A stretch of DNA of 64,000 nucleotides from Psammoneis japonica (taxonomy: Eukaryota). This document shows, piece by piece, positions 1 through 64,000 of this stretch (positions within the stretch are counted from its first letter, which is position 1; every line of letters starts with the position of its first letter). The position numbers and the translations under genes were made by a program. Below the pieces are notes generated by a model. The model saw only the letters and a program-made list of their open reading frames with translations. It did not search any database and was not told where the DNA came from. The stretch is taken from the NCBI GenBank assembly GCA_008632985.1, contig QPGO01000008.1:290979-354978 (forward strand), given 5' to 3'.

Positions 1-3000
1 CAGCAGGAGGAAGCAGGCAGTGAGAGACTTGGCCAGCCTCTGTGCTTCTCAGAGAGGACCTTGCTCATCTCAGAATCACACCACAGTGCTGTCTTCCAAC
101 CTTGGGTGTTGGCGCTTTTTGCACCCAAGCCTCTCCACAATTTTGGCATTTGCTGACATTTCACAGCCAACACATCATCCTTTGCTGTTCTTGCCTCAAA
201 CCTGGAGCCTGAAGAAGCAGTGAGAGGCGCAAGCCAGCCCAAAACAAAGAGATCCAGTGCTGAGGATCTGCACAATCTTGTCATTGGCCCGCACTTGTTC
301 TTTGATGAGCAAGAGCTGCCCTCTTTATGACTCAAATGATCAAGCCAACTTGAAAAGATTGTTGCGAATTTCAGCCCTGAGCCCATTTTTTGAGACCTCA
401 GCACTGACCAGTTCAGGACATCTTGCAAAGTTGCCCTTGCCAAGCAAAGTGTCAATGTCACAAGTGTGCTGATGTTGTGTGCAAGACCATGTGATGACAC
501 CTTGCAGGCCCATGGCAGTTGGCCTGAGCACCTTTTCTGCCATTGTGTGGTCTTGAAACAACAAAAGAAGAAGATTTTGCCCTGGCAAACTCAGCTCACT
601 TTCCATGTGTGTCAGTGCCATGCTGCTCATGTGGAAATGTGTGTGGAAGCATCTCTCCAAAAATGTTGTCATGCAGGTGTCCAAGAATGGTGCACAGAAA
701 GAATGCAGAGAGGAAATGAGCACATTTGGGGGCCCTGCTCCTCTTCCAGCACAAAACTCACATTTTGTGTGCAGAAATGCTGGCCTCTTGTGTGGTGCTG
801 CAATGACTTGATGTGACAACACACAAAGCAGCTTGCCTTTTGAGTGATGGCAAGGCAGGATGACAATGCAGCAATGACACAAGAAACAGAGCAGCAGCAG
901 TGGCAACTGGGTGAGTTGTGGCACTCAAAAGTAACCTCATGTTTGGGACAAATTTGTCCTCAAGAGCTATCTTCTTGTGTGCAAAGGCAGGTGCTGCAAC
1001 AGATTTGTGAACTCAAGAGAATTTGTTCACGCAAACCCAAATGCATTGTTTGAGCAACAGTTGTCAACTGTGGTCTCATCCAGATTTGTGCACATGCTCA
1101 TTGTTTTAACAAAACACTCTGTGGCTCTCTCGCACAAATGGTTTGGTGTGGCAGGAACAACATCTGCAGTTTTTTGACAAAAAGTGCTGGTGGCAACAGC
1201 TCCAACATCTGTTTGTGCTCCAAGCATCAGCTTTGGAGCTGGGGTTGGCACTTCTGTGGAACTGGGGTTGGCGCTTTTTTGTCTGACATGAAATGGTTTT
1301 TTTGCTGTCCATCTCTGCTCTCTGCTCCCCACTTTTTCAAAGAGGCGCCACCCATGGGTGAGCAGGAACAAAGCAGAAAGCTGCACTTTCTAAGCAGCAT
1401 TGGAGCCATGTTGCCAAAGAAGTGTCCAAGCCAACAGTTTCAACTGCACTGTCATCTCTGCCAAGCAAGCTCATTTGCTTGAGCAAAAGCCAATGTTTTG
1501 AGTTTGCATGAGTGCTGCTTTTCACAACATGAGCTCTGTGCACTGCATGCCAGCATCATCTCCTCTGCTTCTTTGTCAAGAGCATGTTGGAAATGGAGAT
1601 CAGTCTTGTGCATTGTGGATGTGATGGCTCAAGTGCAGACATTGTGCACTTAAGAGCAGAAAAAAGTTTTGAAGTTCAACAGATTCAGGGTTGCAAATGG
1701 CAACAACAAAGATGAAGAAACAGCTCACTGAAACACAAAGAAGTCAACCACACCAGAGTTGGAACAACACCCAGAATTGAGTGCTGCACACTCTGACAGC
1801 GCACTGATGACAAATGCAAACCAACTTCAGAGTGTGCAATGATTGTCATGGCTTCAGTGAATGCCAGCAGTGAGAGACTTTGCCAGTCTCTGGAATGTGC
1901 TCCAAGGGAACAACTCGCAGTGGTGGCTGCAGACACGGCAAGAGAAAAATGCCACACCTGGCTCACTGCTGAGCCTTGGTGACCTTTTTCCCGCAGCTTT
2001 CATTTTGTTTGTTTTTTGTTTCAAAGACATCATTGTGACCACAACAGTCAACCAAGTGCTCAAGTTTTGGTTGGCTTTGCCCCTCCAGCTTGACAGTGTG
2101 AGAAGAGAGCCAGTGGCATCTTTTTGTCAGATGGTTTTGCCCCACAGTTTTAGGGAAACTGAAACAAGGGAGCAATTTTTGTCAACTGCTCTGATGAACA
2201 TGGCATGTGTCTCATGAATGAGTCACCAGAGGGTTTTCACAGTTGCAAGTTGAAAAACAAGTTGCATGATTTGTCCGCACATGATTTCAGATTTCTCTTT
2301 GTTGTCTGATTTGAGTCTCAAACCAACTGGGTTTTGTTGGCTGCAATTGGCTGACCACCCTGGCAAGCTTGAGCCTTGGAACCATGTGCTGAAAGATTGC
2401 TCATTTGCCAAGCAACATTGGCAAGTTGGGGCAACCCAAATGCCGCCACAAGCTGGGGTCAGGAGCTGCTTGCAAGCAGCCTGCCAGAAACATCAGCAGG
2501 TCACTGCTTCCAACTTGACACACATGATGACACCTTCAACTGTGAACCTCCAAATCACCAACTTGTTTTGTCTGCACACCAACTTGCTGTCCAGCTCAAG
2601 TTGCTCCCTGTCTTCCCTTGTTCTTTGCTGCACTGCCATTTTGTGCTTCCTGCACAACCTTTTTGCCAACTTGCTGCAAACTTTTCCTCTCCTGCCCAGC
2701 CATCAACAGCTTCACCTTCTGATCTCTTTTCTCATTGCCTTCAAGAACCTCTGTTTCTTTGTCAGATCAGCAAGGCCCTTGCACTTTGCTTCTTGCATGG
2801 CAGGCGCCCCCTCCTCCAAGTCTCCCAGAAATCTGCATGTGGCTGCCATTGCTGGCCAGCAAGACTGCTAACAGGCATTTTGAGATCACACGCTGTTGTC
2901 CAAGAACCCTGGGTAAGAATCTGTGAATGAGTTAGTGTGCACTTTGAACCCAAGTGTCTCTCCTGCAAGAACTGTGGTTTTCGCTGACAGTGCATGTGAC

Positions 3001-4230
3001 CAACACACCCCCAAACAGCGCAAGCACAGTGAGGTCTGCTGAGGAACTCTGGTGTGCAATCTTCTTGTCACTGGAGACCACACTTAAGAAAACAAAAGCC
3101 ATTGCTTTTGCACAGCTCAAATGGCCAACTTGAAATGATGGTTGGTGCAAACTTTGACCCCAGTCCCATCATTTGTGAACACCACAGCATCTTCTTGGCA
3201 TTGACAAGCTCAGGAGACATGCAGAGTCAATTTCTTGCCTGGCAAAGCATCAACATTTTGTGTGCCACCATGTTGTGGTGACAATGACTGGCAGACCCAT
3301 GGTGGCAAACACTTCTTCTGCCATTTGTGTGATCACCAAACAACCAATGGTTGCCCAGGCACACTTGGTTCCATCATGTGTGTTGATGCCACCATGATGC
3401 TGCTCCTCATGTGGAGAGATGTTTCAAAGCATCCTAAAAAATGGTGTCATGCAGATGCAACACAGAGAATGAATGCACAGCAATGAGAGTGCATTTGGGC
3501 CCCACGTCTTCCAGCACAAAACTCACATTTTTTAAAATGTGGAGTGTCAACAGTTTCTGTCTTCAGCTGAAAAATGTCATCGTGGCAAGCAGGGGTGTGG
3601 AAAGATTGGGTGGCACTGCAATTGCTTGGCACAACAAAACAAAACAATTCATTTTGTGAGTGACTTCAGAGAGGAGACTGCCAGACTGTGATTTAAGAAT
3701 CTCTTCCTGGGGGCACTCACCAAGGAAAGCAGAGTTTGAGCACATGCTGGGAAAGAGTGTGCACTGCAGTCCCTGCCAAACTGGGAACTGGGAAGACAAC
3801 CATGATGAAATGACTCTTGGCCTGTTGACCAGGTCAGAGTCTGACCACCACCTTAATGCCCGGACCTCACTTGCCTTCTCTGCTCAAATTGAACCGTGTT
3901 GCCTCCTGCAACCTCTCTCCATGTCAAGAGAGATGGTCACACAACTGTTTGTTGTTTTGCAACAGAAAGCCAGGGCAGACAGCCAAAAGGATGACCCAAC
4001 TGGTGCCCCCCCCCCTTTTGGCTCAAGCCATTGCTGTCATCATGGTGGAGGTGGGGGGTCTGGAGCTCCAAGCTCTGCAAACAGACCTGTGCCACGAAAG
4101 TTCTTTGGAGTGGGAGCCAACGTCAAAGCCGCTCCCAGTCACACCTTTTGAACTGCACGCTTGTCCTTTATGTGAGAGATGTGACACGCTGGGAATCTGG
4201 AGGTGAGTTGAGGTCATGGGCTGCATTGAA
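1..4230. other. Degenerate repeat/relic DNA, strongly depleted in both TpA and CpG
   Basis: By eye only 2 TA and 4 CG in bases 1-960, with a large TG/CA excess. No credible intact ORF. Confidence 0.85.
410..790 (+). repeat. Diverged direct repeat, copy 1 (copy 2 at ~3205-3540)
   Basis: Identical 25-mer TCTTCCAGCACAAAACTCACATTTT at 742-766 and 3507-3531. Collinear shared words upstream: TTCTGCCATT, CTCATGTGGA, TGTCATGCAG. Confidence 0.7.
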
Positions 4231-4662
4231 AAATGAACGGATTGATGCGGGCACGCTGCGGATCACTTTGTCTTCATTGCAATCGGATTAGGGGAAGAGG
4301 GTGGCAACAAAGCAAACAATGTTGCATTGCACTGTCTGTGCAGGAGCAACAGCAGACATGATTTGAAGTGAAAAGGTTTGGGAAAGGAGACGAGTGCTGT
4401 TTGTGATTTGATTGTGACAAGCACCGACAGCACTTTGAGCTTTACACATCGACAGCCGCATCACCTATTATTTCAGCAATTTAGACTGCCGTTCATGTGA
4501 GTAGTAGTTTTTTTCTTATCAAACGTTCAGGGCTTGTTGACACTTGGCCTAAACGCCCGAGAACAACTACTACAGTGTCACACCACTCTGACGCCTTCTG
4601 AGAAAAACAAATCTAGAACCAACCAAAGACTCGCTGAGCGAGACTCCAATGCTGGCTAAGGT

Positions 4663-5406
4663 CTAAGGTTTGTCAGCTGCCAGTTCATCCAATACCATTA
4701 CGGTATTCGTAGAATCCTTTCCATCCTTTGACGTGAGATATGCCTTTGTCCTACAAGTCTTGAATCCCAGCTTGGAATAAAACGCAACGTTCCTATCTTC
4801 CTGCGTACTGAGAAAAATGCCCTGCCCCTTGGCCTTGATCCCTTCAATAGAGCTTCCTAAATACTTGGTTCCCACTCCTTTGCCTTGCCATTTGGGATTC
4901 ACCGCCATTCGTTCGAGCGACCACAACTTGGTCGTCGCTTGTGGCACGTTCTCTTGACTGCGACTTTGGAAAAACTGCGCATCCTCCTCGTCATGATAAT
5001 CCACAACCTCAAGCAGCCGCCGAAAGGCTTGCCATCCAAATCGAAAGGGAACTGTCAAGAGCCCATGGGATACCATATCCCACGTGCTAAACTTGACAGC
5101 GCCGGGTGGGTGCAAGACAAAGAAACAAACCATTTCTGCTACTTCTTGTGACGACGACGAATTGGAAAAGACGCATTTGCACATGGCACGACCGCCCTTT
5201 AGAAATATTTGCAAATTCCGCTCAAACATCCATGCGAGTGCTCCAAGTCGCTGAGTTTCAGTTAGAGCTTCAAACACGTAAAGATATGCCGGGGAGGAAG
5301 CGAAAGCAGATGCCAACAGTTCCGCCGCTTCCTGCACCCCGCTCTCCTTGAGGTCTTGGAGCTCGCTCAACGAGGATGAAACGTCATTGTTTGGAAGCTT
5401 TGTCAT
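4663..5406 (-). CDS. GNAT-family N-acetyltransferase
   Basis: Acetyl-CoA motif A LERMAVNPKWQGKGVG and C-terminal LSTQEDRNVAFYSKLGF. First in-frame ATG is 5406; the track start at 5565 is a GTG. Confidence 0.85.
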   Translation of the reverse strand: MTKLPNNDVSSSLSELQDLKESGVQEAAELLASAFASSPAYLYVFEALTETQRLGALAWMFERNLQIFLKGGRAMCKCVFSNSSSSQEVAEMVCFFVLHPPGAVKFSTWDMVSHGLLTVPFRFGWQAFRRLLEVVDYHDEEDAQFFQSRSQENVPQATTKLWSLERMAVNPKWQGKGVGTKYLGSSIEGIKAKGQGIFLSTQEDRNVAFYSKLGFKTCRTKAYLTSKDGKDSTNTVMVLDELAADKP

Positions 5407-5971
5407 TTTCAGTAGCACGTTCTTCTTGTACAGCGACAGCGACAGTGCATTTTCGTACAGTACAATGCCCGGCTCGAGTGAAGTTATCTCATCATCGTGG
5501 AACTGACTGGCACTGTTCCTGTTGCTTCCTTTCGTCGGAGTCCGTCGGCGTACCGGTACGCTCACTCGGTCACTTGGATCTTGAAGAATCTTTCAATTAT
5601 CAACATCTTCGATATTTATAAATATAAATATGACGTGGATTAAATCACGACTGAAACGCGACCATCAGCCTGATGTGCGTTGTGCGAGCAATGACGAGGA
5701 TCAGTTGTTGCAATTGCATGCACGTCCGTTTGATACATCATCGCATCACATTGCCTGCTTGCTTTTTATTGTATCGTTGTTATTACTTCTCTCTTTTGAA
5801 ATTGCATAGCCAGAGTTGTTTCTAAGCGGTCAAATATTGAAAGTATCATTCAAATCACATGGCGCCTCAAGAAAGAGCCCCGAGTGAAATCACGTCGCTC
5901 GTTGAAGAAGCGAGCGATCGGCGTTCTCCGACGAAACACAACAGCAACACCAATGGCAATAGGTGTTTCAG

Positions 5972-7379
5972 ATGGAAGCGGTAGTCCTTGTCATTTCTGT
6001 ATTCCTAGCTGCGGCGAAAAGCAACAACCGAAAGAACCTGCGTCTCGGTGATGAGGCTCTTTCGACTGGCTCCAAGTACAAACGTGTGCAAGGCCTTGGC
6101 TTTCAAATCTACACGGGTGGAGCTCCTGCCTTTCTCGAATCAAACAATCATTCCAAGGAACTCAATCCCGAATGTGTGGACGAGCTTCTACGGACAAGTT
6201 GTGGGCGAGGAACATCCCCTTCTTCAGTGCTACATTGGCGAAGATGACCCAGCTCTCGATGTGCAAAAGCGTGTGGAAATTATGAAGGACGCTGTAGAAA
6301 AAGCCTATCAAGCTGCAGATAACGATGACAAGGAAACGCTGAAACTATTCATTGCGCCCGAATTTTATTGGCGAGGAGTCAGGGGCGCCTATCTCTTTGA
6401 AGAAGAAGCTCCCGGCGATCCTCGTGTCTGTGGACCAGTTTGTCTCATTCTTCAACAGCTGGAGGAATTTGTGGCTCAGAAACGTTTTGAAGACTGGGTC
6501 TTTGTCTTTGGAACAGTGGTTGCTGAAGAAGCTCTTGCAAAACAAGATCCCTACGACTATCTGTTTTACAACTTTGCCATCTTGTACAAGGGGTATGACC
6601 CGGCCAAGACGAATCATCACGGAAAACGATTTCTAGTCCCAAAACGCTACGTTTCCAGCAGCGACTTCTTGACGCCTCAGAGGCACTTGGACTCATCTAA
6701 AATGAAGGAGCTTATTGGTGAACAACTTCCTGCACACGATGATACCGTTTACAATCCTCATGATTTTGATCGCCGACGATACGATTATGCGGTTTGGGAG
6801 GAGTACAAGGACGAGCTCAACGAACTGGGCTACGCAATGATTGAATACGACTGGGTCATGGTGGATGGACTTTCCATGACGATTGAGATTTGCTTTGATC
6901 ATCAAATGCGTACCGCATTGAACTCGTACACGGGTGACATTATTACCGGACAACGGACTCTCATACCAAGTTCTTCCGACCAGGGACTGGCGTATGTTCA
7001 CATTCCTCGTTACCAAGCTCAGATTTCCATTGTTGCAAGTGCAGGAATGACGGTGTCGCCCGAGTCGTTGGCTTTAACCAACAACGGAACCATCTTTTTA
7101 CAAGATGGTCTGTACAATGACACGAATCGTATGTTGTGGAACGACGACGGATGTGATGTCGGGCTCGAGTTTGAGGGAGGGACCGAGGCGGTGCAGCGAC
7201 AAGCCTACTTGTCTGCAACCGATGTCATTTTCGAGCACCGGACGCTTGATACTGCACGGCGATTTGGCTTGTATGAGAATTGGGAACAGAAGCTCAATGG
7301 CTCGTTTTCAGCCAAGATGTACCCGCCGCAGGTTGTCGTCTTTGATGCTGTCGATATCGCAAAGGTGATATCACCTTAG
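5972..7379 (+). CDS. Putative secreted nitrilase/carbon-nitrogen hydrolase-fold protein, with a frameshift near 6175-6181
   Basis: Hydrophobic N-terminus MEAVVLVISVFLAAA in ORF 5963-6247 appears to continue into ORF 6048-7379 at NPEC/TSFYGQ. Motifs LFIAPEF, YNFA, VPKRY and IEICFDH match the order of the Glu-Lys-Cys triad. Confidence 0.65.
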
Positions 7380-7824
7380 AATAGACTACAGATCAACAAT
7401 AGCGCATGGAATAAAATTGCAGTGGGTTTCTGCTACCGGTATAGATGCAGGCTAGTGTGAATGCTCACTGAAGCTTCTGTAATCTTTCTTGCGCATCTAC
7501 CATTCAATATCCTCAAGCTACCGTAGCCACAAATGCGGCAAATTCCGTTGAACGATCCGAACGATCAGACGAACTTATTCCATGTTCGATCCCCATCATA
7601 ATAAAGATTTTGCTTCGTTTGGTACTACAATTATAGTGCTACGGCCAACTGGAAGGTACAGCTGCGCAGGGATAAAGCGCAACAAAGAATGGAACTTGTC
7701 TGCATACGCCTGAAGAACTCATAGCTCTGTTGCACCCTCGTACTCCCATGAAATACCGAGAACACGAGAAGCTTTTGCATCAACAAGCATATTTCATACT
7801 TCATACGCATGATTCGGACCATGC

Positions 7825-8115
7825 TTAACGGATTCGCCTTCCTCCTTTGCGCGCCTTTCCACCTCCACTCCTCTTGTTGCTTGGATCTCCGTCTTCGCTG
7901 CTAGACATACTCATGGACATCAACCACCTATGAAAATCATTGGTTTCGTCTGTAAAGACAAGGTTCTCGAGGACAAAGTTAGTTTCTTCTGCAACCACCT
8001 CGTCCTTATGCTTCTCTTCGGCATGTCTTCGAATACGATGCTGAGAACCATTGACAGAAATCAAGGACGCGACGATCAACGCAACAGACGCTTGTACACA
8101 TCGATTGACCATCAT
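7825..8115 (-). CDS. Small secreted protein with RXL motif and SMSMS / Gly-Lys-Arg-rich tail
   Basis: Signal-peptide-like N-terminus, acidic pro-region, then RWL-MSMSMSSS and a basic GGGKARKGGRR end. Normal base composition. Confidence 0.7.
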   Translation of the reverse strand: MMVNRCVQASVALIVASLISVNGSQHRIRRHAEEKHKDEVVAEETNFVLENLVFTDETNDFHRWLMSMSMSSSEDGDPSNKRSGGGKARKGGRRIR

Positions 8116-8505
8116 GTTGATGTGTTTCTGACCAACAGGGCCAAGAATTGTGGCCGCGGAGAATGTTGGGGGTTTTCGATTGATGGCGGTTGCAATTTGT
8201 GAGCTACTAAATTCAAAATAATCGGATCTGCACTAAATAATAAATATTTGGTGTTCGCAACGACTTATGGTGAATCGTGTCAATCGCGCGAACTGAGCTA
8301 TTTGAAAGTATCAAAATTATTAGATATTGTATATTTTATTAATCTTTTGAACTCACCAAAAAATTCGTTGGTCGCGTACACGACTGCACCTCAACGGTCA
8401 AAGCTGAGTCGATTTAGTCATTTGCTCGCCTGTCTGCGTTGCGTGCTCCAACCTGAAACCTGACATCCAACCTCCATCTATCCAACAGCAAACAAAATAC
8501 ACAAA

Positions 8506-10740
8506 ATGACAGGAGTTGCGGTGCTGGTAGAAGCTGCTATTGGCCATTGGAAACTTGTGACCGAGAAGATGACACAGTGGGTCGTCTCATTGCGCTGCAC
8601 TGTGCGCGCGAGACGCCTCCGTCGTTCCACTGCAGAGCTGGGCAACGAGGTTTTCAGAGATGCCGGTGCGAGAGTTGCAAATCCCTTTTTAACACCAGAC
8701 TTTTTGAGCTCATGCGATCAGGTCTGTTTTCATGATGTGCTGAAGGATGAGAGCGGTGGGTCCCCCTGTGCAATCGCTGGCCAGCAAAATGACAGACCGG
8801 CTGTGGATCTCAGCGCGGTGGCTTCCAGTGCTGAACTGCCGCTTGGGCATCCTGTGAGGTGGGATGGACTTTCGGCTTGCAGCACACTGCTGCACACCGC
8901 ACACGAGTGCTTCGTCCTTGGTCCTGCACCGGTTTTGATGGAGTTGTGCTCAGAGCGAGAAGAAGCTTCCGCTTGTCCCATCAAAAGCGTGACGAGAGAT
9001 CTTGCCTCATAAATGGGGAGTGGCTGGGCAATGCGCTGCATCAGAAAGGCTTCAGAAGTGTTGTTCATGTTCTCAGCTCGAGAGAGACTGAGTTGCCAAT
9101 TTTGGCAGATGCATCGGAAGAGCCAGGCATGAACAACGGTGAATGCATGTGGGTGTTCATTTGCAACACTTCACTCATTTGAGAATGAGGCTTCACTTGC
9201 TGCTGCCAACATGAGAGAGTTGCTTCGTGGTTCTGTTGTGTTTTCGCGATTTGAACGGATCCACTTTTGATCCTGAGAATTAGCTAGATTTCCAAAATCG
9301 GGGTGTGGAGGGCAACAAAATGAATCTTTGGTTGCACAAGTGAGCTCCCAATCATGAAAGGTTCCCAAACATTTTTACTCTGAGAAAGATCATTTCCAGA
9401 CCCAACAATCCTTTGGCCGATTCTGGTTGTGCACAATGTCGTAATGTCCAGTGGTGTGGGGCTGTGCTTCGGAAATGTTGCTGATGATGAAACAAAGATT
9501 TCTGGCAGATCCCACGACAATGGCTTGCAATTGGTCAAGTTCGATGGAGCAACCGGGCACATGACATCTTTGGAGGAAATGAATTGGATGTTCATGCAGC
9601 CAGGTCTATCTGAGTCTAGAATGTGATGCCAGCGACAGGCAAGCGAATGCTGCACAACCACACTTGTTTTTGCTCAATGGCTGCTGTTTGACCATCTCTG
9701 ACCGCCGTTTACGTCTGCGAAATTCACACTCATTTTGTCCATGTTGAAGTCGAGAAAGCAATGGCGATTAGACTGAGGTTGCCCCACTTGCTTGTTTGTG
9801 CAAATGGCAGATGCTGTTGCGCGATGTTCCAGAACAAAACCACACTGCTTTGCAAGAGGAGTTAGAACATCTGGCCTCACCTTCGTGGAAATTGCTCGAT
9901 TTGTCACATTTTCATTTTTTGTCTGGGTTTTTCTGTGTCGGAAATCCTCGATCGTGGTGGCATTGCAACCCGTTCTTTTTTTGTGTTTGCCAGCTTCGGA
10001 ATGTTTGTTCAGACGCTGGCAATTCTGGTGATGTCGTACGACGAAACCTGTGGTGGGATGCAGAAACTTTGGGAAAGGCCAGCACAATAGAATGGCTTGG
10101 CTTTTGATCATGGAGCACGCCAAAATTACAGACCGCTGTTTACAAAGGTACAATGAAGCACATTCGTGCAATGCAGCGTGTTGTTGGAAACATCTTACGA
10201 TGTGTTTTTGTCTCTTTCTTGGCTCTGGTGAATCCACAAGTGCTTCAGTTTCAAATGACCCGAGTGCAGTGAAGGCATGTTGTCTGGCCATCCATCGCAA
10301 TGCATTGTCAGCTGACTGTCATCTTGCTGTCGGCATGGACTGTCATGACTGTCATGGGTGGTTTGCACTGGGATCACCATGACAGATGACTTGGTGGGGG
10401 AGTCGACTGGTCAGTGCCACCCCACGAGAAAGTCTGGGAATGACGTTCCCCTCTTGATTCTTGTTGCCACCCCCACTGCCTCACGGCACTGCACATGGCA
10501 TGGAAAACCAAAGATGTGGAGCAAGTGTTCGGAGTCCACTTGGATTTTTGCTCACAGACAAGGCACATCACACATGTTTCATTTGTTGTGGTGTTTGCCG
10601 TGTCAAACATGTGCTTGATCATTGGGCCACAAGGTGCACAACCCAATTTTTTGAAGAATCCCGGTCCTCAGGAACAAGAGGCAACAGCACAGGATGTGTC
10701 CACGCAGCAGCAGCCGCAGTCAAGACATGCTGAAATCTTT
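8506..10740 (+). pseudogene. Class C (GABA-B-like) GPCR pseudogene: periplasmic-binding-type ectodomain plus 7tm_3
   Basis: Frameshifted fragments in the expected order: GMNNGECMWVF, FDGATG, WVFLCRKSSIVVALQPVLF, LFTKV, GESTGQC, AWKTKDV...SESTWIF, LIIGP. Many stops, and Tyr->Cys changes. Confidence 0.7.
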
Positions 10741-11489
10741 GGATGGTGATTGGTGTGATGTGGAAACCCACCGTCCCTTGGATCCGAATGCGTCATCATC
10801 TCTTTGCAACAGAGCTTCGTCCTTTTGTGCCCGCGGTTGGTTGGATGCAAGATCTTGAACGCCGGGCTCATGTGGAACACTCGTTGTTGGATGGTTGGGG
10901 GAAGAGCCGAGGCGAACGCTCTGTCTGGATGATGTTTGTAGACTCAGCAAAAACTCTTCTGAGTTCTCTCTCCATCTCTGTTGGAACAGATTCGAATCTG
11001 TCTTGTTCAGTGTTCTTGCAAAATCGCTCTGGGCGTTGCTTCACCTCTGCTGTAGAGCAGTTCACCTCATCACCGACACTTTTGGGGCCTGCCACAGCCA
11101 GAGAGGTGCAATTCCTGGTTGCTCCAAGGTCTGGTGGCATGCCAGTGCATTCGCACAAAAGACAAACCAACGCATCGGAGTCGAAGGATTCAAATGTTCG
11201 ATTGCGATCATGCCTGATGATTGTCATTTGTGTGTTGCGTGTTCAGTGTTGCTTGTCCAGTGATGCCATTTCTGTTGTGTCGTTGAAGTTGTTCACAACA
11301 CTCCTGTGACACCACATTGTCCAGGAAGAGACAGGCAAAAGCTTGTCAACCACATCATTCCCAATCTTTTTCCTGGCCGCCACTCTTTTTGTTGCCCCGT
11401 CTGATTGCTGCTCGTGCTGTCATCAAATGCAGTGATCTTGGCATGATTGGCTCGAAATGGCAGAGATTCTCATCCGATGGCTCGTCGGA

Positions 11490-12910
11490 GCAGTGCGTTG
11501 GATGTTGGATCCCTTGATCAGGGGTGCCATGCTCTGTTTGACTGGGTTCCAAATGCAGTGGTGGCTTCTCTGAGCGAGCGCAAACTGTGTTGTCCTCAGT
11601 CCGCATGGGTCGAACACGAAGTCTCCAAGATCTGGGACATTTCTGCTTGGTGCATTTTGGATGCACTCATCAAAGCAAACATTGCAAGCAGTTCAGTTGC
11701 ATCCATTGGGATTGCAAATCAGAGGGAGATGACCGTCGCATGGGACAAGGATTCAGGAGAGCTGCTGTGTCCGGCTGATTTGGAATTGTGATGGACCACC
11801 CGCGGGACTTGTTGCTCACTGATGCAAGACACTTTCCAAGTGGGGCTTCCCATTTCTACACCTTTTCAGTGACCGAATTGTGTTGGATGTTTGACAATGT
11901 GGACAGATCAGAGGCCAACGCACGTGTTGGACAAGCGCTTTTTGGGACAACTGATGCTTGGCTCTTGCACAAGCTCACAGAAAGCATGTGACAGATGTGA
12001 CGAATGCGGCGAAGACTTTGCTTGCAGCTTGATGACACTCCATTGGGGCGTCAGCTTCTTGACACTGTTTGATGTTCCCAGATCCATGCTGCCAGCCAAT
12101 GATCCCTCCGTTGGCGGTGACTTTGGGACTGCAGGGTCGTGTCCAGAGTTGAACATGCTGCAATGCTTTGTCAAGTGTGCACTCAAGTGGGAGAAGCCAA
12201 GGCTGCTCGGTCATTCCCAACTGGGGTCTTTCTCTTGGCAAATGTGGGCGCTCAGGAGAAAAGGCAAATTTCACAACGTGGACTCCTTGTGACTCTCTTT
12301 GACCAAATGAAGGGAGAACCGCCAGTCTTTGCTCAAAAGGTGCTTTGCCATGGCAGCATCTGTCGTTCAATGACTCAGCGATGATTTGCAGTTCGGTGAC
12401 AGTGCCAAAGACATTGCAGATTTGGCATCTTCCACCTGTGGCGCTGGCGGGGTGATGTTTGTCGTCACCTTTGCTGGCTTGCTGGCTCCACACTGGGAGG
12501 AGAGAGTGTGTGGAATGATTGCTGGACTCACTGCCTGTCACACCAAGGCACATGTTGTGAGAGCAGCAATCAAGGCGGCAGCATTTCAGTGCTCCAGCGC
12601 ATTTGACACCACTGACTCAAGAGCCCCTGTTTCAGAACTTGGTGCAGATGGTGGAATGGCTGAGAAATCTGATTTTGCACATTTCTCGGCCAACACATTG
12701 GGAGCCAGTGTCCTTCGCCAAAGCAGTCTCGAAACTGCCAACGCTGAAGCCGCGTGTGCCTCGGGTTTGTCAGTGGGTGTCTGGGACTCATTAGATGACA
12801 TCAAGGAACTTTGGGGAGAGGCCTGCACCTTTTCTCCTGACATGTTGGATGACACTCGAAAGGAGCTCAAGCATTCATGGGGCAAGGCAATTGACCTGTC
12901 ATTGGGTGGA
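11490..12910 (+). pseudogene. glpK: Glycerol kinase pseudogene
   Basis: LDQG, CPQSAWVEH, IGIANQREMTVAWDK, LFGTTDAWLLHKLT, FAGLLAPHW, TKAHVVRAA, DGGM and AACASGLSVGVW are collinear with glycerol kinase. Frameshifts and stops present. Confidence 0.9.
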
Positions 12911-13748
12911 CAAACCACACGAGTCCAATTGGGGTCTTTGGACACATGCGAGCAATTTCTAGGTTGTGTTGTTGTTGTGGTGTGAATGGTCAACCACTCC
13001 ATCCAATTGAGGATGGTGCACCTGCCCATTCTTCTGACAGACTCTGTCAAAACAAAGTGTTCTGGTGACACCCCATCCAACAAGATGCAAAAGCGTGACA
13101 CATTGCGAAAATCTCATGCATGCCGCAATCCTTGCGTTTGACGTGACGATGGAGCGCGAGGACCGAGAACATGCCACAACTGCCATCACAGTCATTGACG
13201 TACGTGCGGGATGAAAAACACGCCAATGAAGACTGCTTCACTGTGCTTTTGGCATTTCTGCTTCTGTTGTAAAGGTTCAAAGCGTGTTTCAACAAAATTG
13301 AGACACAAATCGGTCGCGCAGGGTAATTTTGCCTCAAGAGCACCATCAAAAGATGGCACTCAAGCTTTTTCGCATCTTCAGAGTGAAATCTCACCCCAAA
13401 AAAAGAAAAAGGGGGGGCATGACATGGAGACAACAAGAAAACTTGCAAGTCAACCGCTTGCCAAGCCATTTCACTCCCTGCGAGTGAAGGCTCACCGTGC
13501 ACCATGTCACCAGCATGGCAAAACCCCAATTCAGCATTCCATCAATGGTGTGATCTGCTCGGCGAGCTCTTGCTGCTTTGCAGATGAACACTTGCTGTCT
13601 CTTTCAACAGCCGTGGTCTTGACTGACCAAGTGAATGGGCAACTTCCTGCGCTCAAAGGCATGAGAGTGACATGGGCTCAAGGCCGGAGAGATGCGCTCG
13701 ATTTGCCCCGACCTCCGGACTTAACTGGCAACACCTGCACTGCCATTT

Positions 13749-14040
13749 GAGACAACACGCCATCAAGCAAAATGATTTGTGGAACACCAAACAAGAGCAG
13801 GCAATTAGAGCCAGAGGAAGGGCGAGCCATCCTTGGGCATCGCGGCACTCCGGCTTGGCAAACAACAAGCACATCGTACGAGACGATGAGTCGAAAAAGA
13901 GAGACAACACACCACAAAGCAAAATGAGTTGTGGAACGCCAAACAAGAGCAAGCTCTCAATCCAGAGGAAGGGCGAGCCATCTTTGGAGATTGCGGCTTC
14001 CCGCTTGGCAAACAACAACACATCGTGCGAGACGACGAGT
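13749..14040 (+). repeat. Tandem duplication, period 152 bp (13749-13890 and 13901-14040)
   Basis: Shared GAGACAACAC, CCAAACAAGAGCA, CCAGAGGAAGGGCGAGCCATC and GCTTGGCAAACAACAA. Confidence 0.9.
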
Positions 14041-14608
14041 TTTTTACACATGTGTGATCGAACAACGAGTGCGGATTCTCACAGATTTTGAGTCGTCATG
14101 ACCGTTGCTAAATTTGTCAATCACTGTCATTTTTGTGCATCTTTGTAGAACTGTTGCCATGATTTCGCACGTAGAAAGTTGGTGGGCACTGGCACTTTCC
14201 AAATTGTTGCTAATTCCCACGTGCGCTTTACGGCAACCGTCCAAACGCAAAAAACTGCCGCCTTCGTTGTCGAGGTCCGAGCTCCTAGATGATTCATTTG
14301 CCTCACAGTTCTCTGTGCTGGGTCCGTCCTGCGGTTCCCAGATTCTGTGCGATGGTGATGTCATTGAATGTGATGGGTGATGGAACACCATGGCGACCCT
14401 CGACGAGCGCCAACCGAAACGGAGGCGGACTGAAGAGCAACAGGATGCTGCCGTCACCACATGTGACAAGGTAGATTCCGAGAAGCCTTTGTTGGAGGAA
14501 TGTGTCAAACAGATTGGAGAGGTGTTTGATCAAGTGTCGGGTGTCGGAGGTGGGTTGACTCAAAAGATTTGTGACAACGTGAAGGACCTCATGCTGAATG
14601 ATGCCATC

Positions 14609-14696
14609 NNNNNNNNNNNNNNNNNNNNNNNNNNNNNNNNNNNNNNNNNNNNNNNNNNNNNNNNNNNNNNNNNNNNNNNNNNNNNNNNNNNNNNNN
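14609..14696. other. Assembly gap (88 N)
   Basis: Run of N. Confidence 1.
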
Positions 14697-15119
14697 TGCC
14701 GCACACCTGCATGGGGTGTGAGCTCGCTTCAATCTTTGACAGAATTGTCGAGGTCGCGTCCACGTTGACAATCAGGGTCTCGTTTCTTGCTTGGAGATGC
14801 ACTCCGAAAATGCTCTTATTCAGGAGGTGGGGCTTCGTGTCATTTCAATGATGGCTGGTTGTATGATGCTCCGTCATCAAGAATGTTGGAGTTGGCGGTC
14901 GTGTCATTTGCTGCATTGTTGCCGCCATTCGTCGTTTTCAAGACATCGTGGCAGTTCAGGAAACGGCTCTCATCCTTTTACATGAGCTAGAACAGGCATT
15001 GGTTGGACACAGAGACAGTGCACGTCTTTTTGGTCTCTTGTCCTTGAGCTGCAATGGGATCATCCCTTTGCCTCTTTGCTCCTTGACGCTGTCTTCACAA
15101 TCAAATTGTCACGTCTGCC

Positions 15120-15828
15120 CTGGTTTCTTCTCCATCTGTGTTTTCAGTTGGTCACTCCAGAATTTTGCATCAGGTGAATGGCTCTGATGCCATCTCTTTG
15201 AATCCAGAAAAAAGAAAAGTCCCACCACCAGCAACCATGGTGGCTGTCAACGGCACACCGCCAACGCAACCATCACACAATGATGTTCTCAAATCCTGAA
15301 CTGCTTGATTTTTGGCTCACAGGGCACATCTGAAATGGGTTTGAGCACTTTGCCACCCGTGCTTTTGGAGGAATTGGCAAACAACAATGAGTTTCTTTGG
15401 GCTCTCCACCATGTGCTGATGAATGTTCATTTGACTCAAGGTGTTTGGACATGTCCTGAAACTGGACAAGAGTTTCCTGCAACCAATGGGACACCCAACA
15501 TGATGTTGGAAGAAGAAGACAGTGCACAAGTGTGTGCTTGTTCATCATTCTTGCCATTTCTGTGACAATCTTCTTGACTCACTTTCTTTTGTCCTGTCTT
15601 GTTTTCTGTCTGACACGTGCATGGTGAATCAGCAAGGGCCCCAGAAACAAACACAAGCCACCATTGATGATTTCTGGTTTCTCCTCCATCAGTGTCTTCA
15701 GTCAGCCACTCCAGAATTTTGGATCAGGCAAATGGTTCTGACGCTGTCTCTTTGAATCTAGAAAAAGAAAAGGCGTGGCTGTCTGCAGTGAACCACCAAT
15801 GCAACTGTCACACATTGATGTTCTCAAA
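15120..15828 (+). repeat. Diverged direct repeats (15120-15293 and 15674-15828) flanking a Trm112 fragment
   Basis: Shared CTGGTTTCT, CACTCCAGAATTTTG, TCTCTTTGAATC, GTGGCTGTC and TGATGTTCTCAAA. Confidence 0.8.
15330..15525 (+). pseudogene. TRM112: Trm112 (methyltransferase activator) C-terminal fragment
   Basis: EFLWALHHVLMNVHLTQGVWTCPETGQEFPATNGTPNMMLEEED matches the Trm112 C-terminus (LHHVLL...CPETGR.FPI.NGIPNMLL.EDE). Confidence 0.8.
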
Positions 15829-16850
15829 AGCTTGCCCTCAAGCTTTTTGCATTCATGACAGTCCTCAAACACCACATGCAGCAGAGGCCTCCATTTTCAT
15901 TTGACAAATGCATGAAAAATCTTGTTGTGGTGCAATCCTCTTGACAAGCCCCCCATTGAAAGCAGCAGTGCGTGAACCAACATTCTGGTCAGCTTTTCCT
16001 GCTGAGGAACACACACTTCCTTGGATTTCTTTGATGGCATTTTCCCACAACAACTTGGCTGGTCCACTTCTGGACCTTGAAGAGAACTCCATTTGTCAGG
16101 TGTGCAAATGATGTGGCAAGCCATGCCTTGTTCTTTCATCTCTCAAAGATGTGTGCTTGTCCTGTTCTCACTTCTCCCTGCTCTTTTCTTGCACATGTCT
16201 CCTTCTTGCCACATCCACCAGCATTGAGCATGTTGTGGAGCTCAAGCACCTTGACTTGTCAAACAACTGCCTCAACTCAGCCATTCCTGATGCTTTTCAT
16301 TTGCTCTTTTTGGAGACGCTTTCACTGGGTGGAAACAGCTTTGCCAGAGCCACCCCAGATGAGTTTGATGCATTGCATGAACTCAAGAGAACCAGCTGAG
16401 CAACAACCAGTTTGTTTTGTCACTTGCATGCATGGCAATGCTCAGCTTGTCACTGGAAAGCTTGCATCTGAGTGGGAATCAGTTTGAATCCAACCATCCC
16501 ATTCCTCTGTGGTGAGATCTCCTCCCTCCAACAGATGAGCCCAGTGGCTAAAAAACAACTTTTAACCTGCCTTTCAGGGTTGTTGCCTCCTCATGCCCTT
16601 GGCAGTTTTTGGTGTCCCTCAAAAAGCTGAAAATCCATGAAAACAAATCAACACGAAGCATTCCTTCCAAGTTTGGTGAGCTGCTGGAGCTGCACCAGCA
16701 CACATTTTACAACAACAACACTTGTCCAGAGATGTCCCAACAGAAGTTTGTCATTTACAAACTGAGCACCGATTGACCTGCATTGTGACTGAGTGTTCCA
16801 ACAACGGAAGGTTGAGTGTGACTGTTGCCATGAGTGTTGTCTCTTGCCTG
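15674..16850 (+). pseudogene. Diatom-type leucine-rich-repeat protein pseudogene
   Basis: WLSAVNHQC N-cap, HNNLAGP, LKHLDLSNNCLNSAIP, LETLSLGGNSF, SIPSKFGEL and a VPTEVCHL...EC C-cap. Heavily frameshifted. Confidence 0.75.
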
Positions 16851-18466
16851 AAGACTGTGGTGATGGGACAACATGAATCATTGCCCACTGGTTTTGAATG
16901 TTTTGTGTTTGAATCAGTTGCCAGCAATCCAGCTCGAAAGTGCAAAGATCAGATGGGCACAGTGGTGACTGCCTGTGATGGTGCACACAATGAAGCACAG
17001 CAGGCTGCGGCTTTCTTCATGCTTGGCCACAGCCCCAAATGAAACATTCTTGCTTCCATCCATCAAGCAATCACTTCCAATGCAATGTGTCACCAACTTT
17101 CAGCCCAGACAAAATCTGGCGACTGCTGGTGCAGTCCACAGTCTGGCAAATGACTCCAACTTGATCCCTTGCAAGAAAACACTTGCCGCGTCATGCCTTC
17201 ATGGAGTCTGACCCAATGCTGTGATGCTGCACGTGAAAGTTCCAGAAAGATTCTTCTTGCAGTTTTTGTGTTTTCTGCTGCACGCACTTCATTGCATGTG
17301 ACTTTGGATGCCGCATGGTGGTGTGTTTTTTGGAGGGATTGCTGGGAAGGTGGGGCTTTTCTGGACACATCACTGAATTTGTCACCTTTGTCCAGATCAA
17401 TTTCTGGGTCTTCCTTCTTGGACGTTGCTGGTTTTTATTCCTGGGTGCCAAATTGCTGTCTCACATTTCTGGGTTTGAGGGTTCCTCTCCAATCTTCTGG
17501 GGGGTGGCCCATCTGTCCTCTCCTCTGTTCCCAGGCTGTGTTTCTGGCTCAGCATTGTTCTCTCAACTGTGGTGCAAAGCATTTGCGTGCTGCTGCACTG
17601 ACAACTGTGACATCAACAGAGAATCAATTGAAGTGCAACTGAACAAACTCAGCCATCACACATTTCATGAATTTAACGCGATTGCTGGCCAAACAGTCCA
17701 TTGCCACACGTGCGGAGCAACTTGCACCAAAAAACAAAGATTGCTGCATTGCATGTGGATTCTTTGCGAGTGAACAGGAAATCATGGTGCGTGCATTGTC
17801 GCCACCTACGATGATTGACTCGGAGGAATTTCTCGGGAAATCGACTCATCTGTTTGCTTCTGTCCTAATTTTTAACGGCCAGCACCTATTCCAGAGCATT
17901 TTCAGCACAGTTGCAGAGTCAGTCGCCGGCCGCGTGCATAAGAGATGGCTTAGAGGGAATCGTTTGGCAAGTCGGCTTCATCCAAGGGTTACACAAAGCT
18001 AGCCTTTGACAGATGAAACGGTATGCGGAATACCTTTCAGACCTGCCACAAGGCAGGAATGCAACGGAAGTTTCTGCTTAGGGTTGAAGATACGCATTAT
18101 CCTGGTACTTTTGGGATCTTGATACAGATGATGTTGCGTTCTGCGTAGCGACGAAAGTCTATCGTTTCTCTATTTTCAGATTTCGTGTGGTGCACATGCA
18201 AGGTTGAAAACGGTCACTAGAGAGTGGCTTGAATCGATTAAAACACGAAGCATCATTGCATATTTCCTATCTATATCTAGAGCGAGTAGCTACAAGCAAA
18301 AGTATGTTCAACCTTTTCTAGTCGACCTACCCTCTCGTGAGCTTCACTTATGCATCCGTGGATATGCTAAACAAGCTCATGATCCAATTGTATCGACTCC
18401 CATTGTCACTGCCTAATACATAATTTGAAGAACCTTGGTGCTGACGCAGGCCCAGAGTGCCGCTGT

Positions 18467-18905
18467 CTACGGCGGGACTTTGCGGGGAGGGAGATCGGGG
18501 CGTGGAATCGTTTTATGATGCTGCCTTTTATCAAATTGAGCCACAGGGGTGGTAGACTCTTTGGAAGATATAAGCACACCATGACCGATCTCCAAACATT
18601 TCTTGTTTACCGCGGAATCGCAGCCTTTCCTTTCGCATCCAGGATTCATGAAGCAAGGTTTGCACTTCCTGCACACCTTGCACTCCTTGACTAGTTCTCT
18701 AGTTGGCTGCAACCTGCATGGAGGGTTTTTCGCAAGTTGCCTATCTTTTGATTCAACGACACCTACACGAATAAGGAGACGATCAAAAGCTGAGCAACAA
18801 TGGCTTTCGATGGTTTGGTTGCTTTCAAGATATCGACCTACCTTGTTCAAGTGCGTTGGCAAATGAAAAGACCCCTGCAAGAGCGAGGAACAACTGGATC
18901 TTCAT
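18467..18905 (-). CDS. Small secreted Cys-rich protein, 2 exons (18905-18842 and 18762-18467), ~119 aa
   Basis: Signal peptide MKIQLFLALAGVFSFANA. A 79-nt phase-1 GTAGGT...TAG intron joins it in frame to GVVESKDRQL...CKVCRKCKPC...PRPDLPPRKVPP. Confidence 0.8.
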
Positions 18906-19339
18906 ACTGAGTCCTGGTAATGACACAAGAAGTGTACTGACTCTTCGTACTCTTTTGTTGGAGATTACAACAGGTGTTTTCTGGCGTTGAGTTGCTTTTT
19001 TTGTGGCACTTTGTGATGTGGGGGAAATGAAACACAGTTTGCAACGAAAATGACCAATCACGGTCTTATGCCCCATCCTTTTTGTCGAATGATCCCGTAA
19101 ATGACCGAAGACAAACCGGTCATGTCAACCGCGCTGCATCGCGCGATATCGCAAACAAAGAAGGGGCGGTCTGTCTGCTTGCTTTGAGCTCAAACCATGC
19201 AAGCGAGTGATGCATTGCGGACAATTAATTACTCCCATGTTCCTTGGCAAGCCACAAGCCATCGCACGAAGCACAAGATTATGTATGCCTTTGTTTTTTT
19301 TAATAACAGAAACCTTGCGTGATATCCCGCGATAATGAA

Positions 19340-21412
19340 ATGACGAGATTGGTTAGATGCAGACTTCTACCGGTACAGCAGTTGCTGTCTCCAAAATACC
19401 GAAACTCAAGTTCTTACGCCACTGTTGCAGAACCCCAAGCGAGAGGGTTTCTATCAACCGTACTCAGTGGCAGCGTGAATCTCGATGGTCGGTATAATCT
19501 TCGAAAATCGTCTTCATCATCGTTATCATCGTGGAACTCACCGTGGCGAGAGACTGTCGATCATGAAATGTTTCTTCGAGATCCTTGGCGTAAAGATCGA
19601 AGCAATGAAGGGGACAACGTGAATCGCGACGCCGAGAACAAAAGCAATCCAGGACAAAAGTACACCACAAGCAAAAAGGTACAAAAGGCCTTGAATGACA
19701 TTTGGTTTCATACGCAGAAAAAGGCTCATAACAAAAAACGGGTGGCGGACCCATTCAGGGCGCTGACGCTGCTGGGAGAGCTGCTTTTGAAAGAAGGAAG
19801 GACGGGCGATGCTATCGTCAAACCGGGTGTTGTGTTCCATGTGCTAAAAGCCTGCCAGACAGCGAAAAGGTTGCCCCGAATTCCGAAAAAGCAAAATGTT
19901 GCAGACTGGTTCAGGCAGATGTTGTCTCTGTTGGAAAGAAACAAACGCTTGAATGAGTTCAACCCAGAGAACACATGGTCCTGCCTTTTTGCTGGAACGT
20001 TGGCGAACTGCGGTATCAATGCAAAGAACGGCGCGCTTGTTCGCCAGGCAGAGGATCTTCTGCACGAGATTCACCAACGAAACGTCGCCGGGAGTATGGA
20101 TTCTACTGCCGACGGTCCCAACCAAAAGGTGATGAAACCAAATTTGTATGATTACGGGGACGTGTTGAGGGGTTACTCCCAGCTAGGAATGGCTAAAGAA
20201 GCAGAATCATTGTTAAGCATTATGGAAGAGAGATATCGGCGATCATACTTGACTGAGAGACCCAATAGCATTTCCTACACATTGGTGGTGGATGCGTTGG
20301 CAAAGAGTCACACAAGAAACTCTCCCCACGCGGAAGAGAACGTTGTACAACGCGCAGCGCAACTAGTCAACTATATGGAGGACCAGAGCTTGAAAGGAAA
20401 CACAAACCTACAGCCAAATGAAATTACGTATGCTGCGCTCCTCAAATGTTATGCAAATGAGGGCATGGGAGCCAAAGCTGAACGATTACTTCACAAGATG
20501 CATCGACTGCATGAAGCCAACGTGCTTTCGAAAGGTCCAGATATCGTTTCTTACACGATTGCGATTGAAGCTTGGGCTCATAGTAATGTATCTGCGAACC
20601 CTCAAGCCCCGCAAAGATGCAAGGCGTTACTTGATTGTATCCATGAGATGAACGGTGGTGCAGGCAAACCAAAGATGAAACCACAAGGTTTCATGTATGG
20701 GTTCGTCCTCAAGTGTTTCGCTCGACATGGCAAGGGACAAGAGTCGCTGCAACTGTTGAAGGAAATCCATGACCTATACGCGGCGGGAATCATTGACGAG
20801 GGACCCAACACAAGAATGTACAACCACGCTATTGACGCCATCGTTACTGGTAACGAGGAAAGTGCTCCCGAGCAAGCGGAGGCGATTGTGAACTTGATGC
20901 TCGAATTCCATACAGCAGGGCGTGCCAAAAACATTCTTCCCGACTCTTTCACTTTTGCTACGCTGTTGCGATGCTATTCGCGGCGTGGCATGTTAAAGGA
21001 GGCCGAGAACTTGTTGCAACAAATGAGCGACCGCCATGACTGCGGCTTTCTCGACGAAGGCCCAAATGTGTACATGTACATGAATTTGCTAGAATGTTAT
21101 GCTATGGAGGGAATGGCTACCAAAGCAGAATTGCTACTGCAAGACATGCTTAGCAACCACAAAAGTGGGAAGCTTAAGGACCCACCGCCCCTCGAAGCAT
21201 ACAACAACGTTATATATTCACTTGCAAAAGGCCGCCAAGAAAACAGAACACAACGTGCCACGGAAGTGTTGCAACTCCTGTGTAACCGCGTTCCTCGCAT
21301 TCAACCCGACGAGAGGACAAGAACAAGTTTTGTCCATTGTTTCACCAAAGCCGGTGACACCGAACAAGGCAAAGAGGTATTTGAAGAAATCTCGTACGGT
21401 ACAAAAAGATAA
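19340..21412 (+). CDS. Pentatricopeptide-repeat (PPR) protein, probably organellar
   Basis: Repeated PPR-like units (PNSISYTLVVDALAK, PNEITYAALLKCYA, PDIVSYTIAIEAWA, PDSFTFATLLRCYS). Arg/Ser-rich N-terminus. Confidence 0.92.
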   Translation: MTRLVRCRLLPVQQLLSPKYRNSSSYATVAEPQARGFLSTVLSGSVNLDGRYNLRKSSSSSLSSWNSPWRETVDHEMFLRDPWRKDRSNEGDNVNRDAENKSNPGQKYTTSKKVQKALNDIWFHTQKKAHNKKRVADPFRALTLLGELLLKEGRTGDAIVKPGVVFHVLKACQTAKRLPRIPKKQNVADWFRQMLSLLERNKRLNEFNPENTWSCLFAGTLANCGINAKNGALVRQAEDLLHEIHQRNVAGSMDSTADGPNQKVMKPNLYDYGDVLRGYSQLGMAKEAESLLSIMEERYRRSYLTERPNSISYTLVVDALAKSHTRNSPHAEENVVQRAAQLVNYMEDQSLKGNTNLQPNEITYAALLKCYANEGMGAKAERLLHKMHRLHEANVLSKGPDIVSYTIAIEAWAHSNVSANPQAPQRCKALLDCIHEMNGGAGKPKMKPQGFMYGFVLKCFARHGKGQESLQLLKEIHDLYAAGIIDEGPNTRMYNHAIDAIVTGNEESAPEQAEAIVNLMLEFHTAGRAKNILPDSFTFATLLRCYSRRGMLKEAENLLQQMSDRHDCGFLDEGPNVYMYMNLLECYAMEGMATKAELLLQDMLSNHKSGKLKDPPPLEAYNNVIYSLAKGRQENRTQRATEVLQLLCNRVPRIQPDERTRTSFVHCFTKAGDTEQGKEVFEEISYGTKR

Positions 21413-21416
21413 TGAC

Positions 21417-22293
21417 TTATGACGAGCCGTCAATGGCTTGAGCGAGATTCTCGTCAAAATGATCAAATTGAAGGCAGATCTTCATTTGCCTCTCCCTTTC
21501 TGTTGCCATATGGGGTTCATCGTAATTAACAAATCCAATGGATTTCCAATGTCCAACGTAGAATAGTTCCGTCGTGCGCAGCGCTACTTTTGGTGAATGA
21601 AACAGGGCAACCGGCACGTCTTGATTTGCCAAGGCCATTCCGCATCGTAGTCTCCCCGGTCCCGTCCCAACGTACATTTCTTGAATGTCATCGGTGCTCT
21701 TCACGAGCTGGTTCCAAACATCATTCAGTACCAAGTAGGAGACCTTCGTCACCCCTTTTTTGGTGGACGTGCCAAAAGAGCTTTGCCCAAACTTGGCCTT
21801 GATGCAGCAACCTTCTTGTCCGATAGGAATGTTGACATTTAACCACTGTCTTGTCCGACCCAGAGTTGTCGGAAGAGAAGAATCTTCATTACTGGAATCA
21901 CTAGTCTCTGGTGCTACGCGGGCTCTCTTTAAAGGGCGGTCATTTTGTTTCGCTTCTTCCGATGCGTCGGAATCGTCCTCCGGCGCCTCTTCTTTCTTCT
22001 TCATCGTCACTTCGAAGATCAATAATTTCGCATCTACTTTGCGCATCGTTTAGACGCATCTGAACCTGTTGCACCTTGTCTTTTGATTCTTTGGTTTGCT
22101 GTTCCAGCTGTCTTATTGCAAGTTTCTTTGCCTTTAATTGTTCTTTTAGTGCCTTCAACTCACTGTTGGCTTGCTCCAACAGATTCGAATTCGCATTGCA
22201 GACGTTGGAAGTGTGCTCGAAATGGGCTGTCAAGGCCCTTGCTTCTTGAGAAGAGCCATTGTTCATGTTGTTGTCTGATGGAAGGCTTGCCAT
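21417..22293 (-). CDS. Hypothetical protein with N-terminal coiled coil; 1-nt frameshift near 21995
   Basis: ORF 21940-22392 (MASLPS...coiled coil...IIDLRSDDEEE) joins ORF 21417-22046 (EEAPEDDSD...PLKRAR) if one A is removed from GAAGAAGAAAGAAGAG. Confidence 0.65.
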
Positions 22294-22735
22294 TCCGCTA
22301 GATCCATTCTGTTTCAGGATGCAAACACACGAGAGACACACAACAGTGAGTTGCAAGTTGTAGCTCTCACAAAAAAAAAGAAACCGACACAAAATGCCAT
22401 CACGTGCAAGTCTTGTCTCAAAAATGAAAATCTGTGGGCTCGGTTCTCTTAACTTGCGGGTAAGACACAGAACAGTCAGTATGCCGTTTCTAAGACAAAG
22501 GCTATGGGCGATACCGGAGCAACAAACCGGGTGCTATCCTGTTTTGATCTTCTTTCGCTCGCGCTCGCCAGATAGAATTCTCGTGCGTTTTCCCGCGCTT
22601 TTTTGTTTCCATGCTGACGTCATCGCGCACACCCTCGCCCGCCGCGCCCGCCACACACGCGCACTTGAGCACAAAAACGCACAAGGAGAGATAGAGAAAG
22701 AAAAAATATTGGAAGATGCACAAGCTGCTGTCACC

Positions 22736-24259
22736 ATGAAGAACAATAACAAAGACGCACCACTTTTGCAGAGTAGCAATCCTGCATGGACACGGGTCGG
22801 GATACAGGGTGTTCGCTTGAAGAAGTTTGAAGAGGTTGTTGCAGATCTTTTGGTGGACGTGACGCCAAGCTTTACTCAGCTACCGCCGCTTCCTCCATCG
22901 TCGCATACGTCGTGGCCGTTTGATAGTTTACCCGCATGTGTATGTATCGGAGGGACTGGTCCAGGTCAGGTGTCACGTGAAAGACGTGCTACTCAAAAAC
23001 AGGGACAGGTCGTATCCTTACTGCGGTGCGTCGTTCCCATGTTGCAAGGCTCTTCCAACCGTAAAGAGAAAATTACAATTGTCGATTTCTGCGGTGGGAC
23101 AGGCCATTTTGCCATCCCGCTGGCTCTCCTGTATCCAGAAAAATGCAATGTGATTATTGTTGATGTCAAGGCAAAGTCACTGGAGCTGGTGCATAATAAA
23201 GCCTTCCAGTATTCGCGTCACAAAGCTCAAAACGAGAACGGCACAACCACAGAATACCAGTCAGTGTATGTCGAGGACGAAACAAAAAAAAACGACGTGA
23301 CTCTTCACGACCACACGGAACGACAATGTCAAGGAATTCCAAACCTCTATACATTTCATGGATCGATTGAAACGTTTGATGAGCATCTTGATATCGGTGT
23401 GGCTTTGCACGCTTGCGGAGAAGCATCGGATGTAGTGCTGAGAAAGTGTGCGGCGTCCAGCGCTAATTTTGTCATTTCACCCTGTTGTGTCGGAAAGCTC
23501 AATTCGAAGTCGCATAATCCATACGTCTACTATGCAACATCTTTGAACGATGCTACTATCTCATACCCACAGTCAAACAAGTTCAAGAAGCTGCTGAAGG
23601 ATCAAGAGCAATGGGATGTATTGGCCAAGGCTGCCGACTACAGCAGCAGTGACGCCGAGTTAAAAACTGCACGGAACTGTATTCGACGAACGGCCAAGGC
23701 CTTGCTAGAGACTGATCGTCTCTCTTACATGCAAGATGTACATGGCTATCAAACGGGGCTTTCAAGAATGGACCCGTGGACTGCGTCACCCAAGAACGAT
23801 ATTCTCGTGGGTTGGTTGGGTCCATCGTACAATGCGTTATCCAGTACCGAAAGGACTAGTGCTACTACTTATACCCTGGGATCTCCCTATAATGGGTATG
23901 CATCGTCTGCATTTCGGTCTTGCCATGATTGCAACGCCGATATACAAAAGACAAGGGAATTTTTGTTGAAGTCAGAAGCCGATGATTCAAATTCGCAATT
24001 TCTTAATGCCGACACTGTCGACTGGACGAACGAAGAAATCGAACAAATAAAGTGTGAGCTTGAGGGCTTTATCGCCTCGTCAGACAAAAAGATGGTTTTT
24101 CCAACGGGCATGGGAGCTAGAATGCGAAAACTGGTTCATTATCAAGCGTCCAAAATGAATCTGGCTCACTGGTGTCAAGGGAAAAAGTACTCGGAAAAGA
24201 CAGTAGTTGTGGCCAAACGACACGGCTCAACAGAAACGGTCGAAGTGCAGGAATTCTAA
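22736..24259 (+). CDS. SAM-dependent methyltransferase (Methyltransf_32/GSTCD-like) with C-terminal R3H domain
   Basis: IVDFCGGTGH, VALHACGEASD, SPCCVGK and SPKNDILVG; C-terminal FPTGMGARMRKLVHYQASKMNLAH (RxxxH). Start codon uncertain. Confidence 0.8.
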   Translation: MKNNNKDAPLLQSSNPAWTRVGIQGVRLKKFEEVVADLLVDVTPSFTQLPPLPPSSHTSWPFDSLPACVCIGGTGPGQVSRERRATQKQGQVVSLLRCVVPMLQGSSNRKEKITIVDFCGGTGHFAIPLALLYPEKCNVIIVDVKAKSLELVHNKAFQYSRHKAQNENGTTTEYQSVYVEDETKKNDVTLHDHTERQCQGIPNLYTFHGSIETFDEHLDIGVALHACGEASDVVLRKCAASSANFVISPCCVGKLNSKSHNPYVYYATSLNDATISYPQSNKFKKLLKDQEQWDVLAKAADYSSSDAELKTARNCIRRTAKALLETDRLSYMQDVHGYQTGLSRMDPWTASPKNDILVGWLGPSYNALSSTERTSATTYTLGSPYNGYASSAFRSCHDCNADIQKTREFLLKSEADDSNSQFLNADTVDWTNEEIEQIKCELEGFIASSDKKMVFPTGMGARMRKLVHYQASKMNLAHWCQGKKYSEKTVVVAKRHGSTETVEVQEF

Positions 24260-24545
24260 AGAGACGCTTTCGAATTCTAGAAATTTTATAAGTGACCGCG
24301 ATCCCTTGAACGTTTTCTGCTGGCTACTTCCGCACGAACCGTGGTTCGTGGTTGGTCCCGATCGAGGCACGACTTGGCCGGGATCGAGGCACGACTGGAT
24401 TGATAGTCCAGTCCGAGACAAGACTGGGTTGAACGCAAACCCCACCATCATCTCATTTTCCATTTACAAGTACGTTACACCAGCAAAGAGAATATACGAA
24501 AAGAAGAAAGACCAAGTAGTCTTACGCTGCTCATTATAAGAAACA

Positions 24546-26285
24546 ATGAAATTGTCAAGAAGTCTCTCGCTGTTCCTTCTGGCCGAAGCGTCCGTTCGTG
24601 CTTCTTGCCTTAGAGCTAAACCCGGACAGTCTCATGATGATGCGAGGGAACTCGAAACAACCGAGGTCCGAAACATTACCAACATTCACGGCGACAAGAG
24701 GTTTATCCGCTACTCTCCTTCCAGTAAGTCAGTGGAGTTGTTCCTCAAGGAGGAGTACATTAGCAGCGGCAAGGACGCTGATGAAGGCTTCTTAAATGTC
24801 AACAGGGATTCTCACTGTGGTCCCGAAGCTGCCGTGAACTTCTTTCGCTGGCACGGCGTTGAGGATGAGCTACAGGATAGAGGTTTGTTCCCCGGCGATG
24901 AAAGGGAACTTGCAATATTTCTGGGAGAAAAGATGAAGACAAACAACTGGAAAGAATGGTGGTCTTTCGGCGCCCATCTTTCCGGCACTCCTGTCGGGTC
25001 GTTTGTGCAGGTTACCGACCAATACTACGACATGGCGAAAACCGCAGGTTACGATACCTACTTCGATGATGGGGGCAATCCATCTGATTTGTTTGGTATC
25101 ATGCATGATCTTCTCGTGAAAGGGCAACCAGTTGTTGTTTGCCTTGCAGACATCTTCGCTGATCCGCCATGGATGCACTGGGCTGTGGTGGTTGGCCTCG
25201 TCAAGGATGAAGCTGAAGATGAATACAGGGTGATATTGGCCAACGACAACGATCACAAGTGGGAAGACTTCAAGAGATACTGGCAATGGTACACGATTGT
25301 TGTAGGCTCGTACCCCCGCTTCTTTGCAGACACGAACGCGTTAAAGTCTTATGGAGAGTACTGTCCTACTGGAAACTCGGGTTGCATTTCCAAGCGCTGT
25401 GATCGAGGATCCTTTACTCAAGGCACTCAGCGATGCATCCCTAATGACAATCAAGGCCGAGTTAATGACTACTGCTCACATAAAAACCAGTGCAGCAGCC
25501 ATTCGTGTGTCGGCAGGAAATGCGAAGTAAAGAAGGATGTTGGAGAGTCATGCCCCAGTGGTGACCAACAATGTCACTCTGGTTTCTGCGATGCTGGAAT
25601 GGGTAGCCTAGGCACGACAAAGTGCATTCACCCAAACGGAAGGGGGCCTCTTGGCGATTATTGTTCGCACAAACGACAATGTGAAAGCAAACGCTGCATC
25701 AACGACAAGTGTGCGCCAAAGAAGAAGCTAGGAGAATCCTGTCCGGGAGGGAATGATGACTGCACGACCAACAGGTGTGACCAAGGCTTGGGTACCGCAG
25801 GCACTGCCCGATGTGTCCCCAGGACCGAAGAGGGACGTCTCGGGGATTATTGTACGCACAAAAATCAATGCCGCAGCCTTCGTTGCGTAGATCGCCAGTG
25901 TGCTTCGAAGAAGAACATTGGAGCAACATGTCCTGGAGGAAATGATGACTGCAAGACGAATAGGTGCGACGCAGGATTGGGTACCGCAAACACACGCCGA
26001 TGCATTCCCCAGAGTGGCGAGGGACGCGTGGATGAGTATTGCACTAGCCATGATCAATGCCGTAGCCAGCGCTGCTCATCATCCCGCATTTGTATCCCGA
26101 AGAAGGAACTCGGAGAATTGTGCCTCGGTGGAAATAGTGAGTGCGAGTCGAATAGGTGCGACAGAGGCTGGGGCTCGCAGGGTACGAGCAGGTGTATCCC
26201 TCCGAATTTTACTGGTCAGACTGGCGATTACTGCTCGCATAACGATCATTGCATTAGCAGGCGATGCGTGTCGAACAGCTGCTAG
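24546..26285 (+). CDS. Secreted protein: C39/papain-like peptidase domain plus five ~63-aa 8-Cys repeats
   Basis: Signal peptide and REL motif; SHCGPEAA, MHWAVVVG, VILAND; then five units of GExCPxGxxxCxxxRCDxGxGxxGTxRCxP...GDYCxHxxQCxSxxC. Confidence 0.8.
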   Translation: MKLSRSLSLFLLAEASVRASCLRAKPGQSHDDARELETTEVRNITNIHGDKRFIRYSPSSKSVELFLKEEYISSGKDADEGFLNVNRDSHCGPEAAVNFFRWHGVEDELQDRGLFPGDERELAIFLGEKMKTNNWKEWWSFGAHLSGTPVGSFVQVTDQYYDMAKTAGYDTYFDDGGNPSDLFGIMHDLLVKGQPVVVCLADIFADPPWMHWAVVVGLVKDEAEDEYRVILANDNDHKWEDFKRYWQWYTIVVGSYPRFFADTNALKSYGEYCPTGNSGCISKRCDRGSFTQGTQRCIPNDNQGRVNDYCSHKNQCSSHSCVGRKCEVKKDVGESCPSGDQQCHSGFCDAGMGSLGTTKCIHPNGRGPLGDYCSHKRQCESKRCINDKCAPKKKLGESCPGGNDDCTTNRCDQGLGTAGTARCVPRTEEGRLGDYCTHKNQCRSLRCVDRQCASKKNIGATCPGGNDDCKTNRCDAGLGTANTRRCIPQSGEGRVDEYCTSHDQCRSQRCSSSRICIPKKELGELCLGGNSECESNRCDRGWGSQGTSRCIPPNFTGQTGDYCSHNDHCISRRCVSNSC

Positions 26286-26468
26286 CTAAGTCAACTCACG
26301 GCTGCGAAAGCAAGCGGTTGTCCTTTCGACGATTTGATGGGAAGTGATGACTGAATAATAAGTACTTGTGTGACCAGCACAGCATGAAAGGAATTAGAAC
26401 TCTAGAATGAAAGTAGACGACGATGTTGTTTGACTGTAGGTTTATTTATCTGATCGAAGACTCTCTAT

Positions 26469-26670
26469 CGCCTCACCTAGTTTTGCATACTCTTCTGTTC
26501 TCACTAAATAGAAGTATGTAGATGATAGTACCACGGTAACCTGTAATCTTGGTTTAATCAATGAACGAGTCGTTTCAGCGTACGCCTCACCTAGTTTTGC
26601 ATGCTCTTCTGTTCTCACTTAAATAGATAGATGATAGTTCCGGTAACCTGTAATCTTGGTTTAATCAATG
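26469..26670 (+). repeat. Short tandem duplication (26469-26563 and 26583-26670)
   Basis: Shared CGCCTCACCTAGTTTTGCAT, CTCTTCTGTTCTCACT and CGGTAACCTGTAATCTTGGTTTAATCAATG. Confidence 0.92.
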
Positions 26671-27260
26671 CAGCCGGATACTCATTCTTAGACGACGAAG
26701 CATCGCTATTGTCGTGCCGCCGCATAGCAAGCATGTTGTTGCTACTCCTATTTGTATCAGCCTGTGTGAACAAAGATCCATACCACTAGATTGCTCGCAG
26801 GCGACAGGCGACCTTCAAAATGTGAACGTTGTACGTTGTCTTCCAGTGCTGTGTGCGGTCGATCGGATCGGAGCGGTCACTGTCTGACTTACTGTGTGAC
26901 CAGAAATGTCATTGATGCCGTTTGCAGTCATCATGCCAAGTCCCGTCACAGGACTGAATGAAGTGCCATACGGTCATTACCAACCTTTCTTCAATAAACA
27001 CATAGGAACAGATTTAAGCCCATCTGCTGTCACAAAAACCGGGAGCCTGTGGTCACAAACTCGGCGAACACGAACACAAGTCCATAAAAGCTCTACGGTA
27101 CTGTAGCTACTACTAGCTCTATCATAGCGAGCTCTATCTAGAGTAGAGCCTACCAATACCGGTAATGCCCAAACCCCCATAAACGCATGTTGATTTACTC
27201 GCTACGAAAAAGAAAAGAACAAACGAATAGCAAGAGATAAACAAGATCGTGTAAAATATT

Positions 27261-28469
27261 ATGATGTATCGGGCCATCCAACTCTCATTTGTCTTTGTAG
27301 CGACTGTTTGTTTTGCTTCTCCGGAAAACCAAGGTAAGCTTGATCATGCCGAAATTCGAACTTCTGCCACGAGTTTCTCATGCTCTGGTATTTCTCCCTG
27401 TCTTTCAAAAGACACCAAGCATAGTATTGGTGCTAGAAAGCTAGTCAGTGCGAGAGGAATCTGCGCAAAGTGCATATCTTCGGACTGTTTCCCGGACGGC
27501 AAGCGTATGATCCCTGACGAATGCAGCCAAGAATACGGATGTTTTGGCGATGTGAACTGCAAGCCCTATCAGTGTGGAAAATGTGAACGCGAAGGGTGCT
27601 ACGGACCTACACCTGACTCTAGCAGATGCTCTCGATTCGGTTGTACTATGATAAAAGCAAACTGCATGGAGCGGATCTGCAGGAAGTGTGTCGGTTGCAA
27701 CGACCAAAACCGGGCCTCGTCGAAATGCAAGAAATGCGAATCCTATGGATGTAAAACGATTCAAACAGACGAACGAAAGAACCCCTGTGAAGGATCTTTA
27801 GATGTTGACGCCTGTGAATCGAAGGGCTGCTCCAGATGTGAGAAGAAAGGGTGCGGCCCAAATGGGAGCAGTCCCGATAGTTTATGCATCGCCAAGTTGT
27901 ACTGTGACAAATATGACTGCACCAAGCTCTTGGACCCCTGTAGCCAGTGCAAAAGATGTCTGGCAAGTGGGATAAAGGACGGAAAATGCTTGAACAATTG
28001 CGATATTTGCCAAAAGGAGCGAGCTTGTAAGAATTGCAAAAAGTGCGAAGCAGCCAAAGGCGTGAACAATCGCAGATGTAACAAGCCTTGTGGTATCTGC
28101 GCAGCAAATGTGAGTAAAGAAACAGAGCCAGCTACAGATTGTGATGTTTGCAACAATTGCAAGGCGAATTCTACAAAAAGCAGGACATGCAGAAAGGCAT
28201 GTCAAGGTTGTGTGAGCAACAGCGAAGACGAAGAAGAAAACACGAAACCAAAGCTCGACAACCCATGTGATGCGTGCACAAAGTGTTGGGAAAGCGGCAT
28301 AGACGACGAAAACTGCAAAGTAGGTAAATGCTACATGCGTGCCACCGGAGAGATTGTCTGTAGAGCTTGCCCTGCAGAGCTCGGTTGCAAGACTCGGCTT
28401 CCAGACTCAAAGACTCCTCCAACCCGTCCAGTTGCTTTAATTGATCGCCGTCCTAACGGGCCTCCTTGA
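27261..28469 (+). CDS. Secreted Cys-rich (CxxC-repeat) protein; probable in-frame intron 27334-27411
   Basis: Signal peptide; 78-nt phase-1 GTAAGC...AAG intron; RKL motif; many CxxC units; Pro/Arg tail. Normal TpA and Tyr content. Confidence 0.85.
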   Translation: MMYRAIQLSFVFVATVCFASPENQGKLDHAEIRTSATSFSCSGISPCLSKDTKHSIGARKLVSARGICAKCISSDCFPDGKRMIPDECSQEYGCFGDVNCKPYQCGKCEREGCYGPTPDSSRCSRFGCTMIKANCMERICRKCVGCNDQNRASSKCKKCESYGCKTIQTDERKNPCEGSLDVDACESKGCSRCEKKGCGPNGSSPDSLCIAKLYCDKYDCTKLLDPCSQCKRCLASGIKDGKCLNNCDICQKERACKNCKKCEAAKGVNNRRCNKPCGICAANVSKETEPATDCDVCNNCKANSTKSRTCRKACQGCVSNSEDEEENTKPKLDNPCDACTKCWESGIDDENCKVGKCYMRATGEIVCRACPAELGCKTRLPDSKTPPTRPVALIDRRPNGPP

Positions 28470-28543
28470 GCCTTACCTTTGGTATCCTTAAGGATGGACC
28501 CACAATTGTCCAACCTGCGCAGAACAGATTTTTGCCGAATAAA

Positions 28544-30110
28544 CTAGGTGTATATTAAGAATTTCCTGCTTAAGTGTAGGTAGCTTCGAGATGTCCATTT
28601 CCCCCTACGCCGTCGCTTTGAAGTGAAAGGCAGTGTTCGCACTCTCACGATGATCAACGTACAGTACCTGTTAGCGCAAGGATCCGCAACAAAGGGGCTT
28701 CTACCCTCTCTAATCTCTCGTCTCGACTCTTCTTGTCGTGATACTTGCCAATCATCAGCAACCGGGGACCGATCTCGAAAGATTCTCCGAAGGTCACCAC
28801 AGAACATGCATTTATCTAAATTTATCACAGAGTCTAGACAAAGTTGAACTTGCAAGGATGCGTCTCCCAACGCCTTGCAAATGCAACTCTTTTTGCTCAA
28901 GTGATCGCGAGAATCATTTCGCCGAGGCGCAGTCGCCACGAGTTGGTTGATGCTATTGACCAAAAGACCAAAGCTACACAAGAAGCTGTCCATGAAAGCT
29001 ACTTCTTTCGCCCCATCGGGCTTGGTGCGATTGCTATCACTCTGACCCGTCATGACTCCGCCCCATAGAGCAGCCGAATGCAGATCCGCGAGGTTATCAT
29101 TCATGTCGTTCGCCTTGGAGTGATCAATCTCCCCATAACTGCTTCTATTCCATTTGATAGTGATCACCTGAAGGTGGTCCATCAAATCACGGGTACTCTC
29201 CATCGACTTGACCAATCTTTCGTGCACAGCACCATTACCGTTGACGCATCTGACTGATTCTGCTGTAAGCGGCATACTCATCCCCTTGAGTCCACGTTAT
29301 TGGCAAACGCACTCTCGAGAACCTTCTCTGCTTCTACCCCTTCAAACGTTGAATACCAAAGAACACTGTCGTTATCAGCTAGAGTAGCATCCTTCTTCTG
29401 TGTCTTGAGGAGATTGGAGGCAGAGGCTACTAGGGTGGCCAGCTCACCCGCTTCTTCCTCGCTCGGGATGTCTTTTGACTGACCTTGGATGTCAATCGGG
29501 CAAGTATCTTCGAGAACGCATCGACAATGGCGGCCGCCTTATTCGAGGCCCGTGAAGGAAATTACACAATGGACCCACCAAAACTATGACACAAGCGTAA
29601 AGCCTGAGGATAACCCGGTCCGACAACCTTTGCTCCGCCACTTCTCGTCCGTCCGAACTATTCACGTCTAACCCTTCTCGTTGGGCGTCATGGATGCCCA
29701 TGAAAAGAGCAATTAGGAAGGCCATATGAAACAATCCCGTCATGTAGGTGTCCCTTCTAAGTTTCCATAAATTCCATGAAAATGTGTTCACCAAAACGAC
29801 AACTGGGGTCCAAATCAGCAGCGTCCATGCATAGTCAAGAATGCCGACTCCCAACGTCTGACTGAAAATGCGTTCCACTTCTGGTTCGTTTCGGGATGGC
29901 GGGACTATCGGCACGCCAAATGATGCCAGCGACGAATGGCACCCAGTAACCCACCGGTCTTATCGTGCTGCTACGCCGTCCTGCAACCCATCGAACGAGC
30001 CCACAGCGACGCAATGGTACAGGTGATCGACAAACGAAATGCCGTGTCTTCAAAAAGTTGATAGTGTTTGGCTGCTTGGCGGTGGGATCCTTCTATGGCA
30101 TCCACAACAC
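28544..30110 (-). pseudogene. Fragmented hypothetical gene, copy 1 of a tandem pair
   Basis: Several broken minus-strand ORFs. 29300-30090 is homologous to 30364-30990. Confidence 0.55.
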
Positions 30111-30226
30111 AACGAATCAACAAGATAAGTCAGAGACTACACAATGGATTGAAATAAGAAGTGTTGGAGGCAAAAGCAGTTGTTGAAAAGAGGGTCACAA
30201 AGAAGAAGCGCGGTACTTACAACGTT

Positions 30227-31010
30227 TCAAGCTAAACAAGAGCGAATGATGAGGTGGCGGTGGCGAATCAATTGACTACGGTGGTGGAGGGAGGGGAATA
30301 CTTCCAGACCCCTGATGACACCCTCACTTGTACAAATGCTCATCACCTTGAGACAATGTTCATTGGCAAACGCGCTCTCGAGAACCTTCTCTGCTTCTAC
30401 CCCTTCAAACGGCGAACACCAAAGAACCCAGTCGTTATCAGCTAGAGTTGCATTCTTCTTCTTTGTCTTGAGGAGATTAGAGGCAGAGGCTAGGGCCAGC
30501 TCACCCGTTCTTTCCTCGCTCGGGATTTTTTTTGAATTGACCTTAAATGTCAATCGTTCAAGTATCTTCGAGAAATCATCGACAACGGCGGGCACCTTAT
30601 TCGAGGCCTGCGAAGGGAAAATACAAAATGATCCCACCAAAACTATGACACTCTCGCGTAAAGCGTGAGGCTAGCTCGGTCCGACACCTTTGCTCTCCAC
30701 AACCGGAATCCAAATCAGCAGCGTCCGTTCTTCTTAGTCAGGAATAGAATGCGCTAGGCCGACTCTCAACGTCCTACTGACAATTCGTTCCTTACTGTTA
30801 TGGGATGGCGTTACTGTCATCAAGCCATATGATGCCAGCGACGAACTGCACCCAGTACCCCGCCGGTCTTATCGAGATCGTGCCGTCTCCGCCGTCCTGA
30901 ACCCATCGACGCAACGGCACAGGTGATTGACATACGAAAGGTAATGTCTTCAATAAGTTGCTTGTTTTTGGCTGCTTGGCGGTGGTATCCCCTGCTTGAA
31001 GATGATTCAT
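30227..31010 (-). pseudogene. Fragmented hypothetical gene, copy 2 of the tandem pair
   Basis: Shares TCTCGAGAACCTTCTCTGCTTCTACCCCTTCAAACG and the peptide FVCxSPVPLRR...IRPxGYWVxFVAGIIW with copy 1. Has an in-frame stop and deletions. Confidence 0.6.
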
Positions 31011-31699
31011 GTCGTGGAAGCTTTGATTCGCTCTCTCTCTCTCTCTCACTCTCTCCAGAGAGACGTAGAGTCGTTTAGGTCATGGTGCTGTAGGGGGAAA
31101 TCTAGCCCAACGATCGCTAGAGGCATCCCCTGAATTGCACCATCCAGTGCCCACGGTTCCCAGCTCATTTCGAAAAATGCCACACCTCTATCTTGTAGCG
31201 AGTTAAAGAAAATGAGAATTGGCAGTAAGCGTGGGTTGGAAGCAATCGTCAAGGGCGATAGCTTTTCACGAGCGCTCTTGATGATGTGCCAACACTGCCC
31301 CTTCTCGCGTAAGAGATTTTCTTGTTTCACGCCGTCATCTGAACAACTCTACTTCTACTGTAGTCTCACTTTTGCAATGTGCACCAAGCTTGGCTGCGCG
31401 GACCTGGCGATAACAATTCGAAACATAGGATAGCAATTGCACCGTTGTTTGTTCAGCTATGCCTTGCAACCGTGCCGTACACGTTGGGTCATCAACTTCA
31501 TGCCCCCCAAGCGGCGACTTCCACTTGCTAGAGATTTTATCTTTTCGCTGCAGAGCAACCGGCTCGTCTCTGCTTTAAAATGCGCTGTCTAGCTAGAAAA
31601 ATCCGCAGTGGACACTGAAGCTCCAGCATCATTTTCTTTTAAAAAACTTTGTGCGGATTGCCTCATTGAGACCAGAGATTTCGAACGTCGACACAAACG

Positions 31700-34400
31700 C
31701 TACTCGGTGGTGGTGTGATTGTCGGAGGGATTGAGCTCGAATCATCGCAAAAGCACGTTCAACGTTCATTCCGCGCTTTTTCTGCTGTTTCGCCCGACGC
31801 CAACTGGCCCAGCTCTGAGCAACAGTTTCTTTTGCAGCTGAACGACGAATTTGTGAGATCGAAGAATCGGCAGGTGCATGTGTGTTGTCGGAGACAGCGC
31901 TGGCTTGAAACGAGTGAGGAGTGAGACGTCATGGTCGACGGCGGGCATGTGATGTGGTGCGGTGCGTGGCTCTGGGTGGCGCGCGCGTGGATGTGGCCAT
32001 GGAGCGTCCGTAAAGCGGCCGTTGGAGCGTCCACCTGCCTCCGTACAATCCGAGTATCTTTCTACAGAGGTGTGCGCATTTTGTGCGCATTGTGTGCGCA
32101 TTTTGTGCACAGGCTCCCGGGGTCGAACAAGCATCATCGCGCCTGTTGGCAATGATTGGCGATGCAACTGCAGCATGCACAAAAAAAGAACAGTGATCTT
32201 CCAGAGCACCCTGTGACAGAAAAACCTTGAAGTGGCAGGAAGCAAGGAGGGGAGGCAGCGGCACACACAGAAAAGACCTTTTTTGGTGGTCAGAGGACGC
32301 AGCACAAAACGGCTTTTTGCGTCGAGAGAGCGGCGCCTGGCTTGGGCATGGCGCGGGATCTCTGCTTGCAAAACAAAGTGCTTTTGCAAAAAAGGCTGTG
32401 TGCGCCACATGTTTTGCAGCACACAACAAGGTTGAGAGGGCTTTGTGAGAGGCTGGCGTGGGAGGGGGGGAACAAGAGCCTCCGGACGATCAAAATGTGA
32501 GCGGCCGCCAACAGAAAAAGAGGCGACCCTGCGAGCGTGTCTCTCCCTTCACGCTTGAAGCACACCATCAACAGCTTGCCTGGGTGTGCTCTGCAGACAT
32601 CAAAGAACACACCCAGCGCATTTTCACTCTTGCAAGCATTGAAAATGAAGTGCCCTTGGCTTCACAAAACAGGGGGCATGAAGCAATTTTGCAGAATGTC
32701 GCGCGCAGCCATCTGCGCGCACGACATGCAGCGCGATCCAAAAAACTCTTGATGCCACAGCTTGGCAGTGCTGGGTCCTGCCCACCAGAGCTGGAGCATG
32801 TCTCCGAGTGCTTGTCTGCCCCTCTTTTCAGATGTGCTCCAGCCCGAGGTGGGCGAGGCTGTGCGCGACATTGGGCCCACAGAATGAGCCCACCTGCTGC
32901 ACTTTGGTCACTCAAGCACACTTTGCAAAGGCTGCATGAATGTGCTGAGCAGATGCACTCTGGGTCTGGGCAGGGCCTTGTGCTGCTGCTGAGCTGCGAC
33001 ATTGACAGCTTTTTTGATCATGTCACATGTCGCACGTGCACATTTCTGCACACTCCCAACTGGGAGGTCTGCAAGTGGCACGGAAGAAGACAGAGAAGAC
33101 CTCCCATGGATCGCAACATGACGCTGTGCCAGGCCAGCTGGCGCAGCTTAAAAAAATTGCAACGTGCGATTTTTTTGGTTCCTGGTGCAAAAACGAAAAA
33201 TTCTGCACAGAATTTGCGCAGCCACCATGGCGAATTTGTTTCGCGTCCACCGTCGTTGTCACCTGTTTTCACGAGGTGAGTCACTCAGGACATTGTCGAC
33301 ATTTGTCTGTGGCACCATTGCGTGTTGGCTGAATTTTGACAAGTGCCACTCCGTGCAAGAATGTCGATTTCGATTCCTTCGGTGCATGAGTCTGCCGCTG
33401 TTGTCGTCGTTCCGGTGTGTTTCGTCGAGTTTGTCATTGTCTCCCTCCTCTCATCCCTTCACCTGTGCCTCACTTGTTTCACAATGAATGCAGATAAAAG
33501 GCGCTGATGTGTGTGGCACCTTTGGAGTGTTTGAGACGAGCTCTGGACGTCGCGGCTCGTGGTTGGTGTGTTTCCAACAGACAACAGCGGTCCGGCACTT
33601 GTTCTGTTTGTCCCTCGGTCCGCGCGCAGATTCTTCCCCACGAAAGGGCCTCATGATTTGCTTTGTGGAACATGTTGATGACGCAAACAGTGGTGTTCAT
33701 GGATCATGCATTAAAACACGGTGTGTGAGTTCTCTGGCAAGCTGGGTGGCCTTGCAAGAAATTCCTTGAAGACCTCTCTGCATCCGACGACATTGTGGAC
33801 ACCCTGACCCATTTGACAACCCAGAAAACTTGGCATCATCAGGAGGTCGAAAGACATCAATCTCTTGGAGGACATCTTTGCAGGTTACAACAACGTCATT
33901 CGTGGTGGATCAGTTGGTTTCAAGGAGCATTTGCAGGTGGGAAAAGGACGTGCACGTGGTTGTGCTGGCAGCGTTTGATTTGGAGAAGATTGGTGACAGA
34001 AACATCGCTCCCATGGGAATTGTTCAGACACTGTTGGGTGGGCTTTGTTCTTGCCCGAGGTGCAAAGCATCGTGCGATTGGCCGGGGTTTGTCACTCAGA
34101 TCACTCCATGCAATGAGCAGTGTCGATTTTTTGCATCGAGCCACCTTCATCTGGGAATCAAGCTGGCATCTTTTCACAGTCTTGTTGCAACTCTCTTGGC
34201 TCTTCATTTGTTTTGTTTTCCTGCAGACCTCCTTTTGACTTCAATCCGGCCGTGTCGACGACTCGACCCGAGTTTCCCGATTCGTCACACTTGCGTCATG
34301 CTGGCACAGTCAAGAGAGTGAAAGTTCTGAAAGAGGTCTTTCTTCACTCTTCTGTCAATCAACTTTCCAGTTGAAAGAGATGCACTCGTGTTGTTTTGGA
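31700..34400. other. Unidentified repeat/transposon relic, TpA-depleted but CpG-rich
   Basis: Very few TA between ~32100 and 34400 while CG is common. Short GTGCGCATT tandem units at 32070-32110. Confidence 0.65.
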
Positions 34401-35186
34401 CTGGTGGTGAGTAGACGGGGTGCTGAATGAAGTTCAAAAGCATGAGAGAATCGAACCTCTTGGTGCCGGCCGGTGCAATAAATGGGCGGGAGTGTGGAGT
34501 GTTACCGGCATGGGATTGGGGTGGAGGCCAGACGTTTTGTGCTGTTGCGGCTACGTGATTCGTACGAGGTGCGTAGAAATCACGTAGAAATCTCTCTGTG
34601 CGCCAGTTGAAATGTGTGTTGCGATCCGAGGGGGAGTGCACGGGCCGAATGGATGGTGGGGTAAGGATGATGTCATCTTCACTTAATGTGAAGAGCAAAT
34701 TTCACAGCTGACGTCGTTTGTCCAATCAGATTTCCACACCGCCGTTGTCCCCCGTGAAGATTTTCGTCTGTTTTTTGTCCGTTCGTGCCCACAGGGGCAC
34801 GAAAGGAGGCTGCGCAGGACTGCACCAGCAAATCCTGTAGATGCACGTTTCCATGCCAACAAGATTCATGAACCTCTCAAACGAAAAGAGACAATGGCGT
34901 CGTTCTGGATCAACGCCGCAGTTGCTGCGTCTGAAACCGCAGCGCGCCGCTTTTCTGCTCGTAGACTTGTGCGCTGTCCTGGCACAAAGGTCATTGCATG
35001 CACAGAGTCTACGATGAGGTCATGCTGAAGGAAGAATTCTCGAATTTGAATTCTCAGCAATCAACCGAGTTTGTGCACTTTCTATTTTTTTATGCTGCCA
35101 ACCAAGTCTTACAATCACACATCCCTGATTCTACCTGCACAAGACGACACTGAGATTTCAGTCCACACATAAGTTCACTTGCACCA

Positions 35187-38100
35187 ATGGATGAATCGGC
35201 GTTGCACTCGGTGACAACGTCCGAATCAGATTGGGTGGAGCATTTCAATCCAACAGAGGACTTGAATTTTTGCGACGAGGATCTCCACTTGATTGAGGAC
35301 AGCTTGATGGACAAGCATGACAGAACCGAGCAGTCAAAGGACCGTCCAAAATGGAAAGTGGACAATGATGGGAAAGATGTTAAGATCACCTTTGGCCAAG
35401 CTCCCGTGTGGGAGACGGCCAAAGCCGAGATTCAGGGATGTCGCGAGAGGGTGCAAAAACTTACAGGAAAAGAATTCAAATCGATTGATCCTGTTGAGGA
35501 CATTGCGTTGCTGTTTGTGGGTGGTGCACGTCCTCTCATGCAACTTCTGGAGTCAGAGTTGTCGCTCAAGTTTCAAGAAGCTTCTCAATTTCTTGCCACC
35601 CACTGCAAGCAAAAGGCATGTCGGTTGTCAGTTGAAGAGTTGTGTGATGATGACGACATAAATTGTGCTGGGCCAATGACTAAAGAGAAGTGCAAAATGG
35701 TGTGGAAGTTAATGGGCCGTTCAGGCGATGCGTCATCGTCAACGGCTCGTAAGAAAAAGCCATTCTGGGAAAAATTCCAAGATGGGTTCAACGAGACGTG
35801 TCAAGAAACAAATGTGAGCCAGTCAGCATCCTTGATTGTTTCATTGGACGACGATAAAAAGAAAGCTGCAGTCAACAATGGAGATGACATGCTGGGTCTG
35901 AAGCAGGTTGTGCATGCAGACAAGCGAAAGGGCATCGTCGGTCACACAGCCGTGTCCCCTGCAACTCTTTTGATGTGCGGTGTTTGCTGGGAACGAGTGG
36001 GCGACACAACTTGTGATTGTCATGTAAATCTTGTTGAGACAACATTTGGATGGAGGCCAACGCTCGACCGAGTCACGTTTTGCTCTGATCACGGTTGTTG
36101 GACGATGAAGCTTCTTACATGCTTGCTCGAGAACAGAGCCGACATTCATGGGATGGTGAGGCGTCAGCATTGGCACCACTTCAACCACGACCAGACATTG
36201 AAGATCGGCGACCCCAGGGTTTTGATTGACACGACAGGGCCGGCAACACTTTGCACGGGGGCTGCATCGGTTTCGGAATGGAAAGTGGATATAAATGCTT
36301 TTCGAAACGGCACGAATGGCGTGGTGTTGTCTATGTCAACTATGCATCATGGTGCCCATTGGGATCTTGTCCTCAAGGGGGGGAAAGAGCAAGTGTCAAA
36401 GCGTGTTCCACTTGTTTTAAGTCCCGAATGTCGTCGTGCTCACACGTTCCGACGGTTTCTTGAAGATCAGCCAATTGATGAAGAGACGATCAAGGAATTG
36501 TCGAGGTTGAATGTTGATCATGTTACAGAGCATCAAGGTTATTCAGAATGGTTCCAAGGACGCAAGTGTGCATTGACCTCCTCTGGTTCTGATGCTCAAG
36601 TTTCAGTTCACCTTAGATTGGACAAAGCGCGAGAGCAGAGGCAGTCGCATTGGGTGTGCCTTGAGAAGCATCTCGACACGGCATCTGGTGTCGAAGATTT
36701 GGTGTCTCAAAATGATGACGATGATGATGCGGCACCGGCTCAGAATGGCAACATGATGCCACTGCACAATCCAATCCAATGACTGTTGGTGAAGGGAATG
36801 CTGCTGGCTCAGAGGACACCGATGATGATGACATTGTAGATTGGGCTGAGTTGGAAAAACACTTAGATTCAGACATGGAAGAGGAGGAGCGGATTTCTGT
36901 TGTCGAGAGTCGCCGTTGGGAAGCAAAGGAGGCGATGAAGAAAGCAAAGGAAATTCTTAGTGATGCAGTTGACTCCACCGAACGAAATGAGGTGTTGCGA
37001 GCCAAACTAACATCGGAGTTGAAAGCTGGCGAGCACAAGGATCTCCTGAAGGCGTTCGTCAAACAAATGGGGTGGAAGGTTTGTAAGACGCACAAGGCAA
37101 ACCTGAAAAACGCAGTTACGTGGCTAGAGTGTACCCCCGCCTCTCGACCCTACATCGTGCTGAACAAGGAGCAACTGAAGGTAAGCATGTGTAATTGCTG
37201 CTACTGACATTGTTTTACTATAGATCTAACCGAGTCGCTCCGAACCATTATTTGCTGACAAAGGCAAAATACCGAGAATGTATTAACAGCACGATACCGT
37301 CGAGTGTGACAAAAAACGATGACTTCATAGCGATTCTGAGCGGTGAAGTCTCCGCACCAGTTGCAAGAGATGGCGACAGTGAGCCAAAATGCCACTGGAA
37401 GCAATGGTGAAAACCACTTTTCTTCCACCACTCAAAGGTGAGGCGGCGGAGCTCTGTAGATTGGGACATGAGATGGAAGAACAGTACGGAAAAGATTTTC
37501 TTGGTGTTGCAAGCGGCGAAGGAGTGCGACTCGAAAACGGATCCGTATTTGTTGCAAACAATCTCTTCAGAGCCGGCCTGATACAGAAGCAAAATCGCCC
37601 TTATCAAAAGGACAGTCCAGACTTCCTCTGCACTGGAACAATAGACGATAAGCGAATCGTAGCGGTTGTCGAGATGAAGGCGCGTTGCAAATCTACTACC
37701 GCCGCCAAGGAGCGTCAGCGCATCTCCGAAGTTGGTGAATTTTCGTTTGTATCATGTGATTCGCCTGAGTTACGCAAGTTCATACTTAAACGTTCAGAGG
37801 CAGTTCAGGTGAGCTGATGCACGGAATAACTATTTGATACTGTCGTTGTAACGGTAACTCACCTCAGTCTCCACGACTTCCTCGCTACAGTGCGCTCATC
37901 ATGCAAGCACCCTTGGAGTCAACCACGTCATTCTTGCCACTGGAGACAGAGTAGGCCTTACAGCAATGGTGGTTATTGAGTACTCCGACGAGTTCCTTGA
38001 AAACTACGAAAAGTGCATCAACGACATGTACGAGTCGGCATTGAAGTGGGCATACGAGGAGGGCGTCGACATTCCAACGGAAGAGCTCAAGGCTGCTGTG

Positions 38101-38996
38101 AAAACTGCACGAGTAAAGGTGGACTATGAGTCATTTATGAAATCGGTTTACTTTTGGAAAGAACTGACGAAGCCTCAGTACTTACCACTCCCACCGTGCG
38201 AGAGGATCATTCCCATGCAGGATGCGTACTGGAACAACACCAGCATGGGTCGGACGTCAAAACCCAGTACTGCCAAAACCTATCAGCCCCAATTCCTGTC
38301 ACATCTGCCGGAGCTAAGGCATACGACCGCATGCAAATGACAGCACTATCCGACATCCACAAAGGCGCTACCATGTTTATTACCAAGGAAGATCTCAACC
38401 AGTACAATTCCCTTCACGACTTCAGAGACGATGCAAAGCACAAGATGAGCTTCAGAAAAGCACTCCTTCGATTGTCTAAGTTTTTCAAGAAGCTGAGCCA
38501 GCAAAATCTCCAAAGTGGAATTGGTTCTCCTTCGTCTTTTACAGGGATCGTTACACCATCACCAGCAACTCCAGTACAGCCGCCGAGGTGGATGCGCGGT
38601 GAAATTCAAAAGGAACCAACCAATTTTGTAGCAAAAGGAACTGGAAAGTCTCCCAAGCGCTCTCACCTAGAAGCTCTACTGAAACCAAAGGACAGTTCTG
38701 AAGAGGTCCCTTCCAAGCGATTCAAGAGTTGTCGGGGTGTACCTGTGTTCAGAGCAAATGAAAACAATGGAAGTAAGAAAGGGAGTGGAGCTTTGGCGCG
38801 ATGTATCATGTGCGACTCCAAGACACATTGGTATTGCTCTGGCTGTCGTCAATGGTATTGTTGCGATAGTCCCCGTCCGCAAAGCGCTGGAGTCCCATAC
38901 TTTCAAGATTCGTCAACGTACCGTGATGGGAAAAACAGGGATCGACCAATCGCCGGCGTGTACACATGCTTATGCACTGTCACCCATCCATTGTGA
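35187..38996 (+). pseudogene. piggyBac-like DDD transposase with inserted YqaJ/lambda-exonuclease domain and C-terminal Cys-rich domain; introns 37181-37263 and 37809-37890; frameshifts near 36775, 37388, 38242
   Basis: DDD motifs SLDDDK, SDHGCW (=SDRGYW) and YWN..HGSD..TQ. YqaJ motifs QGYSEWFQGRKCALTSS, LGHEME, SPD, VEMK, VQCAHH. Terminal CIMCDSKTHWYCSGCRQWYC. Confidence 0.75.
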
Positions 38997-39179
38997 ACCA
39001 GGGATAGTAATATGTATTTGTATTTAGTGAATATATCATCTTTTTGACCACCGGCGTAATTGTAGTACTTTGGAATATCATTTGTTGACAAGACGAGCGT
39101 CGCTTGTGTTGATGCTTTATCAATGAGAGCCGGTGTTTGTTTTGCACGTACAACTCGGTATGAAACCTACAGGGGCGTC

Positions 39180-39245
39180 GTTCGTGCCCACAGGAGCACG
39201 AACTTTTGCGTTCGTGCCCACACGCGCACGAAACTATCACGCGGG
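39180..39245. repeat. Right subterminal palindromic repeats and TIR of the piggyBac-like element
   Basis: GTTCGTGCCCACAGGAGCACGAAC and GTTCGTGCCCACACGCGCACGAAA in tandem; one copy at the left end (34781-34803). Confidence 0.8.
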
Positions 39246-39501
39246 TTATGACCGCACTTACCATACCGCGGATACGTTTTCTGGTCTTTCGGTCATCATT
39301 TGCGTAGGGATGCTTTCTCATGACGTCACCAGTCGCTCATAACCCACCTGCCACCGAGCCACGAGACGCGAGACGCGAGACCAAAATCCCACGGCCGACG
39401 ATGATGAGCTGAGCCATTATTTGTTTTCCGCCGCACTCTTCGTTATTGCCGCACTGTAGTCTCATCCCTTTCTCCATTCTAGATAGTTTATTGTGTATGA
39501 T

Positions 39502-41316
39502 ATGGTTGCTAACGCCAGTGCTTCGCTACGGTTATTTCCGAAAAGCAGCTTGAGCAGGAGTCGTTTGCTTCGCAGACACGATGCAAATCGCGTAGTAGTG
39601 GCTAGATGGCAGCATTCCAAGAGCCACTTTTCGAGTTACGAGTATCCACTTCGCAACGAGGCGCCCGTCGTGACCCGAACGACAGCCGCAGAAGCTGCTC
39701 TTGCGGCTTCTGCAGAAGACGAAGGTCAGAAGCCTCCGATTTCAACACGCAACAGACACGAAGAAGATCGCTTTGACGATGAAGGAAGTATGAGTCATTT
39801 GGAAGCCTTGTCTAGACGACGGCTCCAAAAACAGTGGCTGACAACGTCGCTCGTCCATAAGCAACCTATTGAACCACAACCACCAGCGTCAATTCCTCCA
39901 AACGTTGCCAGTACGGAACTCGAAATGCCTCATACGGAAATATCGACTCTTGACAATGGCATTCGTGTCGCGTCACAGGAAACCTATGGACAAGTCACCA
40001 CGGTTGGAGTCTTGAGCAATGTCGGATCTCGTCATGAAAAGCACACGGGTGTGACGCACTTGTTGGAACTCTTGGCGTTTCGATCGACGAAATCATACGA
40101 GTCTGCGGTGGATATTTTTGAAGTTCTTCAGGATTGGGGTGGAGCTAGTTTCTGCAATACCAATCGCGAACAAACTCTGCACTGCATTGATGTCCTTCGA
40201 CCCAACACAGCAAAGGCCATGTCGTTACTACAGGAAGTCTTGCTGGAACCTAACTTTCTACCGGAAGAGGTGGAGGATTGTAAACGCGCAATTCAATTTC
40301 AAACCATGGATGTCATGCCGGAAGTGTTGCTTGGAGAAGCTCTCAATTGCGCTGCATATGGACGCGACCAGCAATTGGGACAGCCACACTTTTGTGAGTA
40401 CGATACAAGATACGAACATGGAGAGGATGCTTGTTGTCTTGCTGAACTAATCTCATACTGTTCCTCATCATCTTCAGGTCCGCTCGAAGCACTTGATAAC
40501 TTAACGGTCGATACCGTTCGTGAGTACTCCCAATGCATTGTCAACAATCCTAGTGGTTTAGTTATCGCTGGTGCTGGAATTGGACACGCTGAATTGAGAG
40601 ACATGGCAGAGGAACACTTTGGCCATTTAAAATCTGGAGACAATATACCCGAGACAATTGATTCCATCTATCGTGGTGGACAGCACGTTGTGCAACACGA
40701 GTCGCCCATGGATAGGTTTACAAGAATTGCAATTGGCTTTGAGGTGGGCGGCTGGCATTCCGATGATTTGGTTCCAACTTGTGTCTTGCAAACCCTCTTG
40801 GGCGGTGGCAATTCGTTTTCAGCCGGTGGTCCGGGCAAGGGCATGTACTCGCGGCTCTACCGGCAAGTGCTGAATCGATATTCATGGGCCGAATCTGCCG
40901 AAGCCTTTACATCCTTTCACACGGAATCGGGTCTGTGGGGTATGAGCGCGAGTTGTGATGCGGCTCGCCTGAGGGATGTGTCACAGGTTCTGGTCGATCA
41001 CTTTTGTAGATTGACACTCGAAGAGGTGTCGGACGAGGAATTAAGCCGCGCCCGCAACATGCTGAAATGTAATGTCTTGACTCAATTGGAATCGCGTCTC
41101 GTTCTCTTTGAAGATGTTGGACGACAAGTGTTGACGTACGGTCATCGAGAGGAAACTCAAGAAATGTGTGACAAGATTGATGCCGTAACAGCGGACGACT
41201 TGTTGCAGTTGGCGCGTCGGGCCTTGTCAAAAGCACCCACCATTGCGGCTGTTGGACCCAATGTGAATTTGACCAGCATGCCGACGCAACAGGAAATTCA
41301 ACGGTGGATTGGATAA
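39502..41316 (+). CDS. PMPCA: Mitochondrial processing peptidase alpha subunit; in-frame intron 40394-40477
   Basis: M16 peptidase N-terminus (TLDNGIRVAS, GSRHE, GVTHLLELLAF) and glycine loop GGGNSFSAGGPGKGMYSRLY. Removing the 84-nt GTGAGT...CAG intron restores HFCPLE. Confidence 0.95.
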   Translation: MVANASASLRLFPKSSLSRSRLLRRHDANRVVVARWQHSKSHFSSYEYPLRNEAPVVTRTTAAEAALAASAEDEGQKPPISTRNRHEEDRFDDEGSMSHLEALSRRRLQKQWLTTSLVHKQPIEPQPPASIPPNVASTELEMPHTEISTLDNGIRVASQETYGQVTTVGVLSNVGSRHEKHTGVTHLLELLAFRSTKSYESAVDIFEVLQDWGGASFCNTNREQTLHCIDVLRPNTAKAMSLLQEVLLEPNFLPEEVEDCKRAIQFQTMDVMPEVLLGEALNCAAYGRDQQLGQPHFCEYDTRYEHGEDACCLAELISYCSSSSSGPLEALDNLTVDTVREYSQCIVNNPSGLVIAGAGIGHAELRDMAEEHFGHLKSGDNIPETIDSIYRGGQHVVQHESPMDRFTRIAIGFEVGGWHSDDLVPTCVLQTLLGGGNSFSAGGPGKGMYSRLYRQVLNRYSWAESAEAFTSFHTESGLWGMSASCDAARLRDVSQVLVDHFCRLTLEEVSDEELSRARNMLKCNVLTQLESRLVLFEDVGRQVLTYGHREETQEMCDKIDAVTADDLLQLARRALSKAPTIAAVGPNVNLTSMPTQQEIQRWIG

Positions 41317-41859
41317 TTATGTCGCACTTGAGATCGTTTGTTTGTGCGTTTCGTATTCCGCTACGCAAACACCCGATTTTGTTGTATTTTACAAGGACGT
41401 GTGCTAAATCATAAAGGCGTTAAGGGTACTTTTTTCTTGCAGTTCTTGTAGCAGTAGATAAGCCAATATGAAATAGCGGGAAATCAGAACGACACGAGCT
41501 TCTGGACGCCACTACGATTCCAGACCATTGGGAGAGCTTGTGTATCCTGCGTCACGCGACGCTTTCCTTTACGCCCAACCAAATGAGGGGTCCGTTGAGC
41601 GATGGGATCTACTTTCAAACCTTTATTAACTAATGTTGCACCGCTTTCGCCTTCATTTCGCTTCCATCACGGAAATGCTTCCATCCGACAAAAATCGCGC
41701 GAACTTCCTTCCGACGTGACGTCATTGACATTTTTCCCGCCAACCGAGAAAAGAACATCACAACCCGACACAAAAACACAGCACTGAACACACATCATCA
41801 CTCACTTTTATTGCTGCTGCTATTGTGTTGGAGCAGCCCTACAGTACACTATCAGCACA

Positions 41860-42909
41860 ATGCCAAAAACGAGAAGCCGCATTGCCGCCATTGAGGCCGC
41901 CGCCAAGCGCGAGAGCAACAAACGCCAACTCGCAACGTTCTCCAAGGCCTCGACGAGGAGTCGTAGTAAAACCAGCAGGAAGCGGGTCAAGCGAAAGAAG
42001 AATACTACAACTCCAGTCCACGAATTGGAGTACGACAATCTCGTTGTGTACGCCGGTATGGAGCATCTACCCGAAGAAGTGAATGGTGTAAAGGAACCGG
42101 ATTGGGAATCGCTTTTCCCCGTTTCTACCAAGCCGGACGAGGAGTACCGCATTCCACCGCGCATGGCGTCCGTGCTTTACGACGAAGCCATTATCATTGT
42201 TGATGACGTTCGTCTCTTTTCTCCTCGTGGTGGAGGATGCTCTGGAGAACTACCACGAATCTTGAGAAAGTACTTTTGTGGTTGCAGCAACAAAAGGCAC
42301 CGCATCCAGCTTCTTGCGTGCTTTGATCGAATCATTCAACGACTCGGCAAGGGGATCTTTCCTCGTGCAAACTGTGTTGGAGAAATTGTGGCTCTTCAAA
42401 TCATTACCGAGTGTGCTGAACTCAGTGAGAATTTTTTCAGCGTCAATGACAACAACATTCATCTACCAACTACCAAACACGACGAGGACTTTGATTTGCT
42501 TCGAAAGCACTTGTTTGATTACAACGCTATTGTTGCACTTAGTATTATCTTTGAACGAAACGTCGATATTGACCGATATTACTACGGTATCTCCGACGAA
42601 GAAGAAGAAGGGCAACAGGGTGACTGCTTCGGTGACAACGACAGCCACCAAACGGAAACAACCAAGGAATCGATTCTCCGTAAACTCCAGCATTGGCAAG
42701 TGTCTCCGCAGGAAGTTGTAGCCACCAAGAAGCTTCCTTCACGAGATAGAATGATTCGCAGTTCCAAGAAACAAGTAGCAAAGCATTTGCCCGGTCTCCA
42801 GGCGGACTTTGCTTTTGAGGCCGATGTGGCGTCCAAGATGCTTTTCAACTTGCATACTGGACGGTGGTTTGTGGCTTTGTCGGAAGCGGACTTTACCAAC
42901 CACCTGTAG
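41860..42909 (+). CDS. Hypothetical protein, 349 aa, basic N-terminus
   Basis: Long ATG-initiated ORF of normal composition. No family recognised. Confidence 0.7.
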   Translation: MPKTRSRIAAIEAAAKRESNKRQLATFSKASTRSRSKTSRKRVKRKKNTTTPVHELEYDNLVVYAGMEHLPEEVNGVKEPDWESLFPVSTKPDEEYRIPPRMASVLYDEAIIIVDDVRLFSPRGGGCSGELPRILRKYFCGCSNKRHRIQLLACFDRIIQRLGKGIFPRANCVGEIVALQIITECAELSENFFSVNDNNIHLPTTKHDEDFDLLRKHLFDYNAIVALSIIFERNVDIDRYYYGISDEEEEGQQGDCFGDNDSHQTETTKESILRKLQHWQVSPQEVVATKKLPSRDRMIRSSKKQVAKHLPGLQADFAFEADVASKMLFNLHTGRWFVALSEADFTNHL

Positions 42910-43252
42910 AGCTGTAGGAAGGGACCAGTCAAAAAGAATCTTTGATTGTATTGGAGGGATATTGGTGGTTTGTAACCTTGTCGGACTCAAACTTGATCAG
43001 TCTTTCGCATACGGGTACCACGACAATGGAAGCCGTTTGTGACCTTGTCGGACATGAACATTAACCAATTGTTTTGCTGGCATTCCCTTCTATGAAAGTA
43101 TACTGTCGTCATGTTGGACATGTTCTGTACAGTATCAACCAGGACTTGTGGAGAGAAAGAATTCAAACAACTGTTGTACCGTTCTTCTAATCAATAACTT
43201 TCGTTTCACCGACTACACTACCGTATTATATTACTTCTACCAAGATGATTCC

Positions 43253-44094
43253 TCAGCGAACTAAACCCAGAGTCTTGACCACACGACGATATGATTCAAA
43301 GTCCTTGCGCTCCATGTAATCCAAAAGCTTGCGCCTGCGTACATAGAGAGCATCCAATCCTCGTTTGCCAGATTTGTCCTTTTTGTGCGTACGCAAATGT
43401 GTCTGAACTTGTTGAATCCGCGTCGTCAACGCAATCACTAAATACAGCGAGAAAAAGCAACCAAAATAAAGAGGGCAATCAGAGAACGCCTTCTGTAGTA
43501 ACAGAGACTGAAGATATCAACGAAACAGACAAAAATACCTTGCACAGCACTCGATCCCGTGTCACCCTCTCTCAGTTGAAATAATTCCATACCACGTTGC
43601 TTCTGAGCCTTGATAACTTCGGATTGATTTCCATTGGTCAGATCAAACAACTTTCGGACACGATCACTCATTTTGAGTCCTTCAAAGTGAAATCTCAGAA
43701 GCGGCTCTTGTTGGCTCCGCTCCAATCGCCGCTGGTGCATGGCTTCTGACGCCTCCTTTTCCAACGCTTTTGCTTGTTGATCTCGTTCTACTCGTGATGG
43801 AGCGTTCAATACGACGTTATCCTCTATCGAAATATAGTTAGGTGGCTTGGATGGGAAGATACCCCGAGCTGCGTTTGCAGCCTTGCGTTCCTTCTTCTCC
43901 AAGCGTCGACGTTTGGTTTTCGTCATGCGGCACCGAATCTGTTGCTTTTGAGATAAGCTCGTTTCTGCTATAAGAAGACTGTTAGTTGTCACGCATGACG
44001 AAGTTGCAACAAGCTGCCTTGCCAACAACGGCGATGACAAGGACGATCTCAGCAGCAGGAACGTCATGCTCACCGTGCTTTTTGCTGTCGCCAT
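43253..44094 (-). CDS. MRPS15: Mitochondrial ribosomal protein uS15; exons 44094-43539 and 43437-43253
   Basis: GDTGSSAVQ|VIALTTRI...HKKDKSGKRGL...RRRKLLDYM after a 101-nt GT-AG intron. Presequence-like N-terminus; alternative start at 44067. Confidence 0.92.
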
Positions 44095-44949
44095 ACCGGT
44101 ACCAATAACCTTACCTTGGGGGGCGTCTTTGGATGGAAGTGAGATCGTCGAAGGCGGTCTGATCGCCAGTGCGTTTGGGGGTTTTCCCAGTACGTCCCCC
44201 AACCTACCGGTACCGGTATGAGATACGACCTACCGTGCTGATAGGCCTACGCAAGCTCCGCTGCCATGGATCATGGACAGACCGATGTTGCTTTCTAATG
44301 ATGTCTGCTGCTCTACTCTAGCTAGCTAGAGACCACTCTACTCTCTACAAGTGCCACAGTAGAAAGTCTCTAGAGTAGAGAGAGAGAGAGTAGAGAGACT
44401 AGCCCTGCCACAGGGTCTAACACTTTTGTGATTATTTTGCCGGCAGCTGCTCTCTGGAGAGAGCCCTCCACACTCTAGCTGGAGAGAAGTGGTGGCTGCT
44501 GACTTCCAGCAGCTGGCCACTTGTGGGCAGAGAGAGAGAGAGAGAGAGAAGCAGTGGCATTCACAGTGGCAGTGGCTGCTCTCTAGCTAGTGGGCTGGCT
44601 GCAGCAGCGCTCTCTAGAGCAGAGAGACATCGCGGCTGCGCAGCCGCTTCCGTCACCCGTCACCCAGTTTCATCGTCCGAGGCTCATCGTAAGCAGCATC
44701 AATGAAATGTCTTGTGCGGGCGCAACATAAGTAAAATCTAAGCGCGACAATGACAAGCATTCAAAGATGGCACGCACTGTGTTTCTGCAGCATGCACAGC
44801 ATCGCTGAGCTGCAGCAGACAAACAAACAGCAACACACTGAACATTTGCACCTTTTAACCTCTTCGCGTGACCACACTGTGCCTTCGTTTTCGATCCTTC
44901 TACACAAAGTCGTACAAATGACACAACATGTGCAATGACGCACCAGTGG

Positions 44950-45870
44950 AGCGAAACAGCAAAATCCGGCATGGAGCCTCAATCGCACGCTCCCCAACCA
45001 CCGCACTCCAGGGGCCAGTGCACATGGGGTCGTTGTCAATGAAAAGGGTCTCGGAGCCAGCGTCATTGACGCATGCATCCACAAAGTTGTTCATGACTTT
45101 GGTTTTCTTGACCGCAGTGTCCGCACTGCCGACAAGAACTCTGACACCAGTGCCAACATTTTCAATCTCGTTGCCATCCAGAAAAGTGGAAGGATGTTTG
45201 CATGAGCACAATGCCATCGCTGCAGGAGCCGACGTTTGAGATTTTGTTCTTTTTGATGAGGCAGTCAAAGCAACTGTCCATGTCAATGCCAGTGCCAGCA
45301 GAGATGATGCCGTCAATCAGATTGTCGTCGATGACAGTGCCTTCTCCATCTGGAGCTTCAATGCCAGTGTTCCCTGAGTCTTGGATGATGTTGTCCTTGA
45401 CAAAGCTGTCGATGCCATCACCGTGAACAATGCCAGCCACACCAGAGTCATCAATGGCATTCTCCTTGATCTTGTTTTCATCCCCTGGGACAATGATGCC
45501 ACCGAGACAGTCTGCAACAAGGTTTTTCTTGATTGTGTTGTCAGCCAAGTCAAATGAGCCTGGCACAGCACCAGAGCTGAAGGCGACCCCAACGTTGTTT
45601 CCTGAGGCACACATGATTGAGTTTTCCTTGACAGTGTTCTCGTCCACAAACACTTGCCCACCACAACCAGCATCATCAACAGCCTCAACAGAAGTCTTGT
45701 GCTGCAACACGACGCCGGCACTGGCAGCCGCTGCAAAACCAGGCGACACGTCCGTGAATGACATTCTTTTCAACGTTGACTTTGACAGAGTTGACAAGAT
45801 TGACTCCAATGTCAGATGAACTGATTTCATTCTCCCTGACATCCGTGTCCTCCCCTGGGCAGAACAAGGT
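44950..45870 (-). pseudogene. Right-handed parallel beta-helix (PbH1/NosD-like) protein pseudogene, 5' truncated
   Basis: Repeats of ~22-25 aa such as IKKNLVADCLGGIIV, IKENAIDDSGVAGIV, VKDNIIQDSGNTGIE and IDDNLIDG. Frameshifts; no Tyr. Confidence 0.75.
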
Positions 45871-45879
45871 GATCGCAGA

Positions 45880-48800
45880 TGAAGCAGCATCATTTCCAAA
45901 GCTTCACAAGTGCAATGACAAAGTGAGGCAGTTCAAAGAGAACAACAAGAAAGCTGCCACCTCAGCCAAGATTGCAAATGACCGCTGCACCAAGCAAATG
46001 AAGAAGCATGAAGTGCGGGGCACCCCCCCTTGCATGATGACTGGGGATGATCTGATCAAGCCACTGAAGATGATCCAGTCATTTGCTTTCAACTCAATGA
46101 GAGGTTGACACCCACTTCACACACTTGCCAGCAGGTCCATGCAGAATTTTGCTGGGTGTGAAACAACAAGAGAGCAGGTTGCTGAATGACTGTCTGCCAA
46201 GATTCAAGAGCCAACAAGATGCTGCAAGTGAAGGTCTTGGAAAGGAAATGCCAGATGGACTCATTTCAAAGACCAATGAGTGTGCAAGGATGGCACAGCA
46301 ATGGAGCAGCAAGAGACAAAGCAGGCAGCATTTGAGACATGGACAAAATGCCCATCTCTTTTGAAGAACAGCAACGATGACTTCAAAGAAGAGCTTTGCC
46401 AGAGACTGCAGCCTGGGAAAGGAAGGGCACACATCCAAAGACCATTGAGAAGGCCATTGTGCCACTGAATCACCAGAAAGACAATCTTCCTTGCGAGAGA
46501 CATGACAAGAGGAACAATGGCCATGCAACAAGCAGCATGAGTGTCAATGACATGATGACAAGAGCAAGAGGTCAGATCATGCAAAGGACCACAGTCATGC
46601 CCAGAAAGGCAAGCAGAATGATGCAACAGTGTGCCACTGATTTGTGGCAAACTGAAATCAAAAGTCCCCAAGCTGCAAGCATCAAAACAACACTGCACCC
46701 AACAATTGGTCCAAGAATGTTGGCAAGAAGCTGGGTGCAAGGGGGCAAAGTCATGTGCATGGACAAGATGAGGACACATCTTGTGTTGGTGGACAGCAAT
46801 GATCCCAGTGTTTGTGCCACCAGATGTGATTGGATCAACCAGCTCAAGTCAAAGCAGGAGCACTGCACATGGCACCAACTGCAGCTGGCAAACAAAAAAC
46901 CAGAGATTGGCTTGAACCAAGTCTCAGCAAAGATGTTGATGCAGCTGAGATCATCCTTGATGATGGTTCTGCCCTCCTCAGCATGGCAGCAAACCAGAGA
47001 CCAGTGCACAATGTGCAGCCGGCAAAAGCTGAGATTGACCTGTCCACAAATGCAGGAGTGGATGCCCTGGGTGAGGGCTGCACTTTGCTCAGATGGGAGA
47101 CACACTCCCCTTTGCAAGTGGAGAATGTGGTTTTGATGTCATGGTGATGCACTGTTCATGTCATGAATTTTTTGTGTGTCATTGTGTCACCAAATTTTGC
47201 ACTTGTGCACAAATGCCAATGGCAACAGGAAAAATCCTGAACCACATTTTCCCCCAAATCTTGAGTCGCCTGGAACCAACCACAGCTTGTTGTGACACTT
47301 TTTGACCTTTCTTGCAACCACAAAAAAGCACGTGTCACATCAGATCGACCATGATGATGCCTCACGACTCTTCCCCAACGCCTTCCCAGGACACCATTCC
47401 CACCAACACTGTTGATGACAACACTGATGCAACAGGCAATGTCATTGCTTCTGTTCTGAATTGCCTGACACATGCAAAATAAGATGCCACAAACTGACGC
47501 TGTCATTTTCACTCTCCACTGCCTCCCACAGAAGCTGTCACAAACACCAGTGCCATCCCTGCGTTTCTTTCGACTGGCATGCCCGATGCTGTTGCTCATG
47601 CCCTTGGCACAACAGGTGCTGTTGACACTGTCATTGTCTTGTGCCAATGACATGCACTGTTGATTGCCACAAACTGACACTTTCATTTGCATGCTGCACT
47701 GCCTCCAACAGACAAGAATGTCACAAATGCCAACACCGCACCTGCTTTTGGCTCCACCAGCATGCCTGACACTGTCGCTCCTGCCATTGCTGTTGCAGGC
47801 ACTGTCAACACTGTTGTTGTCTTGTGCTGACAACATCCACAATCAAATGGTGCCAACTGACACTGCTTTCCATTCTCGCTTCTTGCCCTGCAGCCTCCCA
47901 CATGTGCTGTCGCAAACACCACCATGCCGACCTTTTCCCCATCGTCCGCAACCCCTCCCAACGCTGCTGCAACCCGCACGAACGGTTGCACACTTGCTCC
48001 GGCATGCAGTCATCACCCAAATGTGCAGGGTGTGGGTCTGGCATTGGATTTGACCAACTTTTCAGCACTTCATCCCGGTGGCACCGAGTGCATGTCCCGA
48101 GTGGCTGGGCCTGCCATCAAACTGTTTGGGTTCTTGCATCACCGCAACAGTTTGACATGCCGACAAGCCTCCACAAATTCTGGAATCATTGGCATTGGGG
48201 TGACCAACTTCCAAGGGTCAAGAAGTGATTGAAGAGGAGCTGGATGCGTTGCAGGATTGTCTTGGAAGGCTTTGACTCAAAATTGACCAAACGGCTTTTG
48301 GCCACATGGAACATCGAGGCTGTCTCTGAACGATTTGCAAGCTCTTCCCCAAATGGATTGAATCAGTTCCATCAGCTTCCCCCAGAATGAGAGCCGTGGA
48401 CCTCAGAACTTTGTTGAAAGAATTGGTCGATGGCTCTGCCAAAAGTGACCCAGTCAATTCTTCTCAACAAAAAGTCAAGGGGGGGAAAGCACACACACTT
48501 TGGATGCTTGATGGGCGCATCGAATTCATGTTCATTGACGAATCAAAATGGAGTGTGGTTTTCCCAAACAAGGACAATTGCTTTTGCCAGAAAGAAGTGT
48601 TCCACAGTGCAATGATCCAAACTGGCAAAGCAATCAAGGGGGTGGGGGATGGCACACATTTTCATGCTGGGTTGGGTGTCGTGGTTCTAAGCCCATTGGC
48701 ACATTTTATCGAAACGGCACACTGCACTGTCAAGTGTGTGTTTTTTGGCACACGACAGCACTTGCACTGCACAGTGATCTCTCTTTCATTTCTTGAAAAT

Positions 48801-51800
48801 GTCCACAAACAATCCCATGTCCTTCTCATGGGCTTGTGATTTTTGTTGCGTCACTTGGAATTTCAAATTAGAGACAGCAGTCGTGCTCTGTTCCGCAGCC
48901 TCTTTGAGTTTGGGACAGTCTTTTGGAAATGGGGTGGTGCCCTGCTCCACTCCAACTTGGTTTTTGACACTGTCCAAGTCACCGAGCACCCAGAGTTTGA
49001 TGACTTTATTCTCTTTAAGTGCAGAGAAGGCAGTGTTGCACCAAGTGACTTCGTGGCTGGCACCCGGTTGCCCAAAAAACTCAGACTTGTGAACGCCACT
49101 GCACCAGACGCGGGCAGCTGCCTTGTTCTCTGTCATGACAATTTGTTGGATTTTCTTGTTGCATTTTCCCAGACAATTGTGAACAGGAGATCAGCACATG
49201 TCGCCAATGATGACACACACAGATGAAGGAATTGTGGATGGCATTGACCAGCGGTGCAGGTTTGGCATTGACAGAAGCTGTGGCAGGTGGTGGGCGAAAA
49301 TGGAAAACAGTGTCAGTTTGCAGCATTCAATTGTGGATGTTGTTGGCACAAGTTAACAACAGCATCAACAGCACCTGTTGTGCTGAGAGCATGAGCAACA
49401 GCATTGGGCATGCCAGTCAAAAGAAATGTGGGGACGATGTTGGCATTCGTGACAGCATCTGTGGGAGGCGGTTTGGCAGGGAAATGACAGTGTGAGTTGG
49501 TGGCATCTCGTTTTGCATGTGTCAGGCCATTCAAAACAGAAGTGATGATGTCACCTGTTGCACCAGTGTTGTTTGTAACAGCGTCAGCAGGAATGGTGTC
49601 CTGCAAAGGTGTTGGGGAACAGTCATGAGAGACATCATCATGGTTGAGTTGTCAAAACACGTGCTTTTTTCGTGGTGTGGAAATGGCCAAAAAAGTGTCC
49701 CACGCAAGCTGTGGTTGGTTCCAGGTGACTCAAGATTTTGGGGTGACATGGGATGGGAGTTTTCACTTGACGACATGTGCATGTTTGCAAGCACATGAAC
49801 ACATCTGACTCAATGCATGTGATGATGTCATCACACATCACCCACACCCACGTCCCACAGGACCACTTGTGAAGGGGTGGGAGACACAAAGCTTGGATTG
49901 CAGAACACAACAGCAAACATCCTCAGCACAAAGGATGTCAAGAGCAGGCACTTCGTTGCATGTGATGACCAAGTGGTGGACAAGAAGACTGGCAAGCAAG
50001 TTGCAGTGCTGTTCAAAGTTGACAACATTGAGCTGGTGTGTGCCTTTGCACCAAGCCAGAAGTTCTTTGACCATGTGAAAGATCTCCAAGAAAGCAAATT
50101 GCATGTGAGCATCCTGTCAAAAAAGAAAATAGATCAGAGAAGAAGAGCAACAAGCAAGAAGCACAAGAGTGCATCTGGAGCCACAGCTCTGACGGTGGAG
50201 CAGAGCTCCATGACAAGCTGCGCCAACAAGTGAGAGGGAGGTGGCAAATGCTGAGCAAGCACTCAGGCTGTGCCACAAAGCTGGAGCACCAAGTGTGAGA
50301 GATTTCAAGCTGTTTTTGTGATCAAGTTGGCTCTGCAAGCTGTGCCAAGAGGTGGTGAATGCCAAGCGAGCACTCAGGATGTGCCACAAACAGCTGGAAT
50401 TTCCAGTGTGAGAGATTTCAAGCATTTTTGTGATCAAATCAGGTTGAGAACTTGTTCATCGTGCAGGAAGACATGGAATGGTGGACATTTGGGGGCCACC
50501 TGTCACCCTGCCAGAACAAAAGGCCAAATGTTGACATTGATCCCATGAGAGGAACAACATCATTGCCATTCCACCTGAGACACATGAGAAACAAAAAGAA
50601 GGTGTGATCCCCCCTGTGTTGTTGTTGTGGAATTGTGTGGAGTGAAGATTCCACATGCAGCTGGCAAGATGATCAAGTGTCAATCAAGTGTGAGAATGTG
50701 AGTTCAAGAAATGTGCCAATGCATGCAGTGCATTGGACATGATGCTGTGCCAGCACAACATGGCTTCATCCAAGATTGACTTCATTGAGTGTGATCCTGA
50801 GTTCAAGGCTGTGTTGGAGGAAGTTGCTGACAGCATGAACCTGGAGCTGATGTCTGGCACACAAATGCCAGCAACCATGTTCCCAAAGTTGAGCAGAGCA
50901 TTGAGATCATCAAGGAGAAAACTCAAGCCACAGTGCACCACCTTCCACACAAGGCAATGCCCAAGCTGATGTGCAAGCACACTGCAATCAAGAACACTGT
51001 GATGGCAAACATGTGCCCAAAGGAATTTCTGACACACACAGTCCATGCACTGTTGTGCAATGAAGAAACCTTGACTGTGACAAGCACCTCAGTTCATTTG
51101 TCCTGTCCCATGTTGAAAACAACTGGACAAACACCATGGGTGCATGTGGCATTGACAGCATGTGCCTGCAACCACCTTTTGACATTCCCAAGGGTGGGCA
51201 CCACACTGTGAAGAATCTGCACACAGGAAAACTGCTGAACCCCTGCAAGTGCACTGCCACACCCCTGACCAACACATGCACACAAGTGGTCAAGAAGATG
51301 GCCTCATTGCAGGGCATCAAACACTTCAAATTTGCAGACAACCTGTGCAACGCTGATTGGACTGCAGGAGCAGATGACAAGAAAGCAACAACAAGAGCAA
51401 CAATGACAGTCAAGACAACAACAAGAACAAGCACAATGATGCCAACTGTTCAACCAAATCAGAGAACAAAAACTGCAAATGTGAGCCTGACTCAGATGAA
51501 GAACATGAAGAAGCAAACAAAATGCTGGCAGGCAAAAGATCCAGCCCCGATTGATGGCATGATGACTGCAAGACAAAGAACAAAAAAACCATGAACAAGA
51601 CAAAGAGTCAGAAAAAGACAATGAACCCACAAAGGGGAAAAGAGGAGAAGCAAAACTGACAGAAGATGCGCGCAAGATGCCAGTGAGAGTGATGAGGAGT
51701 GGCGCCAAGTTCAGCACACCCCACAACATGATGTCACGCAAACACAGAGAAAAAAGTTTGATTTGCAGGACTGGCAGATGCAGAAGTGGAGCAAGAGCAG

Positions 51801-53530
51801 AGAGCAGAACAAGCTTGAGTGCTGCCATCACTTGAGAAAAATGTCAGCCCCAATCTGGGGAACAACATTGTTGAGTGCAACACAGAAACAGGAACAGCAA
51901 TGTCACATTTTGTGTGTGAGATCAATGGCTGGCTCTAGTCAGAAAAGGGGGTTTTCTTTGCCTGATGGCACCTGCTGCATGAAGGCTCAAAAGCATTTGG
52001 TCAGAGGGGGCATGATGCCTCTGAGAAGGAGACAAAACAACTCCACAACAGAGTGCACTTTGCACCAACATCAATTGAAAATGCAACTCTGGCTGAGAGG
52101 GCCAAGGCTGTGATTGCTTTGATGTTCCTGATGGAGAAGAAAGATGATGGTTGCATGAAAGGGCAAATGGTTTGCAGCAGCAAACCAACCAGAGAATGGT
52201 TGGACAAGGATGAATCAGCCAGCCCAGGTGCATTGTTGTTGGAAGGGACATCAACAACTGCTGTTGTTGACACTGTGGAACAAGAGCACGGTGCAATGAG
52301 TGCAAATGTCTTGAGCATGTTTCCACAGACACAGAGGTGCTGGAGCCCAAGGAAGGCACAGACTGGATCATGATGAAGATCACAGGAGTGTTCATTGACA
52401 TGCCAGCAAGCATTGATCCCAACCTGTGCTGGCCACATGTGGCCATGGAGAAGGGGAAAGAGTTCTCAGTGTCCAAGTCACCAAAGCTGCCCATGGCATG
52501 TTGGTCATGACTCCATTGTGGGGCAAGCAATTTTGCAATGCCTTGGAAAAGATTTGATTTGAGTGAGTTCAACCCATGTGATCTGTTCATCACCAATTGC
52601 AGACAACCTGTTGCTGAGCCTCAAAGAACCCCAAAGCAAACAACATGTTTTTGAGCTGGCCAAACAAGATGCACGGAAACCACGGCAAAGTTGTCACAAC
52701 AAGAGGAAAGAAATGTGGCCACCTTGGCATGATTGTGGACTTTAGCCACAAGGGCAAGGTGAAGGTTGATGTGACCAACTGCACTCACAAGATGATTTGA
52801 TGCCAGCTGGTGAAGAAAAACCATTTGACGCTGGTGGCACCAGACTGCCAGCAGAGCAAGCAAAGATGTGCCCACATGTGTGGGCAGCCAAGGGGTCATT
52901 CCTCTCCAAGAGAGGTTGTGTGGATGTGCACCTGACCATCACAACATTGTGTGTGCAAGTCAGGGAACCAACCAACAAAGATTGGGGAAAGCTGGTCTTT
53001 TGCCTCAAGTGTTTGATCTGGGCACAAAACGAAGTTGCTGCATTGAGTGCAAAGAACCTCCAAATCATCAAGTGGCATGTGGATGCCTCCTTTGTGGTGC
53101 ACAAGGATTTCAACAGCCACACAGGAGGAGTTGTGACCATGGGTGATGGAGCAGTGCAAGCCACATCAAAGCAACAGAAGCTCAACAAATGAGGCAGTGC
53201 TGAAGCTGAGTCAACAGGAGTTGACAATGCAACAACCATGTGATGCTGTGGACAAAGTTGTTCATGGAACATCAAGGCCACCCAATCAACAAAAACATCC
53301 TGTGTCAGGACAACAAGAGCACCACACTGTTGGAAAACAATGGGTGCAAGAGTGCCAGAAACAGGCTCTTGCTGATCAGATCAAGAAGGGCAATCTTAGA
53401 GTGCAGCGTTGTCCAGCCGATGACATGCTTGGAGACTTCATGACTGAGCCATTGCAGGGCAAGAAATTTTGAAAATTCAAACAAGCCATTGTGGGCTGTC
53501 AGGGTCAAGCATGAAAGGAGTGCTTCCTGT
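45880..53530 (+). mobile_element. Decayed Ty1/Copia (CoDi-like) retrotransposon A: gag-protease ~45.9-47.1 kb and integrase-RT-RNaseH ~50.7-53.5 kb, split by nested DNA
   Basis: HPKTIEKAI, IILDDGS...STNAG, ECDPEF, HHLPHKAMPK, LMFLMEKKD, FNPCD, KWHVDASF..H.D..SHTGG, NILCQDNKS, CPADDMLGDFMTEPLQG. That both halves belong to one element is inferred from their collinearity. Confidence 0.85.
47140..49840. mobile_element. Nested element with long (~0.5-0.65 kb) diverged inverted termini containing ~180-bp internal repeats (foldback/Mutator-like)
   Basis: 47200-47700 is the reverse complement of ~49300-49800, e.g. AAATCTTGAGTCRCCTGGAACCAACCACAGCTTG. The unit AACTGACRCT recurs at ~47490, 47670 and 47855. 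Confidence 0.7.
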
Positions 53531-55889
53531 TTGTGATGTCAGACAAGAAATCTGATGCATGCAGGTGAAAGATCCTGCAAAATGGAAGATGTGAAACAAA
53601 CCCTGTGGCTCAGCCAATTGCAGCTTGTTTTCCAAGCAGCCATGATGTTGATGGCCGTGCATGCCGGCATCAGAGGAGATGAACCAGGGCATGTGAACAA
53701 ACACCTGGAACCACATGACTTTGCCGCGAGATGTCAGCTGCAACGTCATTGGAAGAAGCTCAACATGTTTTGACAATTGTCAAACAAAAACAAAAAGAGA
53801 AGAGAACTTCAAGACCCAAACTGCCAAAAGGCAGTGGCAGAGCATGACAAGTGGAGGAAGCAATGCCTGTGAATCCATTTGTCCATCAAGAAGTGGTTGA
53901 CATGGGTCTCTTGACACTTGAGTTCCAGAAACATGGGAAGGTCATCTGGGCTGTTCTCCACAGAATGCAAGAAAAGTGCAAGAAGGAATTTGAGGAAGAC
54001 CGGCACAAGTGGTGGACAGCAAGGCACATCACATTGTGGTGCACATGTTCTGCAGTGCAAGAGTGGGTCTGCAAAGTGCACCAGTGTGTTTCCACTGCTG
54101 CGCCAATGATCTCCCTGTTGGACAAGAGACAAGAACACATGATCACAGCATTTGAGACATGCAGAAGTGCAAGGGAAGCACACAAGACCAAGGAACATTG
54201 GGAGATTGTTGGAAGCCAAGAGCCAGGATTTAAGGATGTGAATGTTGCTGCAGAAAAAGATCCTGTGAAGACTGTCCCAACAAGCACAATGAAGAAAAAC
54301 AACCATGGGGTCAAGTGGCAATGATTTTTGTTTTGCCTCAGACAAGGAGGGCGTCGACCATCTGAGCAAACTGTTGTTGGTGAGCTGCCCCACCTGCGGG
54401 ACATGTGAACCTCTTGTGGAGAAGCACACTGCCAACTTGCCCCAAGAGACAAAAGAGTTTCAGCTTGGATTGGTGCAAGACAATGAGGGCATTGTCTGCG
54501 ACACTTTAAAGTTGGCACAATTTTTCCAACATGGAGTTGTTGAAGCAAAACCCAGACAGGAGCAGGCCTGCCACAATGTGGAATTTTGTGAGCTGTGCTC
54601 ATGGAGGATTGATGAGTGGGTCGTGGATCTGATCAAAAATGTGGGTCCTTGCAGCAAGAATGAAGAAACAGAAAGGACTTGCCACACTTGTGGGAAGCAT
54701 TTTGTGGATCAAACAGAAGGGATCACAAATGCCCTCTTTGATCTGGTTGACTTTGAACATGATGTGGAAGGATGTTTGCTTTGCTTGTGTGAACTGTTGG
54801 ATGGTGGCATCAAGGCAGTTGACATGACTGGCAAGTTTGTGGTGATTGCTCCATGAAGAGAAGTTGAGCCTGACTGCAGCTGGGGAAACAAACATCAAAT
54901 CATCAGCACAAGCAGCAGGAGCATGTTGGATGGTGCAATGAACCTGGATGCACTGAAGAGAAGACATTGTTGCTCCTGATGCAGAGGGTTCAGCAACTTT
55001 TTGCAATTGAAAGTCAATCATTGCCCATCTCTCTTAAATTTCTGCTTTTGTCTCACTCTTTAGAGGGAATCATTTGGCCCATCACAACCACACAACTCTG
55101 TTGCATTGGTGTCACCAGGTGCTTTTTGCACTGCAAGTTCAAAGTTTGAGGCCTGCGCCAACAACTTCTGGGCAACCCACAGCTGCTGCAAGAGCAGCAG
55201 CCAACAAGCAAATGCAACAAGCAGCACAGGAAGCCTCACAAGACTCTGTTTTGGTGATGCCAGCTTGCTGGTTCAACATGTTGATGCCATTTCATTGTTG
55301 AGCACAACCCAAAGGAGCACATGCATGCCATGCTGGCAAGGTTGCTGGCAAGGCAAGAGATTTTGCAAAGGAGAAGTTTGTGTGTTGACAACAATTGCTC
55401 AAAAATTGTGCCATGTTTTGAGCCTGATTTTGGAATTGCTCCCCATTGTCTGTGCCAAGCTGAAGTTTTGTTGTTCCAGTGTTTGTGCTGCAATCAACCC
55501 TTCCCACATCTCATTGAGAGATTCTTGAGAGAGCTGGCACAGTGCCAACAGCTGCTGTGAACAGCAAGATTGACTCATTTGAGGCCCTTCACAATTTTGA
55601 AATGGCTTGCAGCAGACTCAAAAGGGACAAAAGAAAAACAGAGCCAAAAAATGCAATGCTCTGAGAGATGAAAGCTGCAAGTGCTGAAAACAGAGATGTT
55701 GCTGGAAGCTGGCAAAATTGGAGCACACTTCCAGACACTCTTCCCTTCAAGCACAAGCAAAAAGGAGAGAGAGAGAGAGAGAGAGCTCACTGCACACTGG
55801 TTGCAAAACAATGTGCTCCAAAGATGACAAGGCAGAATTGGCTCAAAATTGTGAAATGTTTTTGGAGTGCAAGCATGTGAGGACATGGG

Positions 55890-57293
55890 ATGGGCTGGAA
55901 ACAGCAAGAAAAAACAGGAGATGAAGTGGAAGCAGCCAAGGTTGTTGACATCATTGACCAACTCAAACAAGGCAGGTGCTGCAAAAGGATGCAAAGAGGG
56001 GAAGACTCCAAAGAAGACTGCTGCTTTTTGTTTTGTCTCAAGGAACATCTTGAGACATCTCCAGCATGGGACAAAATCAAACTCGTGGGTGATGCTAAAA
56101 AGTCTTTGACTGAAGACTTTCCCCAACTGTCCCTTGTGGACTTCGAGTCCTTTGCTCTAGAGCGCTGGGCACTTGAAGAACCAGACAAAGTCCGTGAGCT
56201 CTGCAACAACCAGACATCCGAGCACTTTGCTCAACGCGCGTCAAAGCAACTGCTTGTTGCATCATTTGACAAAGAGCCACGTCAGGATGTTGCCCCGGAC
56301 ATGAACAAAGCATGCCACAGTGACGGCTCCACGCACTTCTTCTTGGCTTGCCAGAAGCTCTTTCCGTTGCCTCAGATGCACATCAACAACATCCAGTCTC
56401 AGATGTTGAAGATCTCTCTGGTCAATGACTGCGACAGCAACGTCGACAAACACATGAGCAAGTTCCGCCAGCACTTGCGCCTGCATGCTCAGCGTGACAG
56501 TGCGCTCGAGCATGCCCTCACAGAAAAGGCATTTGAAGAATTCAAGACTGCCCCTTGCAAACCCTTCGCGGACGAGATGGCCAAGCACAAGACAGAATGG
56601 ATGCGCAAGACACAGGTCACGTGGACAATCAAAACCCTGTTTGACGAGGCGATCAGCCTCAAAAATGCTTGTGTGGCCCAGCAGATCTGGGACAAGCCCT
56701 CGGACAACGACACTCAACCAATGGCCCCAATTGTGGGTCAGAAAGAGACAGTCGGATTCGCGCAGCAAATGGCCAAGGTCACGACCGCCTTGCAGAGCAC
56801 CCTGCACCAGCAGACACGATTCGAACGTCACGGCCGTCATGGCAGGCGCGGCAATCCAGGTCGCGGTGGTCGTGGTGGACATCATGGGCGCGATCGCCCT
56901 CGTGCACCTCATCGTGGATCCCCGCCGTTCTTGCATCTCGAACCCAAAAACAAGTCTCAGGAAAAACAATGGGGTGACAAGACCTGGCATTGGTGTGATG
57001 CTTGTAAGATGCATTCTACATGCCACAGCACTGACACTCATGATGAGCACATTGCTGCAAACAGCAACAAGAGCGGTGAGCGCACATCCAACCAGGGCGG
57101 CGGCGCACAGAAAAGGAGCGCCTGCGACCACAAGCGCCAAAAGGCTCAGTCTAAGATTCAGGCTGACATTGACAAGTTGCAGAAACTCACTGCCAACTTT
57201 TCTTTCTCCAAATCTGTTGCTGCTCTTGAGCAACAGAGGGGAGATGGCAATTGGACACTCCTGGTTCGCCACATGCTTGGGATCCGGTTTTAA
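55890..57293 (+). pseudogene. gag: Copia B gag
   Basis: 467-aa ORF with an RGG-rich segment and knuckle-like KTWHWCDACKMHSTCHSTDTH, directly upstream of the protease. Confidence 0.75.
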
Positions 57294-57332
57294 TCAAATG
57301 CTTTCCTGGAACGGTCAAAACAAAAGCAAAGC

Positions 57333-60300
57333 ATGAAACTGGCGCCATCTGTGCTAAAACTGCACCAGCAACGGCATGGTTTAGCAGGAGAGATTGTCGA
57401 CAATGCTTGTGCCTTTGAGACAGCTCTCGAGAACCGCGGACGATTCATCCGTGGTGGCCCCGTGCAAGCGAAACCCCGCTCCACGTCTGCATTTGTTGAC
57501 AAACGTGATGTGCCACAACTGGCCAAAGCACATGAAACTGTTGACTCTGGAACTCCTGAAGAAAACAAGGAGCTGCTGAGCACTTTAGCAGAACATGCTG
57601 CACACCTCACAGATGAGGCACCTGCCCTGACATCGGATGAAATTCACTTGGTGATTGATTCCGGTGCATCTGTCACCATTGCAAACAATGAGAATGATTT
57701 TACAGGGCACACAAGACCAGTTCAGAACTTGAACTTGAAGGGTGTCGCTTCAGGCCTCGCTGTGGAAGGCATTGGCACGGTGAGATGCTCCTTCATGGAC
57801 GACGCCGGTGTCAACTTCACCGTCAACATAGAAAACGTGTCACACGTCCCCACCTGCCCGGTCAGACTGCTTTGCCCACAGCAAGTGGCAGCCACAAGTC
57901 CCAATCAGGATGCTGATGGGTTCTTTACACGTGGCAGTTCTGTGACAATGATTTGTGGGCAGCATCGCAAGACAGTGCGATGTCATCATGAACCAAATCT
58001 TCCGATTCTTGCTGCTGCACCAGGCTTCGGCAACTGCCAAGCATTTTGCTCTGACACAAGAGCTGATGGCACTTTGCCATCATGCACCAATGTCAAAGCA
58101 CACTCGGCTTCGTGTCTGGCTTTTGCTGTCACAACACGAAAGCAAGAGGCGGCGGCCGACACAAAGGTCAGACCGACTCAAGCCAACAAGCAAAATGAAA
58201 CCACAAATGTGAACGGCAAAAAGGCCCGGCCTGCCCAGCCTCAACAAGCCTCACCAGTTCACGAGGGAGGCACAGAAGACAATCTGCTCCCCATTCAACG
58301 CGACATGTTAAAATTGCATCATCGCATGGGCCACGTTGGATTCGAACAAATCCGAGAATGGGCCAAAATCGGCATGGTGCCAAAACGCTTCAAAAAATGC
58401 AAAGCCCCGGTCTGCAAAGCTTGCGCATGTGCCAAAGCAAAGCGCAAAGCTGCGCAATGTGGTCATCGAATTGATGAATGCCACGACGATGCTCCAGGTG
58501 AGGTGCATCGGCGGACCAACTCGACGCGAGTCATCCAGGCCCACTTCCCACTGCTCGTGGCAAACCAACCACTCGCAGGTGCAAACACTGCACCCCATGG
58601 ATTGATCATTTTTCTAGATTTATCTGTCCATGTGTGCAAGAGTCTGCTGGAGGAAAAGAGACTTTGAATGGCAAAACCAAGCTCGAGAGATTCGCAGCCA
58701 AACACAACATCAAAATCAAGCATGTTCATGCCGATGACAGCATGTTCGCTGCTGCAGAGTTCACAGAACACTGCATTGAAAACAAACAACGGAACTCCTG
58801 TTGTGGAGTGGGAGCACACTGGCAAAACGGCATCTCCGAACGGCACACAGGCGTCATCACCTCGATGATGCACACGTGCCTGTTGCACGCTCAGTCCCTG
58901 TGGTCTGATGCAGCAACTACAGAGTTGTGGCCACACGCCATTCAACAAGCTGACAACTTTCACAATGTGTGCATCAGAAAGGGCAAACAGAAAAACCCCT
59001 GGGAACTGTTCACTGACGAGAAACCGCCATTCCAAATGGATGATTTTCGCGTGTGGGGGTGTCCTGTTTACATCGCGGACAAAAGTGTCCAAGACGGGAC
59101 TCACATCGGAAGATGGGCCAAACGGTCACGACAAGGAGTGCATGTGGGACATTCGCTGGACCATGCCAGCAATGTCTGCCTGGCATGGGACCCCACAACC
59201 AAACACGTCTAGCCACAATTTCACGTCACTTTTGACGAAAACTTTACAACAGTGGCGCCCCCCGGAAACACGTCCACCGACGCATTAGAGGCAGCTCTTG
59301 AAAAACCATTCAATGACCACAGCAATGCTTGGACTCACCACGATGAGTGCTTCAATCACAATTGACACCATTTTGAAAAGAATGTCTGGACTGAGGACGA
59401 CTTGCTCCGTGAACACGGCATCAACCCTCAAGCGTGCAAACAGATGCAGAAAAAGAATCACAAATCACGAGGGAGCAAACGCACTCGCAACGGCGAAGAA
59501 AAACCAGATGCTGACGACACATCAGCAGAGATTCTGCCAGCTGCTGGTGCCTCGGACACAACACCGACCCACGCAGCAGCTGCACCAGCAAATGCGACAA
59601 CACCAGCAGAATCAGCACAAGCCCCTGCCTCCGAGGCTGTGCTGCCTGTGGCGGCAGGTTCTACATCGGAGAATGCAGACGGGACCGGCTCATTGTCACA
59701 CCGCCCGCCAGCGGTCGACAATGCAACACCATCACTCATTGACAATGCAACAACCCCCGGCCCAACTGTGGCAGGATCAGAGGATGCTGCAACTTCTTTG
59801 ACAACACAAGAAGCCCTCAATGGCCTCAACATGGAAGCTGACCATGCTCGGCATCAATTTCAAGAATGCAAACGTCGAAAAGGATTAGACGACGAGGCAA
59901 CATGCACCATGGCACCAAACAATTTGAACCCGACAGACTCACCTGACGCAACCGCGTGTGCAACTGTGCCTCCACACCATCAGGAAGCAGCAGCAGAGCT
60001 GTGTGAAGAACCAGCCCATCTGATGGCACTCATGGGTTCCGCAGACAATGACACACTCCTTGACGAAGGAATTTGGAACGAATCCAGCCCACCAGCTTTT
60101 GAAGCAGCGGCGCTCGGAAATGCAGATGATCTGACCCAAGGTCAGATGAAGAAAGCGCCAGACCGTGCCGAATTCGAAAAAGCACAAGTGCCTGAAACAC
60201 AGGGTCTTGTAGACATGGACGCATGGGAACATTTGCCACGTTCCGAAGTTCCAAAAGACCACCGCCTGCTGAACGCGACATGGTCCTATAAAAGAAAAAG

Positions 60301-61800
60301 AAAACCAAATGGTGAACTGTCAAAACACAAAGCAAGAACATGCGTCGACGGATCAAAACAACAACACGGTGTTGACCATTGGGACACATTCACCCCCGTC
60401 ATCGCGTGGAGTGCAGTGAGACTCATTTTGTGTCTAGCGGCAATTGCCTGTCTGAAAAGCAGACAAGTGGACTGTGTGCAAGCATTTCCACAAGCAGAGC
60501 TGGAAGAACCAGTTTGTGTGAGACTCCCAGAAGGTTGGGAGGTCAAAGATGAAAATGGGAACACAATGCCAGACATGGCATGCAAACTCAAAAAGAACCT
60601 GTGCGGCACGAAAACTGCTGCACGAAACTGGTTTCAGAAACTGTCCAAAGGCCTGGAACGCCGAGGATTCAAGAAATCAAAACTGGACCCATGTCTGTTC
60701 ATCCGAAATGACAGCATCATCCGCTTGTGCACAGATGATTGTCTCGCATTCGCTCCAACAAATGACATTGTCACGACGCTCACACAAGAGCTCAAACAAG
60801 ACGAGTTCCAACTTGCCGACGAAGGCGATGCATCCGCTTTCTCAGGCGTTGACATCACTCAAACCGCAAACGGCGAGATGTCAATGACCCAGACTGGCCT
60901 TGTTGATTCCATGTTGACAGACCTTGGCCTGCAGTCAACCAACAATGAACCGTTGCAGAACAAGCCACGTGCAAAGGCTGCCCCAGAAGCACAAATGTTG
61001 CACCCTGATTCGAACGGTCAGGAGCGTCAAGAAACATGGAACTGCCAGTCAGTCATCGGAAAGATGAGTTTCTCAGCTCAAATGACTCGCCCTGACATTG
61101 CAATGGCGGTGCATGTGTGCGCTAGATTTTCGAATTGCCCAAAGGCATTGCACGAACGCACTGTCAAATGCATCGGACGCCACCTGTTGGCAACTTCAAC
61201 AGACGGAATTAAGTTCCGGCCAAAAGGGAAATTCTCCCTGGATGCACATGTTGACAGCGACTTCGCAGGAATGTGGCACAGAAATTTTGCCCACCTCCAC
61301 GATTCGCACCTTTCCCGATCAGGACATGTCATCACATTTGCTGGCTGTCCCATCTGTTGGAAGAGCAAATTACAAACCGAGACAGCTCTCTCCTCAACTG
61401 AGGCTGAACTTGTTGCGCTATCACAGTGCTTACGTGAGCCATTCCCTGTGAGAACTGCGCTGGAAGAATTGTCCAAAACCATGGATTTTGAACTGGCAGA
61501 TTCACACATTGAACCCGGTTCTCTGGAAACTCTTGTGTCACCACACAAGCTTCCCCCGTCCACCGCACATGAAGACAATGCCGGCTGCATTGTCCCAGCC
61601 ACATCTGACGAGCAACACAGAGTGCCGGAGCCAAGCACATTAGCATCAAATGGATGCATTTTCGTGACCACATCAAACGTGGTTCTGTGAAGGCAGTGAA
61701 AGTTGACACCAACCACAATTGGGCAGATTTGCTCACTGAACCTCTTGGAAGAACCAAGTTCGAAGGTTTGAGGCGCATGACAATGGGTTGGCAACCCTGT
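57333..61800 (+). pseudogene. pol: Copia B pol (protease, integrase, reverse transcriptase, RNase H), with frameshifts and one TAG
   Basis: VIDSGAS; LHHRMGH..CKAC; HVHADD, CGVGAHWQNGISER, WGCPVY; KHKAR, NLCG, LCTDD, TRPDI; HVDSDFAG, ALSSTEAE, HEDNAG, ADLLTEPL. Confidence 0.93.
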
Positions 61801-62012
61801 GAGCAGTTCAACACGGCTGCAGAATGTGACAAAAACAGCATTTTTGACTTGTGCAAATGGCGCCATTGTCTCGCTTCTCCTCGAAGCACGAGGGAGAGAC
61901 AAACCCTAGACACACCCTAGACACTTTCTAGGGATGCTCTAGAGGCTTAACAAAGACATTGCTTCATCGGCTTAGCTTCTCTTACATTGCTTGACAGAGC
62001 CCTCGTCGACAC

Positions 62013-62030
62013 GAGGGAGTGTCACGGTCA
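62013..62030 (+). promoter_or_regulatory. Polypurine tract (GAGGGAG) and start of the 3' LTR (TG at 62020)
   Basis: CACGAGGGAG|TGTCACGG about 220 bp downstream of the RNase H end. Confidence 0.6.
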
Positions 62031-62940
62031 GCGTACGACGTGCAGACGGACAGACTGTACCTCGTAGAGAACAGCTCGTGCTGACTCAGTGGGATGATGT
62101 CGAAGACACCTCTGAAGTGACTGACGTGGATAGATCATAGACCGCAGAAGCAGTGAGCCTCTAAAGCTCACAATGTCTTCACAAGACACAGCTCCATTTT
62201 CACAGACATGTGCCAGTCTTGCAATTTCTGCAAAATGTCTTTCAACAAACTGCAGCGCCAGTCACTTGACAATGTGCAAGAGGGTTGTGGTGCTGGTCTT
62301 CTCACTTGAGCTCCTCAGCTTCAGAAAAAAATGCTGCGCTGCATGATTTGAAGCAAAGTTGATTTGTGATGACACCAACCGTCTCATGGCAACAAGGCAG
62401 TTGAAACAGATTGACCCCTTGACATGCTCCAAAGATTCTTGGCTGCATGGCTTTCCCCTTCACTTGTGTGGCTGGGAGTGTGAAAATGGGCACAATGGCT
62501 GAGCTCTTGCAGCAGAACAAGGCATGACCTTCTGGGTCTTGGCATGTCAAAAAACAAGATCTGTTGTTGAGAAAGCCAAAAAACAATGCTCAAACATTTG
62601 AGTGCTGCTGAGCCAACAGCAGGTTGGGAAACTGAAGAAACAAGAAGAACTTCAGAAAGATTCTTGTCAAGAAAACTTCAGAAAGATTTTTGTCAAGAAG
62701 CAGACAAAGTGCAAGTGCTTGATGCAGAAGAAGCCAAGGAGCACTCTGTGGCAGATGACAACAAAACAGGAGAAGAAGAGCCTCTTGGTTTTTGAACTTG
62801 GACAGCAGCTGGTCAACATCAAAAGTGCTGTTTGTGGGAACAGGCCATGTGCAATTTTAAAAGCAGGGCAGCACCCAGAAGCAGTCAGCAAAGCATGCAA
62901 GTTGCCACAAGAAAATGTTCTACAATGTGCAGCTCAGTGC

Positions 62941-64000
62941 AGGATCCGAGTGTTGACTCAGCAAATGACCGCTTCGGACTGGATCTCAATTGCAGTGTGC
63001 ATGCAGACAAAAGGTTATTTTGTCACGCCCTTTGTGACATTTGAAGGCTGCAACACGTCGCCGTGATGCATCAACTCTTGTTAGCAGCTGTGTGTTGCAC
63101 AGTTGATCCCAGTCAAGAACCACTGAGAAGTGACAAAACCTTGTGACACTTGGGAGACTCACAGAGCAGAGCATTTGGTGCAAGCTCTGCTCCACACAAG
63201 GGGGGGGTGGGAGAAACCCAAACCCTCCGCAGGGTCCTGCACCAGTGCAGGGGCTCTTCCGGAAATTCAACGGAGCACTGGCACCTCGGGCGTTTTCGAG
63301 AGCCAACCCCCAGTGGCACACCCTTCGGCATTTCGCGACGTTGGGCAGCAACTGGGGAGTGAAGTGAGCACCTCGAATGAAGACACGCCAGACCAAGTTT
63401 TCCCGCACAAAAACCAAAGCCGTCAAAGGTGTTGTGCTGCGTTGCAATCCCAGACCTCGTCTTGTCGACTCCCGAGGCCGAATGAGACGGGTCGAGCTCT
63501 GGTCCCAGGGTGTGGTGGGTGGGTAAAAAGAAGAATGCATTTCCGAGCTTGAGTGATCCAGTCACGATGATCAGGGTTCCTGTTCCAACAAAGCTGGAAA
63601 AGTGAGAGAAAAGAAAACCGAAGTTTGACCGGTCACAGTCAGAAGACCAGACTGAGTCATCTTGAGTCGGAAGTGCCCCACTTCCGTCGCGGATCCAGCG
63701 AGAGGTCATGGTCATCGAGCGAGGTCGGTTTGAGTCAGTCCGTCTCCATCTAAACTTGGGTGCGAGGAGGATCCGAGCACTGACTCAGCAAACGACCGCT
63801 TCGGACTGGACCTCAATTGATCCTAGTCAAGAACCACTGAGAAGCAACAAAACCTTGTGACACTTAGGAGACTCACAGAGCAGAGCATTCGGCACAAGCT
63901 CTGCTCCACACAAGGGGGGGTGGGAGAAACCCAAACCCTCCGCAGGGTCCTGCACCAGTGCAGGGGCTCTTCCGGAAATTCAACGGAGCACTGGTGCCTC
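62941..64000 (+). repeat. Direct repeat (62941-63287 and 63768->64000), LTR-like or tandem unit; copy 1 has 113 extra bases (62993-63105)
   Basis: About 230 alignable bases, near identical apart from transitions. Confidence 0.92.

Follow-up and report, generated by a model that had tools for sequence, protein, structure and literature searches.

Why should long stretches of a diatom genome be almost devoid of a single dinucleotide, TpA, when the genes that adjoin them are not? The question is posed by a 64-kb stretch of Psammoneis japonica DNA (hereafter the window, meaning the whole of the DNA analysed), for which an earlier note had proposed TpA-targeted A:T-to-G:C hypermutation of repeats. 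Segmentation of the window returned four TpA-void blocks, termed A to D (Table 1), with gene blocks between them. TpA numbered 0 to 13 per kb in the blocks as delimited by the earlier note versus 26 to 58 in the gene blocks of the window. When pooled, the void blocks held 174 TA in 37,291 bases (frequency 0.0047, observed/expected (o/e) 0.07) and the gene blocks 1,034 in 26,621 bases (frequency 0.0388, o/e 0.57). Taking the gene blocks as a proxy for ancestral composition, approximately 1,447 TpA would be expected in the void blocks. All 53 TA-free runs of at least 200 bases lay within the four void blocks, with none in the 26.6 kb of gene blocks, and the longest of these extended over 2,567 bases (44913-47480). 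The earlier description of four nearly TpA-free blocks beside normal genes, including five TA in the 60 bases 4681-4740, was thus reproduced on recounting.

Table 1 Features of the window. Coordinates are window positions; o/e, observed/expected.
Feature	Coordinates	Strand	Properties
Block A	1-4169		Runs off the window start; TA 15 (o/e 0.053), CG 26 (o/e 0.11), TG o/e 1.87, CA o/e 1.76
Block B	8690-17674		TA 46 (o/e 0.08), CG o/e 0.50; 88-N gap at 14609-14696
Glycerol-kinase (FGGY) pseudogene, block B	11447-12982	+	Pfam FGGY_N 1.1e-10, FGGY_C 2.3e-13; single frame with in-frame stops
Block C	31701-36837		TA 43 (o/e 0.14), CG o/e 0.81 (largely retained)
DDE-transposase-like ORF, mutated DNA-transposon gene	35154-36779	+	542 aa, 1 Tyr
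Control gene block, expressed	36838-44912		M16 mitochondrial processing peptidase alpha and others; TA o/e 0.587, CG o/e 1.01
Block D	44913-64000		Interval of the earlier note; runs off the window end; TA 70 in 19,088 bases (o/e 0.059), CG o/e 0.41, TG o/e 1.87, CA o/e 1.63
Beta-helix repeat ORF, block D	45165-45932	-	Pfam Beta_helix 5.3e-12, NosD 2e-8; single-copy depth
Inverted repeat, left arm	47251-47681		Partner 49309-49743; 79% identity; highly repeated in the genome
SnoaL-like fragment, block D	48789-49190	-	Pfam SnoaL 1.2e-8
Inverted repeat, right arm	49309-49743		Partner 47251-47681
Copia, beta-barrel and pre-integrase part of polyprotein	57294-58664	+	Pfam Pol_BBD 5.9e-7, gag_pre-integrs 4.8e-6
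Copia, integrase, reverse transcriptase and RNase H	58505-61791	+	Pfam RVT_2 7.1e-36; open but Tyr-less
Direct repeat	63100-63287		Partner 63814-64000; 94% identical

A dinucleotide mass balance between void and gene blocks revealed where the TpA had gone. Frequencies of TA and CG were lower in the void blocks (by 0.0342 and 0.0287, respectively) and those of TG and CA were higher (by 0.0303 and 0.0328; pooled o/e 1.74 and 1.64), while each of the remaining 12 dinucleotides shifted by 0.008 or less and GC content was the same as outside. CpG depletion was uneven among the blocks (Table 1), compared with an o/e of 0.95-1.01 outside; in each of the four, TpA loss was the deeper. Within the Copia element, decay of TpA was approximately five times faster than that of CpG. 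Partly mutated stretches lie at 34-37 kb, 57-58 kb and 61-62 kb.

The TA dinucleotides that survive in the void blocks are a biased sample. RTAY accounted for 12/177 of the survivors and YTAR for 76/177, as against 310 and 178, respectively, of the 1,034 TA in gene blocks (chi-square p 6e-17); the corresponding figures for the cores of the void blocks were 2/66 and 38/66. RTAY is therefore the most susceptible context and YTAR the least. The ratio TG/(TG+CA) ranged from 0.40 to 0.58 along the void blocks, with no convincing strand asymmetry of outcomes. Bulk tetranucleotide gains favoured an A before a pyrimidine by approximately 2.6:1, under assumptions, and six paralogue sites of asymmetric context, sorted by hand, leaned 5:1 toward TAY, as in the bulk estimate. 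Ten Tyr codons with a preceding pyrimidine gave 5 Cys and 5 His, and hence no TAY bias.

A Pfam search of the ORFs of at least 110 aa in the void blocks returned a match for 8 of 116, and for none of the ten in block A. Alongside Copia and DDE-transposase genes, the blocks contain the glycerol-kinase pseudogene as well as fragments of the beta-helix and SnoaL type. The pseudogene aligned with glycerol kinases in the PDB (E 1.8e-28 and 9.8e-16). For the DDE-transposase-like ORF, 253 relatives were recovered at E<=0.001; Pfam DDE_Tnp_1 was present in one of nine relatives scanned, and an Atlas lead pointed to the piggyBac-type DDE_Tnp_1_7 (score 0.90). The beta-helix ORF had no relatives at near lengths and no solved relatives. 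By tblastn, residues 149-1150 of the Copia homologue P0003 aligned to 58505-61621 and residues 1152-1204 to 61633-61791. Searches of the 64-kb window with nine homologues yielded no further Copia copy beyond 58505-61791, so that a second element ('Copia A'), implied by the earlier note, was not located; nor did self-BLAST within the window reveal an LTR pair flanking the element. Block A, most of block B and the stretch at 44.9-55.9 kb were left without annotation after the Pfam search.

The coding remnants give the change a direction. In an alignment of Copia proteins, the 12 columns with a Tyr consensus contained Cys (5), His (4) or Tyr (1) in the window sequence, while control residues were retained (Phe 14/15, Trp 7/7, His 9/11, Cys 7/8). 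Similarly, 19 Tyr of the closest relative of the DDE-transposase-like ORF aligned with 8 Cys, 5 His and no Tyr, and Cys or His occupied five of the six consensus-Tyr columns. The glycerol-kinase pseudogene has His or Cys at four aligned positions where the PDB kinases have a conserved Tyr. When 22 Tyr sites were pooled, the codons were CAY or TGY, with 11 Cys and 11 His. These changes, together with the mass balance, support the earlier reading of an A:T-to-G:C change in DNA, confined to TpA; the near-equal Cys and His, and the TG/(TG+CA) ratio, bear out its claim of action on both strands. The note's single Tyr in a long Copia ORF was also recovered (one in 774 aa of the stop-to-stop ORF 59366-61687). 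Its individual Copia motifs fared less evenly as evidence of TpA loss: the codons were exactly as quoted (CAC, CAT, TGT, TGC, TGC, TCA, CAT, ACA and GCA CAT), but KHKAR is native in three of five aligned homologues and the His of AHEDN is found in the closest homologue.

Comparison with copies and relatives revealed the same polarity. An RNA contig representing a paralogous Copia (record 14 of the sequencing run X2) differs from the window at 33 positions; among the 23 listed are 10 single sites at which TA in the paralogue faces TG or CA in the window, and no site of the opposite kind. Sites with CG in the paralogue and CA or TG in the window were also present in this list. None of 80 related metagenome Copia loci was TpA-poor (o/e 0.45-0.89 versus 0.07-0.2 here). 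Six repeat pairs within the blocks displayed 3, 5, 14, 12, 12 and 3 double mismatches of CA against TG, whereas three pairs outside displayed 0, 0 and 2. The 14 belong to the inverted repeat, which has 83 mismatched positions; in the direct repeat, nine of ten mismatched positions are TA/CG/TG/CA interchanges. The double mismatches indicate that mutation took place in situ after duplication. Given the Tyr changes in three coding sequences, the polarity relative to the paralogue, the TpA-normal Copia relatives and the double mismatches between repeats, we conclude from sequence comparison that the loss of TpA is a product of mutation and not native composition.

The reality, copy number and expression of the blocks were assessed with public sequencing runs. 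Run X1, possibly the assembled sample itself, was available as independently built Logan contigs; copy number and silence were judged from contigs over one 20-kb stretch, with copies counted at a likeness of at least 90%. Seven X1 contig pieces covered 7,446 bases of block D at a depth of 60-71, compared with 58 in genes, and carried seven other letters in all (0-3 per piece); 4,146 gene bases showed no differences. As independent contigs reproduce the blocks at single-copy depth, the blocks are not an assembly artefact. The depth was 71-73 over the beta-helix ORF, and X1 word depth was 66-84 in the void bins 44670-45336, 48005-48671 and 55342-56008 (again versus 58 in genes), in contrast to a summed depth of 528-914 over the inverted repeat at 47251-47681. 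The stretches 44.4-45.9 kb and 55.2-56.1 kb are mutated although at single-copy depth and, with copies counted as above, repetition of the target is not required. 'Repeats', as the target was originally described, is consequently too narrow a term, the glycerol-kinase pseudogene having been mutated as well. Run X2 behaves as RNA, skipping the GT-AG introns 40394-40477 and 43438-43538 in the control gene block; among the contigs of this one run, none derived from the block D copy across 44670-59343. Restriction of the process to transposon-rich, sharp-edged and apparently silent blocks is supported. Contigs of a third run, X3, gave no placement on the window, a result that bears on the question in neither direction. 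Nine of the listed differences by which X1 departs from the window within block D were examined, and eight of them were TA/CG/TG/CA interchanges: two TG versus TA, two adjacent ones forming a single TG-versus-CA double, and four involving CpG. This set excludes six differences at 49784-49795 (depth 39.7, 31-42 letters from a contig end, probably a paralogue), the two at positions 49842 and 49847, and every X1 row at or beyond 59423 (mixed-depth paralogue contigs). We regard the nine differences as a hint of de novo TpA mutation.

Several other explanations were weighed. Most genomes show a mild deficit of TpA, and even in the genes here its o/e is 0.57; a composition native to foreign elements, or selection that disfavours TpA (for example to avoid TA or TTAA insertion sites or a TA-specific nuclease), might therefore be entertained. 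This reading is contradicted by the destruction of catalytic-motif Tyr in three unrelated coding sequences, the TpA-normal relatives and the independent TG and CA outcomes by which copies differ, and we consider it practically untenable. Hardly more credible is the idea that modified bases misled the sequencing, the base calling or the polishing of the assembly. Some long-read platforms make systematic miscalls at methylated motifs, X1 may be the assembled sample and its library type is not recorded; however, the Logan contigs match the blocks at gene-like word depth, TA is present at the matching sites of the paralogue RNA contig, so that the platform does read TA in this Copia family, and the TG and CA outcomes are codon-coherent at the 22 Tyr sites. 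Error-prone repair synthesis of the Pol eta type, which turns A to G within WA motifs and would act chiefly in heterochromatin, was put forward in the earlier note and yields A:T-to-G:C transitions beside a 5' T. WA motifs also cover ApA, yet the void blocks show no shortage of ApA (o/e 1.19 versus 1.16 outside; AG 0.99 versus 0.94), which disfavours this candidate. That TpA is lost almost entirely, under a palindromic flank rule of four bases, is moreover reminiscent of site recognition rather than polymerase error, and we judge Pol eta to be very improbable.

Two further rivals concern the chemistry. ADARs, which to our knowledge are confined to animals, edit RNA and favour a 5' U, and an ADAR-like A-to-I hyperediting of retrotransposon RNA could be fixed through reverse transcription and re-insertion. 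The earlier note's best example was indeed a Copia retroelement, and A-to-G change next to a 5' T or U is similar to what ADARs prefer (bioRxiv 10.64898/2026.01.13.699255, Discussion). Against this, the DDE-transposase-like ORF, the glycerol-kinase pseudogene and kilobases without coding signal are equally affected, the two strands contribute approximately equally rather than the sense strand only, copies diverged in place and ApA is unaffected; ADAR-type editing fixed by retrotransposition is contradicted by these observations and has only a negligible likelihood. The same regional process might instead operate by modification of the thymine of TpA (for example by a TET/JBP-type dioxygenase, giving hydroxymethyl- or formyl-uracil) that mispairs with G, producing T-to-C changes. 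Oxidised thymines do lead to A:T-to-G:C transitions, and a mutagenic modified base was among the candidates of the earlier note. Because TpA is self-complementary, the predicted signature is identical, A-to-G and T-to-C being indistinguishable by sequence, and the window itself favours neither chemistry over the other. For diatoms, however, the candidate enzyme and base are hypothetical, and authors working on Bigelowiella natans report an ADAT2-like candidate and prefer deamination, although without an assay in the available text (bioRxiv 10.64898/2026.01.13.699255). Thymine modification is, in our estimation, unlikely.

We consider it probable that a region-targeted mutator operates on the DNA of this diatom, changing the A:T of TpA to G:C in silent chromatin. 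The spectrum and polarity of the changes, their regional restriction, their occurrence in place and on both strands and their flank dependence are shown by the sequence comparisons. Such a mutator would convert TpA to TpG or CpA according to the strand struck, acting in silenced chromatin on transposons and defunct gene copies, along with the DNA around them, while sparing expressed neighbour genes. Its action would follow insertion or duplication, take place in situ, strike the two strands about equally and go nearly to completion. Tyr codons and every TAA or TAG stop would be removed, permanently disabling the elements. In the same blocks CpG would be converted to TpG or CpA, most simply by ordinary 5-methylcytosine deamination, and on account of this CpG loss the blocks are presumed to be methylated heterochromatin. 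We infer that the process is guided by chromatin that is silent or methylated, not by sequence repetition. The leading guess as to chemistry, which we advance tentatively, is that a TadA/ADAT2-like deaminase acts on DNA and turns adenine into hypoxanthine. The natural target adenine of TadA/ADAT2 (position 34) always follows U, a two-base context shared with TpA, and engineered TadA variants, the adenine base editors, deaminate adenine in DNA. We know of no natural TadA/ADAT2 established as a region-wide editor of chromosomal double-stranded DNA.

Established systems resemble this process in part. Repeat-induced point mutation (RIP) of ascomycete fungi makes C-to-T changes that turn CpA into TpA, creating TpA and lowering GC, and requires duplicated sequence. 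As here, dinucleotide-specific transitions permanently disable mobile DNA, spare genes and can spill over into genes that lie nearby or have been captured; in this diatom, by contrast, TpA is destroyed, GC is unchanged and stretches at single-copy depth are mutated, consistent with the direction opposite to RIP that had been claimed. Deamination of 5-methylcytosine at CpG likewise gives TpG and CpA and is probably behind the CpG deficit, but is unable to remove TpA and accounts for the CpG half of the signal only. APOBEC3 edits cDNA from C to U, and the marks of ADAR and APOBEC3 fall on one strand of retro-copied sequence. Both represent established deaminase-based mutational restriction of mobile elements, an activity that may be paralleled here, although a DNA transposon, a pseudogene and non-coding DNA were mutated in this case, on both strands and in place.

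The earlier note knew of no described system of this kind, a statement that no longer holds: TpA-to-TpG/CpA hypermutation has been seen directly in mutation-accumulation lines of B. natans (Mettrop et al., bioRxiv 10.64898/2026.01.13.699255), and as a kind it is already in print for that organism. Two integrated viral regions accounted for 231 mutations in those lines, of which 230 were A-to-G or T-to-C changes, every one at TpA, and 124 genomic clusters of TpA-poor, CpA+TpG-rich windows are enriched for reverse-transcriptase and DDE domains (bioRxiv 10.64898/2026.01.13.699255). The void blocks easily pass the cut-offs for those clusters (TpA <=0.43, CpA/TpG >=1.52; here TA 0.07, TG 1.74 and CA 1.64). 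As far as the available text of the preprint goes, the likenesses extend to an exclusive TpA-to-TpG/CpA change on both strands, to sharply bounded regions, probably of silent mobile or foreign DNA, amid otherwise normal sequence (in the present case that of the 64-kb window), and to a single-copy region as a possible target. We infer that the process in P. japonica is probably of the same kind. The two nevertheless differ in that the host here is a diatom (a stramenopile) and not a chlorarachniophyte (Rhizaria); that TpA loss is near saturation, whereas the NCLDV region of B. natans retains 3.3% TpA; that the blocks comprise an LTR retrotransposon, a DNA-transposon gene and cellular-type pseudogenes, with no viral genes recognised; that CpG decay accompanies TpA loss; and that an RTAY-versus-YTAR flank rule is visible, none being reported in the preprint's main text. 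De novo events were measured there, while here they are deduced from sequence. A literature search on TpA hypermutation found this preprint alone and no diatom report, and the words 'diatom', 'Phaeodactylum' and 'stramenopile' are absent from the preprint text available.

What is new here is the near-saturation, the co-occurring CpG decay, the single-copy and non-transposon targets and the flank preference. If confirmed, TpA-erasing hypermutation would extend to diatoms, major primary producers of the ocean, and would not be the curiosity of one chlorarachniophyte; it would target ordinary transposons beyond integrated giant viruses, provide a second SAR lineage with a nearly saturated end-state available for study, and link the process to CpG-depleted, presumably methylated, heterochromatin. 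The rule that RTAY is lost and YTAR survives is a constraint that any candidate enzyme must reproduce, and a natural A:T-to-G:C activity on chromosomal DNA would be of interest to builders of base editors. Since Tyr and all TAA/TAG stops are lost, domain searches miss the mutated elements, and the spuriously long ORFs of void blocks will lead the annotation of genes and transposons astray in genomes of this type. A broader reading, which we hold to be doubtful, is that diatoms and chlorarachniophytes inherited a shared chromatin-guided editor of the A (or T) of RTAY-type TpA in double-stranded chromosomal DNA. This editor would be recruited by the marks that bring CpG methylation and would erase TpA several-fold faster than methylated CpG decays, constituting a widespread genome defence of the SAR supergroup and the mirror of fungal RIP. 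Its catalytic component would then rank as the first deaminase (or base modifier) in nature to rewrite A:T to G:C in chromatin.

The earlier note had claimed that parts of the window are nearly free of TpA, and dinucleotide counts per kilobase bore this out, with 0-13 TpA per kb in the blocks it named and 26-58 per kb in the intervening gene blocks. With block limits derived from TA-free runs (block A, 1-4169; block B, 8690-17674; block C, 31701-36837; block D, 44913-64000), these void blocks together contain 174 TpA in 37,291 bases (frequency 0.0047; observed/expected 0.07), as against approximately 1,447 expected at the genic frequency. The gene blocks contain 1,034 in 26,621 bases (frequency 0.0388; observed/expected 0.57). 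TA-free runs of at least 200 bases were found exclusively in the four void blocks (53 of 53), the longest spanning 2,567 bases. Base composition is equal in void and gene blocks. Expressed as a share of all dinucleotides, the void blocks differ from the gene blocks by -0.0342 for TA, -0.0287 for CG, +0.0303 for TG and +0.0328 for CA, while each of the remaining twelve dinucleotides shifts by no more than 0.008. Both TAA and TAG are lost from the void blocks. Because only TGA stops remain, long ORFs overlap throughout these blocks on either strand; 116 reach at least 110 aa, only eight of them with a Pfam match, and gene finders would over-call there.

CpG observed/expected varies by block (0.11, 0.50, 0.81 and 0.41 in A, B, C and D, respectively) whereas that of TpA lies between 0.05 and 0.14 in all four. 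Thus, TpA loss and CpG loss are two processes with identical products, of which the TpA process is the faster. For the Copia part of block D, our own arithmetic puts the loss at about 83% of expected TpA but only about 30% of CpG; if both started from genic values, TpA decayed roughly five times as fast. The stretches at 34-37, 57-58 and 61-62 kb are partly mutated.

An assembly or polishing artefact was countered by the Logan contigs of the public run X1, which were built from the X1 reads with a different assembler from that used for the window. Over block D, seven pieces totalling 7,446 bases (word depth 60-71) reproduced the window with seven other letters; over the neighbouring genes depth was 58, and a 4,146-base gene piece contained no other letters. 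No library type is recorded for X1, which may be the assembled sample itself, so the control guards against errors of assembly and polishing but not against those of DNA preparation. In block D, nine positions at which X1 differs from the window at full depth were examined: two are TG versus TA, two adjacent ones form a single TG-versus-CA double, four involve CpG and one is a transversion, a small hint that the TpA and CpG processes both still generate variation. One X1 contig runs from 47066 to 49879 through 29 other letters and so skips the 2,812 bases that inverted repeat arms bound; this interior may be missing from other copies or alleles, as would be so for a DNA transposon or for an insertion flanked by hairpins.

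Coordinates of ORFs, pseudogene and introns in the window
Feature	Position	Strand	Details
Glycerol-kinase pseudogene	11447-12982		stops interrupt frame; not a transposon gene
DDE-like ORF	35154-36779		1 Tyr in 542 residues; unrelated to the Copia ORF; 253 relatives
Intron	40394-40477	+	84 bases, GT-AG; spliced RNA contigs
Intron	43438-43538	-	101 bases, GT-AG; spliced RNA contigs
Copia reverse-transcriptase ORF	59366-61687		Pfam RVT_2, 7e-36; six homologues, 37-60% identity

The polarity of the change was read from tyrosine codons. At 12 Tyr-consensus columns of the Copia ORF the window encodes Cys five times, His four times, and Tyr, Phe and Leu once each. Control columns were largely kept (Phe 14/15, Trp 7/7, His 9/11, Cys 7/8), and Tyr accounts for 1 of 774 residues compared with 1.3-4.3% in homologues. 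The codon-level statements of the earlier note all proved correct on recheck, including those for its Copia motifs, although two of these motifs carry little weight: three homologues natively have KHKAR, and the closest homologue also has the His of AHEDN. For the DDE-like ORF, a DDE transposase domain was found in one of nine scanned relatives and an Atlas lead pointed to piggyBac-type transposases; opposite the 19 aligned Tyr residues of its closest relative stand eight Cys, five His, six other residues and no Tyr. At four positions where solved kinases conserve Tyr, the glycerol-kinase pseudogene aligns a His or a Cys. All 22 Tyr-derived sites tabulated have CAY or TGY codons. The TpA poverty is mutation of known polarity, not native composition.

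A paralogous Copia sequence was recovered as an RNA contig of a second run, X2 (depth 88), aligned at window positions 59385-59842. It retains TpA and CpG, and shows that TA is readable by the platform in this family. The paralogue and the window differ at 33 of 458 bases; among the 23 differences listed, TA in the paralogue faces TG or CA in the window at ten single sites and the reverse at none, while CG faces CA or TG in three places. The family seems to possess at least one unmutated, expressed member beside the dead copy in the window. No TpA-poor locus was found among the best-scoring 80 of 180 matches, related Copia loci from metagenomes (observed/expected 0.45-0.89), a selection that biases against heavily mutated copies. 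The environmental homologue P0004, from an ENA metagenome contig of 1,545 bases, has four His and one Cys at 13 Tyr-majority columns of the Copia protein alignment A1 (0-1 in other homologues) and a Tyr content of only 1.3%; it may be a partly TpA-mutated element of another organism.

That A-to-G change acts on both strands, as the earlier note had proposed, was confirmed by equal Cys and His outcomes at Tyr-derived sites (11 versus 11) and by a TG/(TG+CA) ratio of 0.40-0.58 along the blocks. Six void-block repeat pairs, some of which overlap one another, display 3, 5, 14, 12, 12 and 3 TG-versus-CA double mismatches, against 0, 0 and 2 in three gene-block pairs. Such doubles arise when one ancestral TA (or CG) is resolved independently in two copies. 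In the pair 63100-63287 and 63814-64000 (94% identical), nine of 10 mismatched positions belong to the TA/CG/TG/CA interchange class.

Surviving TpA is a non-random sample. With R a purine and Y a pyrimidine, the 1,034 gene-block TA comprise 310 RTAY and 178 YTAR, whereas the 177 void-block survivors counted comprise 12 and 76 (p 6e-17 versus gene blocks) and the 66 in block cores two and 38. By our own arithmetic, survival in mixed contexts is as expected if the two strands are hit independently at rates that differ about three-fold. The favoured adenine may be the one followed by a pyrimidine: bulk tetranucleotide gains favour this orientation, as do five of six hand-sorted paralogue sites in asymmetric contexts, with one against. 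The Tyr codons, however, do not show it, the ten with a preceding pyrimidine splitting 5 to 5.

X2 behaves as RNA, its contigs skipping two canonical introns (Table). The stop-to-stop ORF of an M16 peptidase runs through the 84-base intron because the length of the latter is a multiple of three and it is open. X2 covers the genes at 40.0-44.2 kb, and no X2 contig of the window's own copy was found across 44670-59343. Several void bins have a summed X1 depth of 66-84, close to that of single-copy DNA; most lie at 90-350, and values over 500 are confined to the surroundings of the inverted repeat arms. Given this silence and the near-single-copy bins, the void blocks look like silent chromatin with mixed elements and dead genes, not simply repeats. 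The transitions at block edges are abrupt, taking about 100 bases. At 44.3-44.9 kb, hard against block D, lies highly repeated low-complexity sequence that has kept its TpA; the part at 44300-44640, rich in AG/CT and CTAG, reaches a summed X1 depth of ~1,500. Being present in many copies does not by itself seem to draw the mutator. An ordinary-composition gene at 22364-24256 (+) encodes a Methyltransf_32 domain and a C-terminal R3H (single-stranded nucleic-acid binding) domain, with no evident link to the hypermutation.

The TpA-specific A:T to G:C change, its in-place action on both strands, its regional limits and its flank dependence are shown by these data. The targeting cue would be silent, CpG-methylated chromatin, judging from the CpG decay in the same blocks and the lack of RNA. 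The chemistry may be adenine deamination by a putative TadA/ADAT2-like enzyme, to which we give slightly under an even chance; in this family the natural target adenine is, as far as is known, always preceded by U. Modification of thymine or adenine would leave the same trace, since TpA is its own complement and sequence does not separate the two, and we consider it improbable. The remaining probability falls to chemistry so far not conceived.

Several known processes were rejected. Fungal RIP runs in the opposite direction and needs repeats, neither of which fits the window, where repetition is not required. CpG decay as the sole process was discarded, as was ADAR or APOBEC editing. The earlier candidate of WA-motif error by Pol eta fails because ApA is untouched. 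Sense-strand RNA editing is ruled out by the Cys/His equality and balanced TG/(TG+CA), and by the involvement of long tracts lacking any coding signal, of a pseudogene and of a DNA-transposon gene.

A close counterpart is described in the available text of a preprint on Bigelowiella natans (Mettrop et al., bioRxiv 10.64898/2026.01.13.699255). Two integrated viral regions accounted for 231 of the 302 nuclear single-nucleotide mutations in mutation-accumulation lines; 230 of these 231 were A-to-G or T-to-C changes, each located at TpA, and the rate was ~6e-7 per site per generation. The large target is silent and present in a single copy. Windows poor in TpA and rich in CpA+TpG form 124 clusters in the genome, and reverse-transcriptase and DDE domains are over-represented among TpA-poor coding sequences. 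Those authors propose adenine deamination, with an untested ADAT2-like candidate. The core of the earlier interpretation was right, but a precedent now exists, and the process in the window is a further case of a kind described only very recently. For the window's mitochondrial processing peptidase gene, every one of the best named relatives is a diatom (Asterionellopsis, Seminavis, Cylindrotheca, Nitzschia, Skeletonema and others; identity at most 60%), so the host is a diatom and not Bigelowiella. The diatom window represents the same kind of process as in the chlorarachniophyte, but in a different lineage, further advanced and acting on different cargo. The words 'diatom', 'Phaeodactylum' and 'stramenopile' are absent from that text, and the literature searched yielded no report of TpA hypermutation in diatoms. 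The range of TpA hypermutation now covers two SAR lineages.

Follow-up and report, generated by a model that had tools for sequence, protein, structure and literature searches.

The window, by which we mean the whole 64,000-nucleotide stretch analysed here, alternates between host genes that look diatom, in a nuclear genome of diatom-like appearance, and five blocks nearly devoid of the dinucleotide TpA. The blocks were delimited by two-state segmentation of the window, sum to 37.7 kb and keep 162 TA in total. Block 1 (1..4442) is poor in both TpA and CpG (17 TA; observed/expected ratio, O/E, 0.06 for TA, 0.13 for CG and 1.81 for TG+CA), and its open reading frames (ORFs) gave no Pfam match and no recognisable protein domain. 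Block 2 (8539..17806; 47 TA, TA O/E 0.08, CG 0.52, TG+CA 1.66) contains an 88-N assembly gap (14609-14696) and, on the forward strand, a hypermutated pseudogene of the GlpK glycerol kinase type (11447..12982), detected by a profile match in four frame pieces. Block 3 (31702..36836; 42 TA, TA O/E 0.14, CG 0.81, TG+CA 1.49) carries a hypermutated, transposase-like 542-aa ORF of a repeat family (35154..36779, forward strand; 15 homologs). Block 4 (44914..61906), the core of the finding, has 48 TA in 16993 bp (O/E 0.04, CG 0.40, TG+CA 1.76). It is followed by a spared island of 256 bp with normal TpA (61907..62162; 12 TA, O/E 0.80), sharp-edged on both sides and resembling nothing else in the window, and then by block 5 (62163..64000; 8 TA, O/E 0.07), which runs past the window end. 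Rfam and tRNA scans of the 64-kb window gave no match.

Block 4 is a composite. On its reverse strand, the TA-free DNA at 45165..45932 holds an ORF matching Beta_helix (E 5.3e-12), NosD (2e-8) and para_beta_helix, with repeats of the right-handed beta-helix/NosD-like kind. A younger insertion is nested at 47017..50058, recognised by its inverted arms and by read contigs that skip it, and includes a SnoaL-like fragment (48789-49190, reverse strand; SnoaL E 1.2e-8). An older repeat, with TpA and CpG almost erased (50059..55880; TA O/E 0.01-0.03, CG 0.02-0.15, TG+CA 1.8-2.0), shows a summed word depth in the reads of 2-5 times the single-copy level. The body of a Copia-type retrotransposon (55881..61791, forward strand) was identified by Pfam domains and tblastn, and comprises a gag-like ORF (55881-57290), a protease/pre-integrase ORF (57294-58664) and an integrase-RT-RNase H ORF (58502-61791), all on the forward strand and with the domains in Ty1/Copia order (Pfam matches to Pol_BBD, gag_pre-integrs, SH3_retrovirus and, at E 7e-36, RVT_2; tblastn with residues 149-1204 of protein P0003). 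An LTR pair was searched for around 55881-61791 and not found; tblastn across the window detected this one Copia only, and the "Copia A" of the first-pass annotation was not located. In block 5, a repeat of very high copy number lies at about 62.7-63.3 kb, where the word depth over 62677-63343 reaches 24541.

The first-pass annotation had described 44.8-64 kb and several other blocks as nearly free of TpA beside genes with normal TpA, and both the O/E values and the segmentation agree. Positions 44750-64000 contain 72 TpA against 1206.8 predicted from composition (O/E 0.06), with CG at 0.41, TG at 1.87 and CA at 1.63. Over the five blocks together, TpA O/E is 0.07, compared to 0.58-0.59 in the intervening genes; the depleted state has CG 0.46, CA 1.65 and TG 1.74, and the normal state TA 0.59, CG 0.98, CA 1.13 and TG 1.22. 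In 1-kb bins, TA O/E is 0.00-0.21 at about 1-4.4, 9-17.8, 32-37 and 45-64 kb, and 0.41-0.83 in bins wholly inside the intervening genes. The five TA reported earlier for 4681-4740 were counted again. The longest runs without TA measure 2567 bp (44913-47480), 1806 bp and 1208 bp. The block edges are step-like and sharp to less than 100 bp: at 44913 the TA count per 100 bp falls from 2-11 to 0, and block 2 has such edges at 8538 and 17806. A similarity search of the 44.3-44.9 kb border within the window gave nothing.

Arithmetic on the segmentation counts gives about 2440 TA+CG lost and about 2435 TG+CA gained, so that the lost steps have gone to TG and CA. AA, AT and base composition are unchanged in the blocks (AA O/E 1.19 inside, 1.15 outside), and for this reason GC-biased gene conversion was rejected. 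The depleted state has TA and TG+CA at 162:7933, which would correspond to a rate ratio of at least about 50-fold if the blocks are at equilibrium.

The direction and context of the change were read from the Copia polyprotein, compared with a consensus set from which P0004, itself Tyr-poor, was omitted. The 17 conserved Tyr columns now hold 7 His, 6 Cys, 2 Tyr, 1 Trp and 1 Phe, and the 7:6 proportion of His to Cys indicates that both strands were mutated, as proposed before. A>G is confined to TpA (6/17 columns, against 0/78 at ApA, CpA and GpA; p 1.4e-5) and T>C is concentrated there (7/17, against 2/44 at TpT, TpC and TpG; p 0.001), confirming the suspected excess at TpA over other NpA. The altered motifs and codons were found as quoted (KHKAR CAC, DHW CAT, DCVQA TGT, LCG TGC, CTDD TGC, FSG TCA, HVDSD, ETALS ACA, AHEDN GCA CAT), as was the single Tyr of the 762-aa ORF 59402-61690.

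That these elements simply always avoided TpA, through native composition or selection, has almost no probability left and we regard it as refuted. TpA is mildly under-represented everywhere, even in genes (O/E 0.59), which agrees with such avoidance, but the Tyr replaced here include those of the catalytic core, reading frames are broken, and a Tyr-free proteome is not viable. The Cys and His residues are not native to active relatives, which carry Tyr and TpA: nine homologs have 1.3-4.3% Tyr compared to 0.1% here, and 79 related Copia loci have a TA O/E of 0.34-0.91, with a minimum of 0.28 among 474 1-kb windows and a longest TA-free run of 302 bp. None of the 79 loci is a hypermutated copy; both search patterns contained Tyr and are biased against such copies, and the loci serve as a baseline only.

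The retrotransposon is one of several targets. In ORF 35154-36779 all 8 of the 8 conserved Tyr are gone (6 Cys, 2 His), and A>G affects 6/8 columns at TpA and 1/68 at other NpA. By sequence, the ORF is probably a candidate piggyBac-like DDE transposase: its Atlas score to DDE_Tnp_1_7 clusters is 0.90, and among 10 homologs DDE_Tnp_1_7 matched one at 22.2 bits, below the 22.4 cutoff; a PDB profile search with the ORF gave no match. The four GlpK pieces (11447-11788, 11779-11988, 12121-12381 and 12374-12982) cover profile positions 6-97, 133-172, 244-300 and 315-493 of 496, respectively, making up a near full-length pseudogene with broken frames, and differ from solved glycerol kinases by APYW to APHW and AAY to AAC. 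The proposal that repeats are the target thus holds for the Copia, the inverted-repeat element and the transposase-like ORF and is too narrow for the cellular-type pseudogene.

The inverted arms of the nested insertion (about 430 bp, 47251-47681 and 49309-49743, 79% identical) carry 14 TG|CA double differences in 83 mismatches, compared to none in 43 for a control repeat in normal DNA, and the changes therefore postdate the formation of the copies. All 10 mismatches between the repeats 63814-64000 and 63100-63287 are transitions, including 3 TG|CA doubles. Contigs of the public read run X1 join 47016 to 50058 and 47066 to 49879, so that other copies lack the 47017-50058 insert. In this insert TpA is already at 0.02-0.06 and CpG O/E is still 0.33-0.38, against 0.05-0.07 in its flanks.

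TpA survival depends on the 3' base: it is 0.043 for TAT, 0.074 for TAC, 0.125 for TAG and 0.223 for TAA (chi-square 105, p 1e-18), a hierarchy that is drawn from the 162 surviving TA, with genic DNA or related loci standing in for the ancestral composition. TAA is the biggest surviving class in each of the five blocks. Against the 79-locus baseline TAT and TAC again survive least, with TAG (0.194) slightly above TAA (0.170). Among TpA contexts, RTA has been depleted most. The TG share of the gain was compared with a per-strand prediction of TG outcomes with a 3' pyrimidine, and shows a weak trend (0.56-0.59 before T, 0.43-0.49 before A).

These data bear on editing before integration, by ADAR-like A-to-I change of retroelement RNA or by editing of cDNA, which would then have been fixed at insertion. 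To our knowledge, ADAR occurs in animals only. The element examined in most detail here is a retrotransposon, and ADAR favours a 5' U according to work cited by Mettrop et al. (bioRxiv 10.64898/2026.01.13.699255); nonetheless this route is very improbable, with the strands equally affected (7 His, 6 Cys), the inverted-repeat element, the transposase-like ORF and the GlpK pseudogene hit as well, and a pyrimidine rather than G as the favoured 3' neighbour. The same preprint reports mutations arising in situ in a single-copy insert of Bigelowiella natans.

Some long-read platforms systematically miscall modified bases, and it has to be weighed whether base-calling, polishing or library chemistry produced an artefact from modified DNA. 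The 31-mer unitigs of run X1 (depth 60-71, about 65x) follow the TA-free sequence for stretches of 588-1719 nt, each with 0-3 differences, whereas strand-dependent misreading of a modified base would break unitigs at every site. The absence of TA is thus not a base-calling error. The read evidence rests on X1, the sole run with this stretch (runs X2 and X3 gave 6 and 0 contigs and carry no information in either direction), which may be the assembly's own sample and in that case excludes assembly and polishing error without representing an independent strain. Among the 40 listed of 466 differences between reads and window, 27 interchange TA, CG, TG and CA, and 10 have TA in the reads and TG or CA in the window. 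Public predicted proteins (ENA, Logan and NCBI sources) show the same Tyr to His/Cys pattern; a cluster look-up of seven Tyr-poor ones returned no names or taxa. The B. natans mutations also came from Illumina data, according to the preprint (10.64898/2026.01.13.699255), and we give an artefact hardly any weight.

CpG is nearly absent from sub-blocks at 1-4, 15-17, 46-47 and 50-56 kb (O/E 0.02-0.15, with TG/CA gain), an observation little stressed in the earlier description. Within CpG, the TCG context is depleted most strongly, and since this flank bias is opposite to that of RTA, CpG loss is probably a process separate from TpA loss. Block 3 is TpA-poor with a CpG O/E of 0.81, so that TpA loss is independent of CpG loss. 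A single enzyme acting on both was judged unlikely, given the opposite flank biases and the TpA loss where CpG is intact. Judging from sequence, CpG loss is most simply explained by 5-methylcytosine deamination, and DNMT5a-dependent methylation of transposable elements is reported for diatoms in PMC9998398.

Silent-looking repeat islands with CpG decay would fit methylated heterochromatin, and the TpA loss could then be a by-product of error-prone repair or replication synthesis there, such as the Pol eta-type A>G at WA named among the first candidates. We consider this improbable. Pol eta would change A to G at ApA as well as TpA, but ApA is not depleted and A>G at ApA in Copia (N>S plus K>R) is 0/21, compared to 6/17 at TpA. 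Borders sharper than 100 bp, the spared 256-bp island and the loss of TpA in block 3 at nearly intact CpG also argue against a heterochromatin by-product.

It is likely, in our view, that islands of transposons and dead genes underwent TpA-specific hypermutation at the DNA level after insertion. The elements would insert first; the A of 5'-TA-3' would then be changed to G on either strand, turning the step into TG or CA, and conversion would continue until TA steps are almost gone. The process would halt no more than 100 bp from the edge of an island, leaving neighbouring genes untouched, would erase TpA faster than CpG decays in the same islands, and would act on TAT most readily, then on TAC, TAG and TAA. 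The sequence itself shows the depletion, its direction, its TpA specificity, the use of both strands, the sharp borders and the range of targets. The activity is probably enzymatic and would serve targeted silencing or defence, "defence" being read from the targets; targeting would be via sequence identity or a chromatin mark.

With respect to the chemistry, the most likely mechanism appears to be that a TadA/ADAT2-like enzyme deaminates adenine in DNA to hypoxanthine, to which we assign slightly less than an even chance. In the natural tRNA targets of TadA/ADAT2, U33 invariably sits before A34 and so provides a T-A context; adenine base editors use evolved TadA to deaminate A in DNA. Eukaryotic ADAT2/3 substrates are not known to have a 3' U, and the preference for TAT is hence not obviously ADAT-like. 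Natural ADAT2 activity on DNA has been claimed for amphioxus only, as cited in 10.64898/2026.01.13.699255.

TpA is self-complementary, and all counts fit equally well a thymine-directed chemistry in which the T of TpA is modified, for instance by TET/JBP-like dioxygenase oxidation or hypermodification, and mispairs with G to give T>C. In dinoflagellates, 5-hydroxymethyluracil is concentrated at TpA and TpC, in accordance with this proposal. Known modified thymines, on the other hand, pair with A and are weakly mutagenic, and the unitigs give one clean sequence instead of a strand-dependent mixture of TG and CA, leaving thymine modification unlikely. Returning to adenine deamination, a bolder and rather doubtful extension is an ancient, dedicated defence enzyme system common to diatoms and chlorarachniophytes: a DNA adenine deaminase working strand by strand on double-stranded R-T-A-Y, guided to individual inserted elements at under 100 bp by sequence identity through small RNAs rather than by spreading heterochromatin, and operating beside cytosine methylation but independent of it. 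Such an enzyme would mirror RIP and APOBEC with A as its substrate, and would edit adenine in double-stranded DNA in nature.

We know of no cellular process that was recognised before 2026 to erase TpA specifically from foreign DNA. The saturated signature in a diatom-like genome suggests that the process occurs in marine algae of widely separated lineages. It offers several handles on the mechanism: the higher susceptibility of TAY than TAR, the borders under 100 bp, the 256-bp spared island, the independence from CpG decay, and the effect on class I, class II-like and cellular-type pseudogene sequences alike. If an enzyme is responsible, it would mutate adenine in double-stranded DNA naturally, which makes it relevant to genome defence, algal genome evolution and base-editing technology. 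TA-free DNA has TGA stops only and consequently forms long false ORFs on both strands; Tyr-less "proteins" of this origin are already present in public protein sets, which calls for caution.

Compared with known systems, ascomycete RIP resembles the present case in that transitions at a particular dinucleotide inactivate repeated or foreign DNA in sharp-edged blocks. RIP changes C to T mainly at CpA and creates TpA, whereas here TpA is destroyed (O/E 0.07) and CpA and TpG are created (1.65 and 1.74), the opposite of the RIP index and in line with the direction first proposed. ADAR hyperediting and APOBEC C-to-U editing of retroelements in animals share the deaminase-type hypermutation of selfish elements and, for ADAR, the 5' U. 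They act on RNA or single-stranded cDNA, with strand bias and on retroelements only, while the changes in this window affect both strands and extend to DNA other than retroelements, and ADAR prefers a 3' G, unlike the 3' pyrimidine of the least-surviving TAT and TAC. Decay of 5-methylcytosine in methylated transposons gives the CpG loss and TG/CA gain of the sub-blocks and covers the CpG part only, since TpA loss occurs without it in block 3.

The closest match is found in B. natans, where integrated viral DNA undergoes TpA>TpG/CpA hypermutation (Mettrop et al., bioRxiv 10.64898/2026.01.13.699255), and the earlier statement that no system of this kind is described is out of date. In that study, A>G or T>C accounted for 230/231 mutations in two viral inserts of mutation-accumulation lines, every one of them at TpA, at a de novo rate about 1000-fold over background and in some lineages only; TpA-poor coding sequences were enriched in reverse transcriptase and DDE domains. 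The preprint text names no enzyme and is silent on CpG, flanking bases and diatoms. Our literature search, with most subscription journals outside its scope, found no other report in diatoms or elsewhere. Both systems show A>G and T>C exclusively at TpA, on either strand, locally in foreign or TE-like DNA within an otherwise normal genome, with TpA loss and CpA+TpG gain as the long-term trace. Here the change is almost exclusively of this type (the count balance; Tyr to His/Cys in 13/17 and 8/8 columns), restricted to TpA (the context counts; unchanged AA and AT O/E) and local (five step-edged blocks with normal genes between). For the chlorarachniophyte B. natans there is a direct rate measurement and TpA is depleted only in part (rho TpA 0.45 in the NCLDV insert), whereas the diatom-like stramenopile studied here is near saturation (O/E 0.00-0.14); the CpG loss alongside and the 3'-neighbour hierarchy go beyond that text. 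The signature is that of B. natans, here saturated and in a diatom.

The 1211 TpA steps of the window were found to be very unevenly distributed. The observed/expected dinucleotide ratio (O/E) for TA is 0.00-0.21 per 1-kb bin at ~1-4.4, 9-17.8, 32-37 and 45-64 kb, compared with 0.41-0.83 for the 1-kb bins wholly inside the intervening genes. Two-state segmentation separated normal DNA from five depleted blocks: block 1 (1-4442), block 2 (8539-17806), block 3 (31702-36836), block 4 (44914-61906) and block 5 (62163-64000). Summed over the 37.7 kb of depleted blocks, O/E is 0.07 for TA, 0.46 for CG, 1.65 for CA and 1.74 for TG, versus 0.59, 0.98, 1.13 and 1.22, respectively, in the 26.3 kb of normal DNA. 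The interval 44750-64000 contains 72 TA (1207 expected), and the longest TA-free run is 2567 bp. The TA+CG deficit (~2440) nearly equals the TG+CA surplus (~2435; arithmetic on the segmentation counts), so the lost steps turned into TG or CA.

Blocks begin and end abruptly: TA density drops at 44913 from 2-11 per 100 bp to none across >1 kb, and at 17806 it climbs from 0-1 to 3-10. Between depleted DNA on either side, 256 bp (61907-62162) retain normal TpA (12 TA). This island is CTAG-rich, directly follows the end of the Copia pol, and showed no similarity elsewhere within the window. The island may be host DNA remaining between two insertions, in which case the mutator spread would be <100 bp. 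At the border of block 4, low-complexity DNA rich in CTAG and (GA)n (44300-44620) retains TpA, despite a word depth ~20x single-copy in the public read run X1.

The direction of the change was read at the protein level. Tyr makes up 0.1% of the Copia reverse transcriptase (RT) ORF and 1.3-4.3% of nine homologs, which argues against the possibility that the relatives natively carry Cys or His at these positions. At 13 conserved Tyr columns of this ORF, one Tyr is retained, with five His and five Cys. Most other classes of conserved residues are 68-100% retained, Thr/Val/Met 50-52% and Ile, whose ATA codon contains TpA, 31%. The integrase-RT-RNase H frame, translated across six stops (written X), has 7 His, 6 Cys, 2 Tyr, 1 Trp and 1 Phe at 17 conserved Tyr columns. 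Using a consensus set that excludes the Tyr-poor homolog P0004, A>G at codon base 2 of this frame was detected in 6/17 TpA columns versus 0/78 for ApA/CpA/GpA (p 1.4e-5), and T>C at codon base 1 in 7/17 TpA columns versus 2/44 for TpT/TpC/TpG (p 0.001). The A>G excess at TpA over other NpA contexts, expected under the hypermutation proposed in the first-pass annotation, is thus present. In the transposase-like 542-aa ORF all eight conserved Tyr are lost (6 Cys, 2 His), and A>G affects 6/8 TpA columns compared with 1/68 elsewhere. The glycerol kinase fragment shows conserved APYW changed to APHW and AAY to AAC. The two outcomes are about equally common (His 7 versus Cys 6 in the Copia frame), so both strands are hit, as had been claimed. 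The details quoted in that annotation (5 TA in 4681-4740, the 762-aa ORF with a single Tyr, the nine altered motifs and their codons) all proved correct on checking. The TpA depletion is real and correctly polarised.

Related Copia loci were analyzed in metagenomes. The scan used Tyr-containing peptide patterns and is therefore blind to mutated copies, so its 79 loci serve as a baseline only; their TA O/E is 0.34-0.91, and their 474 one-kb windows have a minimum of 0.28 and a longest TA-free run of 302 bp. Relatives were also searched without a word index. Among the best 150 examined, the median Tyr content is 3.06% and five have Tyr <1%. At 15 conserved Tyr columns, the predicted proteins P0284 and P0211 each have 0 Tyr, 3 His and 8 Cys, and P0243 has 0 Tyr, 3 His and 4 Cys, while conserved Phe, Trp and Asp are retained at 64-91% in all three; P0284 has 1 Tyr in its 2061 aa overall. 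The signature is partial in P0004 and P0130. The Tyr-to-His/Cys signature also occurs in Copia and transposase-like predicted proteins in public data (ENA, Logan, NCBI). Outcomes vary at shared columns, so the Tyr-loss events were independent.

TpA survival relative to normal DNA depends on the 3' neighbour (TAT 0.043, TAC 0.074, TAG 0.125, TAA 0.223), with heterogeneity across the ten tetramer classes (chi-square 105, p 1e-18) and TAA as the largest surviving class in 5/5 blocks. Against the baseline of the 79 related loci TAT and TAC are still lowest, with TAG (0.194) slightly above TAA (0.170). Tetramer survival spans TTAA (0.41) to ATAC/GTAT (0.009), consistent by arithmetic with the product of two per-strand factors; this model predicts a TG outcome with a 3' pyrimidine, for which a weak trend was observed. 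Pol eta-type synthesis at WA motifs, a candidate mechanism of the first-pass annotation, is argued against by ApA, which is not depleted, and biased gene conversion by the unchanged base composition. We infer an enzyme, its targeting and a defence role behind the TpA loss.

The stretch is present in one public sample (run X1). Over matches of 588-1719 nt, X1 unitigs at depth 60-71 show 0-3 differences from the TA-free sequence, so a base-calling origin of the depletion, which predicts TA in the reads at these sites, is not borne out. Strand-dependent misreading of a modified base is unlikely, because it would fragment unitigs at every site. X1 rules out assembly or polishing error, although X1 may derive from the sample used for the assembly and so represents no independent strain. 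Across all contigs, 466 differences between reads and window were detected (404 transitions, 48 transversions). Among the 40 listed of these, 27 are TA/CG/TG/CA swaps. Where the window has TG/CA, reads (alleles or paralogs) have TA in 10 cases and CG in 7; in 3 pairs, TG in one copy faces CA in the other (TG|CA doubles). Such swaps are the sole read-assembly differences on long full-depth unitigs at 45238, 48052, 45389, 54160, 57245 and 55425-55426, with TA in reads and TG in the assembly at 45238 and 48052. These resemble polymorphism between alleles or at the level of the culture, produced by the same two types of mutation.

Divergence between repeat copies was analyzed for the nested insert (~47017-50058), which has 430-bp inverted arms and is absent from other copies of the flanking repeat. 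Its arms (429 aligned bases) have 83 mismatches, including 14 TG|CA doubles, with 11 differences of CG and 2 of TA versus TG/CA. A TG|CA double would arise when two copies resolve one ancestral TA (or CG) on opposite strands. The control direct repeat pair in TA-bearing normal DNA (29274-30090 vs 30336-30990; 85% and 73% identity in two parts) has as many transitions as transversions, and none of its 43 mismatches is a TG|CA double. The base changes in the arms postdate copy formation.

CpG loss is a second process, distinct from TpA loss: it is extreme in some sub-blocks only, nearly absent in block 3, whose TpA is gone, is less advanced than TpA loss in the younger, nested insert, and has the opposite flank bias, TCG being most depleted. 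In sub-blocks 1-4442, 14700-17806, 46001-47016 and 50059-55880, CpG survival is 0.08 for TCG, 0.13 for CCG, 0.16 for ACG and 0.21 for GCG, and is lowest for TCGA (0.05). In this respect the loss is similar to a TCG-targeted hypermutation known from some basidiomycetes. Transposable elements of the diatom Phaeodactylum are CG-methylated via DNMT5a (PMC9998398), and 5mC deamination would therefore most simply account for the missing CpG.

The depleted blocks contain a Copia-type element identified by its domains (55881-61791), for which LTRs were sought and none found, a beta-helix ORF, a SnoaL-like fragment and a repeat family whose 542-aa ORF probably encodes a piggyBac-like transposase. A very high-copy repeat (62677-63343) lies in a TA-free block, with a summed X1 word depth of ~24500, ~370x single copy. 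Also inside a TA-free block, at 11447-12982 (plus strand), four frame pieces make up a nearly complete glycerol kinase (GlpK-type) pseudogene. It is a cellular-type gene and no transposable element; among solved structures its best relative is bacterial (2d4w), and its origin could lie in a duplicated host gene or in foreign DNA. TGA is the sole stop codon without TpA, so long ORFs are abundant on both strands of the depleted blocks (for instance, 56265-57293 and 61081-61905, both minus strand), which hold 96 of the 133 ORFs of at least 120 aa in the window. Most of these long ORFs have no domain match and they are probably mostly false genes. The intervening genes are long intron-poor ORFs encoding a GNAT acetyltransferase, a PPR protein, a methyltransferase with an R3H domain and a mitochondrial processing peptidase. 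No identical protein was found on record for the peptidase; its named relatives are all diatom (best identity 60%), so the window derives from a diatom-like genome and not from Bigelowiella.

Our literature search for a TpA-erasing process found one report (bioRxiv 10.64898/2026.01.13.699255). The process, for which the first-pass annotation knew of no described system, was first described in 2026. In mutation-accumulation lines of Bigelowiella natans, that preprint places 231/302 nuclear mutations within two integrated viral regions; in 230 of these 231 the change is A>G or T>C, always within TpA, at a rate ~1000-fold over background and in some lines only. Reverse transcriptase and DDE domains are over-represented among its TpA-poor coding sequences, and its authors suggest an ADAT2-like adenine deaminase. 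The main text of the preprint makes no mention of CpG, flanking bases or diatoms, and our analysis extends the description to flanking context, block borders, the sequences hit and the independence of TpA loss from CpG decay. Taken together, the window adds a new and saturated instance, in a diatom-like genome, of the process described in B. natans.

What the first reader, a model, noticed from the sequence alone, without database searches (positions are those of the whole stretch)
56161..57000. TpA loss is uncoupled from, and apparently faster than, CpG decay
Seen: by eye these 840 bases contain zero TA but about 50 CG, and 32.1-34.3 kb behaves similarly. More decayed blocks have lost both (1-960 has 2 TA and 4 CG; 50-55 kb is similar). 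Inference: TpA conversion saturates while an element is still young and its ORFs are largely open, and CpG deamination follows later. The TG/CA excess is therefore not just methyl-CpG decay, and the two indices give a two-stage clock for TE age.
Basis: partly seen in the sequence, partly recalled or inferred. Interest (0 to 1): 0.75.

Follow-up and report, generated by a model that had tools for sequence, protein, structure and literature searches.

The report
Fast TA, slow CG transposon decay
In this diatom, inserted jumping genes have their TA steps rewritten to TG or CA about ten to thirty times faster than their CG steps decay, both in the same stretches and usually starting near the front of the element, a mutation pattern I found described in print only for viral DNA in one unrelated alga.

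Summary
Observation confirmed: 56161-57000 has 0 TA (41 expected) and 51 CG. It is the gag part of a dead diatom Ty1/copia copy. A TA-rich sister copy shows the history: 27 of 27 TA gone, 40 of 56 CG kept. Over the element, 256 of 309 TA became TG/CA (128:128) against 65 of 318 CG. In a young copia family, TA loss reaches 72% while CG loss stays at or below 7%. It happened after insertion, on both strands, prefers TAC/TAT and usually starts in the 5' part. 'Faster' and 'not just methyl-CpG decay' hold (ratio 8-28). 'Uncoupled' does not: CG decay is fivefold higher inside TA-hit bins (rho 0.91 across copies). TA loss does not track neutral divergence among young copies, so it probably dates targeting, not insertion. 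Open ORFs prove nothing, since the change creates no stops. Closest known: TpA hypermutation of viral DNA in Bigelowiella (2026 preprint), which mentions no diatoms or CpG. Likeliest agent, inferred only: a TadA/ADAT2-type adenine deaminase acting in silenced chromatin. This scan has already noted the process and the two-clock idea many times elsewhere in this genome.

The parts
56161..57000 (+). The finding: gag-region DNA of a copia copy with every TA converted and most CG kept
   Evidence: 0 TA, 51 CG. Against sister copy L020: 27 TA became 15 CA, 11 TG, 1 other; of 56 CG, 40 kept, 14 became TG/CA, 2 other; 11 CG stand only in the window. 8 Tyr codons in the open frame of L020, 0 here.
56024..62188 (+). 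5'-truncated Ty1/copia LTR retrotransposon copy (family F1)
   Evidence: 88-90% identical to G000:C160 (L020) and 91-93% to C171 (L021). The alignment to L020 starts about 750 nt after the start of that copy's 5' LTR.
57294..58667 (+). Protease and pre-integrase part of pol
   Evidence: Pfam Pol_BBD and gag_pre-integrs; translation.
59366..61690 (+). Reverse transcriptase / RNase H frame, open for 774 codons but with 1 tyrosine
   Evidence: RVT_2 E=7e-36. Of 11 columns that are mostly Tyr in 120 homologues, 8 read Cys or His here, 2 Phe, 1 Leu. The one that reads CTDD is the position of the catalytic YxDD (motif name recalled).
62019..62188 (+). 3' LTR, the least converted part of this copy
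   Evidence: Matches both LTRs of L020. 61700-62188 keeps TA o/e 0.43. In the last two bins (61621-62188) 14 of 38 TA are kept.
50000..56023 (.). Older repeat block that has lost both TA and CG; sharp border at 56024
   Evidence: 55400-56024 has 0 TA and 0 CG, 56024-56600 has 2 TA and 24 CG. 19 relatives of 50000-55500 are all low in both and differ by 6.9-11% transversions.
62189..62900 (.). Both-lost block on the other side of the copia copy
   Evidence: 1 TA, 3 CG. I could not show that it joins the left block in any relative held.
32100..34300 (.).
   Evidence: 4 TA, 106 CG. Part of it (about 33050-34630) has at least 8 copies at 92-95% identity; they were not compared base by base.
1..3900 (.).
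   Evidence: TA o/e 0.03-0.10, CG 0-0.15 per 500 nt over 1-4000.
8500..14200 (.). Repeated segment carrying an FGGY kinase fragment, at an intermediate stage
   Evidence: Pfam FGGY_C. Against the TA-rich homologue L128: 127 of 173 TA and 116 of 266 CG became TG/CA, 5.7% transversions.

Best explanation
Two mutational processes act on the same silenced DNA at very different speeds. (1) SHOWN: after insertion, copy by copy, A:T>G:C transitions at TpA accumulate on both strands, with preference TAC>TAT>TAG>TAA and a weak spill-over to other NAY sites. They usually start in the 5' internal part (about bases 350-3000 of a 6.5-kb element) and extend as a front; some copies are hit from a TA-poor neighbour instead. 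(2) SHOWN: CG>TG/CA decay is raised in the same bins but is 8-28 times slower, so TA saturates when CG is 5-25% gone, and only old repeats lack both. (3) INFERRED: the shared domain is heterochromatin with CG methylation; the slow process is deamination of 5-methylcytosine; the fast one is deamination of adenine to hypoxanthine in DNA by a TadA/ADAT2-fold enzyme. The two indices therefore stage a copy by time since it was targeted, not time since it inserted. The result is inactivation by loss of Tyr and other missense changes with frames left open. Odds: descriptive part about 0.9; shared silent-chromatin targeting about 0.75; adenine deaminase about 0.55.
For: DIRECTION: 40 of the window copy's 44 TA are shared with L020, while 269 of L020's 309 are lost. 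At 37 sites the window and L021 differ as CA against TG where L020 has TA. Conserved Tyr became Cys or His. AFTER INSERTION: in 13 young copies with matching target-site duplications (read by eye and summed by hand), LTR pairs differ at 69 TA-type sites (52 in the 5' LTR, 17 in the 3'), 9 CG-type and 29 other. Copies agree at shared hit sites no more than site bias predicts (0.60 against 0.62 over 7245 site-pairs, two near-duplicate pairs left out). BOTH STRANDS: sense/antisense odds 0.92 after context correction, LRT 1.9; no strand runs (872/1667, p=0.12). PURITY: of 1427 changed TA in 15 young copies, 1405 are TG or CA. FRONT: 5' part more converted than 3' part in 12 of 15 young copies, p=0.0015, also where both flanks have normal TA (L109, L111, L114), and in L243 of a second family. 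COUPLING AND RATES. CONTEXT: TAC 556/1014, TAT 306/689, TAG 219/745, TAA 115/600, AAC 33/1078, CAC 32/1360, AAG 0/1617. This matches adenine base editors, highest at TAY and lowest at MAR (PMC10879117, passages). In Phaeodactylum, CG methylation by DNMT5a targets TEs including young LTR-copia (PMC9998398, passages). G000 has 27 matches to PF00145 and an ADAT2 gene.
Against: No methylation, chromatin or inosine data were seen. No enzyme is tied to the process: ADAT2 is a general tRNA enzyme, so its presence proves nothing, and the search showed no expanded deaminase family (9 matches). A>G cannot be told from T>C on the other strand by sequence alone. The rate ratio is not constant (28, 7.9, 7.8 in three groups), and the young value is raised by choosing bins on TA loss. 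3 of 15 young copies show no 5' excess, and L245 is hit from its 3' end. L099 and L244 lie beside TA-poor DNA and are untouched. Five F2 copies lack matching target-site duplications and may be recombinant or misassembled. Copies of one family are not independent samples of the genome.
Confidence: 0.7

Rival explanations
1. One reading: two independent clocks, TA first and CG afterwards, both timing insertion age.
For: The order holds at large scale (quadrant counts). Over 25 copies CG loss tracks neutral divergence (rho 0.76) better than TA loss does (0.60). 12 of 22 letter differences in run X1 over 44-64 kb are CG-type although CG is scarce there (alleles or paralogues, and X1 may be the source sample).
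Against: CG decay is already fivefold raised inside TA-hit bins of the youngest copies. TA loss spans 0-72% at equal neutral divergence. L114 and L103 have 59% and 41% TA loss with 0 non-TA, non-CG differences between their LTRs, like the almost untouched L107.
Confidence: 0.1
2. The fast process is thymine chemistry or repair error rather than adenine deamination: oxidised thymine that mispairs with G, or error-prone (Pol eta-like) patch repair triggered by T:G mismatches from methyl-CpG deamination.
For: It would explain the coupling to CG decay directly. Pol eta favours A>G at TA and AA (recalled). Non-TA A>G is raised inside hit bins (162/32622 against 40/34888).
Against: TA is hit about 30 times more than AA and 98.5% of changes are transitions, purer than Pol eta spectra as I recall them. 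TA hits outnumber CG hits about 9 to 1 in hit bins (1209 to 139). No Tet_JBP match was found, but the control was silent too, so this is uninformative.
Confidence: 0.25
3. Pairing-dependent 'reverse RIP': homologous repeats recognise each other, and both partners are mutated in a burst at sex.
For: Confined to repeated DNA with sharp borders. Diatom DNMT4 enzymes may be related to RID (PMC9998398, passages).
Against: Copies 98-99% identical to many others are untouched while sisters are over half converted. Hits are not strand-coordinated. In Bigelowiella a single-copy region mutates in clonal lines.
Confidence: 0.1
4. Editing of the RNA or cDNA during retrotransposition (ADAR- or APOBEC-like).
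For: A 5' U/T preference and a gradient along the element are features of such editing (5' U preference; the gradient is recalled).
Against: Both strands are hit equally. The two LTRs of one insertion differ. A repeated segment carrying a host-gene fragment is hit too.
Confidence: 0.03
5. Selection or codon bias against TA, or a sequencing or assembly artefact.
For: TA is mildly under-represented in genes too (o/e 0.4-1.0).
Against: The changes destroy conserved residues in dead copies and follow element borders. Independently assembled contigs of run X1 reproduce the TA-poor sequence, with 22 listed letter differences in 20 kb.
Confidence: 0.02

Closest known systems
TpA hypermutation of integrated NCLDV and virophage DNA in Bigelowiella natans (Mettrop et al., bioRxiv 10.64898/2026.01.13.699255; read parts 1-3 of 5, abstract to conclusion, plus term searches; supplements closed)
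   Same: A>G and T>C almost only at TpA, giving TpG and CpA; local to foreign DNA; far above background; uneven between lines there and between copies here; ADAT2 proposed as the agent.
   Different: Here a diatom; LTR retrotransposons and other repeats; run to saturation over about half the window (68 of 127 bins), against TpA o/e 0.45 in the Bigelowiella viral region. The preprint's main text has 0 occurrences of diatom, CpG, retrotranspos-, trinucleotide or context, so the TAY preference, the 5' front and the link to CG decay are not in it. There the rate was measured; here it is inferred.
Repeat-induced point mutation (RIP) of ascomycetes (features recalled; named)
   Same: Dinucleotide-specific transitions that cripple repeats and spare neighbouring genes.
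   Different: Opposite chemistry (RIP makes TpA from CpA/TpG and lowers GC; this removes TpA and raises GC). RIP creates stops and this removes them. It is copy-specific, and not strand-coordinated.
Methyl-CpG decay of silenced TEs; DNMT5a-dependent TE methylation in Phaeodactylum (PMC9998398, passages)
   Same: The slow component: CG>TG/CA, symmetric (34:31), confined to repeats.
   Different: It accounts for about a fifth of new TG/CA here. In other hosts of related copia it occurs without TA loss (L192 TA 0.76, CG 0.18; L233 0.75, 0.31). Phaeodactylum mutation lines show a GC>AT bias of 2.21 and no mention of TpA (PMC6604790, passages).
TadA-derived adenine base editors (PMC10879117, passages)
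   Same: A>G in DNA with the same context order: best TAY, worst MAR.
   Different: Engineered and guided to an R-loop on one strand; here natural, on both strands and across kilobases. The likeness is one of signature only.

Membership tests
Bigelowiella-type TpA hypermutation | Almost only A:T>G:C transitions, at TpA | tested here: met
   1405 of 1427 changed TA became TG/CA; other A contexts 0-3% against 19-55% for TAN.
Bigelowiella-type TpA hypermutation | Both strands, on integrated chromosomal DNA | tested here: met
   128:128; strand odds 0.92; LTR pairs differ.
Bigelowiella-type TpA hypermutation | Local to foreign or mobile DNA, sparing host genes | tested here: met
   Profile against Pfam-identified genes and TE domains; borders. 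Only one window and chosen loci were examined.
Bigelowiella-type TpA hypermutation | Rate about 1000 times background, active in only some clonal lines | not testable with these tools
   Only a relative figure: 78% of TA against 0.23% of non-TA, non-CG sites changed by GC>AT or transversion in the same bins.
Bigelowiella-type TpA hypermutation | Same enzyme (ADAT2 proposed there, untested) | not testable with these tools
   An ADAT2 gene is present, as expected of any eukaryote.
Fungal RIP | C:G>T:A at CpA/TpG, creating TpA | tested here: not met
   Opposite direction; 4 of 44 window TA are not shared with the sister copy.
Fungal RIP | All near-identical partners mutated; strand-coordinated bursts | tested here: not met
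   Untouched copies at 98-99% identity; runs tests negative.
Fungal RIP | Premeiotic timing, RID dependence | not testable with these tools
   None.
Methyl-CpG decay (slow component) | CG>TG and CG>CA, symmetric, above other C>T | tested here: met
   65 of 73 changed CG; 5.7% of CG inside hit bins against 47 GC>AT changes in 32622 other sites.
Methyl-CpG decay (slow component) | Sites carry 5-methylcytosine | not testable with these tools
   27 methyltransferase-domain matches in G000; no methylation data.
ADAR/APOBEC editing during retrotransposition | One strand only; fixed before integration | tested here: not met
Ty1/copia LTR retrotransposon (the host element) | Order protease, integrase, RT (RVT_2); LTRs | tested here: met
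   Pol_BBD, gag_pre-integrs, SH3_retrovirus, RVT_2 in that order (two of these below their cut-off). 3' LTR present, 5' LTR missing here but present in L020.

The most novel reading that the evidence does not exclude
A diatom couples its CG-methylation silencing to a natural DNA adenine editor. Silencing nucleates near the 5' end of a new retrotransposon copy and spreads along it; a TadA/ADAT2-fold deaminase follows and rewrites nearly every TpA before ordinary divergence is measurable. This would be a heritable transposon-killing system of the opposite polarity to RIP, shared with a rhizarian and so possibly ancestral in SAR. Its front would be a fossil record of how far and how long heterochromatin has spread on each copy.
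Probability: 0.4. Interest if true: 0.9.

Novelty: new variant of a known kind. Interest (0 to 1): 0.7.

Why it matters
It extends a process reported once, for viral DNA in a rhizarian, to diatom transposons, where it runs to completion. It adds three testable properties: a TAY context like TadA editors, a 5'-to-3' front within copies, and co-location with CG decay at about a tenth to a thirtieth of the rate. If the agent is an adenine deaminase, it would be a natural genomic A-to-G editor used in defence. In practice, LTR-divergence dating and TE annotation in this genome are biased: TA-type changes made up 69 of 107 LTR differences in 13 young copies, and converted dead copies keep long open frames and gain GC, so they can pass for genes.

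Tried and rejected
LITERATURE: nine searches. Six on TpA, RIP or TA dinucleotides with diatoms, algae or stramenopiles and one on diatom mutation spectra listed no diatom report of TpA erasure; only the Bigelowiella preprint fitted. Searches were for background. The library lacks most subscription papers. PMC12344493 (passages) has 0 mentions of TpA or Bigelowiella. BREADTH: 0 of 80 related copia loci from metagenomes have TA o/e under 0.43 (best-scoring hits only, which favours intact copies). L236 dips to 0.18 in one 400-nt bin and is undecided. 3 of 120 homologous Pol proteins (P0147, P0220, P0238) have Cys/His at 6-7 of 11 conserved Tyr columns, but their hosts are unnamed. ENZYME: no expanded PF00383 family; Tet_JBP search uninformative; Atlas search of the second A_deamin gene gave no usable hit. 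READS: no RNA holder listed; only contigs of one run could be laid. Strand-coordinated bursts were sought and not found. A nested-insertion join of 55 kb and 62.2 kb was not found. The copies of the 32-34 kb block were located but not compared. DROPPED ROWS: L120, L126, L127 (partial or distant) and the three reference copies; L100 (fates; 5'-truncated); pairs L104-L122 and L105-L108 from the concordance test. The first per-copy counts under-called 5' TA sites (219 against 257) and were replaced.

Full report
OBSERVATION. The counts are right. 56161-57000 has 0 TA and 51 CG (o/e 0.81); 32100-34300 has 4 TA and 106 CG; 1-960 has 2 and 4; 50000-55000 has 6 and 29. Base composition predicts 41.4 TA in the 840 nt, so zero has P about 1e-18. 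Gene-rich stretches mostly keep TA o/e 0.4-1.0. The host is a diatom: the best named homologues of the peptidase M16 gene at 39.5-41.3 kb are from Attheya, Fragilariopsis and Leptocylindrus.

WHAT THE DNA IS. The stretch is the gag region of a 5'-truncated Ty1/copia copy, 56024-62188, with protease, pre-integrase, SH3 and RVT_2 domains in copia order. Its 774-codon RT frame is open but holds 1 tyrosine, against a median of 3.2% over it and 120 homologues; 8 of 11 conserved Tyr columns read Cys or His, the products of TAY>TGY and TAY>CAY.

DIRECTION AND SPECTRUM. G000 holds a TA-rich sister (L020, 90% identical). Over 6107 aligned columns, its 309 TA read 128 TG, 128 CA, 40 TA and 13 other in the window; its 318 CG read 245 CG, 34 TG, 31 CA and 8 other. 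In the 840 nt of the finding, 27 of 27 TA are gone and 40 of 56 CG are kept. Only 4 of the window's 44 TA are absent from L020. A third copy (L021) differs from the window as CA against TG at 37 sites where L020 has TA and agrees at 47, which is what independent hits on an ancestral TA give. About four fifths of new TG/CA therefore come from TA.

A younger copia family (F2, 6.55 kb) gave 31 loci. With three real copies as reference, the 16 copies with under 0.3% transversions have lost 0-72% of TA and 0-7% of CG: for example L115 68% and 4.1%, L110 56% and 5.8%, L107 3% and 1.9%. Older copies reach 89-92% TA loss with 16%, 29% and 50% CG loss (L118, L117, L119). The order is strict: 0 of 127 window bins and 0 of 983 bins of fetched loci are CG-low with normal TA, while 22 and 178 are TA-low with normal CG (the fetched loci are chosen repeat relatives, not a random sample). 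In other hosts the empty class does occur (2 of 80 metagenome loci). The both-lost block at 50-55.5 kb is older by its relatives: 6.9-11% transversions to 19 of them, against 0.6-0.9% for the copia copy and its three closest relatives.

First, the processes are coupled. In young copies, bins with at least half their TA converted have lost 139 of 2454 CG; bins with at most a tenth converted have lost 27 of 2360 (odds ratio 5.2, p=4e-19), while other GC>AT changes and transversions are similar (75/32622 and 56/34888). Across the 16 copies the two fractions rank together (rho 0.91). The difference is rate: the ratio of -ln survival is 26-28 in young copies and about 8 in two older groups. The young value is raised by choosing bins on TA loss; the older values are lowered by saturation and by differences that predate insertion. 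Second, TA loss is a poor clock of insertion. It shows no relation to neutral divergence among the 16 copies (rho -0.006, small counts), and L114 and L103 have 59% and 41% loss with no non-TA, non-CG difference between their LTRs. Over all 25 copies CG loss follows divergence better (0.76 against 0.60). Third, open frames are a by-product. The change cannot create a stop: the 840 nt have 0 TAA and 0 TAG in six frames, against 16 and 4 in the sister.

A FRONT INSIDE EACH COPY. Conversion is not spread evenly. Bases 350-3000 are more converted than bases 4500-6200 in 12 of 15 young copies (p=0.0015); L110 has 91 of 93 against 0 of 83, L098 75 of 90 against 0 of 83. The 3' sites are not resistant, since older copies convert them. 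The pattern holds on both genomic orientations and where both flanks have normal TA (L109, L111, L114), and recurs in L243 of another family. The window's copy fits: complete loss in gag, 14 of 38 TA kept at the 3' end. Exceptions: L115 and L122 are converted throughout, L107 hardly at all, L245 is hit from a TA-poor 3' neighbour, and L099 and L244 sit beside TA-poor DNA untouched.

WHEN AND HOW. In 13 young copies whose target-site duplications match (read by eye and summed by hand), LTR pairs differ at 69 TA-type sites (52 in the 5' LTR), 9 CG-type and 29 other, so the changes follow insertion. Copies agree at shared sites no more than site bias predicts (0.60 against 0.62). There is no strand bias after context correction (odds 0.92) and no strand runs (p=0.12), so many separate events accumulate. 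1405 of 1427 changed TA are transitions. Read as A>G, the order is TAC 55%, TAT 44%, TAG 29%, TAA 19%, then AAC 3.1%, CAC 2.4%, AAT 1.9%, down to AAG 0 of 1617. TadA-derived editors are best at TAY and worst at MAR (PMC10879117, passages). I therefore favour adenine deamination in DNA by a TadA/ADAT2-fold enzyme (about 0.55), working in heterochromatin whose methyl-CG supplies the slow process. This is inference. G000 has ADAT2, a TadA-like gene (my reading), two A_deamin genes and many methyltransferase domains, none tied to the process. In Phaeodactylum, CG methylation targets TEs including young copia (PMC9998398, passages). Run X1 shows 22 letter differences over 44-64 kb: 12 CG-type, 8 TA-type, 2 other, one TG/CA site being counted in both classes. 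This fits CG decay still running, but the contigs may be paralogues and the run may be the source sample.

COMPARISON. The closest system is TpA hypermutation of integrated viral DNA in Bigelowiella natans (bioRxiv 10.64898/2026.01.13.699255; parts 1-3 of 5 read): all but one of 231 new mutations in two regions were A>G or T>C, at TpA, with ADAT2 proposed. Its text does not mention diatoms, CpG, retrotransposons or sequence context; its supplements were closed and may hold context data. The diatom process works like it and meets the features I could test; shared enzymes are untested. It is not RIP: opposite chemistry, copy-specific, no strand coordination. Seven searches found no diatom report. 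It is not general among hosts of this copia lineage: 0 of 80 metagenome loci are TA-erased, though 3 of 120 Pol proteins of unnamed origin show the Tyr>Cys/His mark.

EARLIER NOTES OF THIS SCAN. The process, LTR-pair evidence and the two-clock idea were noted many times on other pieces of this genome; the look-ups pointed to no other genome. I had my reading and the preprint before opening them. Two notes call TA loss 'separate from' CG decay; my counts agree on chemistry and rate but show shared location. The short listings I saw do not mention an internal 5' front or the TAY context, but I saw only a few lines of a few notes.

VERDICT. New variant of a kind described once. Interest 0.7.

Noticed in passing
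G000:C79 (L160:3172-4888, +) and G000:C40 (L159:3435-4975, +): Two separate A_deamin (ADAT1/ADAR-type) genes, apparently without dsRNA-binding domains in the exons I read; one more than a lone ADAT1. Possible candidate editor, though the 3' preference I recall for ADAR differs from the one seen.
   Followed up: partly
window 8500-14200; L128, L129, L130: A repeated segment carrying an FGGY kinase fragment exists as converted copies (window, L130) and a largely unconverted one (L128); host-derived sequence is converted along with the repeat.
   Followed up: partly
window 47251-49743: Long inverted repeats (up to 321 nt, 79% complementary) in a TA-poor block; possibly a decayed foldback or DNA element.
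   Followed up: no
window 34745-37000: Repeated element with many 95-98% copies, a 542-codon frame without Pfam match and intermediate TA (o/e 0.15-0.33) with near-normal CG; probably an early stage.
   Followed up: no
window 45165-45932 (-): Beta-helix domain frame inside a zero-TA stretch next to normal genes; may be a converted gene copy.
   Followed up: no
window 62900-64000 and L028: Repeat of about 713-nt spacing with very high read depth (up to 16000 against about 90) that keeps CG but lacks TA; satellite-like.
   Followed up: no
L101, L104, L105, L106, L110: F2 copies without matching target-site duplications; three share the same first 3' flank letters and L104 shares its 5' flank and 34 of 35 hit states with L122. 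Recombinants, alleles or assembly chimeras.
   Followed up: partly
P0147, P0220, P0238; L236: Copia sequences from unnamed metagenome records with Tyr>Cys/His or partial TA loss; a hint that the process occurs in other organisms.
   Followed up: partly
window vs L020, L021: Weak A>G at CAY makes some new CG (6 window-specific gains from CA/TG in 2.9 kb), which slightly slows the apparent CG clock.
   Followed up: partly
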